This document shows, one piece after another, positions 1 through 64,000 of a DNA stretch of 64,000 bases; position 1 is the first letter of the stretch, and each line of letters begins with the position of its first letter. A program made the translations under genes and the position numbers. Where the stretch lies: positions 5,813,299-5,877,298 of the forward strand of contig NZ_CP051167.1 in assembly GCF_012295525.1 (NCBI RefSeq). The letters are read 5' to 3'. Below the pieces are notes generated by a model. It was not told where the DNA came from. It worked only from the letters and a program-made list of their open reading frames with translations, and ran no database searches. This DNA comes from Oxynema aestuarii AP17 (GTDB lineage Bacteria; Cyanobacteriota; Cyanobacteriia; Cyanobacteriales; Laspinemataceae).

Positions 1-317
1 TCCGCATTGTCAGTATTGTCGGGCGTTTTTTGGAACATTCGCGCATTTTCTATTTCCACAATTGCGGCGAGGAAGAGGTGTTTATCGGCAGTGCGGATTG
101 GATGCCTCGCAATCTCAACCGCCGCGTGGAAGCGATTACTCCGGTGGAAGACCCGGATTTGGCTAAGGATTTACAAGAAATTCTCGGGATCTTGCTCGCG
201 GATAACCGCCAAGCCTGGGATTTACAGCCGGATGGGTCTTACGTGCAACGGCGATCGCCCAATGGCACTGACGAGCAAAGTTCTCAGAGAATTCTGATGG
301 AGATGGCGTTACAGTAG
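1..317 (+). CDS. ppk: polyphosphate kinase 1, C-terminal fragment (5' end lies outside the window)
   Basis: The ORF 30..317 translation ...SRIFYFHNCGEEEVFIGSADWMPRNLNRRVE... matches the conserved C-terminal PLD-like domain of PPK1. The reading frame is open back to the window edge. Confidence 0.8.
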   Translation, partial: RIVSIVGRFLEHSRIFYFHNCGEEEVFIGSADWMPRNLNRRVEAITPVEDPDLAKDLQEILGILLADNRQAWDLQPDGSYVQRRSPNGTDEQSSQRILMEMALQ

Positions 318-395
318 GCAAGATTTCCATCCCCATCGCCCAACCCGGTTTCTCTGTCATGCAGGAACCGGGTTAGTATCCAAGCCAGTGTGGGA

Positions 396-602
396 TCAAT
401 TCTGGGTGGCAGAATCGGGAAAGGTGCGTTTGAATTCTTCGATCAGATCGTCCATTTCTTCGATCGCCTGATTGACATCGATCCGCAAGGTTCCCAAATC
501 CGGTTTTTCCAACAACCGCAACAGCGATTCCCGCTTGCTCTCGATCGCCTCGATCCGCTCTTTTAAGCTCTGTTCGTCCATGGTTATTTTCCCTTCACTC
601 AT
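396..602 (-). CDS. small acidic coiled-coil hypothetical protein (~68 aa; alternative ATG at 581)
   Basis: An ORF with ATG codons at 602 and 581 (the annotated M1 is TTG). No recognisable domain. It sits between ppk and the next gene. Confidence 0.3.
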   Translation of the reverse strand: MSEGKITMDEQSLKERIEAIESKRESLLRLLEKPDLGTLRIDVNQAIEEMDDLIEEFKRTFPDSATQN

Positions 603-716
603 CAATTGATAATAGTAGCCCGTTCGATGCTCGCTCTTTTCCAATCCTACAGTGCATCAAGCCCCCCGCACAGATTCTCGAAACTCTCAAATCTAAACTC
701 TCAAATCTAAAATCCC

Positions 717-1814
717 ATGCGTCACCTCTTCGCCAGCATCAGTATCATTTGTTTCGCCAGCCAACCCGTTCTCGCTCAAGTGAGATCGCCCTTAGAAGTG
801 GTCGCCGAAATGGAGATCGCGCCGGGAAATATTACGGTGACGCCGGATGGGGCGATCGTCACTAGTTTGCACCAACTGTTCGACCCCGCACAAGCGGTGG
901 TAGAAGTGCGAGAATCCGGGGAGCTGCTGCCGTTTCCCGATCGCGCCTGGAACGATCGCACTTCCGGCGAAAGCGCGATGCTCGATACGGTTTTAGGCAT
1001 TCAAGCGGATCCCCAAGGTCGGGTCTGGATGCTCGACAATGGCATGAGAGGGCAGCTAACGCCGAAGTTGGTGGCTTGGGATACGCGCGGCGATCGCCTC
1101 GACCGCGTCATTTACCTGCCCCCTCCGGTCACGGTTGACGGCTCGTTTGTCAACGATTTGGCGGTAGACTTAACTCACAATTATATTTACATTGCCGATC
1201 CGGCACCCGGCGATCGCGCCGCGTTAATTGTGGTAGATCTGAGTACTGGGGTTTCTCGGCGCGTCCTCCAGGGCGATCGCTCGGTAGTGGCGGAAGATGT
1301 CCAATTGGCGATCGATGGCGTTCCCCTGACCCAAACGCGCCCGGATGGAACCGTCGTCAGTCCTCGGGTCGGCGTCAATCCGATCGCCCTCGATGGGGCG
1401 GACGAGTGGCTGTATTTCGGCCCGATGCACGGCACTAGTTTATATCGAGTGCGAACTTCGGATTTGCGCGATCGCACCCTCGCCGATGCCGAATTGTCCG
1501 CCCGCGTCGAACGCTACAGCGACAAACCGATTTGCGATGGGATCTCGATCGATCGCGAGGGCAACATCTACATTACCGATTTGGCGGCTAAGGCGATCGG
1601 TGTCATTACGGGCGATCGTCGCTATCAACTCCTCATCACCTCCGATCGCCTCTCCTGGCCCGATGCCTTCAGTTTCGGCCCCGACGGCTATCTCTACGCG
1701 ATCGCCAACCAACTCCAACACGCCCCGGCGTTCAATGCAGGGGACGATCGATCGCGATCGCCCTTCTACATCTTTCGCCTCAAACCGTTAGCCCCGGGAA
1801 TCGTCGGACGCTAA
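717..1814 (+). CDS. secreted beta-propeller protein (yellow/MRJP- or SGL-like family), function unknown
   Basis: ATG start followed by an N-terminal signal peptide MRHLFASISIICFASQPVLAQ. Repeated blade-like motifs are present (YIYIADPAPGDRAALIVVD, GNIYITDLAAKAIGVI, DGYLYAIANQ). The family assignment rests on memory only. Confidence 0.5.
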   Translation: MRHLFASISIICFASQPVLAQVRSPLEVVAEMEIAPGNITVTPDGAIVTSLHQLFDPAQAVVEVRESGELLPFPDRAWNDRTSGESAMLDTVLGIQADPQGRVWMLDNGMRGQLTPKLVAWDTRGDRLDRVIYLPPPVTVDGSFVNDLAVDLTHNYIYIADPAPGDRAALIVVDLSTGVSRRVLQGDRSVVAEDVQLAIDGVPLTQTRPDGTVVSPRVGVNPIALDGADEWLYFGPMHGTSLYRVRTSDLRDRTLADAELSARVERYSDKPICDGISIDREGNIYITDLAAKAIGVITGDRRYQLLITSDRLSWPDAFSFGPDGYLYAIANQLQHAPAFNAGDDRSRSPFYIFRLKPLAPGIVGR

Positions 1815-1862
1815 TTCTCCATCCTATTCGATCCCCTAACTGATTCTACTCGATTCCCCAAC

Positions 1863-3941
1863 TTAAAAACTGCACGGTCCCGTTCTCCCGTTCGGGCAAA
1901 TCGTCAAATTGTTCGTCTTCACCCGCATCAGAACGCTATTTGTAAAGTCGGCGCCAGCGAGTTTAGCACCGCTCAAATCCGCCCCCGTTAAATCCGCTCC
2001 CGTTAACTTTGCACCGCGCAAATCCGCATCAGTTAAATTGACATTTCTCATCGTCGTATTTTGCAAATTTGCCTCGACCAAACTCGCCGAACTTAAATTA
2101 AAATCCGTCAAATTCAATCCGGCTAACTGGCGGTTACGACGCGGCAAATTAACAATTTTCCAATTCAGCAAATCTTCCGGATCGATTTTCGTCGTATTAA
2201 TATCGATATCCGCATCTAATAAATTCGCTCCCGACAGGTTCGCATTGCTCAAATTGGCGCGGACTAAATTCGCACTCCCTAAGTTGGCAAATTGCAAGTT
2301 AGCATTCTTTAAATTCGCCCAATCCAAGCTCGCATTCATCAGTATGGCACCGCTTAAATTGGCATTTTGTAAGTTACTTCCGTTGAGGTTTGACCCTTGA
2401 AAATTGGCCTCGATCAAGCTGCTCTCTTCGAGATCGGCGTTATTCAGTTTGGCGTCGCTAAAGTTGACGCGATCCAGATTTAATCCCGCAAAATTTACTT
2501 TCGACAAATCCCGACTCGTGGCATTTTTGACATAGCCTTTCCGCAAAGCCATATTAAACAAAGGTTGGGAAAGTTTGGGATTGAGTAAGATAATGAAAAA
2601 CGGACTGATCGACGCGATTAATAAGAGAAAAACCACCGAGGTTTTAAACGCATTCCCCCAGCGACTGTTTCGCGAAGTCGTAAACGCCGAATCGAGCAAG
2701 CGGGAGTTTTCTTGATTGGCAACTTCAAGCTGCCATTGGGTTTGAGAAAGTTGATGTTGCAGGTCGAGGCGTTCGCGGTCGGCGCGATCGAGTTGGCTTT
2801 GCAATTGGCTGCGTTCTTCGTTGACCCAAGAGAGTCGAGATTCTTGGCTTTGGGTTTGTTGTTGGCTATTATTCAGTTGGCTTTCAAGATCGCTAATTTG
2901 CAAGCGCAATTGATTAATTTCTGCGTTGGCGCGATCGAGTTCTTCTTGGGCGCGATCGCTCATTTCAGCCAACATTTGCTCGAACTGATTCGGCTGACTG
3001 GTTTCGACTTGTGCCGTTTCGAGTTGACCCCGGGCTTCGGCGAGTTCGGTTTGTAATTGCCAGTAAGCGGTTGCCGCTTGTTGTAACTGCGGTTGGAGGT
3101 CGCCGAGTTCTTGGCTGCACGCCGCGAATTCCGATTTTGTTTTCTCTAATTCGGCGTGCAGTTGCGATCGCTTCTGTTGAGAAGCAATCAGTTGTTTTTT
3201 CGTATGTTGTAGTTGTCCTTGCACTTGTTTGAGCGAGGCTTCGCGCAAGGCATTTTTGGCTTCGGCTTCTTGTAATTTCGGTTCGACTTCTTTGAGCGCT
3301 TTTTCCCGGGCAGATAGCGCTTTTTCGGTCAATTCTAATTTATCTTGCAAGCGCCAGTAAGCCGTTGCCGCTTCGTGAATTTGCGATTTAAAAGTTTGAT
3401 TTTCCCGGTCGATATCTTCGAGTTGCTGTTGAGTTTGTTCGAGTTGCTGCTGGAGATCTTCGTAAGCTTGTTCTGCTTCTTTTAAAAAGGATTGGAGTTG
3501 CGATCGCTCTTTGAGGGCGGTTTTATGTTCTTTTTCTAACGTTTCGTACTGCTGGTGAAGCTGCCAGTATGCCTCTTCCGTTTGCTTAAAGAGGGATTCT
3601 AACTCCGATCGCTCCTGTTCGGCGAGTTCGAGTTGGGTTTTGAGTTGCGATCGCTCCATCTGCTGGGGCGCCGCCTCTTCCTCCGTCGCCCCCTTCAAAC
3701 GCTTCTGGGTTTGCTCCCACTGCTGGCGGGCCCACATCAATTGCGCCCGTTCCTTCCTGAGAAATCCCTCGGGAATGCGCCCCAAACTCAGGGGATACGG
3801 CGTCAAGTCCCAGCCGCAAGTCGAACAAGTTTTGACTTGTCCTTCCGCATATTGGGTCTGACAAACGGGACAATGCGCTACGGTCAAAGCGGTGTACTCC
3901 TGTGTTGGTCGGTCGTCACGGGCAAACATCTTCATCGCCAT
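1863..3941 (-). CDS. zinc-ribbon / coiled-coil / single-TM / pentapeptide-repeat protein
   Basis: The N-terminus carries CPVCQTQYAEGQVKTCSTCGWDLTP (CxxC-x12-CxxC). About 300 aa of coiled coil follow, with repeated AxxAYWxLQ motifs, then a TM helix VVFLLLIASISPFFIILL. The C-terminus has A(D/N)LxG pentapeptide repeats (NLTDADLRGAKLTGADLTGADLSGAKLAGADF). The annotated start is GTG at 3977. The nearest ATG codons are at 3941, 3935 and 3929. Confidence 0.75.
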   Translation of the reverse strand: MAMKMFARDDRPTQEYTALTVAHCPVCQTQYAEGQVKTCSTCGWDLTPYPLSLGRIPEGFLRKERAQLMWARQQWEQTQKRLKGATEEEAAPQQMERSQLKTQLELAEQERSELESLFKQTEEAYWQLHQQYETLEKEHKTALKERSQLQSFLKEAEQAYEDLQQQLEQTQQQLEDIDRENQTFKSQIHEAATAYWRLQDKLELTEKALSAREKALKEVEPKLQEAEAKNALREASLKQVQGQLQHTKKQLIASQQKRSQLHAELEKTKSEFAACSQELGDLQPQLQQAATAYWQLQTELAEARGQLETAQVETSQPNQFEQMLAEMSDRAQEELDRANAEINQLRLQISDLESQLNNSQQQTQSQESRLSWVNEERSQLQSQLDRADRERLDLQHQLSQTQWQLEVANQENSRLLDSAFTTSRNSRWGNAFKTSVVFLLLIASISPFFIILLNPKLSQPLFNMALRKGYVKNATSRDLSKVNFAGLNLDRVNFSDAKLNNADLEESSLIEANFQGSNLNGSNLQNANLSGAILMNASLDWANLKNANLQFANLGSANLVRANLSNANLSGANLLDADIDINTTKIDPEDLLNWKIVNLPRRNRQLAGLNLTDFNLSSASLVEANLQNTTMRNVNLTDADLRGAKLTGADLTGADLSGAKLAGADFTNSVLMRVKTNNLTICPNGRTGPCSF

Positions 3942-4121
3942 TGCTTCCCCCTGAGAGATTATCTCGCAACTTATCACTTTTTAACCGTTTTCGGACAAGA
4001 GTCAAGTCCCCAGGGCCTACATTTACCGTAGCGGCGAGTGGAACTGGCGCTTTTCGCCGCGATCGCTAACATTGGGGAAACAAAGCCACACTGACCCGTT
4101 CCCCAATCCGAAGTTTTCCCT

Positions 4122-6680
4122 CTATTTCGGAAGATCGGCGATCGCGAACCTTAACATCGCTTCCCCACTTAAATTTTCCCTGACGATTCGGCTTTTTTGA
4201 CGCTTCACCATCCCCTCGTAAAAATTGCGAATCTCGCGACCGTTGCCGAAATTAGACGGGCGATTGGCGTACAAATCTTGACACCAGTCTCTAACTTTTT
4301 CCGAGACTTCTGGCGGACAAATTCGCCGGGACTGTTCGCATAAACTCAGGAATATTTGATGCAATTCGTCGGGATCGTAATCGGGGAATTCGATCTGATA
4401 GGCGATGCGAGAGGTTAACCCGGAATTCGCAGCTAAAAATTCGGCCATTTCTCGGGAATATCCGGCGAAAATGACCACGAGGCGATCGCGGTAATTTTCC
4501 AAATACGGGACTAAAGTATCGATCGCCTCCCGTCCGAAATCCGTAGCGTGACCTCGGGACAGGGCGTAGGCTTCATCGATAAATAATACCCCATCGATCG
4601 CGCGATCGATCGCCCCTACGGTTTTCGCCGCCGTTTGTCCCACGTATCCCGCGACTAAATCCGGGCGTCCGACTTCGTGAAAGTCCCCTTTTTTCAATAA
4701 TCCCAGGGCTTTAAAAATTTTGCCGACCAACCGCGCCACGGTCGTTTTTCCCGTTCCCGGATTGCCAGTGAAAACCATGTGATAGGTGTGAGATTCGCCG
4801 TCGGGATCCAACCCCGCTTCTCGCAGGCGGCGGTTGGCGAGTTGGGTTTCGACTAATTCTCCGATCGCCGCTTTCACCGATCGCAGTCCCGCCAGGCGAT
4901 CGAGTTGCGCTAACAATGTGTCCAAGGTCTCGCGATCGCCCTTGCCGCGATCGGCCAACTCCCGATACTTTTGCGGTAAATCTGCAAGCTCAAACGGCGA
5001 TCGCACCGGATCGCTGCCCGTTTCGATGACTCGGAGCGATCGCCGTTCGTCGAGTTCCTGAAACAGATTTTCCACCAATCCCGCATTCCCAAAGTTTTCG
5101 TCCCGTTCGGCGTACAATTGCGCGAATACATCCAACAAAGTCCCCTCTAGATCCGGGGACAAGTCGGCGGCGACGGCGGCGACGCACTGCTGTAGAATTC
5201 CCAACAACTCATCAGGCGTGTAATCTGCAAAAATAATTTCTGTCGGGAACCGACGGCGCAAACCGGGATTCGCATCGAGAAAGGCGTCCATTTTCGCCGG
5301 ATATCCCGCCACGATCGCCGCGAACCGATCGCGATCGTCCTCCAGACGTTTGAGTAACGTTTCGATCGCCTCCCGTCCGAAATCCCCGTCCCCGCCTTCG
5401 GTCAACCCATACGCCTCATCCACAAACAAGACGCCATCGATCGCGCGATCGATCGTTTCATTGGTGCGTAAATGGGTTTGTCCGACATAACCCGCCACTA
5501 AATCGCGTCCGCCGACTTCTACCAGATGACCGCGCTGTAATAACCCCAAATCTCGGTAAATTTCGCCGATTAAGCGCGCGACCGTCGTTTTTCCCGTTCC
5601 TGGATTGCCTTTAAACACCAGATGCAATCGGGGCGGATCGATCGCCTTTCCCTGCTTCGCCCGTTCTTGTTGCACTTGCAGCGATCTCGCCCGACGGCGG
5701 ATCGTTTCTTTGACGTTTTGCAAGCCGATCGCCCCTTCTAATCGTTGCAGGGCAGGGGTTTCGCTGACGTCCCCCGTCAACCAACGCCGCGATCGCGCCG
5801 CTTTCAGCGAGATTTCCTCACTTTCATTAAAGCGATCGTACCAGGTATTGAGCGATCGATTTTCCGCCGCCATCCATTGCATTAACTTTGCACGATTTTC
5901 CCACGGAACTGCTTTGCCGAACTTCAGCCGAAAATAATCGCTTAACGCCTCTATCTCTTTTGCGCTAGGGGCTGCTAGTCGCACTAAATTACAACTGCGG
6001 CGATCGCCCTGCTGCCGATTTATTGCATAATTTGACAAAAATGTAAAGCCGACTTGCTGACAAAACCCTTGCAGGCGATCGATCGTTTCGTGGTGAAAAA
6101 TAAAAATACACAGGTTGCGATTACTCGGGGGAAGACGCGACCATTCTAAAGTGCGACCGAACAGTTCGCGGCGGTTGTCGAAGTTCGCCAAATCTTCTGC
6201 ATTGGCAAAAACGATCGCCGATTTTTGGCGAGTATCCTGCATTAACGTTTCAAAATAGGGCAAAATTTGGACATCTTGCAGGCGTTGGGGCGGTCTTGCT
6301 TCGGTTGAGGGTGCCGGACTGGGCGATACGGCGGGATTGGACGATGCAGTTTGCTTTCCTAACAAGCGTCGTTTGCGTCCGAGAGGACCGGGGGTGACTT
6401 GCATCGGTCGGTCCGTCGGTGGGGGGGTGGAGGGGTCTGCTGAAGGTTGCAACCGCGTGCGATCGCGCGATGGGCGATCGAGGAAATAGAGTTTTTTAAC
6501 GCCGGAATAGAAGACGATGCGATCGTATCCTCGGGATTTTAAATAGTGATGGAGAATGCTTTCAATATCTTGTAAAACGAGATCCTCCGTGCAGAAACTA
6601 TCGCTGGTTTGCGTTCCGTACAGCACGAAAAAGCGATCGCCTGCGTGTAAATTCAACCCCGATGTTACTCGTTCTACCAC
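4122..6680 (-). CDS. AAA+ ATPase with two tandem CbxX/SpoVK-type modules and a ~290-aa N-terminal domain of unknown function
   Basis: Two Walker A motifs GNPGTGKTT(V)ARL are present. Each is preceded by the CbxX-style L..L.GL..VK helix and followed by DExx and arginine-finger regions. The start is a GTG codon. Confidence 0.8.
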
Positions 6681-6807
6681 AATCGATTGGCTTGTTTTAT
6701 TTTTAGATTATTTTAAACTAAGTTTGTTCTAATTAAAAGAGTTTGAAATTAACTTTTTCTTAAAGGGCGGGTGGGATACCCGCACCATATTTAGGAGTTT
6801 TGACTTC

Positions 6808-7908
6808 TTATTGTTCCTCGACTAACCAGCGCCAAATTTTAACGGTGCGATCGCCACTGCTGCTCATTAAACGGCAGCCATCCGGACTGAAAACGACCGA
6901 ATATACGGTATTGGCATGTCCGGTTAAATGGCAAATTTCTTGACCTGTTTTGAGGTTCCAGAGTTTAATCGTATTGTCAGAACTGGCACTCGCGATCGTG
7001 CGTCCATCCGGGCTAATAGCAATGTCATTAATGAAGTCCGAATGACCGATTAAAGTTTGAGTATTCGTCCCCGTTTCTAAATGCCATAATTTAATGGTTT
7101 TGTCCAAACTCGCACTGACTAAAATCTGGCCATCTGGGGTGAAAACGAGGGAGTAAATTGAGTTGGAATGTCCGGTAAAGGTACCAATTGCTTCGCCTTT
7201 TTGTAAATCCCAAAGTTTAATCGTGTTATCTGCACTACCACTGGCTAAGATGCGACCGTCGGGACTGAGGGCTAACGAGTGAACGTAGTCATCGTGTCCG
7301 GTGAGGGTGCGAAGGATTTCCCCCGTTTGCCAATTCCAAAATTTAATCGTGGTGTCGTCGCTGGCACTGATTAAAATGGGGATGGAAATCGAATTGTCGC
7401 CGATCTCTCCATAAATGAGGTCGCGAAGGTAATCGGAATGTCCGCTTAAAGTGTGGAGGAGTTCTCCAGTTTGGAGGTTCCAAATTTTGATGGTTTTGTC
7501 GTCACTCCCGGTGGCGATCGTTTGGCTGTCCGGGGCGATCGCGAGACAACTGACGGATTTAGAATGTCCGCTTAGGGTATGGCGTTCGGATCGGGTGTGT
7601 AGACCCCAGATTTTTACAGTTTTATCGTAACTGCTGCTGGCCAAGGTTTGACCGTCCGGAGCAATGGCGACTTGACTGACGGAGTTGGTATGACCTGTTA
7701 AGGTACTTTCGCATTCAATCAGTTGATATTTTAAAAATTCTTCGATATAGCGATCGAGGCGGGCGAGTTGGTGAGATTGGCGGCGGGCGCGATCGCCTAA
7801 AGTTTGCAGTTGAGATTGTAGTTGTTCTCGTTCTTGTTCGCTTTGTTGCAAGCGTTCTTCTAGGCTCTTGATTTTCTTTTCTAAGAAGGAAAAGTTATCG
7901 GATACCAT
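6808..7908 (-). CDS. WD40-repeat protein with an N-terminal coiled coil
   Basis: ATG start. The N-terminus reads KIKSLEERLQQSEQEREQLQSQLQ. At least seven WD repeats follow (GHTNSV...SSYDKTVKIW, GHSKSV...DDKTIKIWN, etc.). Confidence 0.85.
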   Translation of the reverse strand: MVSDNFSFLEKKIKSLEERLQQSEQEREQLQSQLQTLGDRARRQSHQLARLDRYIEEFLKYQLIECESTLTGHTNSVSQVAIAPDGQTLASSSYDKTVKIWGLHTRSERHTLSGHSKSVSCLAIAPDSQTIATGSDDKTIKIWNLQTGELLHTLSGHSDYLRDLIYGEIGDNSISIPILISASDDTTIKFWNWQTGEILRTLTGHDDYVHSLALSPDGRILASGSADNTIKLWDLQKGEAIGTFTGHSNSIYSLVFTPDGQILVSASLDKTIKLWHLETGTNTQTLIGHSDFINDIAISPDGRTIASASSDNTIKLWNLKTGQEICHLTGHANTVYSVVFSPDGCRLMSSSGDRTVKIWRWLVEEQ

Positions 7909-7958
7909 GAGGGGTTTAGATTTTAGACTTTAGAGTTGAGATTTTAGATTGATGCTGT
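7909..7958. repeat. short AGATTTT/TTTAGAG-type intergenic repeat
   Basis: The sequence ggtttagattttagactttagagttgagattttagattg lies between two minus-strand genes. Confidence 0.6.
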
Positions 7959-7999
7959 AGGGAATTGGGAACAACTTCCAGGCCGACAATAGACCCGCC

Positions 8000-9853
8000 C
8001 TACTCCACCGCAGAAACACCCCATATCTTAATTGTGCCATCATCGGAGCCACTAACGATCGTATTGCCATCTTGATTGATGGCGGTACATAAAACATACC
8101 CTTCGTGACCGTATCCGGGGGTTTTGACGCCGGGGATCGTGTGAATGAGGCGACCGCTTTCGAGATGCCAAATTTTAATGGTTCCGTCGTCGGAACCACT
8201 GGCGAGGGTATGTTGAGAACTGATGGTGACGGAACTGACCGGACCGGAATGTTCGGAAAGGGTATGCAGGAGTTTTCCGGTGCCGAGATTCCAGAGTTTG
8301 ATCGTGTTGTCGTTGCTTCCACTGGCGAGAATGCTGCCATCGTAGTTGACGGCGACGGAACAGACGGAACCGCTATGTTCGGTGAGGGTATGGATGAGTT
8401 CTCCGGTGAGGAGATTGCGGATTTTGATGGTGTTGTCGTTACTGCCACTGGCGAGGACGTTTCCTTGGGGGGAGATGACGACGGAACGCACGGCGGTACT
8501 GTGTCCGTAGAAGGTGGCGAGGAGTTCTTGGGTGTCGAGGTTCCAGAGTTTGATCGTTTTGTCGGCGGCGCCACTGGCGAGGGTGCGTCCTTTGGGAGAG
8601 AAGGCGACAGTGTTGACCCAACCGTTATGACCGTGGAGGGTGGTCAGGAGTTCGCCACTTTGCAAGTCCCAGATTTTGATGGTGTTGTCGCCGCTTCCAC
8701 TGGCGATCGTTTTACCGTCGGCGGAGATGGCGACGGCGATCGCCGATCCGAGGTGTCCGCGTAAGGTTCGCATCGGCTGACCGCTTTCTAAATCCCAAAT
8801 TTTAACGGTTTTGTCATTACTCCCACTGACTAAAATGTTGCCTTGAGGGGCGATCGCCACCGATCGCACGGCGTCGTCATGTTTTAAGGTGCGCACGCAG
8901 CGAAACAGGCGATAGGGTTTGTACTGTTCGAGGGCTTGGCGAGCCCGGGGGGAACGAGTCCGCTTGAGAATGGCGTAGGCAAATTCTTGGATGGCTTCGG
9001 AGCGATCGCCTAACGCATCGATCAGCAATTCGACGGTATGAGATTCGGCGTGAGTGTGGGTGAGATTTTCGTTCGTTTTTTCCAGACTCTCGCGGGCTTT
9101 TTCGAGTTGGCTTTGCAAGGTGCTGACTTGGCGCCGTTCGCTGTGAATTTGCGATTGCAATTCCAACCGTTCGCGATCGGACTGTTCTAATTTGGCTTTT
9201 AGCTGGCTAATTTGGGCTTGTAAGGCGGCGATTTCGGCTTCTTTGGCGACGGAGGTGCCATCTGCACGATTGGTGGCGCGATTCTCCTCGATCGCCCCTA
9301 CGCGATCGCCGTCGGAAGGAGCAGTCGTTGGGGATGGTCTCGGGGCTTCGATATGGGACCAAATACGACTGAGTTGGGTTTGGACCTGCGATCGCTCGGT
9401 GTCACTTTGTTCTAATTTAGAGAAAATCAGGCCGATCTGATTCTCGAAATGTTCGGATTGGGTTTCGTGAAAGAGGCGATCGCGCTCTAACTCCTCCTTA
9501 AAATGATTGCGGTCTTGGCTGACTTCATCCAACCAGGCAAACAGTTGACTGACTTGTTCTTGAATGTGAACTCGTTCTTTCGCCGCGAGATCGAAGCGAC
9601 CCCAAACTTTCGAGAGTTGTCCTTCAATATCGGCCAATTTCCACTCTAATTCTTTGACCGATTTACCTTGGTCGGTCGTTTCTGCCCAAATTTTGCGCGC
9701 CCATTTCAACTTAGCTCGCTCTTTTTCGAGATAGATTTCCGTCAAATTTTCAGCAAGTTGAGGCGGTTCGGGAGTTAAATCCCACCCGCAATTCGAGCAG
9801 GCGATCTGCTCTCCTTCGACATACTCGGTTTGACATACCGGACATTCAGACAT
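8000..9853 (-). CDS. zinc-ribbon / coiled-coil / WD40-repeat protein (paralogous N-terminus to 1863..3941)
   Basis: MSECPVCQTEYVEGEQIACSNCGWDLTPEPP...EKERAKLKWAR begins at ATG 9853 (the annotated GTG is at 9877). A coiled coil follows. The C-terminus has eight or more WD repeats (GHLGSA..., GHNGWV..., SNDNTIKLWN...). Confidence 0.85.
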   Translation of the reverse strand: MSECPVCQTEYVEGEQIACSNCGWDLTPEPPQLAENLTEIYLEKERAKLKWARKIWAETTDQGKSVKELEWKLADIEGQLSKVWGRFDLAAKERVHIQEQVSQLFAWLDEVSQDRNHFKEELERDRLFHETQSEHFENQIGLIFSKLEQSDTERSQVQTQLSRIWSHIEAPRPSPTTAPSDGDRVGAIEENRATNRADGTSVAKEAEIAALQAQISQLKAKLEQSDRERLELQSQIHSERRQVSTLQSQLEKARESLEKTNENLTHTHAESHTVELLIDALGDRSEAIQEFAYAILKRTRSPRARQALEQYKPYRLFRCVRTLKHDDAVRSVAIAPQGNILVSGSNDKTVKIWDLESGQPMRTLRGHLGSAIAVAISADGKTIASGSGDNTIKIWDLQSGELLTTLHGHNGWVNTVAFSPKGRTLASGAADKTIKLWNLDTQELLATFYGHSTAVRSVVISPQGNVLASGSNDNTIKIRNLLTGELIHTLTEHSGSVCSVAVNYDGSILASGSNDNTIKLWNLGTGKLLHTLSEHSGPVSSVTISSQHTLASGSDDGTIKIWHLESGRLIHTIPGVKTPGYGHEGYVLCTAINQDGNTIVSGSDDGTIKIWGVSAVE

Positions 9854-9921
9854 GGCCTTATTCACTCTCAGATTCACCCTGAAACACGTTCTATTAAGGG
9901 AAACTTTCGAGCAGATTGAAG

Positions 9922-9993
9922 AAGTTTAGAGTTTAGAGTTTAGAGTTTAACTTTTAAGTTTTAAGTTTTAAATTTGAGATTTGGAATTTTAGA
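9922..9993. repeat. tandem heptamer repeats (agtttag x3-4, then ttttaag x3)
   Basis: The run reads gaagtttagagtttagagtttagagtttaacttttaagttttaagttttaaatttgagatttggaattttagag. Confidence 0.7.
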
Positions 9994-10235
9994 GATAAAT
10001 TTTATGCTCTAAAAAGTGCTTGAAAGCTTCTTTTAGTTTATCAATTCGATCGCCGGAGAAATGTTAGGAAAATTACTCGAATCCGTTTTCTGTTTCGATC
10101 GCGTCTATGGCTGCGATCGCTGGCAACGGCAAAACTTGAGATGGGATGTTTCAGAGCAGCGATCGCCGTCGAGGGGGTCTTGAATGGTTCGGTTAAACCC
10201 ATCGGCGCCCCCTGCTCAAAATCGGGCGATCGCGC

Positions 10236-11771
10236 TTATTCCTCAATCCGATCGCGACGGGATCCCCGACGCTCTCCTCCCGACTCGCGACTCTCGCTTC
10301 CCGACGGGCGATCGCCCCACAGACGGCGATAGTCTTCGCGAGGGCGATCGTAGCATTCCAACTCGCCGATCGCCTCTACCCCCGCCTCGTCCAGCAGTTG
10401 GAAAATCGCCCGCGCGTTTTCCCGAGTGGCGGTTTCGTCGATCAGGGTGGGACTGAAACTGTTAATCGAGATCGAATTGGCGCCGAAGTCGCGATCCGGT
10501 GCAATCACCGTGACGACTTCATCCCCGGCGATATTTTTCACTTTCACCGCATAGGCTTCGCGGCGATCGCCCGTCTGATAACACGCATCGGTTTCGGGAT
10601 TGACCAGAGTATAACCCAAAGATCCGAGAACTTCGACCACACAATCGGCAATTTCGGCGCGCATTTGCGAACTGAGAATCGCCAATTTCGCCGCCGCGAC
10701 GACTTCATCGAAACGAGGTTGCAGGTTTTCGAGGCGATCGGCGATCGCTTCGAGTTGGGTCGTCGTGAGGGTCCGTTCCCCTTGTTCTAACTCCGTTTCG
10801 AGCGTCGCGAGTTCCCCTTCGTACTCGCTTAACGCCCCTTTCGACCAGTAATCCACCTCGACTTTAAAGCGTTCCGCCTCCGTTCCCTCGCCGATTTCGA
10901 GTTCGCACTCGCGATTGGCGTTGACTTGAGCGAGTAACTCGCCTAAATCCGTCGAAATCGCGTGATAGAGTAACAGCCATTGTTGTTCTTGGCGTTCCAG
11001 GTCGAGCCGCAGTTGATTCAATTCTAGATAAGTTTTCTGAGTCGTGGCGATCGCCGCTTCGCCGAGTCCCGCCGTCAGGTTGTCCCGCGCCAGCTCCAAC
11101 TGGCGCCGTAAAGCGCTTAACTGTCCCGGCGCGAACTGTTCGTGGCGGTATTGGCGATCGGTTTGTTGCCAGATAGCGTCCACATCGGCCCACAACGACT
11201 CGGCGAGTTCGATTTTGCGGCTTTTTTCCGCTTCGATCCCCCGCACGATCGCCTCCAATTGTCCCGTCAACTTGGCTTCGGTGGCTTCTCTCGCAGCCCG
11301 TTCCGTGGCGATCGCCTCCTGGAAAGCGCGATCGCGCTGTTGCAGCGTCCTCAGCCATTCCTGGCGCTGCTGTCGGTGCAGTTGCAAATATTCCTGACGC
11401 TGCCGTTCCCATCCCAGACGCGCCGTGGCGTCGAGGCGATCGGTTTGGCGCTGGAGAGCTTGCGCCTGTTGAGTTTGCAGCCGTTCCACCGTCGAGCGAA
11501 ACTCCTGTTGCTGTCGTTCCAGACGGCGGGCGTTTTCCCGTTCGAGATCGGCTAAATTCGTCCTCAAGCGATCGGCGAGTTGCGCTTGATGGAGCGCCCG
11601 TTGCTGCAGGGGGAGTAACTGCCGCTCGAACGCTTGCTGGGAGTGCGATCGCAGCAAATTCAAGCGCTCCGGTAAGTCGGATTGCAGCGATCGTAGACGA
11701 CTGTCTTGTTCTTGCAACCGCCGCCATTGAGACTCTTCAACGCGCACGTAACGCCGTTTTTCACCGCTCAT
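10236..11771 (-). CDS. long coiled-coil protein with an unknown C-terminal globular domain
   Basis: ATG at 11771. Gln/Arg/Leu-rich heptads span roughly the first 380 aa. The C-terminal domain VVEVLGSLGYTLVNPETDACYQ...AIFQLLDEAGVEAIGELECY has no recognisable motif. Confidence 0.6.
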   Translation of the reverse strand: MSGEKRRYVRVEESQWRRLQEQDSRLRSLQSDLPERLNLLRSHSQQAFERQLLPLQQRALHQAQLADRLRTNLADLERENARRLERQQQEFRSTVERLQTQQAQALQRQTDRLDATARLGWERQRQEYLQLHRQQRQEWLRTLQQRDRAFQEAIATERAAREATEAKLTGQLEAIVRGIEAEKSRKIELAESLWADVDAIWQQTDRQYRHEQFAPGQLSALRRQLELARDNLTAGLGEAAIATTQKTYLELNQLRLDLERQEQQWLLLYHAISTDLGELLAQVNANRECELEIGEGTEAERFKVEVDYWSKGALSEYEGELATLETELEQGERTLTTTQLEAIADRLENLQPRFDEVVAAAKLAILSSQMRAEIADCVVEVLGSLGYTLVNPETDACYQTGDRREAYAVKVKNIAGDEVVTVIAPDRDFGANSISINSFSPTLIDETATRENARAIFQLLDEAGVEAIGELECYDRPREDYRRLWGDRPSGSESRESGGERRGSRRDRIEE

Positions 11772-11875
11772 CACACCTGCTCCACTGATTCAACGCACAT
11801 CGAGATTCGTTTCGTTCAATCCTATCTCGTTCGCCGGGAATTCCCGACCGACACTAAAATCTAAAAAATCTAAAA

Positions 11876-11908
11876 CCCAAAAAAAAGCCCGCCTCAATCG
11901 GCGGACTC
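11876..11908 (-). terminator. rho-independent terminator of sodB
   Basis: The minus strand reads ...GTCCGCC-GATTGA-GGCGGGC followed by T9. On the plus strand this is aaaaaaaaagcccgcctcaatcggcggac. Confidence 0.65.
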
Positions 11909-11942
11909 GAAATCGAAGACTCTTCGACGAGCAAAATGACGA

Positions 11943-12545
11943 TTACATCGCGGCTTTCAGTTGTTCGGCGACGAAATCCCAGTTGACCAGATTGTTGAGG
12001 AAGGTGTCGATGTAGTCGGGACGCTTGTTTTGGTAGTCGAGATAGTAAGCGTGTTCCCAAACGTCGATCGTCAACAAGGGAGTTTGACCCGTGGCGATGG
12101 GGGTGACGGCGTTGGGGGTCTTGGTGACTTTGAGGGTGCCGTTGTCGAGCACTAACCAAGCCCAACCACTACCGAACTGGGTGGCGGCGGCGTTTTTGAG
12201 TTCTTCTTTGAATTTGTCAAAGCTCCCGAAATCGGCTTTGATTTTGTCAGCCAGGGCGCCCGTGGGTTCGCCACCGCCACCGGGTTTCATGCAATTCCAG
12301 TAAAAGCTGTGGTTCCAAGCTTGGGCGGCGTTGTTGAACAGCCCAGCTTTGGACTCGTCGTTGTAGATGGCTTTAATGACATCTTCGATCGCCTGGTTGG
12401 CGTGAGCGGTCCCTTCGATCGCGGCGTTGTATTTGCTGACGTAAGCCGCGTGGTGCTTGTCGTGGTGGAATTCCAAGGTACTCTTGGAAATGTGGGGTTC
12501 GAGGGCGGTGTAGTCGTAAGGTAAGGCGGGTAATTCGTAAGCCAT
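11943..12545 (-). CDS. sodB: iron superoxide dismutase
   Basis: ATG start. The sequence MAYELPALPYDYTALEPHIS...LEFHHDKHH and DVWEHAYY are Fe/Mn SOD signatures. The NNAAQAWNHSFYW motif (Ala-Gln) is the Fe-SOD type. Confidence 0.9.
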   Translation of the reverse strand: MAYELPALPYDYTALEPHISKSTLEFHHDKHHAAYVSKYNAAIEGTAHANQAIEDVIKAIYNDESKAGLFNNAAQAWNHSFYWNCMKPGGGGEPTGALADKIKADFGSFDKFKEELKNAAATQFGSGWAWLVLDNGTLKVTKTPNAVTPIATGQTPLLTIDVWEHAYYLDYQNKRPDYIDTFLNNLVNWDFVAEQLKAAM

Positions 12546-12888
12546 AGTGTTCGATCCTCTCTAACAAGTCTCTTTAGGCGGGACGATCTGCGCGTGGGCA
12601 GTTTGGCTTCGTCCGGCGTTGGACAAGTGGCGCGCGATCGCTCGCGGCGGCAGCTTTCCAACATTACGATAGAATTTTATATCAAAAGTCCCCTCGGATC
12701 TACGATTTTGTTGGAGAATCTATCTGTGGGTAGAGAATTGGGCGATCGAGAGCGCCCCCGTAGATCCCACGGTGTCGTTGAGATTTTAGCGTTGAGATGG
12801 ACTGGGGAAGCAGTTCCGATGCCCGCGCTGCGGACGCGGGACTCGCGGGTTTTGCTAAAATCCTCTCAAATCCACCCGCATACACTTC

Positions 12889-14811
12889 ATGAGTGACACG
12901 GTTTTAGACGTTCGCAATTTGCAGGTTCAATTTGAAACCGACGAAAAACTCGTTACCGCCGTTAACGGGATTTCATTCGAGGTCCGGCGCGGTCAAACTC
13001 TCGGGATTGTCGGCGAGTCCGGTTCCGGAAAATCGGTGACCTCCTTAGCCGTGATGGGATTAGTCCCCAATCCCGGCAAAGTCGCCGACGGCGAAATCTG
13101 GTTTCGCGACGACGCCGCCGCCGACCCGGTGAACTTGCAACGCCTGTCACGGGAAGAAAAACAACCCTATCGCGGCAGTCGGATTTCGATGATTTTTCAG
13201 GAACCGATGAGCGCCCTCAATCCGGTCTACGATATCGGTTTCCAAATGACCGAAGCCATTTTAATGCACCAAAAGGTCTCGGTCTCGGAAGCCCGCAGAC
13301 AAGCGGTGGCGCGCTTGCAAGAGGTCAAACTCCTCCCGAGTGACGAACAGTTGCGCGACCGTCTCGAAGGGCGTGAGGGCATGAGCGAACGCGAGATCGC
13401 CAGCGCCATTAACGATCGCAAACTCGCCATCCTCAAACGCTATCCCCACGAACTCTCCGGCGGTCAAATTCAGCGCGTGACGATTGCTATGGCGATCGCG
13501 TGCAATCCTACCCTATTAATAGCCGACGAACCGACCACCGCCTTAGATGTGACAGTTCAAGCCTCGATTCTCCAATTATTGCGGGAGTTGCGCGACGCCC
13601 GGGGCATGTCGATGATCTTTATTACCCACGATTTGGGCGTGATTGCGGAAATTGCCGATCGCGTGGCGGTGATGTATCGCGGCAAAATTGTCGAGTCCGG
13701 TTCGGTGCTCGATATTTTTGCCCAGCCCCAACATCCTTATACAAAAGGACTGTTAGCCTGTCGTCCCCAACCGGACAAACGCCTGGTTTACCTGCCCACG
13801 GTGGCCGATTTTATGGAAGAGGTAACCGACGACTCCGGGGAAGTGGAAATGCGATCGAAATCCCCCGATCGATCGCCGACCCCGGAAGCGGCGGCAGCAG
13901 TGGCAACCCCTACAGAAGTCCCCCCTACAGAAGTCAGTGCTGTCGAGAGCGATCGCCGTTTGAGTCAATTGCAAGAACGCGGGGTGTTACTCTCGGCAAA
14001 TAACTTGCAAGTCGCCTTTCCTATTCGCGGTATTTTCGGCGAAACGCAACGCTATTTTATGGCGGTTAAAGGGGTTTCCTTCGAGGTCTATTTAGGCGAA
14101 ACTCTCGGTTTAGTCGGCGAGTCCGGTTGTGGCAAAACTACCTTAGCCCGCAGTTTGTTGCGCTTGGTAGAACCGACGGGAGGCGAGGTCATTTTTGACG
14201 GCAAAAATTTAATCGATTTAGAGGGGTTATCCCTGCGCCAAGTGCGCCAACAAATGCAAATTATCTTTCAAAATCCCTTCGGTTCGCTCAATCCGCGTAT
14301 GAATATCGGCGCCTTGGTGATGGAACCGTTGCGGATTCATTTTCCCAAGCAGAAAAAGGCCACTCACCGCGATCGCGCCGCCTATTTGTTGGAACGAGTC
14401 GGGTTAAATCCGGAGTTGATGAATCGCTATCCTCACGAGTTTTCGGGCGGTCAACGGCAACGGGTTTGCATTGCGCGGGCTTTGGCATTAAATCCGAAGT
14501 TTATTATCTGCGACGAGTCGGTTTCGGCGTTGGATGTTTCGGTGCAAGCCCAGGTACTCAATTTATTAAAAGAGTTGCAACAAGAGTTCGAGTTGACTTA
14601 TATCTTTATTTCCCACGATTTAAGTGTGGTCAAGTTCATGAGCGATCGCATTATGGTGATGAATCAGGGGAAAATTGAGGAAATCGGCCCGGCGGAACAA
14701 ATTTATCGCCAACCGCAACAAGCCTACACGCGATCGTTGATCGATTCGATTCCTACGGGGAGTTTGGAACGGATTAAAGAACAACAAGCGGGTCGTCAAC
14801 TGTCGGCTTAG
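12889..14811 (+). CDS. ABC transporter ATP-binding protein with duplicated ATPase domains (peptide/nickel DppD/F-GsiA type)
   Basis: Two Walker A motifs (GESGSGKS and GESGCGKT). Two signature motifs (LSGGQIQR and FSGGQRQR). Both C-terminal oligopeptide-type extensions are present. No permease or binding-protein gene is adjacent. Confidence 0.85.
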   Translation: MSDTVLDVRNLQVQFETDEKLVTAVNGISFEVRRGQTLGIVGESGSGKSVTSLAVMGLVPNPGKVADGEIWFRDDAAADPVNLQRLSREEKQPYRGSRISMIFQEPMSALNPVYDIGFQMTEAILMHQKVSVSEARRQAVARLQEVKLLPSDEQLRDRLEGREGMSEREIASAINDRKLAILKRYPHELSGGQIQRVTIAMAIACNPTLLIADEPTTALDVTVQASILQLLRELRDARGMSMIFITHDLGVIAEIADRVAVMYRGKIVESGSVLDIFAQPQHPYTKGLLACRPQPDKRLVYLPTVADFMEEVTDDSGEVEMRSKSPDRSPTPEAAAAVATPTEVPPTEVSAVESDRRLSQLQERGVLLSANNLQVAFPIRGIFGETQRYFMAVKGVSFEVYLGETLGLVGESGCGKTTLARSLLRLVEPTGGEVIFDGKNLIDLEGLSLRQVRQQMQIIFQNPFGSLNPRMNIGALVMEPLRIHFPKQKKATHRDRAAYLLERVGLNPELMNRYPHEFSGGQRQRVCIARALALNPKFIICDESVSALDVSVQAQVLNLLKELQQEFELTYIFISHDLSVVKFMSDRIMVMNQGKIEEIGPAEQIYRQPQQAYTRSLIDSIPTGSLERIKEQQAGRQLSA

Positions 14812-14910
14812 TTGTGATTGTGTTGGAGGTTTTGGATCCGACGATCGCGGGTTTAAATCGGGTCAAAATCTACCCATCGGGGGGTATTCTATCAACATCA
14901 AACTTTTAAG

Positions 14911-14960
14911 GGTAATTCACTCCAATTCAGTACAATTCAGTACAATTCAGTACAATTAAG
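14911..14960. repeat. 10-bp tandem repeat x5 (tacaattcag family)
   Basis: The five units read ggtaattcac tccaattcag tacaattcag tacaattcag tacaattaag. Confidence 0.7.
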
Positions 14961-15055
14961 TCCAACTTCAGGGCGAGGCGAGACTCCAAGGGGGCCGTTT
15001 CGCGATCGCCCGGGAGTCGAGCAGCCCTCTCTCATTTTTTCTCACTTAAATCGCG

Positions 15056-16507
15056 ATGAATTTTGCTGAAAAATTACAAACCGCCATTGACTGCAATCAA
15101 AGCCTGTTGTGCGTCGGACTCGATCCGAGTGCGGAAACGTTACCGTCTCGTTTCGGTTCCCCTCGGGATCTCGACGAGTTAGTACAAAAGTGCGAAATTT
15201 GGTTGAAAGAGGCGATCGCTCACACGAAAGATGCGGTTTGCGCCTACAAGCCGACCTTGGGATTTTACACTGCTTTGGGGCCGCCGGGAATGGCCTTACT
15301 CGAACGCATTTTAAGCCGGATTCCCTCGGAAATTCCGGTGATTTTAGACGCGAAACACGGCGATCTCAACAGTAGCACGCTGTTGGCACGCACGATTTTC
15401 GATCGCTGGCAGGTCGATGCGGTGACCTTGAGTCCCTATCCCGGACAGGATTTAGCGGCGCCGTTTCTCCTCTACCCGGATAAGGCAATTTTCGTCCTCT
15501 GTCACACCTCGAACCCGGCGGCGGTGTCCCTACAGGAGTTTCCCAATGCTCAAGCCCCTTTTTACCTGCATTTGGTCGCAGAAGTGCAAACCTGGGGAAC
15601 TCCGGAACAGGTGGCGTTAGAAGTGGGAACGGCGCAACCGGAAGCATTGGCGCGGGTACGGGCGATCGCCCCGGAAAGACCCCTGTTACTTCGCAGTATT
15701 TGGGCGGAAGGGGGCAATTTAGAGGATATTTTAGCCGCAGGCTTGAACGCGACCGGGGCCGGGGCGATCGTGCCGATCCCCCAAGATTGGCTCGCCAGTC
15801 CGAATTTGAAGGCTTTGGTCGCCGGATTGCGCGAAACAGTCAATCAAGTGCGAATTCGCCTCCCTCACGAGGTGCAAGCCTGTCCGGTCTGGTTGCCGGA
15901 TCTGCCGCCGGGCGATCGCCATCCCCACGGGGATTTGATCTTACAACTCTACGATATTGGTTGTATTTTATTTGGCGAATACGTACAAGCTTCGGGATCG
16001 ATTTTTCCTTACTATATCGACTTACGAAAAATTATCTCGAATCCCCAAATTTTTGATAAAATTATTAATGCTTATGCCGAAATCGTCCGAGACTTAAAGT
16101 TCGATCGGATCGCCGGAATTCCTTACGGCGCCTTGCCGACGGCAACGGGATTGGCGTTAAAGTTAAATCATCCGATGATTTTTCCGCGCAAAGAGGTCAA
16201 AGCTCACGGAACGCGGCGTCTGGTCGAGGGGAATTTCAACCCAGGAGAAACCGCAGTGGTGATTGACGATATTTTAATTTCGGGAAAAAGCGCGATCGAA
16301 GGGGCTCAAAAGTTAGAATCGACGGGGTTGAAGGTGGAAGATATCGTCGTGTTTATCGACCACGAAAAAGGAGTGAAAGACCGCTTGAAACAGGCGGGAT
16401 ATCGCGCTCATTCGGTGTTGTCGATTTCGGAGATTGTCAAAACTTTATACGATCTCGGTCGGATCGATCGCGACCAATTCGACGCCTTGAATGAAGGAGA
16501 CGATTAA
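15056..16507 (+). CDS. pyrFE: bifunctional orotidine-5'-phosphate decarboxylase / orotate phosphoribosyltransferase
   Basis: The N-terminal half has LCVGLDPS and VILDAKHGDLNS (type-2 OMP decarboxylase). The C-terminal half has the PRPP-binding motif VVIDDILISGKS and the orotate PRTase fold. Confidence 0.85.
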   Translation: MNFAEKLQTAIDCNQSLLCVGLDPSAETLPSRFGSPRDLDELVQKCEIWLKEAIAHTKDAVCAYKPTLGFYTALGPPGMALLERILSRIPSEIPVILDAKHGDLNSSTLLARTIFDRWQVDAVTLSPYPGQDLAAPFLLYPDKAIFVLCHTSNPAAVSLQEFPNAQAPFYLHLVAEVQTWGTPEQVALEVGTAQPEALARVRAIAPERPLLLRSIWAEGGNLEDILAAGLNATGAGAIVPIPQDWLASPNLKALVAGLRETVNQVRIRLPHEVQACPVWLPDLPPGDRHPHGDLILQLYDIGCILFGEYVQASGSIFPYYIDLRKIISNPQIFDKIINAYAEIVRDLKFDRIAGIPYGALPTATGLALKLNHPMIFPRKEVKAHGTRRLVEGNFNPGETAVVIDDILISGKSAIEGAQKLESTGLKVEDIVVFIDHEKGVKDRLKQAGYRAHSVLSISEIVKTLYDLGRIDRDQFDALNEGDD

Positions 16508-16593
16508 AAAAAATCCTCCTTGTCGATGCCGTCGAACCTCCCAAACATCCTCTCGGAACATCGCGATCGGCAAATTGATAACACAAAAGGGTT

Positions 16594-19062
16594 ATGGTTG
16601 GAATTGTTATTGTTTCTCACAGCGAGAAATTAGCCGCCGCCGTGCGAGAACTGACACGGCAAATGGTCGGATCGGCAGTAGAGATCGCGATCGCGGCGGG
16701 GATTGACGACCCGGAAAATCCCTTTGGAACCGACCCGATGCGCGTGCTGGCGGCGATCGAAGCGGCAGATCGCGGCGAGGGAGTATTGCTGTTGATGGAC
16801 TTGGGCAGTGCGGTGATGAGTGCGGAAATGGCCTTAGAATTTCTAGAGGCCGATCGCCGTTCCCGGGTGCAATTGTGCGAAGCTCCCTTAGTCGAAGGGG
16901 CGATCGCCGCCGCCGTGGCAGTCTCCACCGGGGCGAACCTCGATCGCGCGATCGCCGAAGCCCGCAGCGCCCTGACCCCGAAAGCCTGCCAACTCGGAAT
17001 CGAACCCGCGTCCCCACCCGCGCCCAACGCCGCGACGGGGGAGCCGACCTCACAACTGCGCCTCACGGTCTGCAACCGCCTCGGCATTCACGCCCGACCC
17101 GCCGCCCTGTTCGTCCAAATCGCCTCACAATTCACCGCGTCGATCGCCGTCACCAATCTCAGGCGCTCGTCCGAGGCGATCGACGGGAAAAGTATCATCC
17201 AACTGATGACCTTGGGGGTGCGTCAGGGGGACGAAATCGCGATCGCCGCCCGGGGAATCGACGCCGGGAACGCCGTGCAAGCCTTGAAAGAACTGATCCA
17301 GTGCAACTTTCACGAAGGGGACGCCGACGTCCCGGAAGTCGCCACCAGCGCGCCGACAGTCCCGACCGGGGAAGGGGTTCAGGGAATCGCCGCCTCGCCG
17401 GGAGTCGCCCTCGGGCCACTCGTTCGCTATCACCCCGTACTGCCGGAAGTGCGCGAAGCCATGGCAGAAGACCCGGAAAGTGAGTGGGATACGTTGCAAT
17501 TGGCGGTACAAAATGCGCGCCGTCAAATGCAAATGCTCGCTAATGCCATGTCTTCCCCGGAAACTGGGGCGATTTTCGAGGCCCATCAGTTATACTTGCA
17601 AGATCCCTACCTCTGGAAAGGGATCCGTCACGATATTTTCGTGGAAAAATACGGGGCGATCGCGGCGTGGAAGCGGGCGATCGACGAGACCGTAAGGCGC
17701 TATCAAAATCTCGACGATCCCTATCTCCAGGCGCGATCGAGCGATTTAAACGATATCGGCATTCGCGTTTTGCGCGCCTTATCCGGCAATAGTAGCGTCC
17801 GCCTCGAACTGAGGGATCCGGGGATTTTGCTGACGGGAGACCTGACCCCTTCGGAAGTCGCCCAACTCGATCCCAAAGTGATTTTAGGCATCTGCACCAC
17901 CGGAGGCAGTGCCAATTCTCACAGCGCGATTTTAGCCCGAAACCTCGGCATTCCGACGGTGATGGGACTCGGCGATCGCCTCGCGGGGGTTGCCGACGGC
18001 ACCGAAATCGCCCTCGACGGCGACACGGGAGAAGTGTGGGTCGAACCCGATCGCGATCGCCGTCGCACCCTCGCCGCCAAACGACAGGTGAGCGAATCTC
18101 GGGCGATCGCCCCCTCGCCGACCCAAACCCGCGACGGACGGCGCGTTACCCTCCTCGCTAACGTGATGGGCGTCCCCGATGCCCAACTGGCGCGCAATAG
18201 CGGCGCCGAAGGGGTGGGCCTGTTGCGAACCGAGTTTTTTTATTTCGATCGCCCCCTTCCCCCCGGCGAAGAAGAACAAGCACAAGTCTATCGGGCGATC
18301 GCCGATATTTTCAAAAATCGCCCCACGGTGATTCGCACCCTAGATGTCGGCGGGGACAAACCCCTACCCTGGTTGCAGTTACCGCCGGAAAATAACCCCT
18401 TTTTGGGCTTGCGCGGCATCCGCCTGCTCCTCGATCGCCCGGATCTGTTTAAAACCCAGTTGCGCGCAATTTTAAAAGCCAGTCACGGACGCCAAATTAA
18501 AGTGATGTTTCCCACCGTCGCTACCTTAGCCGAATGGCGCGCCGCCAAAGCCCTGCTCGATCGCGCCAAAGCCGAACTCGACGGGGAAGACCGGGCCTAC
18601 AACCGGGCGATCGCCGTGGGGATGATGGTCGAAATTCCCGCCGCCGTGGCGATCGCCGATCGCTTCGCCGCCGAGGTAGACTTTTTCAGCATCGGAACCA
18701 ACGATCTGACCCAATATTATCTCGCCGCCGATCGCACCAACCCCCAAGTGTCTCCCTTCGCTAACGTCCTCGAACCGTCCGTGTTGCGAGCGATCGCCCA
18801 GACCACCCGCGCCGCCGGGGCTGTAGGAGTTCCCGTCGCCGTCTGCGGCGAGTTGGCTTCCAATCCGGCGGCGGTCCCCCTTCTCGTCGGTTTGGGCATC
18901 GCCGAATTGAGCCTCAACCCCCGGGCGATCGCCGCCGTCAAAGCCGCGATCGCCCGTTTTAGCGTTCCCGAAGCCGAGGCGATCGCCGCCACCGCCTTGC
19001 AACTCGATTCTGCCGAAGCCGTCCGCAACTTCCTCCAGCAGCAGTTTTCCGCCCTCAGTTAG
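16594..19062 (+). CDS. dhaM: dihydroxyacetone kinase phosphoryl-donor subunit DhaM (EIIA-Man-like + HPr + full Enzyme I fusion)
   Basis: The N-terminus MVGIVIVSHSEKLAAAVREL...LLLMDLGSAV is a PTS EIIA(Man)-type domain. The HPr domain follows (RLTVCNRLGIHARPAALFVQIA). A complete EI is also present, with GGSANSHSAILARNLGIPTVMG and the PEP-utilising TIM barrel. Confidence 0.8.
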   Translation: MVGIVIVSHSEKLAAAVRELTRQMVGSAVEIAIAAGIDDPENPFGTDPMRVLAAIEAADRGEGVLLLMDLGSAVMSAEMALEFLEADRRSRVQLCEAPLVEGAIAAAVAVSTGANLDRAIAEARSALTPKACQLGIEPASPPAPNAATGEPTSQLRLTVCNRLGIHARPAALFVQIASQFTASIAVTNLRRSSEAIDGKSIIQLMTLGVRQGDEIAIAARGIDAGNAVQALKELIQCNFHEGDADVPEVATSAPTVPTGEGVQGIAASPGVALGPLVRYHPVLPEVREAMAEDPESEWDTLQLAVQNARRQMQMLANAMSSPETGAIFEAHQLYLQDPYLWKGIRHDIFVEKYGAIAAWKRAIDETVRRYQNLDDPYLQARSSDLNDIGIRVLRALSGNSSVRLELRDPGILLTGDLTPSEVAQLDPKVILGICTTGGSANSHSAILARNLGIPTVMGLGDRLAGVADGTEIALDGDTGEVWVEPDRDRRRTLAAKRQVSESRAIAPSPTQTRDGRRVTLLANVMGVPDAQLARNSGAEGVGLLRTEFFYFDRPLPPGEEEQAQVYRAIADIFKNRPTVIRTLDVGGDKPLPWLQLPPENNPFLGLRGIRLLLDRPDLFKTQLRAILKASHGRQIKVMFPTVATLAEWRAAKALLDRAKAELDGEDRAYNRAIAVGMMVEIPAAVAIADRFAAEVDFFSIGTNDLTQYYLAADRTNPQVSPFANVLEPSVLRAIAQTTRAAGAVGVPVAVCGELASNPAAVPLLVGLGIAELSLNPRAIAAVKAAIARFSVPEAEAIAATALQLDSAEAVRNFLQQQFSALS

Positions 19063-21928
19063 CAGGTTTGTGCACGACCTCTTTCGCCCGCATCGGCGCT
19101 TCTAGTGCTTTGGCAATGCGATCGCGTGCTTCTTCTAAATGAGCCCGAGTTTGCACGTCCAGCCGTTTACCCTCCTTATCCAAACGGCGATCGATCGCCG
19201 CGTGCAGGTCTCGCAATTGGTAGCGCGCCAAAGCCCGGGCATCTTCCGGCGGATCGAGGGTGCGCAAGGCGATTATCAAATCTAAAAAGCTGGTCGCCTC
19301 CATTGCCGCCTCGATATTCGTTCGCAAGGCCATGTGCAGCAGTATATTTAAGTGTTCCCGTTGCAAACCGCGCCGCAACACCGTAATTTCCCGACGCGGA
19401 TCGCGATCGTCGGACAGTTCGCTCCAAATTTGCGCCTGCAAGGTCTCGAACAGTTCTCCCAAGCGCAGACTGTCCCCATTGGGATTGCTCAGTTCCCCGT
19501 CGCGCAAGCGATTGAGCCGATCTGTAGAGAGTAAGTTACTCAGAATTAAGGTTTGGTGTCCCAAGAGGCGATCGAACAAGGGATAGTCCAACCGTTCCCA
19601 GACGATCCAATTGCCCCAATGATCCCAGCGATCCGGCGCCAAACGGGCGATCGTTTCCGGGGAAAAGTTAAAGGCATCTTCCGCAAACACGCGATCGCCG
19701 ATCGCCGCCAGGGCTTCCCGTTGTCGTTCCACGGCGATCGCTTCAAACGGCGGTTTGGCCCCCGGATCTCCCGCATGGTGGCGGTGGAAACGTTGACCGC
19801 CGATATAGCGCGTGAGGTCGTAAGCGTAACCGAAATAGTAATTTAAGACCATGTGGAAGCGATCGCGCAGTTCGCTGTAACTTTCTCCCGGAAGGGGGTA
19901 TCTTCGATCCAATTTGTCCCACACTTGGCGGGCGTTATCCATTTGCCATTGGGAATAGCGCAACGGATCGCCGCTCAAATCCCACAAGTTACTATCGGGA
20001 TAGACTAAATCCATGCTGTCTTCGTCGGTAGCATACTCTAAGCCCGGTTGCGGCGCGCGGCGGGCGATCTCTTGCAGCACGTCCCATTCTAATTCCGGCG
20101 TGGGGGCGTCGATGGGCCGATAGCCGTATTCCACCACCCAGCGATCGTAAGGACCGACGATAACCGGGAAGTAGTCCCCTTGTTCGACCCCTTCCGGGGC
20201 GATATTGACCGCCACGTAGTCCATCACCGAGCCGACCATGCCCTCGTTGCGCGTCAGCAGCACGTTGTTTAAGTCTTCCGGCATACGCCAGGTGCTACCT
20301 TGGAAGTTGTGGCGCAATCCCAACACGTGACCGACCTCGTGAGCGGTCAGCCAGCGCACGAACTGATGCACGTACAGTTCCATTTCGTCCTGATTCGGTA
20401 GCACGTCGTGTAAGGTACTCAGGGCTAAGGCGCCGAAACGGGCTTGGTTGGTCGCGGCGAGGGCGAAGCAAGGACGGCGATCGCCTCGAATTTGTGCCAG
20501 GGCGCGCAGTTGGGAAAGGGACGCCGGGTTGGATTGTTGCAGTTGGGCGGCGATCGGACTCGGGAGCTGGCGATCGACGAAGTGAGAAATTTCTGCCCCC
20601 AGTTCGCAGGTGAGGGGATTGACGAGGGCGCGATCGCCATCGGCCAAGGCCCCGTATTGTTCCCGGATCTGTCGCACGATTCCCCCATCTAAAATGACGT
20701 CGGCGTCCAAGATTTCCCCCGTTAACGGGTTGACCCGCGACGGCCCGATCCCGGCAAACCAGGAGTCGAGGGTATTCGACCAGACGATAACGTTGTATCG
20801 CACGTCTGCCGGATCCCAGTCCGGGCGATCGGGCATTTGTCGCGCCTCGATCGCCCCGATAAATCCCGCTTGCTCGAAAGCGTCATTCCACATTAAAATC
20901 CCCTCGCGGATGGCGTCGCGATAGGGGAGGGGAACCGCGTTGTCTATCCAAAAGACGATCGGCTGTTTTGGCGGCGATAGGGGCGCGCTGGGGTCTTGTT
21001 TTTCTAAGTGCCAGCGATTGATATAGTTGACGAACGGATCCGGTTTGCGCGAATTGGAGAGATTTTGATAAGTCGTGAGAAAATAGCCGAGGCGATCGTC
21101 TGCCAAACGCGGACGATAACCGTTGTTCGTCGGTAAGAGCGATAAACTTGTGCGAATTTTTAATTGAAAGGCGCGCGAGTCGGGAACCGTCGCCGGACCC
21201 AACCAGGACATCGGACCGGAAAAGCCGTAGACCGTCTCGATTTCGGCATTTTCGGGGAAACCTTGGACGCGATCGAGATAGGAGGTTTCGCTATTTAAAG
21301 TATACATATCTCCTAAGCTCCAGGCGATCGCCGTGCTCAAACTGCCCCCCTCTCCCATCAAAAAGGGTTTGAAATCGACTAACAAGCTGTTTCGTTCCGG
21401 ATGAATACTGGTTAGAGGTAAGGTGTAAATCGGCGAATCGCTGAACGAGCGATCGCGCGATCGCCATTGCGGATCTCCCGCTTGGGTACGAAATAAAGTA
21501 TTGGGAACGACGACATCAATTTTATGATTTCTGCGTTTAAATTGAAAGATAAAATCGGAAAGGGGTAAGCCACGATAGAGTCCGAGGGAACCAATTCCCG
21601 AAGAGATTGTCGCGATCGCCAGGAAGTTGCGATCGAGCTGTTCCGGTTGAATTTCTAAATAGATCTCTTCTTTTTCTACATTTCGATAAAAGGTTAATAA
21701 GCCTTCAATCTTTTCTAAGTCCTTCGTCACTTCATCGAACGGCTTTAAGGGGGATTCGTCCTCGGATTCTTCTTCCGTTTCCGAGGACGAAGATTCCGTA
21801 TTTTCAGCCAGTTCTATCGGAACCTCAAAGCGCGGCGATTTCCCTTCGCGGAAGATGCGGGCGCTAGCAGACACACCCACTTCTAACCATAAGTAGATTC
21901 CCGCGATCGCCAAAGACAAAACTTTCAT
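19055..21928 (-). CDS. large secreted zinc metalloprotease (metzincin HExxHxxGxxH motif; DUF4953/DUF5117-like)
   Basis: ATG start with signal peptide MKVLSLAIAGIYLWLEVGVSASA. The HEVGHVLGLRHNF motif is present. The protein is 957 aa. Its 3' end overlaps the dhaM 3' end by 8 bp, and the two genes converge. Confidence 0.8.
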   Translation of the reverse strand: MKVLSLAIAGIYLWLEVGVSASARIFREGKSPRFEVPIELAENTESSSSETEEESEDESPLKPFDEVTKDLEKIEGLLTFYRNVEKEEIYLEIQPEQLDRNFLAIATISSGIGSLGLYRGLPLSDFIFQFKRRNHKIDVVVPNTLFRTQAGDPQWRSRDRSFSDSPIYTLPLTSIHPERNSLLVDFKPFLMGEGGSLSTAIAWSLGDMYTLNSETSYLDRVQGFPENAEIETVYGFSGPMSWLGPATVPDSRAFQLKIRTSLSLLPTNNGYRPRLADDRLGYFLTTYQNLSNSRKPDPFVNYINRWHLEKQDPSAPLSPPKQPIVFWIDNAVPLPYRDAIREGILMWNDAFEQAGFIGAIEARQMPDRPDWDPADVRYNVIVWSNTLDSWFAGIGPSRVNPLTGEILDADVILDGGIVRQIREQYGALADGDRALVNPLTCELGAEISHFVDRQLPSPIAAQLQQSNPASLSQLRALAQIRGDRRPCFALAATNQARFGALALSTLHDVLPNQDEMELYVHQFVRWLTAHEVGHVLGLRHNFQGSTWRMPEDLNNVLLTRNEGMVGSVMDYVAVNIAPEGVEQGDYFPVIVGPYDRWVVEYGYRPIDAPTPELEWDVLQEIARRAPQPGLEYATDEDSMDLVYPDSNLWDLSGDPLRYSQWQMDNARQVWDKLDRRYPLPGESYSELRDRFHMVLNYYFGYAYDLTRYIGGQRFHRHHAGDPGAKPPFEAIAVERQREALAAIGDRVFAEDAFNFSPETIARLAPDRWDHWGNWIVWERLDYPLFDRLLGHQTLILSNLLSTDRLNRLRDGELSNPNGDSLRLGELFETLQAQIWSELSDDRDPRREITVLRRGLQREHLNILLHMALRTNIEAAMEATSFLDLIIALRTLDPPEDARALARYQLRDLHAAIDRRLDKEGKRLDVQTRAHLEEARDRIAKALEAPMRAKEVVHKPAN

Positions 21929-22433
21929 TGTTTACAACCCCTTTTGCTGCTTTTTATCCCCTTCTTTACCCGGGATCGTCCTTATTTATCTGGAGTTTTA
22001 CTCATCTAGGTCAATTGTAGTCGTTGCGATCGTCATGACACGCAAAATTTTAGCAATTATTAACAGGACGTAGATCTCGCCCGCTTAAGTGCGATCGTAC
22101 TTCAGTTGTTAACGAAAATGCCTCCGACCGTCTCACTCAGCAAAATCTCAGGATTTTCTCAGATGAATTTTAGCTTAAAATTATTCTTTTTTAAGCTTTG
22201 AGCGTTAACTTGATATTTAGAGTAAAGTCAAACCGAACAATTCGGACTGAACTTAACTGAAGATAACGGCGATACCAGCTTTGAATCAGCGATTCCGGTA
22301 ACCTGTGGTATAGTTCGCCACCGAAAGATTATTGGAGCTTTCGTGGAGACAGACCACAATCAACGCCTCGATCTTGATAAAAAGTTAGGTTTGATTTTTT
22401 CCTCGTGCAATTCCTTTAATTGGTCTAACTTAC

Positions 22434-22458
22434 AGCTCGCTGCGGCGAGCTTTTTTAT
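22434..22458 (+). terminator. rho-independent terminator (agctcgc-tgcg-gcgagct + T6) ending an unannotated plus-strand transcript
   Basis: A perfect 7-bp GC stem with a 4-nt loop is followed by tttttt. No annotated plus-strand CDS lies upstream within 500 bp. Confidence 0.5.
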
Positions 22459-22548
22459 AGCCGACAATTGCGCGATCGCCCCCGTTGCCCTACCCTAAAA
22501 GTAGACCCGCGATCGTCGTCTACTATCCTTGTCTATCATCGTCTATTC

Positions 22549-23559
22549 ATGACCTCCAGCATCTGTCTAACTCGCCTAAATTATCTGGACTATCTCGAAA
22601 CAGAATTAACCCTTCCTCCTCCTGGCGACTCTCAACCTTTAGTTATCGACTTATTCGCCGGATGTGGCGGATTTGCCCTCGGATTTGAAGCTGCCGGATT
22701 TCAAACCATCGGTTACGAACAATCTGCCCAAGCCTGTCAAAGTTACCGTCAGAATTTAAACCGTCCTTGCCATCAAATGACACTGACTCCCGAAACTGAA
22801 TTAAAATCGGGAGCAACTGTCATTATCGGCGGTCCCCCCTGTCAACCATTTAGTGTAAGCGGACATCAAAAAGGACTCAAAGATAGCCGCGACGGCTTCC
22901 CCATTTTTCTCAATGCCGTTCGGCGCGATCGCCCAAACATTGCGATTTTTGAAAATGTTAGAGGAATGCTTTATCGCAATAAAACTTACTTTCAAGAAAT
23001 CGTAGAAACTCTCAAACAATTAGATTATCAAGTCGAATATCAAGTCTTAACCGCCAGCGATTACGGCGTTCCCCAACGCCGCCAAAGACTTTTTTGCATT
23101 GCACATAGAGGCGGTTGGCAATGGCCGACAAAAAGCCACGATCGCCATCCTTATACGGCTGGCGAAGCCTTGGTAAACTTAACGTTAACTATTCCTAAAA
23201 ATGCTAAATTTCTTACCTGCAGCATGGACCGATATATCGAAAAATACGAACGCGCCTCGAACTGCGTCCGACCCCGCGATCTTCATTTAGATCGTCCCGC
23301 GCGAACGGTCACCTGTCGCAACCTCGGCGGCGCCACGGGAGACATGCTCAGAATTCGTTTACCTGACGGACGACGCCGCCGCCTCACCGTTCGCGAAGGT
23401 GCACGCCTGCAAAGTTTCCCCGATTGGTTTACGTTCAAAGGTTCTGAGGAAAATCAATACAATCAAATTGGCAATGCCGTCCCGCCGTTATTCGCCAAAA
23501 AATTAGCAACCGAAGTTAAGAATTACTTAAATCTTTGTTTTTACAAGAGTCTTGCATGA
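22549..23559 (+). CDS. solitary DNA (cytosine-5)-methyltransferase
   Basis: Motif I is DLFAGCGGF. Motif IV is GGPPCQPFS. Motif VI is ENVRGM. Motif VIII is QRRQRLF. ATG at 22549 (the annotated TTG is at 22468). No restriction endonuclease gene is adjacent. GC is lower than in the flanking genes. Confidence 0.85.
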   Translation: MTSSICLTRLNYLDYLETELTLPPPGDSQPLVIDLFAGCGGFALGFEAAGFQTIGYEQSAQACQSYRQNLNRPCHQMTLTPETELKSGATVIIGGPPCQPFSVSGHQKGLKDSRDGFPIFLNAVRRDRPNIAIFENVRGMLYRNKTYFQEIVETLKQLDYQVEYQVLTASDYGVPQRRQRLFCIAHRGGWQWPTKSHDRHPYTAGEALVNLTLTIPKNAKFLTCSMDRYIEKYERASNCVRPRDLHLDRPARTVTCRNLGGATGDMLRIRLPDGRRRRLTVREGARLQSFPDWFTFKGSEENQYNQIGNAVPPLFAKKLATEVKNYLNLCFYKSLA

Positions 23560-23713
23560 AAGATTTTTTTATTTTATCGCTCTTTCATCAAAAATATTGC
23601 CTGGTTCGATCGAGCATTTAAGTTTCTAGGCAATTCAATCAAAATTTGCTATATTAAAAAGTCAATAAGATTCTCCAAATAAAACACCGATTGTTTCACT
23701 GAATCCCAGAAAT

Positions 23714-24781
23714 ATGAAAAAGCTGATTAACAACCCGGATGACTTCGTGCGTGAGAGCTTGGAAGGGATGGCACTGGCTCACCGCGACCTGATTCGCGTT
23801 CGTTTCGAGCCACACTTTGTTTACCGTGCCGATGCTCCAGTGCGGGGTAAAGTCGCGCTGGTCTCTGGTGGGGGAAGCGGACACGAACCGATGCACGCCG
23901 GATTTGTCGGTCCGGGAATGCTCGATGCGGCGTGTCCGGGGGAAGTGTTTACCTCGCCGACGCCAGACCAGATGCTAGAAGCGGCCAAAATGGTCAATGG
24001 TGGCGCTGGAGTGCTAAATATCGTTAAAAACTATAGCGGCGACGTGATGAATTTCGAGATGGCTGCGGAATTGGCGATCGCCGAAAATATACCCGTTCTC
24101 AATCTCCTCATCGATGACGATGTAGCGGTGAAAGATTCCCTCTATACCCAAGGACGGCGCGGGGTGGGAACGACGGTGTTAGCGGAAAAGATTTGCGGTG
24201 CGGCAGCCGATCGCGGCTACAATCTCTCACAATTGGCTGATTTGTGCCGTAAAGTCAATCTCAACGGACGCAGCATGGGCGTCGCTCTCACTTCGTGTAC
24301 AGTTCCCGCGAAAGGCTCCCCGACGTTCCAACTCGGCGAGGAAGAAATGGAACTGGGGATCGGGATTCATGGAGAACCGGGACGGGAACGAATGGCGCTC
24401 AAATCCGCCGATGAAATTACCGAATTACTGACCGTTTCTATTCTCGAAGATCGTAATTATCGGCGTACCGTTCGCGAATGGGATCTCGATCGCGGAGAAT
24501 GGAGCGAAATTCAATTAACCGATCCGCCGTTAGAAAAGGGCGATCGCGCGATCGCCTTCGTCAACAGTATGGGAGGTACGCCGCTATCGGAATTATACGT
24601 CATTTATCGCAAGCTCGCCGCAATTTGCGAAGCCAAAGGAATCGCGATCGTTCGCAATTTGATCGGTCCTTATATTACCTCTTTGGACATGCAAGGATGC
24701 TCGATTACTTTGCTGAAAGTCGATGAAGAAATGGTCGATCTTTGGGATGCTCCCGTCAAAACGGCGGGATTGAATTGGTAA
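23714..24781 (+). CDS. dhaK: dihydroxyacetone kinase, DhaK (Dha-binding) subunit
   Basis: The sequence [33 protein letters not shown] is the Dak1 signature. ATG start. Confidence 0.9.
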
Positions 24782-24860
24782 ACCCCGCAATCGCCCTTTG
24801 AACGATCGTGAATTTTGCAGCAACACATTATCAATCTTACTCATAAATCTATACTAGAAG

Positions 24861-25517
24861 ATGGAAGAAAAAGTTAGTCAAACTCAAATTGTTGATTGGT
24901 TTGAAAAAATTGCCGAAACAATCGAAGAAAACAAAGACTATTTAACCGAACTGGATGCGGCGATCGGAGATGCAGACCACGGCATCAATATGGATCGCGG
25001 TTTTAAAAAGGCGATCGCCCAACTTCTTCAAAATCGGAATAGTGACATTGGCACTCTCTTAAAAACCATCGCCATGACCCTCATTTCTTCCGTCGGTGGA
25101 GCGAGTGGCCCGTTGTACGGTACCTTGTTTTTACGAGCTAGTAGTGCAGTGGCAGGAAAACAAGACCTAACCGCTCAAGATTTAGCCAACTTACTACAAG
25201 CGGGAAAAGACGGCGTCATTCAACGAGGAAAAGCCAATCTCGGCGATAAAACGATGCTCGATGCCTTGTCTCCAGCCGTGGAAACTTACACGACGGCGAT
25301 CGATCAAAATCGCAGTCTCGTAGATGCCTTACGCGAAGCCGTTTTAGCTACAGAAGAAGGGATGAAAAATACGATTCCGCTCGTGGCTAAAAAAGGACGA
25401 GCCAGTTATCTTGGCGAAAGAAGTGCGGGACATCAAGACCCCGGTGCGACTTCTACTTATTTAATTTTACGTTGTTTGCTTGAGGTATTAGAAAAGGAGC
25501 GATCGAAAAATGTATAG
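24861..25517 (+). CDS. dhaL: dihydroxyacetone kinase, DhaL (ADP-binding) subunit
   Basis: The Dak2 motif AIGDADHGINMDRGF is present. The size and position fit, immediately after dhaK. Confidence 0.9.
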   Translation: MEEKVSQTQIVDWFEKIAETIEENKDYLTELDAAIGDADHGINMDRGFKKAIAQLLQNRNSDIGTLLKTIAMTLISSVGGASGPLYGTLFLRASSAVAGKQDLTAQDLANLLQAGKDGVIQRGKANLGDKTMLDALSPAVETYTTAIDQNRSLVDALREAVLATEEGMKNTIPLVAKKGRASYLGERSAGHQDPGATSTYLILRCLLEVLEKERSKNV

Positions 25518-25600
25518 AAATTCAAAATTGCGATAAGTACGACAATCAGCTAAAAATAAAGGTCAGAATTCTTTAAATCTTATTCATCTTTTCGATCCTC

Positions 25601-26638
25601 ATGCCCGTTTTGTCCCCCGAACTGCAACAACGCCTCTCGACTCCCTTAAAAATTGGTTCCGTTGAAGTCACCAGTCGCGTCCTGCAATCACCTCTTTCCG
25701 GTGTCACCGACCTGGTATTCCGGCGCCTGGTGCGTCGCTACGCCCCGGAATCGATGCTCTACACCGAAATGGTTCACGCAAGCGGCTTGAAATACGCCCG
25801 GGAGTTGCCGAAAATCATGGAAGTCGATCCCCGAGAACGCCCCATCAGCGTGCAGTTGTTCGACTGTCGCCCCCAGTTTTTAGCGGAGGCGGCGGTGATG
25901 GCGGTGGCGGAGGGCGCCGATACGATCGATATCAATATGGGCTGTCCGGTGAATAAAATCACTAAAAATGGCGGCGGTTCGTCCCTGTTGCGAGACCCGG
26001 ACACGGCGGCGGCGATCGTGCGGGAGGTCTCCCAAGCCGTTTCTGTCCCGGTCACGGTGAAAACCCGGATTGGTTGGTCCGACGACGAGATTAATATTCT
26101 CGATTTTGCCCGCCGTTTGGAAGATGCGGGGGCCCGAATGCTGACCCTGCACGGTCGCACTCGCGCTCAAGGGTATAACGGTCAGGCAAATTGGGAGTGG
26201 ATTGCTAAAGTGAAGGAGATCCTCTCGATTCCCGTGATTGCCAACGGCGATATTTTTTCTGTAGAGGCGGCGGTACGCTGCTTGCAGTTGACCGGGGCCG
26301 ATGGGGTGATGTGTTCGCGGGCGACGTTGGGTTATCCGTTTTTGGTCGGGGAAATCGACTATTTTTTAAAAACAGGTCGCGAACGTCCCGCACCGACATC
26401 GATCGAACGGCTGCAATGTGCGAAAGAGCATTTAATCGCACTAGGGGAGTATAAAGGTAAGCGCGGCGTGTACCAAGCGCGCAAGCACATGACCTGGTAT
26501 TGCAAGGGCTTTCCCCATTCGGGCCCGTTGCGCGATCGCCTCGCCCGGATTGATAGTGTAGAGGAAGGGTGCGCCCTCCTCGACGGCGCGATCGCCCAGT
26601 TGCAAGAACGAGGGAGAACGGGGGCGATCGCCAGTTAA
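25601..26638 (+). CDS. tRNA-dihydrouridine synthase
   Basis: Dus family motifs are present: SPLSGVTDLVFRRL..., DINMGCPVNKITKNGGGSSLL, and the flavin-binding TIM barrel. Confidence 0.85.
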   Translation: MPVLSPELQQRLSTPLKIGSVEVTSRVLQSPLSGVTDLVFRRLVRRYAPESMLYTEMVHASGLKYARELPKIMEVDPRERPISVQLFDCRPQFLAEAAVMAVAEGADTIDINMGCPVNKITKNGGGSSLLRDPDTAAAIVREVSQAVSVPVTVKTRIGWSDDEINILDFARRLEDAGARMLTLHGRTRAQGYNGQANWEWIAKVKEILSIPVIANGDIFSVEAAVRCLQLTGADGVMCSRATLGYPFLVGEIDYFLKTGRERPAPTSIERLQCAKEHLIALGEYKGKRGVYQARKHMTWYCKGFPHSGPLRDRLARIDSVEEGCALLDGAIAQLQERGRTGAIAS

Positions 26639-26654
26639 GGGAATGACCCGTGGC

Positions 26655-26680
26655 GCGGGCATCTTGCCCGCTTCTAGAGC
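26655..26680 (+). terminator. weak putative terminator hairpin after the dus gene (gcgggca-tct-tgcccgc)
   Basis: A perfect 7-bp stem. The T-tract after it is poor. Confidence 0.3.
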
Positions 26681-26789
26681 ATAACTGCCAATCTAAAATC
26701 TAACATTTAAAATCTCTTGCGAGTCACCTTAATTCATTTATTCGTCTATTTTTTCATTAATTTGTTCATCTTCAACCATCGCGAAGTTC

Positions 26790-27278
26790 ATGAGTGAATC
26801 CGAACGATCGACCGATGCCATCATTGCTCGAACCTCAAATCAACAAACCTCAAATAAAAAAGATGCCGGATTGGCTTCTTTAGTACTTACCCTAGTCGAA
26901 CTGATTCGGCAGTTGATGGAAGCTCAAATTATCCGCAGAATGGATGAAGATTTACTCACCGAAGAAGAACTCGATCGCGCGGGAACGAGCTTGCAAAAAC
27001 TCGAAGAGCAAATTCTCAATCTCTGTGAAATTTTTGAAATCGACCCCCAAGATTTAAACTTGGACTTGAACGAATTGGGAACATTGTTGCCGAAAGAAGG
27101 AGGCTATTATCCCGGACAAAAAAGCGAGAGTCCTTCTATTTTAGAAGTTTTAGACCGCTTACTGTATAAAGGAGTTGTCCTCGAAGGAAGTGTCGATCTC
27201 GGTTTGGCCGATTTAGACTTAATCCAGGCAAAATTACGCCTCGTCCTCACCTCGCGATCGCTGTCGGGTCACTCCTAA
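26790..27278 (+). CDS. gvpK: gas vesicle protein K-like protein
   Basis: The pattern GLASLVLTLVELIRQLMEAQIIRRM...SLQKLEEQILNLCEIFEIDPQDLN...LEVLDRLLYKGVVLEGSVDLGLADLDLIQAKLRLVLTS matches my recollection of cyanobacterial GvpK. No other gvp genes occur in the window. Confidence 0.55.
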   Translation: MSESERSTDAIIARTSNQQTSNKKDAGLASLVLTLVELIRQLMEAQIIRRMDEDLLTEEELDRAGTSLQKLEEQILNLCEIFEIDPQDLNLDLNELGTLLPKEGGYYPGQKSESPSILEVLDRLLYKGVVLEGSVDLGLADLDLIQAKLRLVLTSRSLSGHS

Positions 27279-27287
27279 ACACGGGGC

Positions 27288-27719
27288 TTAATCTCCTGTA
27301 ACGCCGTAGTCTACCTCATAAAATGGTTCGTCAGATTCCAAACAATTTCTGAGAATTTCGGGTTCCGATTCTGAGATTTCATAATCCGCTTTGTAGGAGA
27401 TTAAATCATCCGGCATTCCGAATAATAAGGTTTCCGAATCTGGCTGACTGACGACAATTCCTTGAAAACCATTGACGCGATAAAACCCTTCTCGGGTCGA
27501 ATCCGGTTCGAGGGAAGCTACTGCGGAACCATTGGAGGAAGACCCCATGTAACAGGCGCGATCGCCGCGAACGGTAATTTGGATATAACGAGAACCGCCA
27601 CCCCAATACAACCCATCTTGTAATGGAATCGTTCCTAACGATTTAGGGATGAATGTAAGCGTACCGAGTAGGGTCATTGCGAACGTCGAACCCATACGCC
27701 AGAAGCGATCGCCTTTCAT
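27288..27719 (-). CDS. hypothetical protein
   Basis: An ORF of 143 aa with a moderately hydrophobic N-terminus. No domain recognised. Confidence 0.4.
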   Translation of the reverse strand: MKGDRFWRMGSTFAMTLLGTLTFIPKSLGTIPLQDGLYWGGGSRYIQITVRGDRACYMGSSSNGSAVASLEPDSTREGFYRVNGFQGIVVSQPDSETLLFGMPDDLISYKADYEISESEPEILRNCLESDEPFYEVDYGVTGD

Positions 27720-27797
27720 CGTCGAAACTCCTTAGATGAACTCAAATGAACTCAAGAAAATGAACTCAAAACGATCGATCGAGAACCGATCGCCCCT

Positions 27798-29315
27798 TTA
27801 GAAATCAAAGTAGATATATGGCAAACTTCCTTCGGGGGCAAACAACCAAACCACGTACAAACAGACTGGAACTAAAGCCATTTTGAGCGGCCAATTAATT
27901 TGCAAGCGCAAACCACGTTCGATAAAATAACTTAAGAACATCAACAGCCACAAACTGCCGAGAACTAACGCCAATTCGAGGCGATCGATTCCCAAAGTTT
28001 CCAGATACACTTTTTCGCTAAATTGTACGTCTGGTGCATGACCCCATAAGTGGGAAATTGCCCACCCCGAATCTTTCAGTTGGGGAAGACGGAAGAAAAT
28101 CCAAGAGAAAAACACCATCAATTGGGTTGAGAACCAGGCGACGACGATTCCAGGGATAGTTTTCCACCATTTAGCGAGCGCCCCAACCTGTTTTGATAGG
28201 GATTCACTCAAGCGATGTACTACCAAAGCTGCCCCATGCAATCCCCCCCAAACGATAAAGCCCCAGGCGGCGCCGTGCCAAATTCCGGCGACTAACATTA
28301 CGATCGCCAAATTCACACAAGTGCGTGCCAAACTGACCCGAGAACCGCCGAGAGGGAAATACAAATAATTGCGTAACCAGTCTCCTAAAGACATGTGCCA
28401 GCGACGCCAAAAATCGGCAATACTGGTACTTAAATAAGGAAAATTAAAATTAGGAGGCAAGTTAAACCCGAGAAGCATGGCACTGCCTCGGGCAATATCG
28501 ACATAACCGCTAAAATCTAAATAAAGTTGCAAACCGTAGGCGATCGTTGCCAACCATAAATCCTCGCTTCCGGCGCGTTGTAAGTTTTGAAAACTTAAAT
28601 CGACATAAATCCCGAGGCGATCGGCGATTAAGCCTTTTTTAACCGCCCCACAAGCTATCCACCACAACCCCTCAACCCATTGATGTGCTTGGGGAAAAAT
28701 TAAGGTTTTCAGTTGCTTGGAAAATTGATGATAGCGGGTAATCGGGCCGGAAATCAGTTTGGGGAAAAATAACTTATAAGTGGTGAATTGTAATAACTTT
28801 TGGCTGGCGGGCGCGCCCCGATATACGTCAACGAGATAAGCAATACATTCAAAGCTAAAAAAGCTCAACCCCAAGGGGGCGGCAATATTGGAATCGACCC
28901 AGGTAGCGACTTCTCCCGCTTGTTGGATACCGAAGAGATCGCGGACGATCGTTAAGAGAAAGGGAATGTATTTAAAACTGAGTAATAAGAAGACATTAAA
29001 GAGAATCCCGATCGCCAATAACAGCGATCGCCGTCGGTTCCAATGAGTTTGAGCAAAATACTCTTGTTCCGTTGAAATTTTGACAGGCCCGATGTGAATG
29101 GGAGTAGGAGTATTTTGGGCGATCGCCAATCCCAAGCGATAGTTAATCCAAATGCCGATTAAAAGTAAAGGAATATATTGAACTTGTAAAGACGCATAGA
29201 AAATCAAACTCGCCAGAGAAAGCAGTAACAAGCGCGATCGTTGTTTGTTCGCCGTCCAATAAATCGCCAAAAGGCTCGATAAAAATAGGGCGTAAACGAT
29301 GGAGATGAAAGTCAT
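27798..29315 (-). CDS. MBOAT-family membrane-bound O-acyltransferase (AlgI/DltB-like)
   Basis: Multiple TM helices. The MBOAT signature FWRRWHMSLGDWLRNYLYFPLGG is present with the catalytic His. Confidence 0.85.
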   Translation of the reverse strand: MTFISIVYALFLSSLLAIYWTANKQRSRLLLLSLASLIFYASLQVQYIPLLLIGIWINYRLGLAIAQNTPTPIHIGPVKISTEQEYFAQTHWNRRRSLLLAIGILFNVFLLLSFKYIPFLLTIVRDLFGIQQAGEVATWVDSNIAAPLGLSFFSFECIAYLVDVYRGAPASQKLLQFTTYKLFFPKLISGPITRYHQFSKQLKTLIFPQAHQWVEGLWWIACGAVKKGLIADRLGIYVDLSFQNLQRAGSEDLWLATIAYGLQLYLDFSGYVDIARGSAMLLGFNLPPNFNFPYLSTSIADFWRRWHMSLGDWLRNYLYFPLGGSRVSLARTCVNLAIVMLVAGIWHGAAWGFIVWGGLHGAALVVHRLSESLSKQVGALAKWWKTIPGIVVAWFSTQLMVFFSWIFFRLPQLKDSGWAISHLWGHAPDVQFSEKVYLETLGIDRLELALVLGSLWLLMFLSYFIERGLRLQINWPLKMALVPVCLYVVWLFAPEGSLPYIYFDF

Positions 29316-29392
29316 CTGATGTTAGATTTTAGATTTTAGAGTTTAGATTTTACAGCACTCGGGCGTCTGATAAAGTACAGTGCCGATCGCGC

Positions 29393-29531
29393 TATCCCCC
29401 CTTCGCCCCCTATCCCCCCTTCGCCCCCCTTTCAAAGGGGGGTTGGGGGGATGGTTGGGGGGATTTCGGGGGGAACGAGTAGGGGTTTGGTCACCAAACC
29501 CCTACCTGGCGAGGGGGATTTAGGGGGATCT
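29393..29531. repeat. dispersed C6/G6-hairpin repeat element (solo copy, minus orientation relative to the 43.5-kb copy)
   Basis: The element contains ccccccttt-caaagggggg, ggggttggggggatttcgggggg and ggggtttggtcaccaaacccc. It shares gatccccctaaatccccc...cccccgaaat...cccctttgaaaggggg with 43466..43575 when reverse-complemented, and shares aaggggggttggggggatttc with the 62.5-kb array. Confidence 0.7.
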
Positions 29532-29574
29532 AAATGTCTTACATAGCAGAGGAAAATGCTGTAGATTGAAACCA

Positions 29575-29624
29575 CTAAAAAAGCCTGTAGGGCGGGCAAA
29601 CTAACATCTAAATGCCCGCCTCCA
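29575..29624 (-). terminator. rho-independent terminator of the metzincin paralogue (gggcgggca...tgcccgcc hairpin followed by T-tract on the minus strand)
   Basis: The plus strand reads aaaaaag-cctgtagggcgggcaaactaacatctaaatgcccgcctcc. Confidence 0.55.
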
Positions 29625-29656
29625 GGGAACCCCTTCAACTGCCCTCTCCCAAGGAC

Positions 29657-32557
29657 CTAAAACGACTGAATCTGTGCGTCTAAGGTCTTATCAATACGGG
29701 CGCGGGTTTCTTGTAAATGCGCCTTGCTAGCCGTCTCTAAATGTTTGCCGCGTTTGTCCACAGTTCGATCGATCGCCTCGCGCAGTTGTTTTAACTGATA
29801 CCAGGCTAACGTCCGGGCCTCTTCGGGAACGGGCGATCGCCGCAACACCATATTCATCAACAAACCGAGATCCTCCCGTTGTAACGAACGGCGCACGCTC
29901 GAAATTTCCGTCAAACCGTCGCGATTGTCAAGCACTTCCGTCCAAATCCCCCGTTGGAGGGTATCGAACAACTCCGTTAACGTCAGGATTTCTCCCGGTT
30001 GCGCCTTCAACTCCAAATCGTGCAGGCGCGTCAGGCGTTGGTCGGACAGCAGAGCCCGTAAAACCAGACGCTGCAACAGCAAAATCCGTTGGTGAATCGG
30101 GTAATCCAGGGGGAACACAATCGGCAGACTGCCCCAGTGATACCAGCGATCGGGGGCTAATTTATTGAGCAATTGGGGCGGAAATTGGAGGGCGTTGTCG
30201 TCAAAGACGTATTCTTGCAGCAATGCCAAACTTTCTCGTTGTTTTTCGATCGCCACAGGTTCAAACGGCAAGCGTCCTTCCCGATCCCCCGCGTGGTTGC
30301 GATTGAACCACTGACCGCCGACGTACAAGGTCGCATTCATGACATTGCGGATGTAGAAAAAATACACCATGTCAAAAATTTCGCGCACCTCGCTGTAACT
30401 TTCCCCGGAGACCGGATAGCGCTTGTCCAGACGTTCCCACATCTCGCGGGCGTTGTCGAGTTGCCATCGGGAAAATTGCAGCATATCGCCACTCATGTCG
30501 AACAAATTCGCCCCCGGATTGAGGATATCCATCGTATCCTCATCCGGTGCGTAAGCGAGTTCCGGGTCGCCAGCGCGACGGGCGATCGCCTCTAAATCCC
30601 GGCGTTCTAACGCCGTAGACATCGCCTCAAGCGGCTTGTAACCGTATTCGATCGCCCATTCGTCGTAAGGTCCGACCACCACCGGATAAAAATCCCCTTG
30701 TTCCACCCCCGGCGGCGCCAAATTCACCGGAACGTAATCCATCACCGAAGCGACCAACCCTTTCGTGCGGGTAATGCTGCGATCGTGCAACTGTTCCGGC
30801 GCCAGCATCGTACTACCGTGGAAATTATGCCGCAATCCCAACGTATGACCGACCTCGTGGGCCACTAAAAAAGTCAGGTACTGATTGAGATAGGTTTCCA
30901 TTTCCGGGCCACTGGGTAAGGCATTGTGGAACATCGACAGCCCCAGGGACCCGATCGCGAACTGCTGGGGCGCTTCCATGCCGTAGCACAAATCGTAACG
31001 CTCCATCATGTCGGCGACAAAACCTTTGAGAGGCGTGGGAACCGCCGTGGCGCGCCGATCCGTTGCCCCCTCACTCGTCGCGATCTCCATATCCCCCGTA
31101 ATTCCGGGCAAACAGAGCAGGTCGTTGCCCAACGTTTTACCTAAAAACTGAGTGCTGGCGGTCGGTTCTTCCCCGACCCAATTGCGAAATTCTTTCTGAA
31201 TCAAGCGGACAATATTGCCGTCAATTAAAATATCCGCATCTAAAATCTCTCCCGTGAGCGGATTGACCCGAGACGGGCCGATTCCGGCAAACCACGGATC
31301 GAACGAATTCATCCAGCGAATCGTATTATAGCGGACGTCTGCGGGGTTCCATTCCGCATCGTCGGGCATTTCCCGCGCTTCGATCGCATCGATAAATCCC
31401 GCTTTTTCAAATGCTTTATTCCACGCCAAAATCCCCTCGCGGATCGCGTCGCGATATTCCACGGGAACCGTATTTTCGATCCAGAAGACGATCGGTTGTT
31501 TGGGAGGGGAAAGGGGGGCGTCGGGATTTTGTTTTTCTAAATGCCAGCGATTGATATAGCGGGTAAAGGCTTCTTTACGGTTTTCGTCGGCATAATCGCG
31601 ATAGGCGGTGATGAAATAACCGATGCGATTGTCGGCGAGGCGGGGACGGTAGCCGTTGTTTTCCGGTAAGGCGGAAATACTGTAGTTGAGGCGCAGGGTA
31701 AAGCCGCGATTGTCGGGGAGGGCTTCTAAGTTGGTAAAGCTATCTTCACCGCCTGTATAGCCGTAAACGGTTTCGATTTCGACATTGAGGGGAAAGGTTT
31801 GCACCCGGGAGAAGCGGGATTGTTCCGGGTCGCGGACGTAGGACCCGCGCAGCATAAACGGAATCATCGCACTCAACCCACTGAGGTCGCGACCGTCTAA
31901 GAGGAGGGTGTTTAAGTCAACGAGGAGGCTTTGGCGGTCGGGATGAATGCTTTTGATGGGGAGAACGGCGAGAACGGAATCGCTGAAGGAGCGATCGAGC
32001 GATCGCGCCATGGGATCGCCGGGACGGGTGCGAAAGTAAACGTTACGCACGACAAATTCGATTTTGTCGTTGACCCGATGGAAGTAAAAGAGCAAGTTTT
32101 GCAAGGGCATCCCGTCGAACAATCCCCGTTCGCCAATTCCGGACGCCAGGGAGATCGCGCAGAGGAAGTTTTTATCGAGTTGTTGGGGTTGGAGTTCGAG
32201 GAAGAGGGCGTTTTTCTTGTCGTTGCGATACAGGGAAAACAATCCTTCTTGTGGTTCGGTATCGGCGATCGCCTCGTCGAATTTTTCGAGGTTGTCTTCT
32301 AGGTCGTTAGTTTCGGAATCGTCGTCGGCGGCGGATTCCGGGCTTTCTACGGTTGGGGGTTCGGTCTCGGTCTGTCCGGTGACTTTAAAGGGAACCAAAC
32401 TCCAGGCGATCGGTAGGATAACGAAGGCCAAAAATAAAAGTAGAAATTGCCTGAATCGATGTGGCCATCGAGACTGGACCGGGGTGCGATCGCGCGGGCG
32501 AATCCCCCGGACAAACTTTCGTAAGTGTGCGAAATAAGACCCCAATGTTCTGATCAT
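29657..32557 (-). CDS. large secreted/membrane-anchored zinc metalloprotease, paralogue of 19055..21928
   Basis: The HEVGHTLGLRHNFHGS motif is present. Long collinear blocks are shared with the first paralogue, for example NPLTGEILDADILIDG and RYNTIRWMNSFDPWFAGIGPSRV. An N-terminal hydrophobic anchor FLLLFLAFVILPIAWSL is present. ATG at 32557 (the annotated GTG is at 32665). Confidence 0.8.
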   Translation of the reverse strand: MIRTLGSYFAHLRKFVRGIRPRDRTPVQSRWPHRFRQFLLLFLAFVILPIAWSLVPFKVTGQTETEPPTVESPESAADDDSETNDLEDNLEKFDEAIADTEPQEGLFSLYRNDKKNALFLELQPQQLDKNFLCAISLASGIGERGLFDGMPLQNLLFYFHRVNDKIEFVVRNVYFRTRPGDPMARSLDRSFSDSVLAVLPIKSIHPDRQSLLVDLNTLLLDGRDLSGLSAMIPFMLRGSYVRDPEQSRFSRVQTFPLNVEIETVYGYTGGEDSFTNLEALPDNRGFTLRLNYSISALPENNGYRPRLADNRIGYFITAYRDYADENRKEAFTRYINRWHLEKQNPDAPLSPPKQPIVFWIENTVPVEYRDAIREGILAWNKAFEKAGFIDAIEAREMPDDAEWNPADVRYNTIRWMNSFDPWFAGIGPSRVNPLTGEILDADILIDGNIVRLIQKEFRNWVGEEPTASTQFLGKTLGNDLLCLPGITGDMEIATSEGATDRRATAVPTPLKGFVADMMERYDLCYGMEAPQQFAIGSLGLSMFHNALPSGPEMETYLNQYLTFLVAHEVGHTLGLRHNFHGSTMLAPEQLHDRSITRTKGLVASVMDYVPVNLAPPGVEQGDFYPVVVGPYDEWAIEYGYKPLEAMSTALERRDLEAIARRAGDPELAYAPDEDTMDILNPGANLFDMSGDMLQFSRWQLDNAREMWERLDKRYPVSGESYSEVREIFDMVYFFYIRNVMNATLYVGGQWFNRNHAGDREGRLPFEPVAIEKQRESLALLQEYVFDDNALQFPPQLLNKLAPDRWYHWGSLPIVFPLDYPIHQRILLLQRLVLRALLSDQRLTRLHDLELKAQPGEILTLTELFDTLQRGIWTEVLDNRDGLTEISSVRRSLQREDLGLLMNMVLRRSPVPEEARTLAWYQLKQLREAIDRTVDKRGKHLETASKAHLQETRARIDKTLDAQIQSF

Positions 32558-32843
32558 TTGCGGTTTGAGTATACAAATAGCTTTCCGATCGCTCGGCGGT
32601 GGTTTCGATCCCTCGGGGGCGATCGGACGGTAACGAGCGATCGCCCCCGAGGGTAAAGATATCACTTAGAACTAAAAAGAGGATGACCTGTCGGAATGTG
32701 CTGAACATTATCCCCTCAACGGCTCCTCGCAGGGCGAAATCTTTCAGTTCGAGGAAGGCGACGCACCCGAGCTAGCAAACCTCGATTTTTCTTAACCTTA
32801 TTGTAAAGATTTTCGGAGGCGATCGCCCGTCCCTGCTCCGATC

Positions 32844-35800
32844 CTACTGAGTTCGCGGCCAGGGAATCATCGGATCTTGCGACAGGTGAACCGAGACTTC
32901 GTAAGCGCCGTAGCGGTTGAGGTGACTCGGATCGGAAAAATGCTCGTTTTGTGACGGCCACAAATCGCTCAAGTCCCGGAAGTTAAACCCTTGATTTTCA
33001 ATCGACAAGCGCAGCATGTAGGTTTGAAATTGGTCTTCGTATTCCTGGCGCACCGGATCGAGATATTCCTCGGTGAGGGGTAAATTAATAAAGACCACGG
33101 GAATTTGTTGCGCTTGGGTTAACTCCAGCAAATTTTTGAGCGCTGCGGTTTGAATCCCGTTGAGTTGGAACGATTCGTAATCCGCATCGTAATCCCCAGA
33201 GACCCGAGCGTGTTTTTCGTAATAGGTATTGGGATCGAAGCGAATCGATAAGGGTAAAAAGCCGTTGGGTTGGGTGCCGAGTAACAAGTCCGAACTCGAT
33301 CGCGCCAAGGCTTGACGCCGTTCTGGGTCGATGTCGTTCCCGGCAGCTATTTCCGGGGTTTCCGCCACCGTCGGGGTGGCGCCGTCGTCGTTCGAGGGGG
33401 CGGCGAGTTGGGAAAGCATCTCGGTGGCGGCGGCGTGGAGGCGATCGCGTCGGGGGTAAATGGCCGATCGCCCCGCCAGCGCGTCGTTGAGCCAGTCGTT
33501 CAAGTTCTCGTAACTGTGTCTGAGTGAGAGTTGTCCTTTTGCCGTCGCCGCCAGGGCCTCACTGAGGGACGCCAGGGAGCGATCTCCGCGATCGTCCGCA
33601 CTTTCGGGCATCGCGGGACGAACCCCGCGCTGGATTTCCCGGTAACCTTCGGAAGCGACGATCGCCTCGAAAGTGCGATCGTCCCGCCCGCTATTAAACG
33701 CCCGGGCGCCGTCGGCCCATAAAATTAATTTCGGTAACTGTTCCACGGGAATCAACTCGCGCACGATGAAATCGACCACTTGCGCCGTGGCGCCGTTGAC
33801 GCCGAAATTAAACACGTTCAAGTTGGGATAGCGATCGGCCAATTCTTTTTCTAAATTCACCGGATCCACCCCCCGCAAGGCGCGGGAACTGCCGACGATC
33901 AGCACGTCCGGCGTTCCTTCCCGGGCGACAAATTCTAAATAACTGGCGATTTGTCGGTCTAACTGGTCGCTATTGAACGAGGGAAACTCGTAACTGAAGC
34001 CCTCATCTGCCGCCGTTTGGGCTCGGGTAAAACCGGACTCGTCGAAAACCGCATTCTCGGCGTTGGCGTCGGTGGCGGGCGCTTCCGGCGAGCTGACCTC
34101 GAGCGATCGCCCCTCCGTCGGTTCTCCCTCGGTTTGGGTCAGGGCGATCGCGCCGTCGCTGCTTTCCGGTGGCGGCCACGACTGGCCCCCGAGGAAGCGG
34201 TCCGCTTGTACCACCAACAACAAGCCCAACGCGCCCCAAACCAGGGCGATCGGCGTCCGGTTGGTGTTTCCCGTGGGAATTGCCTTTTGGGTGACGAACA
34301 GACCCGTTTTCAGCAACGCCCGCGCCAGACCCTTGCGTTTCGATCGCGGTTGGTCGCTCGCAGGGGTAGGGGTTTTAGTCAGACAGGCTTGCAAGTCGTC
34401 TTGGGTAAAGTCCGGATGCAGGATCAGCCCGCCGGGTTCCGGGAGCAAGTCATTACTGTCGGTTTCGCTGACAGCAAACTCCGGCGCCGTTTCGGTCCGA
34501 GCCGATCCGGCGCTGAAGTCGGTAGCGTGGCGCCATTGGGGGTGTTTTTGTCCGGCGCGGCGTCCGTAGAGGCGCACTCCGGCGAACGCCTCGATATCGA
34601 GTTGGCGCAGGAATTTGGCAATTTTCGGAGCCAATTCGCTTTGTTGGGGACAGATCGGAGCGTCGAGCATCACGTGGAGGATGTCCCCTTTTTGGCGCAG
34701 GGAGACGCGAATCCCGCCAGTGGCCAATTTGGTATCGAGATCCGGGTTGAGCAGGCGATCGAGTAAAAATTGGAGGGCGTCAAGATTGCCCTGACGGGCC
34801 AGTTCCATCGACGAGAAGGACAAGTCGGGATCCCGAGCTGCCCCGATCTCGATCCAGTCCACCCACAGGGGCGGAGCTTGGGAGTGCTGCGCACTTTGCA
34901 GGGGGTCGCGACAGCCGTAGAGGGTGGCGGCGTGAATGCCTTGGGGGGCGATCGCCTCCAGTACGGGAGTAATGGCGGCGATCGTCGTTTCCTTGTGGAT
35001 TTTGAGGTTTGCCGAGTCGAAGTTCTCGACCCGGTCGGGATTGGCGTAACCGCAGAACAAGTGCAAGGTGGACTCTTTGAGAACGCCGGAGACCCGTCCC
35101 CCGGTTTTGAGCAAGGCGCGATCGAGCAGTCGGGCGATCGCCTGCACGTCCCCCCATTTTGCCCAGGTTTGCAACATCGTCGTCGCCGGAGTCAGATCCA
35201 CGCGCAGGATCCATTCCGGCTTGTTTTCCCCACGGACTTGTCCGAGAATCACCGCATCTTGGAAGCCGTCGAGTTCGAGGTCGCGCACTCGTTCCGCCAC
35301 GGGTTCGGCGAGCAGGGACGGCTCGGGAATGTACCCCGACTGACAGAAGATCCAGAGGCGTTGGGGCGCCGGGGTCGCTTCCGGGGCTTCGGACTTGCGA
35401 GTTTTGACCTCCGAGATCGTCACCTTGACCGAGACGCCGAAGACGCTGAGGGTTTCGCTCAAATAGCGTTCGACCACCTGCACCAATGCTCCGTGTCCGT
35501 CGCGATCGCCCCGGCGGGACAGTTGGCGCGCCCACCGTTGGAGGCGGTCGGGGGCGGGTGGCGCTCCTGCCTCTTCCGAGGGCGGTGTAGGGGCGGTGCT
35601 GGCGTCGTCCACGCGATCGCGGACTTCCGGATTTTGGGGATCCAGACGCACGGTCCACAGGGGTCGTTTTTGGCCGAAGGCGCGACCGTAGAGAAAGACC
35701 TCGTAAATTTGGGGCCGGTCCGGAGGCAGCAAACTTTGAAGCGCAGTGGTTTGCAACCCCCGAGCGAAATTCGACTCGACGATCGCCCTCGGCGGACAAA

Positions 35801-35972
35801 CCGGGCCTTCACAGAGTAGGTGTAAATTGTTGCCGCGAATTTGCACCTGAAGCTTTAAGCCCGGAAGCTCCAAGGTTTTAGCGGCCCATTGGATTAACAT
35901 TGACCGACTGTGTGTTTCCACCCCTTCGTGAGTCCTTAACATTGTCGGTGTCGATTCCCCGATCTGCGTCAT
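32844..35972 (-). CDS. 1042-aa membrane protein with four N-terminal ~90-aa tandem repeats of an unknown domain, one TM helix, and a C-terminal SGNH/DltD-AlgJ-like(?) domain
   Basis: ATG start. Four repeats each contain L(H/W)(L/I)xC...LYG(R/C)xxGxxxPxW. The TM helix is IALVWGALGLLLVVQ. The C-terminal ~450 aa carry LIVGSSRALRGVDP...VFNFGVNGATAQVV. Confidence 0.75.
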   Translation of the reverse strand: MTQIGESTPTMLRTHEGVETHSRSMLIQWAAKTLELPGLKLQVQIRGNNLHLLCEGPVCPPRAIVESNFARGLQTTALQSLLPPDRPQIYEVFLYGRAFGQKRPLWTVRLDPQNPEVRDRVDDASTAPTPPSEEAGAPPAPDRLQRWARQLSRRGDRDGHGALVQVVERYLSETLSVFGVSVKVTISEVKTRKSEAPEATPAPQRLWIFCQSGYIPEPSLLAEPVAERVRDLELDGFQDAVILGQVRGENKPEWILRVDLTPATTMLQTWAKWGDVQAIARLLDRALLKTGGRVSGVLKESTLHLFCGYANPDRVENFDSANLKIHKETTIAAITPVLEAIAPQGIHAATLYGCRDPLQSAQHSQAPPLWVDWIEIGAARDPDLSFSSMELARQGNLDALQFLLDRLLNPDLDTKLATGGIRVSLRQKGDILHVMLDAPICPQQSELAPKIAKFLRQLDIEAFAGVRLYGRRAGQKHPQWRHATDFSAGSARTETAPEFAVSETDSNDLLPEPGGLILHPDFTQDDLQACLTKTPTPASDQPRSKRKGLARALLKTGLFVTQKAIPTGNTNRTPIALVWGALGLLLVVQADRFLGGQSWPPPESSDGAIALTQTEGEPTEGRSLEVSSPEAPATDANAENAVFDESGFTRAQTAADEGFSYEFPSFNSDQLDRQIASYLEFVAREGTPDVLIVGSSRALRGVDPVNLEKELADRYPNLNVFNFGVNGATAQVVDFIVRELIPVEQLPKLILWADGARAFNSGRDDRTFEAIVASEGYREIQRGVRPAMPESADDRGDRSLASLSEALAATAKGQLSLRHSYENLNDWLNDALAGRSAIYPRRDRLHAAATEMLSQLAAPSNDDGATPTVAETPEIAAGNDIDPERRQALARSSSDLLLGTQPNGFLPLSIRFDPNTYYEKHARVSGDYDADYESFQLNGIQTAALKNLLELTQAQQIPVVFINLPLTEEYLDPVRQEYEDQFQTYMLRLSIENQGFNFRDLSDLWPSQNEHFSDPSHLNRYGAYEVSVHLSQDPMIPWPRTQ

Positions 35973-36845
35973 CTGCTCCTTAGAGATAGCATATCTCAGA
36001 CCGAAGTTGACAGCGAAGGCGGGGTCAGCCCGGAGATCGATCTTCTACAGCACCGAAGCGATCGCCACCGGGAAAATTCGACCGGAAATTTACTCGGAAT
36101 TGACTCAGTTGTATCGGAGGTCACTTCGAGAGGACAACCTGCCAATTTTACAATGAGAGCGGTACCTTTCTAAAAGCTGCCCGCACTCGACGGGAAGGCG
36201 ATCCCCCGTCTCTCAATATTCAGATGTAAAGGCCGTCGCGATCGCGACGAGCGCTTTTCCACCTTCGACCTCATTTATTTTTTAGGACTTTTTTCATGAA
36301 TGAGACTCCCCCCCCCTCTCCCTTCGATCCCGTAGCGGATCTTCCCGAGATCGAGCTATCTTCCTCAGTTCTCGTCAGTCTGGCCACCCCATCGGTTCTA
36401 TTGGCCATTTTGGGAACCCAGGCGATCGGCGAAATGTTACAATCCCTCGGTCAAGCCAGTGAAGAAATCTTTCGCGGCGATCGTCTGCCCGTGCTTCACT
36501 TTCCCCCGCGAAGCTCGGAAAATTCCTGATGTTTTACGACCCTTTATTGCTTTTTCAGCCTGATGCTTCCTCTTTGTGGTTGGGGATTGCACCGTTTCGC
36601 CCTCGCCCTCAAATGGCCGATCGAGGAGTTGAGTTCAATTGGTCAACAAACCCAGGTTTTTTCTATTCCAAACTGCAAAAATCGGGCTGAATTTTGACCC
36701 GACAATGCCCGCCCCTTTATCCATCAAAAACGATTTACCGCATCATCGCTCGGCCTCAATTCACTGGGGCAAAGCTTCAAAAACATCGTGAATTCCGCCT
36801 AAAATTGTGGAATCTCCTCCCTCATCTGGCATAGGATCTAGACTC

Positions 36846-39800
36846 ATGCGACTCCAATCCTCAAACCCACTCATGACGGTCAATTCATCCGACCTATTTC
36901 TGCGCCATCGCCTCAAAGTAGTGGAGGACTTATGGGAGTCCGTACTCTGCTCGGAGTGCGGTCAGGAATTGGTGGATTTACTTGGCAAACTACGTTTGCT
37001 CTCTTCCCCTGAAGGACAAGCGCCCGATTCGTCGGAATCGGCGGCGATCAAACTGATCGAACGACTGGAAATTAATGATGCGATTCGAGCTGCGCGGGCC
37101 TTTGCTCTCTATTTCCAATTAATTAATATCGTCGAGCAACATTACGAACAGCGCAATCAATTGCTCGGCTTCGTCCCCAGTCTCTCGACCACGGAAACCA
37201 ACGGCAATCGCTCGTCTCAACCCAGTTTCGATCGCGCCGCTTCGGCTACCCTGAGTGCCGCCCCCGCGCCGATTTCGGAAGGTTCGCGACGGGATTCGGC
37301 GACCTTCGAGGGACTGTTTCCCAAGTTGCGCCGTCTCAACGTCCCGCCGCAACAAATCCAGAGGTTGATGGAAAATCTGGATATTCGGTTAGTGTTTACG
37401 GCCCACCCGACGGAAATCGTGCGCCATACCCTGCGCTCCAAACAACGGCGGGTTGCCAAAATCCTGCAACAACTCGATTACGTCGAACAGCGCCTCCACG
37501 CCGGGGGGCTCGAATCGTCTTGGGAATCGGAAGCGCTCACCGCTCAACTGACCGAAGAAATTCGTCTCTGGTGGCGTACCGACGAGCTGCACCAGTTCAA
37601 ACCGAGCGTTCTCGACGAAGTAGACTATACCCTGCACTATTTTAAAGAGGTGCTCTTCGATGCGGTGCCGGAACTGTACAAACGGCTGACGCGATCGCTC
37701 CATCACTCTTTCACCCATCTGCAAGCCCCCAATAAAAATTTCTGCAAGTTCGGCTCTTGGGTCGGCGCCGACCGCGACGGCAACCCCTCGTGTACTCCGG
37801 ACGTCACCTGGAAAACCGCTTGCTACCAGCGCCATCTGGTTTTGGAAAAATACATTACCTCGATCCAAAACCTAATTTCAATTCTCAGTTTGTCCTTACA
37901 CTGGAGTGACGTCCTGCCGGAGTTACTCGAATCGTTGGAACAAGACCGCTTGCAAATGGGCGGTCTTTACGAACAACTGGCGATCCGCTACCGTCACGAA
38001 CCCTACCGCTTGAAACTGTCCTACGTCCTCAAGCGTCTGGAAAATACCCGCGATCGCAACTGGCAGCTCTACGAAGAGGAAGACTGGCAACGCCACCTCC
38101 CCGAAGTCAAAACGACGGCGATGTACACCTCCGGCGGCCAATTCCTCGACGAACTGCGCCTGATCGAACGCAACTTAGCCGCGACGGGGTTTAGTTGTAC
38201 CGAATTAGAAAAACTGATCTGCCAAGTCGAAATCTACGGCTTTAACTTAGCCCATCTCGACATCCGCCAGGAATCCTCCCGTCACAGCGACACCGTCGGC
38301 GAAATTGCAGATTACTTGCAAGTGTTACCCAAGCCCTACGACGAACTCGGCGAAGAGGAACGGGTCGAGTGGCTGGTCTCGGAACTGCAAACCCGACGGC
38401 CTCTGATTCCCTCAAAATTGCAATTTTCCGAAACAACTTGCGAGACGATCGCCACCTTGCGGATGGTGCGCACCTTGCAAGAAGAATTCGGCCCGGAAAT
38501 CTGCCAGACTTACGTGATCAGCATGAGCCACGAAGTCAGCGACTTGCTCGAAGTGCTGCTACTGGCCAAAGAAGCGGGACTGTACGACCCGGGAAGCGGC
38601 ATCGGCACCGTGCAAGTGGTTCCCCTCTTTGAAACCGTCGAAGACCTCAAACGCGCTCCCCGGGTGATGGAATCCTTATTCTCTCTCCCCCTCTATCGAG
38701 TCATGCTCGAAGGCGGCTATCAGGCGAGCGAGTTGCTCGCGGCGGCCCAAGAACGGGAGAACGGCGATCGCCCCGGTCGCGGCAATCTCAAAAGCGACGC
38801 CCACGTGCTCAAATTACAGGAAGTCATGCTCGGCTACTCCGACAGCAACAAAGATTCCGGCTTCCTCAGCAGCAACTGGGAAATTCACAAAGCCCAAAAA
38901 GCCCTGCAAAAAATTGCCGAAGCTCACGGGGTCACCTTGCGAATCTTCCACGGTCGCGGCGGTTCCGTCGGTCGCGGCGGCGGTCCGGCTTACGAGGCGA
39001 TTTTGGCTCAACCGGGACGCAGTATCAACGGACGCATTAAAATCACCGAGCAAGGGGAAGTGCTCGCGAGTAAGTACACCCTGCCGGAATTGGCCTTGTT
39101 TAATTTAGAAACAATTTCGACGGCGGTGATCGAGTCGAGTTTACTCGGTACCGGATTCGACAATATCGAACCGTGGAATCAGATCATGGAAGAACTGGCG
39201 GTGCGATCGCGCAAGCACTACCGTTCCCTGATCTACGAACAACCGGACTTTATCGATTTCTTCCTCGAAATTACCCCGATCGACGAAATCAGCAAACTGC
39301 AAATCTCCTCCCGTCCGGCGCGCCGCAGTTCCGGCAAGCGCGATTTAAGCTCCCTGCGCGCCATTCCTTGGGTGTTTAGCTGGACCCAAACCCGCTTCCT
39401 CCTCCCGGCGTGGTACGGGGTGGGAACGGCCCTGCAAGAGTTCTTACAACAAGAACCGGAAGAACATCTCAAGCTGTTCCGCTATTTCTATCTGAAATGG
39501 CCGTTTTTCAAAATGGTGATTTCTAAGGTGGAAATGACCCTGTCCAAGGTGGATTTGGAAATCGCCCACCATTACGTGCGCGAACTGAGTCAACCCCAGA
39601 ACCGCGATCGCTTTGAGGCGGTATTCGACCAAATCGCCAACGAATACGCCCTCACCCGAAATTTGGTGTTGCAAATTACCGAACACCAACGCCTGCTAGA
39701 CGGCGATCCCGATTTGCAACGGTCGGTGCAGTTGCGCAACGGCACGATCGTTCCCCTCGGCTTTTTGCAAGTCTCCTTACTCAAGCGCCTGCGCGAACAC

Positions 39801-39914
39801 CAAACCCATTCGGTTCCCGGCGTGATTCACTCGCGCTACAGTAAGGGTGAACTGCTGCGCGGGGCGTTGTTAACCATCAACGGGATCGCTGCGGGAATGC
39901 GAAACACGGGTTAA
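36846..39914 (+). CDS. ppc: phosphoenolpyruvate carboxylase
   Basis: The [14 protein letters not shown] (TAHPT) motif and the C-terminal GMRNTG are present. Total length is about 1020 aa. The start is ambiguous among GTG 36807, ATG 36846 and ATG 36873. Confidence 0.9.
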
Positions 39915-39971
39915 TCCAGGTCTCGACGTGGCGGCTTGTCGCCCGATCGCCCCGGAGAGGGGCTTAACACC

Positions 39972-40586
39972 ATGAGCGAACACGGTAACGGCGATCGCCC
40001 CGGTCCGGTCAAACACCGGGTCTGGATCTGTACGGCGATCGCCCTCATTTCCGGTCTGTTCGGCGCCTATGTGGGCGGTCAGATGACCTGGCTGGCGCGG
40101 ACTCAAACCTGCGGCGATCGCCCGGAAGCCCTCAGCGCCCTCTGTCGCGCCTGGATGACGCCGGGATCGGTGTGGGAGGGCAGTATCGCGGGCTTGTGGA
40201 CCGGAACAATTTCCGGCGCCTTTTTCGCCGGACTGGCGACCCGCCGCCGTTCGCCCTCCCCACCGAAGTGCCCCGCAGCAGACCCCGGGAACGACGAACA
40301 ACTGCGCCGAGTGCATCAGCTCGTCGATGCCTTAGCTAAACCCACTCAACTGACCGACGCCGACGCCGACGCGCGCTCCCTGTCCCTGCCCCAACTGCTC
40401 TACGGAATCGGCGTCGTCGTGGCGGATTCCCCCGATGTCCCCCGCTTCAACCGCGATCGCGTCCTCGAACTGTGCCGCACGTGGGGCTATCCTCCCGAAA
40501 CCGTCGAGGCGGCGTGGCGCGCGATCGGCGATCGCGATCCGGCAGTCCTTCCCCCCTCCCCGTCGGAATCGAGTTCCGAAAATTGA
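39972..40586 (+). CDS. hypothetical membrane protein
   Basis: ORF with a TM helix VWICTAIALISGLFGAYVGG. No domain recognised. The start is uncertain between TTG 39936 and ATG 39972. Confidence 0.4.
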   Translation: MSEHGNGDRPGPVKHRVWICTAIALISGLFGAYVGGQMTWLARTQTCGDRPEALSALCRAWMTPGSVWEGSIAGLWTGTISGAFFAGLATRRRSPSPPKCPAADPGNDEQLRRVHQLVDALAKPTQLTDADADARSLSLPQLLYGIGVVVADSPDVPRFNRDRVLELCRTWGYPPETVEAAWRAIGDRDPAVLPPSPSESSSEN

Positions 40587-40812
40587 TAACCTTGCTTATT
40601 ATGATGCTTATTATGATTAACAAATAGGGTCGAACCGTCGGTTCGCCCCGGTCTCGATTCCGGGATTCCACTCCAGCCCGCCGTCGGGTCAGAGGTCTAA
40701 CTCCTTTCCCGGAGTTTTCCTATCTCCGAGATCGGGCAGCATCTTCATCAGTCTGGGGAGTATATACTTATTGTCTTGTTACGGCTTGCCTAGATTCCCA
40801 AACCCTCTGGAT

Positions 40813-41676
40813 ATGTATAGCGCCACCCAACTCCTGATTGCCGACTTCGTTGAAAAACTCCGCGAGGCTTACCATCGCATGTACGGAGGGCTTAAGCCCG
40901 ACTACGCCGATATTTTAGCCTGGGCGGGCGGTATGGCTTTAGAAAATATCGCCAACAGTGACGCCCTCTACCACAACGTCGAACATACGATCCTCGTTAC
41001 CCTCGTCGGTCAAGAAATTCTGCGCGGCAAACACATCCGCGAAGGCGGCGTTTCCTGCGAAGATTGGCTGCACTTTATTATTTCCCTCCTCTGTCACGAT
41101 ATCGGTTACGTTAAAGGGGTCTGTCGCGACGATCGCAACGGCTGGTACGCTACGGGCATGGATGGAACGATGGTCTCCCTTCCCATCGGTCGCACCGATG
41201 CCAGTCTGACTCCCTATCACGTCGATCGCGGTAAATTGTTCGTCGAGGAACGCTTCGGCGGTCACAAGCTGATCGACGCCGAAGAAATTAAGCGCAATAT
41301 CGAACTCACCCGCTTCCCCGTTCCCAGCACCGCCGACCATCAAGATACGATTAATTATCCCGGCTTAGTGCGCGCGGCGGATCTGATCGGACAGTTAAGC
41401 GACCCGCGTTATTTAAAGAAAATTGCCGCTTTATTCTACGAGTTTGAAGAAACCGGATTCAATCAAAAAGTCGGCTATAAAGACCCCGGCGACCTGCGCA
41501 AAAACTATCCTACATTTTATTGGACCGGGGTTTTCCCCTATATTCACGATGCCTTGGTTTATTTGGAATTGACCCAACAAGGGAAACAGGCGATCTCCAA
41601 TCTCTACGCCAATGTCTTTGTGGTCGAACATGACATCCCCGACGACACCAGCACTCCCTCGGCAGTTTCGTCGTGA
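40813..41676 (+). CDS. HD-domain metal-dependent phosphohydrolase-like protein
   Basis: The H..H and HD motifs are YHNVEHTILV and LLCHDIGY. ATG at 40813 (the annotated TTG is at 40771). Confidence 0.6.
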   Translation: MYSATQLLIADFVEKLREAYHRMYGGLKPDYADILAWAGGMALENIANSDALYHNVEHTILVTLVGQEILRGKHIREGGVSCEDWLHFIISLLCHDIGYVKGVCRDDRNGWYATGMDGTMVSLPIGRTDASLTPYHVDRGKLFVEERFGGHKLIDAEEIKRNIELTRFPVPSTADHQDTINYPGLVRAADLIGQLSDPRYLKKIAALFYEFEETGFNQKVGYKDPGDLRKNYPTFYWTGVFPYIHDALVYLELTQQGKQAISNLYANVFVVEHDIPDDTSTPSAVSS

Positions 41677-41809
41677 CCGTTTAGATTTTGGCGCGATCGC
41701 GTCGCGACAATTGCGTATAATCGGGTGATGTCCGCCTCAAAATGACTCCCACTGGCTGTCATTTTCGAGGGGAAGAAGCGGTGTTTATGCTCGTTCGCTC
41801 CAACGTCTT

Positions 41810-43429
41810 ATGTCTAGAAACGTCACTCATGCTTTGCGCGAAGGACTTCAGGAAATTTTGCATCGAGGAGTGACGGTCCCCGTCGGCGATCGCCCCGTTC
41901 GAGAAGCGCGATCGTACTCCTTTCACCTCACCCATCCCGGCGAACGGGTCGGCGCGATCGCCGTTTCTACCCCTTCCATTTTTGCCGATCTGGTGCAAAC
42001 GATCGGGGCAATTTCCGGACGCCAAAACGATCGCCTCGTCCGCCACTATCGGAGTTCAGAAACTACGACCCCTCCCCTTGCTTTTTCCTCTATCAGTTTG
42101 CGCGATCGCGACGGGATCGACCCGCTTAAAGAGGTTCTTTTAAAATTAAATCCCTCGAAGGACGGCGATCGCGCGGCGGCGATCGCTCTCAATTCCCCGA
42201 CGCCCATTTTACAGGGGTTAATTCGCGACGATCGCCTGCATTTTAATCTGTTTGTCGATCGCGCCGATCTCTCCAATTCTTCCCTCGCTTCCTTCCACTT
42301 CATTTGTAGCATTTTGCAAGGGGCGATCGCCGCCTGGACCGATACCCAGATTGGAGAATGTTGTTATTTTATCGGTTCGGCATTTATTGACGAAAGCAAG
42401 GCCGAATCGATCCGCCATGATTTAGCTCATTTTAAACCGAAAACTGTTTATGAATTCGGTTTCCAGGCATCTCAACTGACCACTGAATTTAGCCAACTCG
42501 ATCGCCATTTAGATCGATGGTTCCTCCTCGAAGAAAAGATGCGCTCCGGCGATCGCAACCTGGACGGAGAACTTCTCGACTTTCCCGATCCCTTCCTGTC
42601 CGAAAGTTTGCAACTACTTTACGTTTACAACCGCTACCGCCACGGCGACGGCGATCGCGCGATCGCCCGACAGCTCGAAAAACTACCCACGACCGATTTA
42701 AAAATAGCGGCGATCGACTATTTCAGCCAGATCTTTCAAGGGCAAGATCGATGGGAAAAGAGTTTAAATTTCACTTCCCGAGAACGAGAATATTTTGAAT
42801 ATCTCTGGAAACCGGAACCCGCCGTCGAAACCTATTCTTTTGCGGATATTTTTAACTTACTCGGCATTCTCCATTACAAAAAAACCCTGGTTTATAAAAA
42901 TAGCTGGAAGAAACACGGGGAAGCCCTCGGCGTATTTGCGGGAATTTCGCGAAAATACGATCGCCTCGAAACCATGTTCACCGAGAATGTCAAACCGACC
43001 GCCGACGAATCCATTTTAGATACATTTGCCGATTTAGCGGTCTATTCCACCAAATATTTAACCTATTTGGCGGAACATTATCCCGAGATTTTCCGAGACT
43101 TTCTCCAGCCTTACGAAAAGGCCGAACCTTTAGAAACCTATTGGTATAATGAGGGGTTCGATCCGATGCAACAAATTTTGATCGAACGTTACGGGCGATC
43201 GCCGGAAATTCATTCCCTAGAAACCTATCGAGACTGTTACGAAGGGATTAAAACAGCCTATCGAGAACTCGAAAACATGTTTGTCAATCGAGATTGGCGC
43301 GTCGGCGACCCGCGTAAGTGTAGTTTAGCCGCCGATTTAGCGATGATTTCGATTCACTATTTAGTATTAGCCTCCCATCGAGAACCGGAGAGTATGGCTC
43401 AATTTGCAATGGCGATCGAAAATTTATAG
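41810..43429 (+). CDS. hypothetical protein (539 aa), no recognised domain
   Basis: A long ORF with an ATG start. No motif I can assign. Confidence 0.5.
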   Translation: MSRNVTHALREGLQEILHRGVTVPVGDRPVREARSYSFHLTHPGERVGAIAVSTPSIFADLVQTIGAISGRQNDRLVRHYRSSETTTPPLAFSSISLRDRDGIDPLKEVLLKLNPSKDGDRAAAIALNSPTPILQGLIRDDRLHFNLFVDRADLSNSSLASFHFICSILQGAIAAWTDTQIGECCYFIGSAFIDESKAESIRHDLAHFKPKTVYEFGFQASQLTTEFSQLDRHLDRWFLLEEKMRSGDRNLDGELLDFPDPFLSESLQLLYVYNRYRHGDGDRAIARQLEKLPTTDLKIAAIDYFSQIFQGQDRWEKSLNFTSREREYFEYLWKPEPAVETYSFADIFNLLGILHYKKTLVYKNSWKKHGEALGVFAGISRKYDRLETMFTENVKPTADESILDTFADLAVYSTKYLTYLAEHYPEIFRDFLQPYEKAEPLETYWYNEGFDPMQQILIERYGRSPEIHSLETYRDCYEGIKTAYRELENMFVNRDWRVGDPRKCSLAADLAMISIHYLVLASHREPESMAQFAMAIENL

Positions 43430-43465
43430 TAGTCCTACAGCATGTTCCTCTGGTATGCAATACAT

Positions 43466-43575
43466 TTAGATCCCCCTAAATCCCCCTTGAAAAGGGGGAC
43501 TTTCCTCGTTGCCCCCGAAATTCTCCCAACCCCCCTTTGAAAGGGGGGGCGAAAGGAGGATAGGGGGATCGGTAC
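43466..43575. repeat. dispersed C6/G6-hairpin repeat element (solo copy)
   Basis: The sequence is gatccccctaaatcccccttgaaaagggggactttcctcgttgcccccgaaattctcccaacccccctttgaaagggggggcgaaaggaggataggggg. It holds two near-palindromes of the form C5-6 TTGAAA G5-6. Confidence 0.7.
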
Positions 43576-43958
43576 TGTACCTCATAAGACACCCGAGTAC
43601 TGTAAAAGATTGTCGATAAAGAAAACATCAAAAAATCTTGTAGGGGTGGGGTTTCCAAACCCGAGAGTTACTCCGGCGATTGCCTCATCTCAAACAGGGC
43701 TGTTCATGTTTATTTTATAACCAGTCTCTCAATTAGTTGAAGCTGAGATCGACCCGGTCAAGTCGCCACATCCCCGTAAGGACAGGGCAATACAGTATCT
43801 ACAACCCACGAATTTTACAACAAGATGGAGGAGGGATTTAAGGCGATCGCCGCCGTGTGGAAAGTAGCCTCGGATACAGCGACATCCTGTCAGATTTCGC
43901 GAAATTTTCTATACTGACGGGTGTTTGAAACACACCTGTTTACCCGATCTCTTAACTT

Positions 43959-45386
43959 ATGGAGTTCCTCCACGACACCGTGGCACTCTCGCGGATGCAA
44001 TTCGCGTTGACTGCCATTTTTCACATGCTCTGGCCCGTTCTGACGACCGGAATGGCCATTTATCTCGTCGTCGTCGAGGGATTGTGGCTGAAAACCCGCA
44101 ATCCCGACTACTACCACCACGCCCGATTTTGGGCGAAACTCTACGTCCTCAACTTCGGGATTGGCGTGGCTTCCGGCGTTCCGATGGAATTTCAATTCGG
44201 AACCAACTGGGCTCCATTTTCCGAAGCGGTGGGCGACTTTTTCGGCAGCGTCCTCGGGTTTGAAGCATCGATGGCGTTCATGTTAGAAGCCGGATTTCTG
44301 GGGATCGTACTGTTCGGTTGGGAACGAGTTCCCCCCGTGGTCCACTATATTGCGACGATTTTAGTGGCATTCGGCGCGAATTTGTCCACGTTCTGGATTT
44401 TGACCGCCAATTCTTGGCTGCAAACCCCTGCAGGCGGCGAGTTGGTCGATGGGAAATTCATCGTCAGCGATTATTTCGAGGCGATTTTCAATCCGTTCAT
44501 GGTCAACAGCGTCATGCACATGTTCCTGGCGACGTTGGAAACTTCGTTATTCGTAATTGGCGGGATTGCGGCGTGGTACATTCTCAATAAGCGCCATAGT
44601 GCCTTTTTCGCTAAAGCGTTAAAAATTGTTCTGGCGGTGGCGATCGCAGTGGCGCCCCTGCAAATCTACGTGGGACACCTCAGTGGGGAGCAAGTTTACC
44701 ACCACCAACCCGCGAAACTCGCCGCCATGGAGGCGCAGTGGGAAACGATTCCCGCCGGACAACCTGCGGATTGGAGTTTGGTGGCACTCCCCAATGACGA
44801 ATTGGAACAAAATGACTGGGAATTGAAGATCCCGAACGGATTGGGTTACATTCTCGAACTCAAACCGATCTTGTCCGAACCCGTACTCGGGTTGAAAGAG
44901 TGGAAACCGGAAGATCGCCCGCATTTATTGGGGTTAATTTACTATTCTTTCCGGGTGATGGTCGCGATTGGCTTTTTCTTCGCCGGGTTGATGCTGTGGA
45001 CTGTGCTGCAGTGGGTACGCGGTAAGTTATCCGATGCGGAAATCGACGGTCAGCGATGGTTGATGCGCGCTTGGATTTTCGCGGCGCCTCTCGGTTACAT
45101 CGCCGTAGAGGCGGGTTGGATCGTGCGATGTGTGGGGCGCCAGCCGTGGACGTTGTACGGACAAATTCGTACCGCCGATGCGGCGAGTTCGCTTCCTCCC
45201 GAGAACGTGTTGGTGTCTTTGTGTGGATTTGCGATCGTTTATAGTTTGCTGTTCTTGTGTGCCCTTTATTTCGGCAGTCGGATTATCCGCAAAGGACCCG
45301 ATCTCAACATTCCGGTGCCGATTTTCGATCGCGCCACCAGCCTCCCGGTGAAGCATTCTCCGGATCGCCGTCCTCTGGAAACCTAA
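43959..45386 (+). CDS. cydA: cytochrome bd ubiquinol oxidase subunit I
   Basis: The N-terminus LSRMQFALTAIFHMLWPVLTTG is present, with the CydA TM topology and Q-loop region. Confidence 0.9.
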   Translation: MEFLHDTVALSRMQFALTAIFHMLWPVLTTGMAIYLVVVEGLWLKTRNPDYYHHARFWAKLYVLNFGIGVASGVPMEFQFGTNWAPFSEAVGDFFGSVLGFEASMAFMLEAGFLGIVLFGWERVPPVVHYIATILVAFGANLSTFWILTANSWLQTPAGGELVDGKFIVSDYFEAIFNPFMVNSVMHMFLATLETSLFVIGGIAAWYILNKRHSAFFAKALKIVLAVAIAVAPLQIYVGHLSGEQVYHHQPAKLAAMEAQWETIPAGQPADWSLVALPNDELEQNDWELKIPNGLGYILELKPILSEPVLGLKEWKPEDRPHLLGLIYYSFRVMVAIGFFFAGLMLWTVLQWVRGKLSDAEIDGQRWLMRAWIFAAPLGYIAVEAGWIVRCVGRQPWTLYGQIRTADAASSLPPENVLVSLCGFAIVYSLLFLCALYFGSRIIRKGPDLNIPVPIFDRATSLPVKHSPDRRPLET

Positions 45387-45401
45387 GCCGCAAGAGGTCT
45401 C

Positions 45402-46412
45402 ATGGAAAGTTTACAGTATTTTTTGCCTCAAGTTTGGTTTGCGATTCTCGCCTTATTTCTGTTCCTGTACGTGATGCTCGACGGTTTCGATCTCGGCGTG
45501 GGGATTTTGTCGATTACCTCGTCCGACGAGGAACGCCGAGGGATTTTGATGACCAGTTTGAGCAATGTTTGGGATGCTAACGAGACTTGGTTGGTGTTGA
45601 TGGGGGGTGCGTTGTTCGGTGCGTTTCCGTTGGCGTACAGCACGATTCTCAATGCGTTGTATATCCCGATCTTTATGATGATTTTCGGGTTTATTTTTCG
45701 CGCCGTAGCGTTCGAGTTTCGCGAGCATTCCAATCGCAAGTTTTTCTGGAATTATGCGTTTGGCGTCGGCAGTTTTCTCGCCGCTTTAGGTCAGGGATTT
45801 GCCCTCGGCGGTGTTTTGGCGGGGATTAAGGTCGATGAAAACGGCCATTTTATCGGTTCGACCTTGGACTGGTTGAATTTGCCGTCGCTGTTAGTGGCGT
45901 TGACGTTGATTCAGGGGTACGTGTTAATTGGTTCGACGTATTTGATTATGAAGACCGAGGGGGATTTGCAAAAAACTCACTATCGCACGGCGAAATTGGC
46001 GGCGGCGACGACGTTATTGGGGGCGATTTTGATTACGATCGCCACTCCGATTTTTTACGAGTCGGCGCGATCGCGTTTGTTTGACGTGCCGCAAGTGTAC
46101 TTTTTTGGCGCCTTGCCTCTGGTGGGAGTGTTGCTGGTGGGCTTGTTGTGGCGCAGTCTCTCTCGGCAGGAAGAACGGGGGCCGTTTATTTGGACGATCG
46201 GAATTTTTCTGCTAACTTTTTTGGGGTTGGCGGCGATCGTTTTTCCGTACATTATTCCGATGCAGATCACGATTTATGAGGGTTCGGCTTCGGCGAGTTC
46301 TCTGGTGTTTATGTTGGTGTTTATCGGGTTTTTAATTCCGATTATGCTGGCGTACAATATCTATCAATATGTGGTCTTCCGAGGGAAGGTGACGGGGGAT
46401 GGTTACGGTTAA
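45402..46412 (+). CDS. cydB: cytochrome bd ubiquinol oxidase subunit II
   Basis: The N-terminus LPQVWFAILALFLFLYVMLDGFDLGVGIL is typical of CydB. The gene lies 16 bp after cydA. Confidence 0.9.
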   Translation: MESLQYFLPQVWFAILALFLFLYVMLDGFDLGVGILSITSSDEERRGILMTSLSNVWDANETWLVLMGGALFGAFPLAYSTILNALYIPIFMMIFGFIFRAVAFEFREHSNRKFFWNYAFGVGSFLAALGQGFALGGVLAGIKVDENGHFIGSTLDWLNLPSLLVALTLIQGYVLIGSTYLIMKTEGDLQKTHYRTAKLAAATTLLGAILITIATPIFYESARSRLFDVPQVYFFGALPLVGVLLVGLLWRSLSRQEERGPFIWTIGIFLLTFLGLAAIVFPYIIPMQITIYEGSASASSLVFMLVFIGFLIPIMLAYNIYQYVVFRGKVTGDGYG

Positions 46413-46472
46413 GTTGGGTTGAGGGGGCGGCGATCGTTCGTGAAGGGCGATCGGGTGACCTCTTTTTACCCT

Positions 46473-46510
46473 GTAGGGACACAGCACTGCTGTGTCCCTA
46501 CTTATTGTTG
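46473..46510 (+). terminator. rho-independent terminator of cydAB
   Basis: The hairpin gtagggacacagc-a-ctgctgtgtccctac has a 13-bp stem. It is followed by ttattgttg. Confidence 0.7.
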
Positions 46511-46667
46511 TAAATTCAATGAATCCCGGCAACGGGATTGAAACTCCTGTATCTTCGATTCCCAACCCAGCACCCCATTGCCGCCACTTCAATCTATCCG
46601 GGCAACGGGATCGAAACAAAATGCTCAATAATAGAGACGGTCCTCTCTAGGGCAACGGGATCGAAAC
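46507..46667 (+). repeat. three copies of a CRISPR-repeat-like motif (CCSGGCAACGGGAT[TC]GAAAC). Only the first is full length (gttgtaaattcaatgaatcccggcaacgggattgaaac)
   Basis: The motif has a stem CCCGG-caa-CGGG followed by an ATTGAAAC 3' handle. Starts are at 46525, 46598 and 46648. The spacing between the first two is 75 bp, a typical CRISPR unit length. The second copy aligns to the first over about 35 nt at roughly 70% identity. Confidence 0.35.
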
Positions 46668-46699
46668 AAAATGCTCAATAATAGAGACGGTCCTCTCTA
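46600..46699 (+). repeat. perfect 50-bp tandem duplication (gggcaacgggatcgaaacaaaatgctcaataatagagacggtcctctcta x2)
   Basis: Copies lie at 46600..46649 and 46650..46699. Each contains an ATG. The first ATG runs into a stop codon. The second opens the 46671 ORF. Confidence 0.85.
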
Positions 46700-46718
46700 T
46701 CGTCCGCATCCAACACCG

Positions 46719-48026
46719 ATGAGCGAAAGGCACGATCGCCACGAACCCAACCGACCCGAGACCGAACCGTCAAAATCCCTCGGCAAAGACTCCCTCAACC
46801 GCCTCAGCAGCCTCTGGAACCAAGCCACGGCGCGGCTGAAGCAGTCCCTGCCGATCGATCGCGCCGCCCAAACCGTGGTCAATTGGTTTAACGTCAGCGA
46901 CGATCGCGTGGCGGAAATTCTAGAAGCGGTTCGCGCCGAACTCCCCACCACCGAAGCCCTGTTAATCGGCAAACCCCAAGCGGGGAAAAGCTCGATCGTG
47001 CGCGGTCTGACTGGGGTTTCGGCGGCGATCGTCGGCCAGGGGTTTCGCCCCCACACCCAAAATACCCAACGCTACGCCTATCCTTCCGAAGACCTGCCCT
47101 TACTGATTTTTACCGATACCGTCGGACTCGGCGACGCCAATCGAGACACCCAGGCGATCGTCGAGGAGTTGGCCGCCGACCTACAAAAAGAGCAAGGACG
47201 TGCCAAAATCTTGATTTTAACGGTGAAAATTAACGATTTCGCCACGGAAACCCTGCGAACGGTGGCGGAACAACTACGATCGCGCTATCCAGACGTTCCT
47301 TGCTTGCTGGCGGTCACCTGCTTGCACGAGGTTTACCCGCCCCACACCGCCGACCACCCGGACTATCCCCCCGATTTCGAGGAGCTCCAACGGGCGTTCG
47401 AGCACTTACAAGGGGCATTCGCGCCGTTGTGCGATCGGGCCGTGGCGATCGATTTCACCTTAGAAGAAGATGACTATACTCCCGTGTTCTACGGCCTGGA
47501 AACATTGCGAGATACTCTAGCCGAACTGCTCCCCGAAGCCGAAGCCCGCGCCATTTACGAATTACTCGACGAAAAAGCCGGAAAACAACTGGGTGATTTA
47601 TACAGAGACGTGGGACGCCGTTATATTTTAGCCTTCGCGATCGCGGCGGCGACCTTGGCGGCGGTTCCCCTGCCCTTCGCCACGATGCCCGTCCTGACCG
47701 CCTTACAGGTGTCGATGGTCGGACTCCTCGGGCGTTTGTACGGCCAAACCCTCAGCCCTTCCCAAGCGGGGGGCGTGGTCAGCGCGATCGCGGGGGGTTT
47801 TCTCGCACAAGTCATCGGACGCGAATTGATCAAATTTATCCCCATTCTGGGCAGCGCGATCGCCGCCTCCTGGGCCGCCGCTTATACATGGGCTCTCGGC
47901 GAAGGCGCTTGCGTCTATTTCGGCGATCTCATGGGCGGCAAAAAACCCGACCCCGAAAAAATTCAAGCCGCTATGAAAGAAGCTTTTGAAGCCGCCAAAG
48001 AACGATTTAAAGGCATCGAACGCTAA
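46719..48026 (+). CDS. small-GTPase-domain protein with a C-terminal DUF697-like membrane domain
   Basis: The P-loop LIGKPQAGKSSIVRGLTG and the G3 motif FTDTVGLGD are present. The C-terminus has hydrophobic helices ILAFAIAAATLAAVPLPFA...FIPILGSAIAASWAAAYTWALG. The start is ambiguous between 46671 and 46719. Confidence 0.65.
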   Translation: MSERHDRHEPNRPETEPSKSLGKDSLNRLSSLWNQATARLKQSLPIDRAAQTVVNWFNVSDDRVAEILEAVRAELPTTEALLIGKPQAGKSSIVRGLTGVSAAIVGQGFRPHTQNTQRYAYPSEDLPLLIFTDTVGLGDANRDTQAIVEELAADLQKEQGRAKILILTVKINDFATETLRTVAEQLRSRYPDVPCLLAVTCLHEVYPPHTADHPDYPPDFEELQRAFEHLQGAFAPLCDRAVAIDFTLEEDDYTPVFYGLETLRDTLAELLPEAEARAIYELLDEKAGKQLGDLYRDVGRRYILAFAIAAATLAAVPLPFATMPVLTALQVSMVGLLGRLYGQTLSPSQAGGVVSAIAGGFLAQVIGRELIKFIPILGSAIAASWAAAYTWALGEGACVYFGDLMGGKKPDPEKIQAAMKEAFEAAKERFKGIER

Positions 48027-48130
48027 AGATCGGACTATTTGTTTCTGATTTTAAAGATTGCGGCGATTGAAAGTACCCGTTATACTTGGTTTTTTTTATA
48101 ACAAACACTCAACCAGTATTAATAAAACCG

Positions 48131-49261
48131 ATGATTCACAGCTTGCTCGATACGAGGACAACAAACTTTGGCGATCTAATAAGCAATGGTAAAATCTACC
48201 GAGTTCCTCCATTTCAAAGAGATTACTCGTGGAATGAAGAAAATTGGGAAGATCTTTGGCAAGATATAGAAAGTTTATTAACCGAACAAACCCCCATTCA
48301 TTATATGGGTGCGATCGTCCTTCAAAGTTCTCTAGAATCGGACAAATATTTTACCATCATTGACGGTCAACAACGGTTGGCTACTCTCAGTATTTTAGCA
48401 ACGGTTGTCATCGATCGATTAGAGACCTTAATTGCCAACGATATCGATCCGGAAGCCAATCGAGAAAGACAAGAAATTTTAAGACGAACTTATTTAGGAG
48501 ATAAAGATCCTCGTTCTCTCCGCTATTCTAGTAAACTCATTTTAAACAACAACAATAATGATTTTTATAAAAGTAATTTAATTAACCTTAGAGAACCTCG
48601 AAATATTCGTAAACTTACAAAATCCAATCAACTGTTGTGGAAAGCTTTTGAATATTTCCGCGATCGCCTCAACTCGTTGACGGATATCATTCAGTTTGGC
48701 GATCGCCTTGCAGCATTTTTAGCCGATACGAATGAATTAGAAAGGATTTACAATCAAGTTGCTATTGATATTGATTCACAACAAATCGATCGCCCCCGGG
48801 AAGTTTTTGAGAAATTACGTCCGGTTTATGTGAGCGATGAAAAATTTGAACGTGATTTTTCTGTATTGAAGATTGAAACTAAGGGACAAAAGAAAAAGCT
48901 AGTTCGCTATATTTTGGCAAAACTTGAAAATTATGTATCGGGCAAACCCATTAATGAGGAAACTCCATCTATAGAACATATTTTACCAGAATCACCCGAT
49001 CGTCAATGGGAACAAGAGTTTACAAACGAACAGATGGCTGACATGCGTTATCGCCTCGGTAATCTTACTTTTTTAGAGCCTTCTTTCAATCGAGAAATTG
49101 GCCAAAAGAAATACGATATAAAACGACAAAAATATCAACAAAGTAGTTACATTTTGACGCAACAAATTACTAATGATGATTGGACTCCCGATTCGATCGC
49201 GCGCCGCCAACAGGAGTTAGCTAGACAAGCCATTCGTGTTTGGAGATCGGATTTTGTATGA
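48131..49261 (+). CDS. DUF262 + DUF1524 (GmrSD-like ParB/HNH-type nuclease family) protein
   Basis: The DUF262 motif IIDGQQRLATLSILA is present. The C-terminal His-Me-like motif IEHILPESPD...LGNLTFLE is present. GC is markedly lower than in the neighbours. ATG at 48131 (the annotated TTG is at 48086). Confidence 0.7.
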   Translation: MIHSLLDTRTTNFGDLISNGKIYRVPPFQRDYSWNEENWEDLWQDIESLLTEQTPIHYMGAIVLQSSLESDKYFTIIDGQQRLATLSILATVVIDRLETLIANDIDPEANRERQEILRRTYLGDKDPRSLRYSSKLILNNNNNDFYKSNLINLREPRNIRKLTKSNQLLWKAFEYFRDRLNSLTDIIQFGDRLAAFLADTNELERIYNQVAIDIDSQQIDRPREVFEKLRPVYVSDEKFERDFSVLKIETKGQKKKLVRYILAKLENYVSGKPINEETPSIEHILPESPDRQWEQEFTNEQMADMRYRLGNLTFLEPSFNREIGQKKYDIKRQKYQQSSYILTQQITNDDWTPDSIARRQQELARQAIRVWRSDFV

Positions 49262-49492
49262 TTGCGAACAGAGATCGAGAGGTTTGCTGTTCTAAAGTAT
49301 AGTATTCTTAAATAAGTTGAATCTGAGATCGATCTGGGAAAGTTGCCAAATCCCCGTACGGACAAGGCATTCCCGCGTCCATACAATCCCTAAAGTTTAC
49401 AACCAATTGAAGAGGGCTATATAGTCATTATTGATTGTTTTTAGAGATCTAAACTTCACTGAATAGAGAATATATCGATTATTTCCCCGATT

Positions 49493-50341
49493 ATGAAATT
49501 TAACTTAGGGTGTCAACTCAGCTATCAAGTGGACTCTTGGAGTACCTTTGTCTTTAACTTGCGGGTGGTGGAAACTAACTATCAAAAACTCCTCAACGAA
49601 TTACTGGAAATTTCACCGGACATCGAGATCGACGAATACTATTCTCCCTTTTCAGAAAATCGCTATTTTCGCCTCAACGTTCCGGCAAATACGCGCTTGC
49701 AATTGTCCTACTGGGCGAAGGTAGAAATGTCTCATTATTATGGCGATCCGGGAACGATCGCCGAAGTCGCCCCGGCGGATTTGCCTGTAGAAATGCTGCA
49801 CTATCTCTATCCGAGTCGTTACTGTCAGTCCGATCGCCTCTTGCGGTTAGCCGATTCCGAGTTCGGGCATTTAGAACCGGGATACTCGCGGGTAACGGCA
49901 ATTTGTAACTGGATTTACGAGAAAGTGATCTATCTTTACGGGTCGAGTAACCCCCATACTTCCGCTTACGATACGGCGACGGAACGCCAAGGAGTCTGTC
50001 GAGATTTTGCTCATTTGGGGATCGCCTTTTGTCGGGCTCTCAATATTCCGGCGCGGTTCGTTTCTGCTTACGCCTACGGGTTGGAACCGCCGGACTTTCA
50101 TGCGTGTTTTGAAGCTTATTTAGGCGATCGCTGGTACTTGTTCGACGCGACCCGCCGCGCCCCCCAAAATGGCTTAATCCGGATTGGAACCGGACAAGAC
50201 GCCTCCGATGTTTCTCTCTCGACGATTTTCGGGGCAGTGCAGATGCAGGAAATGAAAGTATTTGTAGAATACCTGCCCGCATCGACGGCGACCTCCGACG
50301 AAATCCCGCAATTGACGACCAAGGCGATCGCGATTTCGTGA
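49493..50341 (+). CDS. transglutaminase-like cysteine protease superfamily protein (with Bact_transglu_N-like N-terminus)
   Basis: The Cys motif QGVCRDFAHLGIAFCRA is present. The downstream His is in PDFHACFEAY. The Asp is in YLFDAT. Confidence 0.75.
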   Translation: MKFNLGCQLSYQVDSWSTFVFNLRVVETNYQKLLNELLEISPDIEIDEYYSPFSENRYFRLNVPANTRLQLSYWAKVEMSHYYGDPGTIAEVAPADLPVEMLHYLYPSRYCQSDRLLRLADSEFGHLEPGYSRVTAICNWIYEKVIYLYGSSNPHTSAYDTATERQGVCRDFAHLGIAFCRALNIPARFVSAYAYGLEPPDFHACFEAYLGDRWYLFDATRRAPQNGLIRIGTGQDASDVSLSTIFGAVQMQEMKVFVEYLPASTATSDEIPQLTTKAIAIS

Positions 50342-50724
50342 ATCTCGATTTGTGAATTCCCCGGCGACAGGGTGAGATCGCGCCGTGTCGCCCGTTTGAG
50401 CTGCGAAGGAATAGGGGGTTTTGCCCCTCACCCGATAGAAAAACATGGCATACTCGAAAAGAAACGCGCGATCGCCGCCTTACGGTTGTCAAAGCGATGG
50501 GGCGATCGGGTGTGGGCGCCGAGTTCGACGCCGCCGAGATCGCGCCGACAGGGGGGTTATTTTTCGAGACGGCATCCCGTTAGCAGCGATCGATCTATGG
50601 TGCAAAATAGAAAATGGACGATCCAAAAACATCCCTCCACCCCCGCCAGTACCTTCGTCAGGTTCGCAACGCCGGAACATTCAACCGTTTTAGGAGATTC
50701 GTGTTTTCTAACTTGTGGAACCGA

Positions 50725-52647
50725 ATGAGCAAACAATTGCCGGACTTAACGCCGATAGGGGTCGTGGCGATCGCCGCCCTATGCACTACGAGTCTCCTCG
50801 TCGGCGTGCGGTCTCTCGGTGCCTTACAACGTTGGGAACTGCTGGTTTTCGATTGGATGATTCGCCTGCGTCCCGACGATCCCCCAGACCCGCGCTTGTT
50901 AGTCGTCGGCATTACCGAAGACGACCTCAGCCGCTTCGGCTGGCCCTTGAGCGATCGTACCTTAGCCCAAGCCTTAAACCAACTGCAACAGCACGATCCG
51001 GCGGCGATCGGCCTCGATCTTTACCGTAACTTATCCCAACCTCCCGGTTACGAGGAACTGGTCGCCGAACTGAACGCCCCCAACCTGATCGGGATCGAAA
51101 ACGACAACGTAGATCCGCCGCCGACCCTTCCCGAAGCCCGCATCGGCTTTAACGATTTAGTCAGCGACCCGGACGGTCCGATTCGGCGCAACTTGATGAC
51201 CTTCGAGATCGAGGGCAAAACCCGCTATTCGTTCTCCTTGCGCCTCGCCTTGCACTACCTCCAACTCAAAGGCTTGGCGCCGGAAGTGAGCCCGACCGGG
51301 GCGATCGTCTGGGGTAAAGCCGTGTTTGAACCGCTCACTTCTACCTCTGGCGGCTACGCCACGATCGACGCCAAAGGGTATCAAATTTTACTCAACTATC
51401 GTGCCGAAGATCGAGCGGTGGAAACGGTCACCCTGTCCCAAGTCTTGGATCGTCAAGTACCGCCGGAGTGGATCGAAGATAAAATCATCGCGATCGGCAC
51501 GATCGCCCCGAGTATCGGCGACGTACACTATACTCCCTACAGCTCCACCAGCAGCCATCCCTTCATGGCGGGGGTCGTGATTCACGCCCAGATGCTCAGT
51601 CAACTCCTCAGTGCAGTTATCGACGGGCGGCCCTTGTTCTGGTTTTGGTCGGAGGGGGTGGAAATCGCTTGGATTCTGGCGTGGACTGTCGGCGGCGCGG
51701 CGATCGCCTGGTGGTGCCGCCATCCGTTGCTGTTAGTCGCGGTCAGCGCCGGAGGGATCGGCGTCTTGGTTCTGACCACCTGGGGCATTTTCCTAGCGGC
51801 GGGTTGGATACCGTTCGTGACCCCCGTGTTGGGGTGGGCGATCGCCGGATCGGGCGTGGTCGCCTACCGCGCCTACCAGTCCGGACGCCAGCAGCAAATC
51901 GTGATGAAACTGCTCGGACAAAGTACCTCGCCGGAAGTTGCCGATGCCTTGTGGAGTAGTCGCGACCACTTGCTCAAAAATGGCAAACTCCCCGGTCAAA
52001 AGCTAGTCGCGACCATGCTGTTTACCGACCTCAAAGATTTCAGCACGATTTCCGAGCAAATGCCTCCGGAAGCCTTGCTCGAATGGCTTAACGAATATTT
52101 AGAAATGCTCACCGAGGTGGTGCAAGAACATCACGGGATTATTAATAAGTTTACCGGGGATGGGATTATGGCGGCGTTCGGGGTGCCGATCGCCCGCCAG
52201 CAGCCCGAAGAAATTGCCGAAGATGCCTATAATGCGGTGTCTTGCGGTTTGACGATGAGCGATCGCCTGCAAATCCTCAATCGCGAGTGGCAACAGCGCG
52301 GGTTGCCCGTGATTCAGATGCGCGTCGGCATTTATACCGGACCGATCGTCGCCGGAAGTTTGGGGGGGAAAGAACGGCTCGAATACGGCATGATCGGCGA
52401 TAGCGTCAACATCGCCTCGCGGTTGGAAAGTTGTGAAAAAGATCGTCAGTCGAGTATTTGCCGGGTATTGATCGCCCGGGAAACTTTGACCCTGATTCGC
52501 GAGCAGTTTGTAGTGGAACATTGGGGACCGCTCGCGTTGAAAGGGAAACACCAGATGGTTGACGTTTACCGGGTTTTGGCCCGCCAGCAGAAAACTGGGG
52601 AAGTCCCGGTCGAACCTCCGGTGGATTTTCCCCAACCGAAGCGGTAA
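50725..52647 (+). CDS. CHASE2 sensor domain - class III adenylate/guanylate cyclase
   Basis: The N-terminal TM helix and CHASE2 region are present (LVFDWMIRLRPDD...FGWPLSDRTLAQAL). Three further TM helices follow. The cyclase domain has FTDLKDFST, KFTGDGIMAAFG and GDSVNIASR. ATG at 50725. Confidence 0.8.
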   Translation: MSKQLPDLTPIGVVAIAALCTTSLLVGVRSLGALQRWELLVFDWMIRLRPDDPPDPRLLVVGITEDDLSRFGWPLSDRTLAQALNQLQQHDPAAIGLDLYRNLSQPPGYEELVAELNAPNLIGIENDNVDPPPTLPEARIGFNDLVSDPDGPIRRNLMTFEIEGKTRYSFSLRLALHYLQLKGLAPEVSPTGAIVWGKAVFEPLTSTSGGYATIDAKGYQILLNYRAEDRAVETVTLSQVLDRQVPPEWIEDKIIAIGTIAPSIGDVHYTPYSSTSSHPFMAGVVIHAQMLSQLLSAVIDGRPLFWFWSEGVEIAWILAWTVGGAAIAWWCRHPLLLVAVSAGGIGVLVLTTWGIFLAAGWIPFVTPVLGWAIAGSGVVAYRAYQSGRQQQIVMKLLGQSTSPEVADALWSSRDHLLKNGKLPGQKLVATMLFTDLKDFSTISEQMPPEALLEWLNEYLEMLTEVVQEHHGIINKFTGDGIMAAFGVPIARQQPEEIAEDAYNAVSCGLTMSDRLQILNREWQQRGLPVIQMRVGIYTGPIVAGSLGGKERLEYGMIGDSVNIASRLESCEKDRQSSICRVLIARETLTLIREQFVVEHWGPLALKGKHQMVDVYRVLARQQKTGEVPVEPPVDFPQPKR

Positions 52648-52913
52648 CCGACGATCGCCGCCGGGGATCTGGATCGCGATCGCACAAAAGTAGTGGCCGC
52701 GATCGCACTGACCTCCCCCACATTAGAGTTAACAATAAAGTGGTGCGTTCCGTTCCCCCCACCCTCGGGCCACCCGTTCCGCCGACGGCTCAAGATCGAT
52801 CCCGATCGGGACAAGCTAGCGCGGCGAAGGCTTCGCGAAAGTCCCCGGGGCGATCGCCGACATCGGAAATGAGGCGACCGTCATCTACTCTATCTCCCAA
52901 GGAGAACGTCCTC

Positions 52914-53747
52914 ATGTGTTGCCAACCGATTGTTAAACTATCTATCCTAGCGGTCTCGATCGCCTGTTTGAATACGGTGGGGGCTGCCTTTCCCGTCCGG
53001 GCAGTCGAATTCAATCCCCCGGATGTGGGCACCCCGGAACGCCGGGTCGGAGGCGGAACCCGCAGTGGGTCGCCTTCGGAAATCGATACTCAAGTCGGCA
53101 TTTTTCAACCGCGCCAATCCGGCGCCCCCGATCGCCGCATCGGTGGCGGCAGTCGCGGCTGTAGTGTCGGCGAAAACGGCGAATCGGGCCAACCCCTGAC
53201 GGCGATCGTGCCGGAAAGTTTGGTCGGCTTGACCGTTTCCCAAGCGCCTACGTTTTTCTGGTACGTCCCCAAACACGACGCCCCGGCGGTCGAATTTGCC
53301 TTGCTCGACGAAGAACGACAAACTGTTATTTACGAAACCACCTTTCAAACTCGGGGACAAGCGGGATTGATTAGCCTGCAACTCCCGGAGAATGCCAATT
53401 TAATTCCCTTGGAACTCAATAAAAAATATCGCTGGTATTTTTCGATCGTCTGCGATCCTGAAGATCGGGCCGGAGATATTGCCGTCGAAGGGTGGATTCA
53501 ACGGGTCGAACCGAGTGCCCAACTGCAAGAGCGACTCGCCGCCGCGCAATCGGACGGCGATCGCGCCGCCATCTACGCCCAAGAAGGGATCTGGCACGAA
53601 ACGATCGCCTTACTCGTCCAACAGCGTCTCGCCGATCCGGACAATCCCCAGTTAGAACGGGAGTGGAATCAACTCTTACAATCGATCGGCCTCGACCATC
53701 TCGCCCAACTGTCTCTCTGGGAAACTTCCGAGGCGCGCGTTCCGTAA
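52914..53747 (+). CDS. secreted protein, possibly DUF928 family (often paired with CHASE2 proteins)
   Basis: ATG at 52914 is preceded by a Shine-Dalgarno-like aggagaa. The signal peptide is MCCQPIVKLSILAVSIACLNTVGAAFP. The family call is from memory only. Confidence 0.5.
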   Translation: MCCQPIVKLSILAVSIACLNTVGAAFPVRAVEFNPPDVGTPERRVGGGTRSGSPSEIDTQVGIFQPRQSGAPDRRIGGGSRGCSVGENGESGQPLTAIVPESLVGLTVSQAPTFFWYVPKHDAPAVEFALLDEERQTVIYETTFQTRGQAGLISLQLPENANLIPLELNKKYRWYFSIVCDPEDRAGDIAVEGWIQRVEPSAQLQERLAAAQSDGDRAAIYAQEGIWHETIALLVQQRLADPDNPQLEREWNQLLQSIGLDHLAQLSLWETSEARVP

Positions 53748-53895
53748 CTCAGAGCAGTACGAGACCGTCGCGATCGCTTCGCGACGCCAACGGCGTGTCG
53801 AGATTTCGGCTTTTTATTGACAAATTTATAAAAATATGATATTAGGCCGATGGAGTCGAGGGAGAGCGAACGGCTGACCCTCGACCTTCCCAGAC

Positions 53896-54996
53896 TTAGC
53901 GAAGCTCTTCGAGCAGAGCATCGACTTTTTCGACCCCCTCGCTCACCCCTTGGGCTTCGTAAAGAGAGCGAGCTTTTGTCAAGATTTCGATCGCCTCGGC
54001 GGCGCGATCGCGTCCCTGGAGGGCGACAGCTAAATAATAGTAATAATCGGGATTATCCCCATCGAGTTCGGTCAACTGACGGAAAGCGACGATCGCTTGC
54101 AGAAAATCTTGCTTCTCTAAGTGAATCGCGGCGATCGCCTCGTGAGCTTCCGTCAGTTGCGGGTCGATGCTCGCCGCCCGTTGGTAGCTTTGGAACGCCG
54201 CGTCCATTTGCTCGCGATCGCGTAAAATCCGAGCGATCTGCAAGTGAATTTGAGCATTGCGCGGTTCGAGTTGCGCGGCATTTTTAAACCGTTCCAACGC
54301 CTCATCCACCTTACCCTGGGCCAGGAACGCCGCCGCCAAATTAATCTGAACGCTACTCTTGCGCGGCGCCAACGACTCCGCTTGTTCGAGGGCTTCCATC
54401 GCTTCCTCAATGCGTCCTTGTTGCAGCAGCGCCGCCCCAATCGACTCGTAAGCCTGCCAGTAGCGCGCGTCTCGCGTAGTCACCTGCTGGTAAGCGCGCA
54501 AAGCCCCTTCGTAGTCTCCCTCGCGCAACAGCACCACGCCCAAGCCGATATAGGCATTCAAATTCTCGGGATCCAACTGAGCCGCGCGACGATAGGCCAG
54601 TTGGGCGCCTTGATTATCTCCTAAATGGGCCAGAGAAAAGCCCAACGCATATTGAAAATCCGCATTATTCGGTTCCAACGCCACCGCCTGACGGTAAGCA
54701 TTCGCCGCCGCTTCGTAATTTTCCCGGCGGGCTTGTAAATAGCCGATCCCCGAAAAAATACGGGGATTTTCCCGGTCCAAGACCACCGCTTCTTGATAGA
54801 TAGCCAGCGCCCTTTCAAACTCCCCAGAATCGACCAATTCTCGACCCTGACGCAGCAGTTCTTTGAGTTTTTGGTTATTTTGGGTATTGTTTTGTGCGAT
54901 TTTCACCCCGTCGTCAGCGCGGACAACGGCGGGGTTGACAGTAGCAATACCTCCTAATAACAGGAGACTGACGACAAACAAGGTCTGCTTTTGCAC
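53896..54996 (-). CDS. TPR-repeat protein with N-terminal signal peptide
   Basis: The signal peptide is MQKQTLFVVSLLLLGGIATVNPAVVRA. Eight or more TPR units fill the rest, with the pattern A...Y..A......N..A...LG. Confidence 0.8.
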   Translation of the reverse strand: MQKQTLFVVSLLLLGGIATVNPAVVRADDGVKIAQNNTQNNQKLKELLRQGRELVDSGEFERALAIYQEAVVLDRENPRIFSGIGYLQARRENYEAAANAYRQAVALEPNNADFQYALGFSLAHLGDNQGAQLAYRRAAQLDPENLNAYIGLGVVLLREGDYEGALRAYQQVTTRDARYWQAYESIGAALLQQGRIEEAMEALEQAESLAPRKSSVQINLAAAFLAQGKVDEALERFKNAAQLEPRNAQIHLQIARILRDREQMDAAFQSYQRAASIDPQLTEAHEAIAAIHLEKQDFLQAIVAFRQLTELDGDNPDYYYYLAVALQGRDRAAEAIEILTKARSLYEAQGVSEGVEKVDALLEELR

Positions 54997-55426
54997 GGCC
55001 TATTTTCTCTCGTGTTGCTATGATTGCTCAGTATTACAGTTGAGGCGTGCTGACAACCGGGAAAGCCCGGATTTGAAAGCACCTCGTCGATCGCAGTGAC
55101 ACGGATCCGTCGAGAGATCGCCATCAATGGATGGCACCTTTTATGGCAACTTCACTGCGATCCGAGCGGGTGGCAAAACGCCAGTAGGGGAGTGGATGGG
55201 AGGAGTAGACTTCGACCAGGTTTCCCCCGAGCGACAAGGGGGGCGATCGCGTCTCCATCCTTCTCGGTGATGCCAAGCAACCGCTATCCCCTGCAACCCA
55301 GCCATCGGGTTGACTTAAGCCTCTAGATTTTCGCCTCCACTCTAGAAAACGGCGGCGAAAACGGCTTGAGTTCACTCGTCCTCTCCAGACTGAAGTCTGG
55401 GGATTTGCAAGCTTACAGAGGTTCTC

Positions 55427-55756
55427 ATGATTTTATCAACAACTGACGTGATTCAAGGGGCCGTGGTCAAATCTTATTTGGGAGTGGTCACCGCCGAAGT
55501 GGTGTACGGAAGTAACGCCCTGCGCGATTTTTTTGCGGGCATTCGCGATATGATTGGCGGACGCACGGGCAGCTATGAAAAAGTCTTCAAACAGGGTCAA
55601 GAAGAAGCGATCGCCGAACTCGAACAACGGGCGCGCGCTTTGGGCGCCAATGCGGTGATCGGTATTGAAATCGATACGGGGACGATTAATATCGACGATC
55701 GCGGCGCCTTACTGCTGATTACGGCTTCGGGGACGGCGGTTTCCCTCGAACAGTGA
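55427..55756 (+). CDS. YbjQ/UPF0145 family protein
   Basis: A 109-aa protein reading MILSTTDVIQGAVVKSYLGVVTAEVVYGSNALRDFFAGIRDMIGGRTGSYEK. This is the typical YbjQ pattern. Confidence 0.75.
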   Translation: MILSTTDVIQGAVVKSYLGVVTAEVVYGSNALRDFFAGIRDMIGGRTGSYEKVFKQGQEEAIAELEQRARALGANAVIGIEIDTGTINIDDRGALLLITASGTAVSLEQ

Positions 55757-55768
55757 ATCCGTGGGTCT

Positions 55769-56227
55769 TTAGCGCTGGCGCGCGTACCGTCCGACCAGTT
55801 CCGACTCGGCTAAAATATGGCCGTCGATCGCCTGAAGCAGTTCGGCTTTCGTGGCGCCCGGTTTGAGGTCGAGGACGCGATCGAGGGCGTAAAGCTTGAA
55901 AAAATAACGGTGGGTCCCACTGGGGGGACAAGGCCCACCATAACCGATTTTGCCAAAATCATTTTTACCCTGAACCCCCCCAGAAGCGAGCCGATCTCCG
56001 AGGGGAACCCCTTCCGGGAGATCGCGCGTTTCCGGGGGTAAATTATACGCTACCCAGTGAACGAAGGTGCGCCCCGGGGCGTCGGGGTCGTCGGTAACGA
56101 TCGCGAAACTGCGCGTTTCCGGTGGCGGGTCGTCCCAAGATAATGGCGGCGAGACATCGACCCCGTCACAGGTGTATCGAGGGGGAATCGAGGCGTTCGC
56201 TTCAAAGGCACGACTTTGCAAGTTCAT
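55769..56227 (-). CDS. YbhB/YbcL-family phosphatidylethanolamine-binding protein (PEBP)
   Basis: The DPDAP motif and GTHRYFFKLYALD are present. ATG at 56227 has a purine-rich RBS. The annotated GTG at 56347 would add 40 aa. Confidence 0.75.
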   Translation of the reverse strand: MNLQSRAFEANASIPPRYTCDGVDVSPPLSWDDPPPETRSFAIVTDDPDAPGRTFVHWVAYNLPPETRDLPEGVPLGDRLASGGVQGKNDFGKIGYGGPCPPSGTHRYFFKLYALDRVLDLKPGATKAELLQAIDGHILAESELVGRYARQR

Positions 56228-56625
56228 GGTCTTATTCCTTTTTAAATTGGTTTTAAATGAATGGGGGGCGGGGCGACAACCCTCGATCGGTAACAGATTG
56301 ACCCCAATAACGATCGCCGCCCCCCCGCAAAAGCTTCGACGGTTCACGAGTGCTTCCTCTGTGGTGGCGATCGCCTTCGATTGTAGCGTTCGGGTCGTGG
56401 TGCGAGTGAGGCTTACTTCATCGGCGTCGTTCTCGGCGCCGCTCGACGGCGGAGTGCTCCGACGGCGCTGTTATTTTAGATTTTAGAGGAAGTTTCGATC
56501 GAGATGGCTCGTAGGATTCGCGATCGCGTTCCCTCGAACTTCCGCGTCGTGACCCCCATCCCCCAACTGCGATCGCCAGGGTAGCTGCTACATCGGGCTG
56601 AATGCATCTTAATTAAGAGGAAGAT

Positions 56626-57999
56626 ATGTCGCCATTAAATCCGATTGAGGAAGTGGTCCGCGATTTAGAACGCGATCCGAATTTAATCCGCATTAAAAAA
56701 TTATTAGTTTGTGTTTGTGAGGGAAAATGGGAAAACAATCGCGAAACCCTCGACGATCTCGATCTTCTCCACCTGCTCGAAACCGTGAAAGAACGCGCGC
56801 CCAATTTAGTCCAACTGCGTTCGATCCTGGGGGAAATTGTCCGTAAACTCAACAAACCCAAACCTTACAGCGTTTTGGCGCAAGCGCTGATTAAAAAGGT
56901 GGGAAAAATCTATCCGGACTCTCCCGACGACGAGCGATCGCGCGATCCCCAACAGGAACTTAAACCCGACCTGTTCAAAGAAGGAGATACCGGACAGCGT
57001 AGCGACTTCAATCGTACCCTCGACAGCGATCGCAAAATTGCCCCGGAAACCCTTTACAATCTCAAATATAAAATTGTCCGGCATACCAGTCCCCTGCGCG
57101 CCAAAATCCTAATCTTCTCCACCCTTTACCATCCCTTCAGTTTCAGCGATCGCGACTGGATCGCCCTCAAACAAAAACCCCTCGACCTGCTTTTAACTCA
57201 ATTATTTGCGAGTTGTAAAAACCTCACCGAACTCGAAGCCGAACTCTACATTACCGCCCGGGCGATCGATAATTCCGACGAAAACTTGCAAACCGCCAGC
57301 GTCGTCGTTCAATATCTCATTCCCCTCTACGACGACCTCCCCGACACCGACGAAGACGATTCCGGCGTGCTCGACGGCGAAGACCTCTCCGAAGCCACCA
57401 ACGGGGACGGCGATGACGACCGTCTCGAACTGCAAGCCTCTCGCCTGATGACCCCCGAAGCGCCTTCAGAGCCGCTAGAAGCCCGCGATCGCCCCGAAGA
57501 CTTCGAGCGCCCCGAAGCGCCGCCGACCCCCGCTCCCGAGCCTGTCAGCGCCTCCTCAGCCCCCTCGAAAAGCGTACCTGCACCCCCCGCCCCGGTCGAA
57601 GCGATCGCCCCGACCCCAAGCGATCGTCCGGTGGCAGACCCAAACAGCAGCAGCCCGGGTAAATTTTCCCTTCAAAACTTAGACGGCGATGACGTTTCCG
57701 AACTGCATAAAAAACGGGTCGCCGAACAAATTCAAAGAATGGTGACTTACAGCGTCAATGATGTCACCAGCTTTATCGAAAATCAATTACACCAATTAGA
57801 ATTAAAATTAGAAACCCGCTTGCTCGGTCGCGACTTAGAAGAATCCCTTTCTTTAAAATACGAAGCGTTAGGAGATTTTATCGTTCGCGTCAAATCCAGT
57901 ACCTTGCAGTTTTTAGAAGTTTTAAGTCAATTAGAAGAAGGGGAAAGAAAGCAGTTTCTCGATCGCGTTTCCGACTCAAACAAGCGCGAACAGCCCTGA
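56626..57999 (+). CDS. acidic, Pro-rich hypothetical protein (457 aa)
   Basis: ATG follows gaggaagat. The middle is low-complexity D/E/P-rich. The C-terminus is a coiled coil. No domain recognised. Confidence 0.5.
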   Translation: MSPLNPIEEVVRDLERDPNLIRIKKLLVCVCEGKWENNRETLDDLDLLHLLETVKERAPNLVQLRSILGEIVRKLNKPKPYSVLAQALIKKVGKIYPDSPDDERSRDPQQELKPDLFKEGDTGQRSDFNRTLDSDRKIAPETLYNLKYKIVRHTSPLRAKILIFSTLYHPFSFSDRDWIALKQKPLDLLLTQLFASCKNLTELEAELYITARAIDNSDENLQTASVVVQYLIPLYDDLPDTDEDDSGVLDGEDLSEATNGDGDDDRLELQASRLMTPEAPSEPLEARDRPEDFERPEAPPTPAPEPVSASSAPSKSVPAPPAPVEAIAPTPSDRPVADPNSSSPGKFSLQNLDGDDVSELHKKRVAEQIQRMVTYSVNDVTSFIENQLHQLELKLETRLLGRDLEESLSLKYEALGDFIVRVKSSTLQFLEVLSQLEEGERKQFLDRVSDSNKREQP

Positions 58000-58070
58000 C
58001 GACGCTATTTTCCGAGTCAGACAAAGACAGGCACAATAGGATCGGGCGTTTTAGGGGAAAATAGACCACA

Positions 58071-59069
58071 ATGGATGCTGAGGAAATTCTCAGGCGATAC
58101 AATGCAGGCGAAACCGACTTTAGAGGCGCCAACCTGCGATCGGCTCATCTCCAAGGCGCGGATCTCATTGGTGCCAACCTCCGCAGTGCCGACCTTCAGG
58201 GGGCTAATTTAATTCTCGCTTACCTCAGTCGCGTCAACTTGAGTGCGGCTTATCTCGTCACTACCCGCTTGTGCGGCGCCATTCTCAATCAAGCCAACCT
58301 CATCGGCGCCAACTTGAGCGATGTAGACCTGCACGGAGCCAGCTTGCAAGGGGCAGACTTGCGCCGCGCCAATCTCACGTTAGCCAATTTACTCGATGCC
58401 AACCTCAGCGATGCGGACCTTCGCAGTAGCAACCTCAGTGGGGCTTGTCTGCGCGGCGCCTGTTTGCGCGGGGCGAACTTACGCCACGAAAAGCGAATTT
58501 ACGATCCGGCGAACTTGCGCGGGGCCGACCTGTCCGGCGCCGACCTGCGCGGGGTCAATTTGGTGGGGGCGGATTTGACTAAAGCGGATTTATCTTATGC
58601 CAATTTGACGGAAACGAACTTGCGCGGGGCCAATTTAAACCAGGCAAATTTGTATAGCAGTTTGCTCAAAGGGGCAATCTTGTCCGATGCCAATCTCGCC
58701 GAAGCGAATTTGCGCTGTGCGGATCTCACTCACGGCAAACTGGAACGAGTTCACCTGACCCGAGCGGATTTGAGTGGGGCCGTGGTGACGATGGCGATTT
58801 TGGCCGATGCTCGTCTGGATAAGGCCAATTTGCAAGGGTCTAACCTGACGGCGGTCAATTTCACCCGGGCGGACCTCAGCCGCAGCGACTTGTCGTTTGC
58901 AACCTTGGAAGAGGCGAATTTATGTGAGGCATATTTGGCGCGCACGAATTTGACGGCGGCGAATTTGACCCGGGCGAATTTGATTCGGGCGGAAATGAGC
59001 AGTGCGAATTTAACTGGGGTGAATTTTAAGGGAACGACGATGCCGGACGGGGAAGTACGATCGCGCTAA
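58071..59069 (+). CDS. pentapeptide-repeat protein
   Basis: A(N/D)L(x)GA(N/D)L repeats run throughout the protein. Confidence 0.85.
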   Translation: MDAEEILRRYNAGETDFRGANLRSAHLQGADLIGANLRSADLQGANLILAYLSRVNLSAAYLVTTRLCGAILNQANLIGANLSDVDLHGASLQGADLRRANLTLANLLDANLSDADLRSSNLSGACLRGACLRGANLRHEKRIYDPANLRGADLSGADLRGVNLVGADLTKADLSYANLTETNLRGANLNQANLYSSLLKGAILSDANLAEANLRCADLTHGKLERVHLTRADLSGAVVTMAILADARLDKANLQGSNLTAVNFTRADLSRSDLSFATLEEANLCEAYLARTNLTAANLTRANLIRAEMSSANLTGVNFKGTTMPDGEVRSR

Positions 59070-59308
59070 ACTGCCGGATATTGCGCTTTAGTCCGGGACA
59101 GATCCTCGTAAAGTCCCGGTAAATATAAAGTGAAAGGGCAGATCGTGAGGAGAGGGAGATTCGTGGCCGAGTTCGAGGCGATCGCAATCGGCAGGGATCG
59201 GTGCTGTGGTCGCTGGGGCCTTGCTGTCGCACTACGGCAAGCGGGACTCAAGGGAGTCAAGTGCATTCCTCCACGATCGATTTGGAAGGACACGGCAATG
59301 CCGGGTCC

Positions 59309-64000: not shown

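Follow-up and report, generated by a model that had tools for sequence, protein, structure and literature searches.

A conserved AAA+ ATPase core with variable zinc-ribbon partner proteins in Oxynema aestuarii and other filamentous cyanobacteria: a candidate conflict system

Five genes, here called A to E, lie together on the minus strand of the 64-kb stretch of the Oxynema aestuarii AP17 genome that we analysed (the window). Comparison with related loci shows that two of them, E and the AAA+ ATPase gene B, form an invariant core, whereas the genes that carry a zinc-ribbon module (the handle) make up a changing periphery in cyanobacteria; a sequence-only reading of this DNA had instead taken the shared module to be what the cluster is built around. 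That the five genes form a single functional unit, a pared-down local copy of a conserved multi-gene cluster of an NTP-gated conflict type, is a reading to which we give even chances. We found no published description of such an E-B/handle system in the papers and family libraries searched, and PADLOC holds no model for it.

Five same-strand genes had been proposed between 1863 and 11771, and all five ORFs are found in their given places (Table 1), separated by gaps of 180, 127, 91 and 382 bp (A-B, B-C, C-D and D-E, respectively). The longest ORF for A reaches 3977; the ATG at 3941 is a plausible start because the valine preceding CPVC is encoded by GTA. D starts with an ATG that yields MSECPVC, as in the rest of the handle family, and homologues of E begin MSGEKRRYV. 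A terminator-like hairpin sets the cluster apart from the upstream same-strand gene on the sodB side, and a consensus-only scan, in which the total count of sites was at chance level, returned no minus-strand terminator-like site of comparable strength in the interval from E to A.

Table 1. Coordinates of the cluster genes, their predicted parts and the upstream hairpin, counted from the first nucleotide of the window
Feature	Coordinates	Strand	Description
A	1863-3941	minus	handle ~3678-3887; ~400 aa coiled coil; hydrophobic helix ~2583-2639; pentapeptide-repeat domain ~1866-2525
B	4122-6680	minus	852-aa core ATPase; D0 ~5757-6680; D1 ~5019-5747; D2 ~4125-4928
C	6808-7908	minus	short coiled coil and 7-blade WD40 propeller
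D	8000-9853	minus	zinc-ribbon handle ~9650-9853; coiled coil; 7-blade WD40 propeller ~8003-8905
E	10236-11771	minus	core protein, about 511-512 aa
Terminator-like hairpin	11885-11908	minus	9-bp stem with 6 GC pairs, T-run; between sodB and E

The two CbxX/SpoVK-type AAA+ modules that had been recognised in B are borne out. Pfam places AAA (4e-30) and AAA_lid_6 (8e-21) in two stretches each, and the closest solved structures in the PDB are CbbX (5e-50) and EccA1 (6e-48). Walker A, Walker B and the pore-loop tyrosine are kept in both D1 and D2, with GNPGTGKT and DEAY invariant in both modules across 18 orthologues; together with the AAA_lid_6 lid these features make D1 and D2 clear members of the CbbX/SpoVK/EccA clade. 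What distinguishes B from that clade is the tandem arrangement of its modules after a third, degenerate AAA+-like one, with neither the TPR of EccA nor a Rubisco context. This third module, D0, had been considered unassignable but can be assigned as a degenerate AAA+ fold that lacks a P-loop and holds a disordered Pro/Ser-rich insert (residues 80-132). Judged by its sequence, B is an AAA+ machine of the ring type in which one module is dead and two, of the CbbX/SpoVK class, are live, and it looks like an active translocase.

B is not an equivalog of CbbX or EccA. Against the NCBIfam CbbX model TIGR02880 (1.5e-113) it scores 378.8, below the cut-off of 459.25 even though two modules are summed, and neither the window nor the related loci contain rbc genes. 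The EccA model TIGR03922 gives 413.9 against a cut-off of 466.65, again with two modules summed; the N-domain is AAA+-like rather than TPR, and no ESX genes lie near B. The SpoVK cut-off of 423 is passed (499), though only by summing the two modules of an 852-aa protein, and both the architecture, SpoVK being a single protein of ~320 aa, and the cyanobacterial host argue against equivalence. Cyanobacteria are not known to form endospores.

These comparisons bear on a simple alternative, namely that B serves particular clients as their own chaperone or activase, either in the manner of a CbbX-like Rubisco activase or as a regulator of tetrapyrrole enzymes acting through partners with a GUN4 domain. 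Its modules are indeed nearest CbbX and EccA1 among solved structures, and GUN4 is the most frequent partner of the handle. However, besides the sub-cut-off scores, none of the neighbourhoods examined contains genes for Rubisco, a chelatase or type VII secretion, the variety of partner domains is too great for one client, and the E-B pair also occurs in non-photosynthetic Actinomycetota. We therefore think this explanation very unlikely.

E had been described as a plain coiled-coil protein. Its structural model has more to it: a long helical bundle (residues 109-385) is followed by a small alpha/beta domain (397-463), and the N-terminal region (1-105), modelled as disordered, contains a conserved MSGxKR peptide that is retained across Cyanobacteria, Chloroflexota and Actinomycetota. 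The N-terminal Ser-Gly is invariant, as is Gly387, after which comes a nearly invariant aromatic residue; there is no RVxG motif. A Foldseek search with E gave no match at E <= 0.001, the matches being generic, and homology to SNAREs or ESCRT-III was not detected.

That A and D open with a near-identical zinc-ribbon module holds up well: A and D match in BLASTP at E = 5e-21, with 51% identity across the first ~65 residues. The handle consists of a Cys4 zinc ribbon and a Trp-rich helix, with the residues CPVCQT..Y.EG....CS.CGWDLTP.P...E..L.KERA.L.WAR..W invariant between A and D, the only two copies in the window. It is not a common annotated domain with a housekeeping role, since NCBIfam has no model for it and Pfam returns only sub-threshold matches to generic zinc ribbons. 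The family comprises 205 clusters among 1.84 billion proteins, nearly always at residue 1. In the cyanobacterial loci a coiled coil usually comes next, and the C-terminal end varies considerably: the commonest C-terminal fusion is to GUN4 (27), followed by FGE-sulfatase (14), WD40 (10), TPR (4) and SepF (3), with single cases of FtsK, PP2C and SH3 and a handle-dynamin fusion in locus L118; in some proteins there is coiled coil only. Handle proteins also exist away from E-B, for example as a handle-FGE-sulfatase that lies with metal-transport genes on a Nostoc flagelliforme plasmid without E.

The C-terminal parts of the Oxynema proteins conform largely to what had been proposed. A has a single strongly hydrophobic segment of 19 residues (mean Kyte-Doolittle value 2.7), in line with the suggested transmembrane helix, and pentapeptide repeats above the Pfam gathering threshold (136.8 bits, 1.5e-40). 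A second pentapeptide protein lies elsewhere in the window (58071-59069). WD40 repeats in C and D likewise exceed the gathering threshold (272.8 and 263.2 bits), with seven stretches each; C is accordingly a WD40 protein with a short coiled coil at its N terminus, as described, whereas D has seven blades, not the eight or more attributed to it, since seven repeats are also what can be read in its sequence. C lacks the handle and is paralogous to D's C-terminal half (42% identity over 372 aa), and in Scytonema (L081) a D-orthologous gene with zinc ribbon, coiled coil and WD40 (45% identity) is found between E and B.

Is the cluster conserved elsewhere? In loci retrieved by way of E or B only, B lies on the same strand and no more than 6 kb away for 20 of the 23 cyanobacterial E genes that are followed by 3 kb or more of DNA. 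Outside the cyanobacteria, E directly precedes B in Chloroflexota, Actinomadura, Streptomyces and an uncultured actinomycete MAG. Identity there is 26-29% for E, with 35% across a 115-aa fragment from one Streptomyces locus, and 37-41% for B along its entire length; Chloroflexota and Actinomycetota also have the pair with no zinc-ribbon protein at all. Handle genes are placed around this pair in a regular manner, between E and B in 9 of 25 pairs and starting no more than 2.5 kb after B in 17 of 20, and some reach across B's stop codon. Within a locus the handle is borne by two to five peripheral proteins, never by E or B.

One could imagine that none of this matters in Oxynema, and that abundant zinc-ribbon/coiled-coil, WD40 and pentapeptide proteins have come to lie beside an AAA+ gene by accident. 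Cyanobacteria do have many WD40 and pentapeptide proteins, the window does contain the second pentapeptide protein, and handle proteins can occur alone. Yet the 25 independently retrieved E-B loci hold 37 handle genes, fixed in position and orientation relative to B, the handle is rare among representative proteins, and the window has no third copy. Chance neighbourhood is already contradicted by these counts, and we regard it as highly improbable.

Other loci contain more than the Oxynema cluster does. Elsewhere the system includes an Hsp70-like protein, a coiled-coil protein of ~354 aa and an NrdG-like radical-SAM enzyme. These three partners are present in 18 of 40 related loci and absent from the window, so the Oxynema copy may be partial or rely on genes elsewhere in the genome. 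In L002 and L006 the radical-SAM gene shows translational coupling to E; its match to NrdG (1e-25 to 1e-27) stays short of the cut-off. In a glycyl-radical enzyme with its activase, the protein encoded beside the activase would carry a glycyl-radical loop of the form RVxG[FYW]; E offers Gly387 and the aromatic residue after it, but not that motif. The claim that there is no enzymatic effector stands for the window, which contains no nuclease, protease or pore-forming effector; it does not extend to other loci, with their radical-SAM enzyme, Hsp70-like ATPase and, sometimes, handle-dynamin.

The wider context also bears on what the system might do, for which a scaffold and a conflict system had both been considered. 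The mobilizable Calothrix plasmid pCAL6303.02 carries a whole operon (Hsp70, TPR, NrdG-like, E, B, handle-coiled coil), some genomes have two copies of E or B, and neighbours of related loci include CHAT, VMAP-C/MoxR/FGE-sulfatase, nSTAND1-WD40, Uma2, XisH/XisI and transposases. A further neighbour family, one Pfam-tested member of which is a DO-GTPase (2.4e-14), occurs in 10 of 40 loci, on the opposite strand in the plasmid locus L116. Plasmid carriage, conflict-gene neighbours and duplication of E and B point to a mobile, accessory character, and this context narrows the choice, shifting it toward conflict. Against this, the 45-65% identity of E and B across many filamentous cyanobacteria also fits a vertically inherited cell-biological function.

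Under the conflict reading, the handle would serve as a shared docking element through which exchangeable sensors or effectors attach to E and B; the Oxynema handle proteins offer a WD40 propeller (D) and, anchored in the membrane, a pentapeptide domain (A). Docking is something we infer, given that neither E nor B bears a handle. B might use ATP to thread or pull apart coiled-coil assemblies, or the N-terminal peptide of E, and its action could gate the release, assembly or activation of the C-terminal domains. Judging from context, the role would be that of an NTP-gated immunity or programmed-death system, with workings like those of the vWA-MoxR- and GTPase-centred systems without being one of them.

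Those systems are among the closest known. vWA-MoxR ternary and GTPase-centric systems (Kaur, Burroughs, Iyer and Aravind, eLife 2020, PMC7159879; eLife 2021, PMC8195603) also combine a conserved NTPase core with variable, multi-copy partners, use a small N-terminal adaptor, share GUN4, FGE-sulfatase/FGS, WD40, pentapeptide, TPR and FtsK among those partners and favour lineages that are filamentous or multicellular; the wider E-B neighbourhood adds Hsp70 and DO-GTPase-type genes to the resemblance. The partner domains of the handle are those described for sensors and effectors in conflict systems of cyanobacteria (PMC7159879, PMC8195603) and for orthocaspases; neither of the two papers mentions CbbX or SpoVK. 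Cyanobacterial orthocaspases and Ser/Thr kinases with GUN4, FGE-sulfatase and WD40 tails have this C-terminal module set in common with the handle proteins, in which, however, a non-catalytic zinc ribbon with coiled coil forms the head and the genes are linked with an AAA+ core.

There are also differences. The E-B system is without MoxR, vWA, VMAP and GAP1; its NTPase is a three-module protein of the CbbX/SpoVK class, accompanied by the novel E, and its adaptor is a zinc ribbon with a helix, not a helical EAD or Death-like domain, and is missing from the core proteins. Membership of the vWA-MoxR ternary systems is rejected in that Pfam finds no MoxR (AAA_5), vWA or VMAP domain in A to E, such genes appearing only as separate neighbours in Sodalinema (L084). 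Membership of the DO-GTPase/GAP1 systems is rejected as well, there being no homologue in the window. Nor is the handle an EAD, which must be on both core and effectors of one locus; an EAD-like coupling logic may be similar, but would have to be heterotypic.

Catalogued defence systems provide no better account. PADLOC matches A and D weakly to LmuB (5e-8 to 5e-7) and B to IetA (6e-14), which might suggest Lamassu or IetAS. The former matches, however, are confined to the zinc-ribbon and coiled-coil stretch; an ABC or SMC ATPase head is missing, Pfam detecting no ATPase domain in either protein, and the latter match covers only the generic AAA+ core, NCBIfam IteA scoring 31.9 against a cut-off of 510. 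Neither an LmuA effector nor an IetS protease is nearby, and the cluster has no protease gene. We consider either assignment next to negligible in probability.

A more serious alternative is that the system is a cell-biological remodelling machine of filamentous bacteria, in which E and the coiled-coil proteins build assemblies associated with membrane or cytoskeleton and B takes these apart, as Vps4 does ESCRT-III or NSF the SNAREs, with the Hsp70-like and dynamin-like proteins assisting membrane, septum or thylakoid dynamics. The phyletic range (mainly filamentous Cyanobacteria, Chloroflexota and Actinomycetota) would suit such a machine, as would SepF, FtsK and dynamin among the C-terminal partners, the recurrence of dynamin genes near related loci and a membrane-type helix in A and in 14 of 149 handle-family members. 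In Oxynema, too, the cluster is flanked not by a defence island but by housekeeping genes (sodB, an ABC ATPase, an orotate-pathway fusion, PEP carboxylase). Several observations argue the other way. The structural matches of E are generic, handle partners vary in both copy number and domain type, and a mobilizable plasmid, duplicates and repeated conflict-gene neighbours would be unusual for core cytoskeletal machinery. Named model cyanobacteria are absent among the named homologues, a weak point with about a quarter of matches carrying names. B also departs from NSF, p97/Cdc48 and Vps4 in having an AAA+-like N-domain, not a double-psi barrel or MIT domain, and D1 and D2 come from a different AAA+ clade. 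On balance, we judge remodelling rather unlikely.

Returning to the conflict reading, we tentatively propose, as a possibility short of even, a broader version: that E and B, ancestrally with the NrdG-like radical-SAM enzyme and often an Hsp70-like ATPase, represent an unrecognised class of NTP-gated immune or programmed-death systems in three filamentous-rich lineages. The cyanobacterial handle would be a new adaptor for interchangeable WD40, GUN4, FGE-sulfatase, pentapeptide and dynamin sensors or effectors, and the N-terminal peptide of E might be modified by the radical-SAM enzyme or threaded by the ATPase.

Three families for which Pfam, NCBIfam and PADLOC have no model (E, the handle and the degenerate D0 of B) are joined here in one conserved system of lineages with many filamentous bacteria. 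Should this be a conflict system, an architecture centred on a CbbX-class AAA+ protein would stand beside those centred on MoxR, STAND and GTPases, with the handle as a new adaptor domain through which more sensors and effectors could be found; should it be a remodelling machine, bacteria would have an analogue of NSF or Vps4 that works on coiled-coil assemblies. On either reading, dozens of cyanobacterial proteins labelled "hypothetical" or "GUN4 / WD40 / SUMF1-family" gain a concrete hypothesis, and E-B offers a small, testable two-gene core.

The five genes of the cluster, called as open reading frames, follow one another in the same orientation, all on the minus strand of the window from the filamentous cyanobacterium Oxynema aestuarii AP17: E encodes a 511-aa helical protein, D and C encode WD40 proteins, B an 852-aa AAA+ ATPase, and A a protein with zinc ribbon, coiled coil and pentapeptide repeats. 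B matches an "AAA family ATPase" of that strain at 100% identity, which places the window in its genome. Spacers measure 382 bp (E-D), 91 bp (D-C), 127 bp (C-B) and 180 bp (B-A). Note that a start of A directly before CPVC, as elsewhere in its family, is excluded: the codon there is GTA, so that the upstream ATG becomes the plausible start. Our consensus-match scan for promoters and terminators returned totals at chance level, the sole notable site being a hairpin after sodB; inside the cluster it found no terminator-like site of comparable strength, with counts at chance level. The E-D spacer holds a promoter-like site and three to four tandem copies of the heptamer AAACTCT, the latter some 70-100 bp before D starts.

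Positions of the features discussed, in the window or in the named related locus
Feature	Locus	Position	Strand	Remark
E	window	10236-11771	-	homologues start at MSGEKRRYV
D	window	8000-9853	-	ATG; protein begins MSECPVC
C	window	6808-7908	-	ORF
B	window	4122-6680	-	ORF
A	window	1863-3941	-	plausible start ATG at 3941
Terminator-like hairpin	window	11908-11885	-	downstream of sodB-like gene, upstream of E
Promoter-like site	window	10013-9986
Heptamer AAACTCT	window	~9920-9950	-
E N-terminal peptide	window	11650-11771
E N-terminal peptide	L002	2816-
E N-terminal peptide	L006	8595-
E N-terminal peptide	L069	8533-
MRJP protein	window	717-1814	+
PTS-type protein	window	16594-19062	+	822 aa
Met-zincin protein, first	window	19055-21928	-
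Met-zincin protein, second	window	29657-32665	-
Free-standing pentapeptide-repeat protein	window	58071-59069	+	332 aa
CHAT-domain protein	window	61315-63957	-	880 aa
Second-type E paralogue	L081	20734-22173
Handle-dynamin fusion	L118	7418-9823		801 aa
DO-GTPase candidate with partner	L116	16906-22576

The sequence-only reading had described the cluster as built around a zinc-ribbon/coiled-coil module shared by A and D at their N-termini, a double-AAA+ ATPase and WD40/pentapeptide repeat proteins; the shared module, a Cys4 zinc ribbon with a Trp-rich helix, is here called the handle. The cluster is indeed conserved, but around E and B, its invariant part: of the 23 E genes for which sufficient downstream sequence is available, 20 have a same-strand B no more than 6 kb away. 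Related loci were retrieved via B (genomes) or E (metagenomes), never via the handle. Because genomes were scanned for the B alignment with generic P-loop patterns, 72 of the 80 loci retrieved are unrelated tandem-AAA+ genes; the informative ones are L001-L007 and L069. A handle gene lies between E and B in 9 of 25 E-B pairs and starts within 2.5 kb after B in 17 of 20, with 37 handle copies in the 25 loci altogether. When all ORFs from 40 loci were clustered without supervision, the E family was present in 39, the B family in 34 and a handle plus coiled-coil family in 26, while three further families with Pfam and NCBIfam support (Hsp70-like, a coiled-coil protein of ~354 aa, and an NrdG-like radical-SAM/Fer4_12 protein) each occurred in 18. 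The usual order is E, an optional handle protein, B, another optional handle protein, then the Hsp70-like, 354-aa and radical-SAM genes; on the mobilizable plasmid pCAL6303.02 of Calothrix PCC 6303, genes for an Hsp70, a TPR protein, a 4Fe-4S protein, E, B and a handle-coiled-coil protein share one strand. No homologue of the Hsp70-like, 354-aa or radical-SAM genes is found anywhere in the 64-kb window, so that the Oxynema copy is either reduced or has its partners elsewhere in the genome. A second type of E paralogue, without an adjacent B, occurs in four loci (L081, where its N-terminus is hydrophobic, L095, L097 and L107) at ~46-52% identity to E (39% in L107); it adjoins the 354-aa and radical-SAM genes except in L107, with an Hsp70-like gene nearby except in L107 and L097.

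The pair also extends beyond this phylum. Two Chloroflexota MAGs, three Streptomyces genomes, Actinomadura and an uncultured actinomycete MAG each have an E homologue and, directly after it, a B homologue of full length. Identities are 26-29% for E (one Streptomyces locus gives 35%, over a 115-aa fragment) and 37-41% for B, N-domain included. E begins inside an NrdG-like gene in L002 and L006, and in L004 a long ORF call merges the two; in one Streptomyces locus, B is followed by genes for a WD40 and an Hsp70-like protein. None of these non-cyanobacterial E-B loci contains a handle gene. The E-B core is thus older than the cyanobacteria. A phage origin is rejected, as no E homologue was found in 50,697 phage records.

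What might the two core proteins do? B consists of two AAA + AAA_lid_6 units (D1 and D2), its nearest solved structures being CbbX (5e-50) and EccA1 (6e-48), behind a degenerate AAA+-like N-domain (D0) that carries a 53-aa disordered Pro/Ser-rich insert and that, given the residues at its P-loop position, cannot bind nucleotide in the usual way. Full-length conservation is 51-66% identity across many filamentous cyanobacteria, and B falls below the cut-offs for both the CbbX and the EccA equivalog. In 18 of 18 aligned orthologues, D1 and D2 retain Walker A, Walker B and the pore-loop motif AGYVGQT, a pattern that, given what is established for CbbX and its AAA+ relatives, is consistent with a ring that actively threads polypeptides. 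E, 39-56% identical in the same assemblies, in many cases on contigs of equal length, and always named "hypothetical", has no Pfam domain; in its AF2 model (40 homologues, pLDDT 72.5), residues 109-385 form a long helical bundle with an inserted beta-hairpin and residues 397-463 a small alpha/beta domain, whereas residues 1-105 are disordered. Within this disordered stretch, Cyanobacteria, Chloroflexota and Actinomycetota share the N-terminal peptide MSGxKR..V...E..R despite ~27% overall identity; an invariant Gly387 is followed by a nearly invariant aromatic residue. These could be a modification or threading site.

The resemblance between A and D is real (E = 5e-21, 51% identity over the first ~65 residues). 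In A the handle is followed by coiled coil (~400 aa), a single helix of strong hydrophobicity (Kyte-Doolittle mean 2.7) and pentapeptide repeats, in D by coiled coil and a WD40 propeller whose blades number seven, not the "eight or more" counted earlier; C matches the C-terminal half of D at 42% identity and has no zinc ribbon. Elsewhere in the window, a free-standing pentapeptide-repeat protein shares 35-38% identity with the C-terminal domain of A. A profile built from the two copies in A and D retrieved 205 clusters at E <= 0.001, of which 115 reach E <= 1e-10, in an exhaustive HMMER search of 1.84 billion representative proteins. The match begins at residue 1-2 in nearly all members, with the consensus MxxCPVCxTEYxExxxxxCxxCGWDLTPYP...IPxxFxxKExxxLxWAxxxW. 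Pfam gives only generic, sub-threshold zinc-ribbon matches, and scans of A and D assign the handle to no NCBIfam or PADLOC family; it is a family of its own. The top match of the search, a metagenomic protein of 2105 aa, has 44 tandem matches to the helix half only (profile positions 32-64), which may reflect either repeat expansion or an artefact of assembly.

Pfam scans of 149 family members found the handle joined to GUN4 (27), FGE-sulfatase (14), WD40 (10), TPR (4), SepF (3) and, once each, FtsK, PP2C, SH3 and RNAP alpha-CTD, the remainder having coiled coil only; a membrane-type helix like that of A occurs in 14. In one locus a handle-dynamin fusion (dynamin-like GTPase, PADLOC LeoBC 2e-15) sits between E and B. 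The SepF, FtsK and dynamin fusions, the membrane helices and the filamentous hosts all speak for a role in membrane or scaffold remodelling, which we regard as a possible, though rather unlikely, account of the cluster.

An accessory, conflict-type role is favoured by plasmid carriage and by the company that related loci keep: CHAT, VMAP-C/MoxR/FGE-sulfatase, nSTAND1-WD40, Uma2, XisH/XisI and transposases, plus, in 10 of 40 loci, a DO-GTPase candidate family, so called from the single member run against Pfam (PF19993, 2.4e-14). Together with an unannotated partner family of ~400 aa, this family (families 6/7 of the clustering) recurs beside cyanobacterial E-B clusters, that on the Calothrix plasmid (L116) included. 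According to Kaur et al. 2020 (PMC7159879), cyanobacteria have almost no DO-GTPase systems. Against such a role, the Oxynema cluster is flanked by housekeeping genes, some handle proteins stand alone, and no toxic effector is recognisable. Directly downstream on the opposite strand is an MRJP (major-royal-jelly/yellow family) protein with a signal-peptide-like N-terminus. Further along the window are a multiphosphoryl-transfer PTS-type protein, in a cyanobacterium, joining EIIA-Man, HPr and Enzyme I (PEP-utilising) in a single polypeptide, and two paralogous large Met-zincin proteins (DUF5117 + DUF4953) 8 kb apart, the second beside an MBOAT acyltransferase and a 1042-aa protein that ends in DUF1574. 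At the far end of the 64 kb is a gene for a CHAT-domain (caspase-like) protein, the sole further conflict-type gene noticed in the window.

Our literature search found no description of the E-B pair, the handle, or a system in which such partners surround a CbbX/SpoVK-type ATPase; the nearest match, the CoCoNuT paper, mentions SpoVK in a different context. Weak PADLOC matches to Lamassu LmuB, JetC and IetAS IetA reflect coiled-coil or AAA-core similarity only. The closest described logic is that of the vWA-MoxR and GTPase-centred conflict systems of multicellular bacteria, where small adaptor domains couple GUN4, FGS, pentapeptide and WD40 domains, a cyanobacterial repertoire common to both (PMC7159879, PMC8195603). 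Unlike those systems, the cluster has no MoxR, vWA, VMAP, DO-GTPase or GAP1 gene, and its adaptor, the handle, is absent from the core proteins; CbbX-/SpoVK-type ATPases are unmentioned in either paper. The E-B system is not a member of that group.

Across these loci, then, a two-gene core is accompanied by a periphery with a common N-terminal handle and interchangeable binding or repeat domains, whose copy number and domain type differ between genomes, and further ATPase, GTPase and radical-SAM partners recur. We suggest that the handle would dock the peripheral proteins to the E-B core, and that ATP-driven pulling by B may gate their assembly or release. As a whole, this explanation, conflict-type role included, stands in our judgement about an even chance of being right.

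Follow-up and report, generated by a model that had tools for sequence, protein, structure and literature searches.

Type I-D CRISPR-Cas systems, of which CRISPR1 of Synechocystis is an example, are composed of cas3, cas10d, csc2/cas7d, csc1/cas5d, cas6, cas4, cas1 and cas2. Their repeats measure 37 nt and combine a GC-rich hairpin with an 8-nt handle ending in GAAAC. In filamentous cyanobacteria, satellite arrays free of cas genes and the fragmentation of arrays are typical (Reimann et al. 2020, bioRxiv 10.1101/2020.04.14.041012; also Hou et al. 2019, as cited therein). The contraction of arrays by spacer deletion and the degeneracy of their terminal repeats are well described (reviewed in Garrett 2021, PMC8047081). 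Moreover, two degenerate repeats flanking one spacer characterise the mini-arrays of crRNA-like regulators, CreTA and CreR (Shmakov et al. 2023, bioRxiv 10.1101/2023.03.03.530964; PMC9458426). Viral solitary repeat units, or RNA anti-CRISPRs (Racr), are borne by phages or plasmids and possess their own promoter.

The window analysed here is the whole 64-kb stretch of the chromosome of Oxynema aestuarii AP17, and the repeats that it carries between cydB and a GTPase gene are very probably the collapsed stub of a satellite type I-D array. Comparative data document the stub well as an ordinary fossil of such an array, of a kind already known, and it leaves the knowledge of CRISPR biology unchanged. 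It shares with the orphan or satellite arrays the state of a cas-free repeat-spacer locus far from its cognate cas genes in a multicellular cyanobacterium. Additionally, its repeat is shared with a cas-linked array, as is the leader at the same site in a relative. It differs from them in being down to one spacer and in having lost its leader. The repeat resembles those of type I-D systems in architecture, with a stable hairpin in repeat 1 and none in the terminal repeat, but the window holds an array remnant only and none of their proteins. A search of the published literature on Oxynema aestuarii and CRISPR gave nothing useful. The locus is chromosomal and syntenic in at least five Oxynema assemblies, and its features are as follows; L111 is a relative that is described below.

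46412: end of the cydB open reading frame.
46473 to 46501, + strand: cydAB hairpin resembling an intrinsic terminator (13-bp stem, dG -24.5 kcal/mol, z -7.3), then a T-rich tail.
46507 to 46544, + strand: repeat 1, GTTGTAAATTCAATGAATCCCGGCAACGGGATTGAAAC, a chimera directly 3' of the terminator-like hairpin.
46507 to 46519, + strand: 5' part of repeat 1, GTTGTAAATTCAA, native flank that lies upstream of the leader in L111.
46520 to 46544, + strand: 3' part of repeat 1, TGAATCCCGGCAACGGGATTGAAAC, the 3' 25 nt of the canonical type I-D repeat.
46545 to 46580, + strand: sole remaining spacer, 36 nt (39 nt if counted to 46584, where homology to L111 resumes).
46581 to 46617, + strand: degenerate terminal (trailer-end) repeat, CCGCCACTTCAATCTATCCGGGCAACGGGATCGAAAC, matching the canonical repeat at 29/37 positions.
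46600 to 46649, + strand: copy 1 of a 50-bp duplication, comprising the last 18 nt of the terminal repeat and 32 nt of 5' UTR with a TAGAGA-CGGTCC-TCTCTA hairpin.
46621 to 46650, + strand: upstream open reading frame of nine codons (MLNNRDGPL, then a stop), created by the duplication, as read from the sequence.
46650 to 46699, + strand: copy 2 of the duplication, of which 46650 to 46667 form a partial third repeat.
46668 to 46718, + strand: 51-nt segment from the terminal repeat to the supported start codon, invariant in all relatives; it probably serves the GTPase gene as 5' UTR or core promoter.
46719 to 48026, + strand: GTPase coding sequence (MMR_HSR1 and DUF697), MSERHD..., from Pfam and the N-termini of homologues.

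An earlier reading of the letters alone (hereafter the sequence-only reading) had described a CRISPR-like repeat of 38 nt abutting the cydAB terminator, a degenerate copy 75 bp later and a partial third copy. The repeat and its position directly behind the hairpin hold, and so does the degenerate copy, which in its best 41-nt register (46577 to 46617) is 78% identical to repeat 1; the spacing is wrong, as the two start 73 nt apart. The third copy is present as well, reduced to the last 18 nt (GGGCAACGGGATCGAAAC) without the 5' arm of the hairpin and situated inside the second duplication unit. A 17-nt core, GGCAACGGGATYGAAAC, occurs three times, against 0.04 occurrences expected by chance. At gathering thresholds, Rfam gave no match in the window. 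A permissive scan of 46400 to 46760 returned 10 sub-threshold matches, all to CRISPR-DR families and all within 46506 to 46545; four of them span exactly 46507 to 46544, and the best is DR18 (25.3 bits, E 0.029, gathering score 50). The 3' 25 nt of repeat 1 contain an intact 7-bp hairpin with a GCAA loop and the 8-nt ATTGAAAC handle, and the whole repeat folds with a total dG of -11.8 kcal/mol (z -3.0). The terminal repeat departs from the canonical one in, among others, a mismatched stem pair and a handle in which a U is replaced by C, and its fold (dG -6.6 kcal/mol, z 0) is no better than that of shuffled sequence. In terms of the generic definition of a CRISPR array (at least two direct repeats of 23 to 55 nt with unique spacers of similar length), the locus offers the minimum of two repeats and one 36-nt spacer. 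No CRISPR leader is left between the terminator-like hairpin and repeat 1. A sigma-70-like promoter was found nowhere on the + strand of 46350 to 46800, and so none for the GTPase gene either. A second GGGATCGAAAC, near 32602 on the - strand, has no similarity to the repeat beyond that 11-mer; it adjoins a GC-rich hairpin containing GCGATCGC.

The repeat belongs to a widespread family. Exact matches to ATCCSGGCAACGGGATYGAAAC, sought in one genome per species with the window's own genome not included, fell into 97 blocks, many of which are long arrays with a spacing of 72-75 nt. In many cyanobacteria a 22-nt core is repeated in arrays, with as many as 101 copies in one 8-kb block, and long arrays were found in Oscillatoria, Coleofasciculus, Rivularia, Lyngbya, Aerosakkonema, Phormidium and others. 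The consensus nearest to the window copy is that of Phormidium sp. CCY1219, CTTTCAATTCAATGAATCCCGGCAACGGGATTGAAAC, with 34/37 positions matching; the array repeat of the sister genome described below (L118) likewise agrees with repeat 1 at 34/37 positions. In that genome (L091), Pfam places Csc2, Cas6, Cas4 and Cas1 upstream of the CTTTCAATTCAATGAATCCCGGCAACGGGATTGAAAC array, which identifies the cassette as type I-D, and over 88 nt its cas-adjacent leader shares 84% identity with that of L111. By eye, the L111 leader is also close to those of two further loci, L114 and L118, and arrays of CTTTCAATTCAATGAATCCCGGCAACGGGATTGAAAC adjoin type I-D cas operons in L091, L114 and L118. The repeat family of the window is type I-D. 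The expectation that the repeat recurs elsewhere in intact arrays with cas genes was borne out in a sister genome (L118), and long arrays of the repeat occur in many filamentous cyanobacteria.

The origin of the stub is best seen in its relatives (L098 and L107-L112), whose loci were retrieved by exact-protein look-ups. L111 (JGI 3300040801) is 97.0% identical to the window in cydB and 97.3% in the GTPase gene, and its cydB-GTPase intergenic region measures 1.74 kb. It contains, in order, the same terminator as the window, GTTGTAGGTTCAA, a leader of ~360 nt, 16 repeats, the terminal repeat and the GTPase gene. The 16 repeats are identical to CTTTCAATTCAATGAATCCCGGCAACGGGATTGAAAC except for a single A-to-G change in one, and the 16 spacers are all unique and 22-46 nt long. 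The array ends in CCACTTCAATCTATCCGGGCAACGGGATCGAAAC, then AAAATGCTCAATAATAGAG... into the GTPase gene, and is identical to the window from the terminal repeat on. L112, from a sister sample of L111, has the same array end, so that an identical 34 nt of terminal repeat closes both the 16-unit array of L111 and that of L112. Moreover, the array and the GTPase gene of L111 are co-oriented, with no terminator between them. These loci show that the cydB-GTPase intergenic region was ancestrally a leader and array transcribed in the direction of the flanking genes, and that a degenerate terminal repeat closed the array immediately before the GTPase gene. The sequence-only reading had taken the structure for the decayed trailer of a CRISPR array, and the orthologous site of L111, with a full array ending in the same degenerate repeat, bears this out: owing to the synteny and the identical terminal repeat and downstream sequence, the window structure is read as the remains of an L111-type array. 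The window spacer is absent from L111, whose last spacer has an odd length of 22 nt. This indicates further deletions in each lineage, and L111 is therefore no direct ancestor. A diverged copy of the window spacer and terminal repeat lies in L110 behind a different upstream gene, which indicates that the trailer end is old.

The path from array to stub can be read from the junction. In the window, GTTGTAAATTCAA is joined to TGAATCCC (in a longer read-out, GTTGTAAATTCAA followed by TGAATCCCGG...). In L111, the flank reads GTTGTAGGTTCAA and then CGGG.. of the leader (CGGGTTGAG), while the repeat reads CTTTCAATTCAA and then TGAATCCC / TGAATCCCGG. The junction bears a 5-nt microhomology, TTCAA (46515 to 46519). 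A single deletion would have run from the TTCAA just after the cydAB terminator to the TTCAA within a repeat. It would have taken away the leader with its promoter and every repeat-spacer unit except the last, so that only a chimeric repeat, a single spacer and the terminal repeat were left. Such a deletion accounts for the departure of repeat 1 from the consensus in its 5' third and for its perfect 3' 25 nt. The identical junction is found in CENA135 (L108), L109 and L098, whereas L107 starts downstream of it; the deletion must therefore be older than ~4% nucleotide divergence. As in known array contraction, spacers were lost by deletion, and the trailer-end repeat is the most degenerate and was kept while the internal units vanished. 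The difference is that the deletion joins a non-repeat flank to a repeat and is not a repeat-to-repeat recombination, as a result of which the leader was removed too and the first repeat became chimeric. Arrays can thus collapse through a microhomology deletion that takes the leader as well, and the degenerate terminal repeat outlasts its array.

The sequence-only reading had seen no cas genes around the repeats and suggested that the cas locus was lost. The former is right: the 64-kb window holds no cas genes, six I-D proteins used as tblastn queries had no match below E 0.5 there, and Pfam calls over ±10 kb around the stub include no cas. The latter is contradicted by a sister genome, a 6.31-Mb JGI contig (Ga0573901_01) on which the window-like locus L098 lies at 4.43-4.45 Mb and is 99.6-99.9% identical to the window. 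At 2.92-2.94 Mb of the same contig (L118), a complete cas3-cas10d-csc2-csc1-cas6-cas4-cas1-cas2 operon is accompanied by a homologous leader and an array of 45 exact repeats and two variants with 46 spacers of 33-46 nt. The cas operon lies ~1.5 Mb from the stub. L114, found through its Cas6 (P0129) in the metagenome shared with L111, likewise has the complete cas3-cas10d-csc2-csc1-cas6-cas4-cas1-cas2 operon, followed by 55 repeat copies. Furthermore, Cas10d, Csc2, Cas6 and Cas1d of O. aestuarii AP17 itself (QIZ69864, QIZ69865, QIZ69867 and QIZ69868) fall within the 90% clusters of the P0129-operon proteins. These clusters also hold proteins of the 6.31-Mb contig, and the NCBI names in them are type I-D Cas10d/Csc3, Cas7/Csc2 and Cas1d. 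The look-up of the AP17 Cas6 (P0367) gave no exact-sequence record. A loss of cas genes had also been hinted at by the lack of Oxynema names in the top 120 Cas6 and Csc2 matches; this was wrong, as the cluster look-up and L118 show the operon, and the names are missing because cluster representatives hide those of their members. As the cognate cas genes persist ~1.5 Mb away, together with a large array that looks active, what the stub records is the fragmentation and contraction of an array and not a loss of cas. The lack of cas genes nearby tells nothing about the rest of a genome.

As the genome retains an active-looking type I-D system, the stub is perhaps not inert. It could be a working one-spacer CRISPR locus, in which read-through from cydAB or a cryptic promoter supplies a transcript, Cas6 cuts it within repeat 1, perhaps within the terminal repeat too, and the crRNA arms Cascade. 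The complete I-D system would provide the enzymes, and the 3' 25 nt of repeat 1, hairpin and ATTGAAAC handle included, are identical to the resident array repeat, so that cleavage by the resident Cas6 is possible if repeat 1 is transcribed. Orphan arrays of Anabaena are expressed and are processed by remote Cas6 enzymes (bioRxiv 10.1101/2020.04.14.041012). In addition, the spacer and terminal repeat are unchanged between the window and CENA135. These points are set against the deletion of leader and promoter (the leader of L111, L114 and L118 is absent in the window), the strong terminator that abuts repeat 1 and the poor fold of the terminal repeat. Moreover, CENA135 differs from the window at three positions of repeat 1 (a stem base and the first loop base of the hairpin, and one position outside it), and in L110 repeat 1 is missing altogether. 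No protospacer came to light either. Searches of the spacer against phages and plasmids gave chance-level matches only, with E of 2 or more; an exact 22-mer scan of IMG/VR gave no match, and the best gapless match within the window, 23/36, equals the 95th percentile of shuffled spacers (23). The 16 spacers of L111 matched nothing in phages and, in plasmids, only another CRISPR array. A working locus is accordingly considered unlikely, and in contrast to the Anabaena arrays the stub is most likely inactive; we infer that its inactivity is complete.

The comparison of strains shows where constraint lies. The spacer is identical in L098, L107, L108 and L109. Between the window and CENA135, 8/132 positions are substituted upstream of the spacer, against 0/124 in the spacer, terminal repeat and UTR (Fisher p = 0.0045), a pattern that hints at constraint beyond the UTR. 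In L110, 9/60 positions have diverged in the spacer and terminal repeat, the stem of the latter having changed from CGGG to CGCC, and the 51-nt UTR is unchanged. Not one base of this segment is substituted in L108, L110 or L111, which are ~97% identical to the window in the coding sequence, and together with the last 8 nt of the terminal repeat it is invariant across lineages. The stub itself is drifting, as shown by the hairpin of repeat 1 that is already broken in CENA135. The invariance probably reflects selection on the 5' UTR or promoter of the GTPase gene and not on CRISPR function.

The same conservation bears on the suggestion of the sequence-only reading that a repeat was captured as a 5' leader. 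In that case the GTPase gene would have recruited the remains of the repeats as its regulatory leader, serving either as a Cas6 site that matures the 5' end of the mRNA or as a CreA/CreR-type mini-array through which Cascade represses a promoter, and the 50-bp duplication would alter the dosage of that element. The part that stands is the position of the terminal repeat just upstream of the invariant 51-nt UTR, which fits with the invariance of its last 8 nt, with the co-orientation of array and GTPase gene in L111 and with the existence of regulatory mini-arrays (bioRxiv 10.1101/2023.03.03.530964; PMC9458426). The part that does not stand is conservation of the repeat hairpins: it is the UTR that is conserved among strains, not the hairpin, and the third copy lacks its 5' arm. 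The likeness to CreA/CreR mini-arrays ends with the two repeats and one spacer. The stub lies neither in nor next to a cas locus, but ~1.5 Mb from it; no partially complementary promoter is nearby, the best spacer match of 23/36 being at shuffle level; the pseudo-repeats are unconserved; and comparative data derive the stub from the collapse of a normal array. It also differs from viral solitary repeat units/Racr, being chromosomal and with no promoter-like site found on the + strand. Such a regulatory role is very unlikely. The narrower idea that Cas6 cuts repeat 1 or the terminal repeat in transcripts entering the GTPase gene, yielding an orphan crRNA and a processed mRNA 5' end, is also improbable. 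If true, it would make the locus a natural CRISPR trailer exapted as an mRNA leader, which the 50-bp duplication would alter.

A very recent event at the collapsed array is that duplication. The sequence-only reading was correct in calling it perfect: Tandem Repeats Finder and a repeat finder both gave 100% identical units (46600 to 46649 and 46650 to 46699) in exactly 2.0 copies. It is present in the window and L098 only and absent from L107, L108, L109, L110, L111 and L112. As L109 lacks it in spite of being 100% identical to the window in cydB and 99.5% in the GTPase gene, the duplication is very recent and arose in the window's clone. An assembly artefact might be suspected, as mis-assembly or polishing errors can yield short exact tandem duplications. 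However, both the window and JGI Ga0573901_01 show the duplication, and these two assemblies are set apart by SNPs; moreover, a Logan contig (L099, SRR35642146) begins at 46670, the point at which such a repeat would be expected to break a de Bruijn graph with k=31. An artefact is extremely unlikely. The junction of the duplication has no microhomology, and replication template switching near the two hairpins is the favoured mechanism, which would probably account for it. Two other sources were rejected. Integration by Cas1-Cas2 does not suit a unit of 50 bp, which is not repeat plus spacer, nor the fact that no new DNA was inserted. Recombination between two TCTATC motifs would yield a period of 53 bp. 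The locus is a clean natural example: among strains of 96-100% identity, a single chromosomal site carries the full satellite array, a stub reduced to one spacer, or such a stub with a newly arisen duplication.

The duplication also duplicates an ATG. According to the sequence-only reading, the first copy runs into a stop and the second opens the GTPase reading frame. Both statements hold, as ATG 46621 meets TAG at 46648 to 46650 and ATG 46671 opens a 451-aa frame with MMR_HSR1 and DUF697; as a real start codon, the latter is probably to be replaced by ATG 46719, which is codon 17 of that frame. Homologues from other genera have the N-termini MTEQR..., MTEEH... and MSEKR..., which align with MSERHD at codon 17, and this makes ATG 46719 the most likely true start. 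The 451-aa protein is identical to WP_375339321.1 of O. aestuarii, and the GenBank protein of AP17, QIZ73906.1 (435 aa), corresponds to its residues 17-451. With a start at 46719, the duplicated ATG becomes a feature of the UTR. Where the duplication is lacking, the whole relic contains no stop in the frame of the gene, which gives rise to gene-caller models of 485 and 517 aa. The window's clone tolerates the 50-nt frameshift, which speaks against translation of the upstream frame into the protein. The duplication would therefore add only the nine-codon upstream frame and a second TAGAGA-CGGTCC-TCTCTA hairpin and leave the real coding sequence untouched. In practice, relic stubs mislead gene callers, as the 451-, 485- and 517-aa models of the GTPase all begin inside the relic.

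A separate observation was made during the genome scan. Oscillatoria sp. PCC 10802 and O. princeps contain ~30 dispersed units of ~112 nt each. Every unit has a conserved block with the extended -10-like TGCGATAAT; ~50 nt past it, the genomes' own I-D repeat follows with its final 28 nt (AGCTGAATCCCGGCAACGGGATTGAAAC), and then unrelated sequence. The units are not derived from the leader, have no covarying structure besides the repeat hairpin and no consistent downstream gene, and were not found in IMG/VR or the window. They look like stand-alone modules of a promoter plus a Cas6 site, and may be of more interest than the stub.

Several annotated gene models of the GTPase gene that follows the CRISPR relic begin within the relic itself, as listed below.

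Window 46671-46718: model start inside the CRISPR relic
L109:3001: model start inside the relic, related locus
L110:1413: model start inside the relic, related locus

These models predict products of 451 aa (RefSeq and JGI), 485 aa (L109), and 517 aa (L110), the 485-aa model beginning at an ATG within repeat 1. Homologues point to a GTPase of 435 aa starting at 46719. The 451-, 485-, and 517-aa models are likely start-codon mis-annotations.

The related Oxynema contig L111 carries a full array at the same site, and its last spacer is unusually short.

L111:2894-2915: last spacer of the full array, 22 nt

The other spacers of this array are 34-46 nt in length. Owing to its 22-nt size and its dissimilarity to the last spacer of the window, a further deletion within the array, near its trailer end, is implied for the L111 lineage. 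A deletion has also been found downstream of the GTPase gene, in the window itself.

Window 48131-49261: GmrSD-family gene, deletion junction at 48731

Compared with the sister-genome contig L098, the Logan contig L099, and the CENA135 locus L108, this gene features an internal in-frame deletion of 567 bp (189 codons), with a microhomology of 1 nt at the junction, and encodes 376 aa instead of 565-590 aa. Both GmrSD_N and GmrSD_C are still detected by Pfam in the shortened protein. Additionally, a repetitive region lies at the window end.

Window 62528-64000, continuing past the window end: large nested tandem-repeat region

It is made up of palindromic modules CCCCCCTT..AAGGGGGG, shows nested periods of 105, 177, 282, and 459 nt with an identity of 97-99%, and overlaps a long minus-strand ORF (61315-63957).

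The repeat core also occurs in other sequences.

L113:2180-2410: small array on the predicted viral contig IMGVR_UViG_3300036939_000063 (33.8 kb)
L020:555-576: single exact match to the 22-nt core, Actinomycetes MAG
L031:2137-2158: single exact match to the 22-nt core, Mesorhizobium microcysteis

The small array consists of three full repeats with the core of the window repeat (CTTTCACATTAATGAATCCCGGCAACGGGATTGAAAC) and a truncated fourth; either a mini-array carried by the virus or a piece of host DNA within the viral bin may account for it. The two single matches, around which no repeat-like flanks were found, are probably due to chance, as about one match is expected for the pattern. Mesorhizobium microcysteis is an associate of cyanobacterial blooms.

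Outside the window, some 30 scattered units, each approximately 112 nt long, were observed in Oscillatoria sp. PCC 10802, in the O. princeps MAG RMCB-10, and in related Oscillatoria.

L001, L011, L014, L015, L017, L018, L023, L029, L033, L036-L038: dispersed units
L041, L042, L048 (three copies), L051, L060, L061, L071 (two copies): dispersed units
L073, L074, L076, L079, L081, L084-L086, L090, L094, L106: dispersed units
L090:3753-3867 (+): example

The unit sequence is GGGAGCATCCCG..TGCAAAGAAGCC.AAAT.AATGCGATAATGATTTCAGCAGGCGGCAGGAGAAGAATATTTTTGGCCAGCTGAATCCCGGCAACGGGATTGAAAC, in which an extended -10-like box (TGCGATAAT) is followed, after about 50 nt, by the final 28 nt of the type I-D repeat that the host itself carries, comprising its hairpin and 8-nt handle, and then by unrelated sequence. 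Some units are arranged in tandem with periods of 120-266 nt, and several occupy orthologous sites common to PCC 10802 and RMCB-10. The units do not derive from a leader. Neither covarying structure other than the repeat hairpin nor a consistent downstream gene was found for the units, and none was found in IMG/VR. They are possibly stand-alone crRNA-like or Cas6-processed transcription units; more speculatively, they might be an element converting its own flank into a guide.
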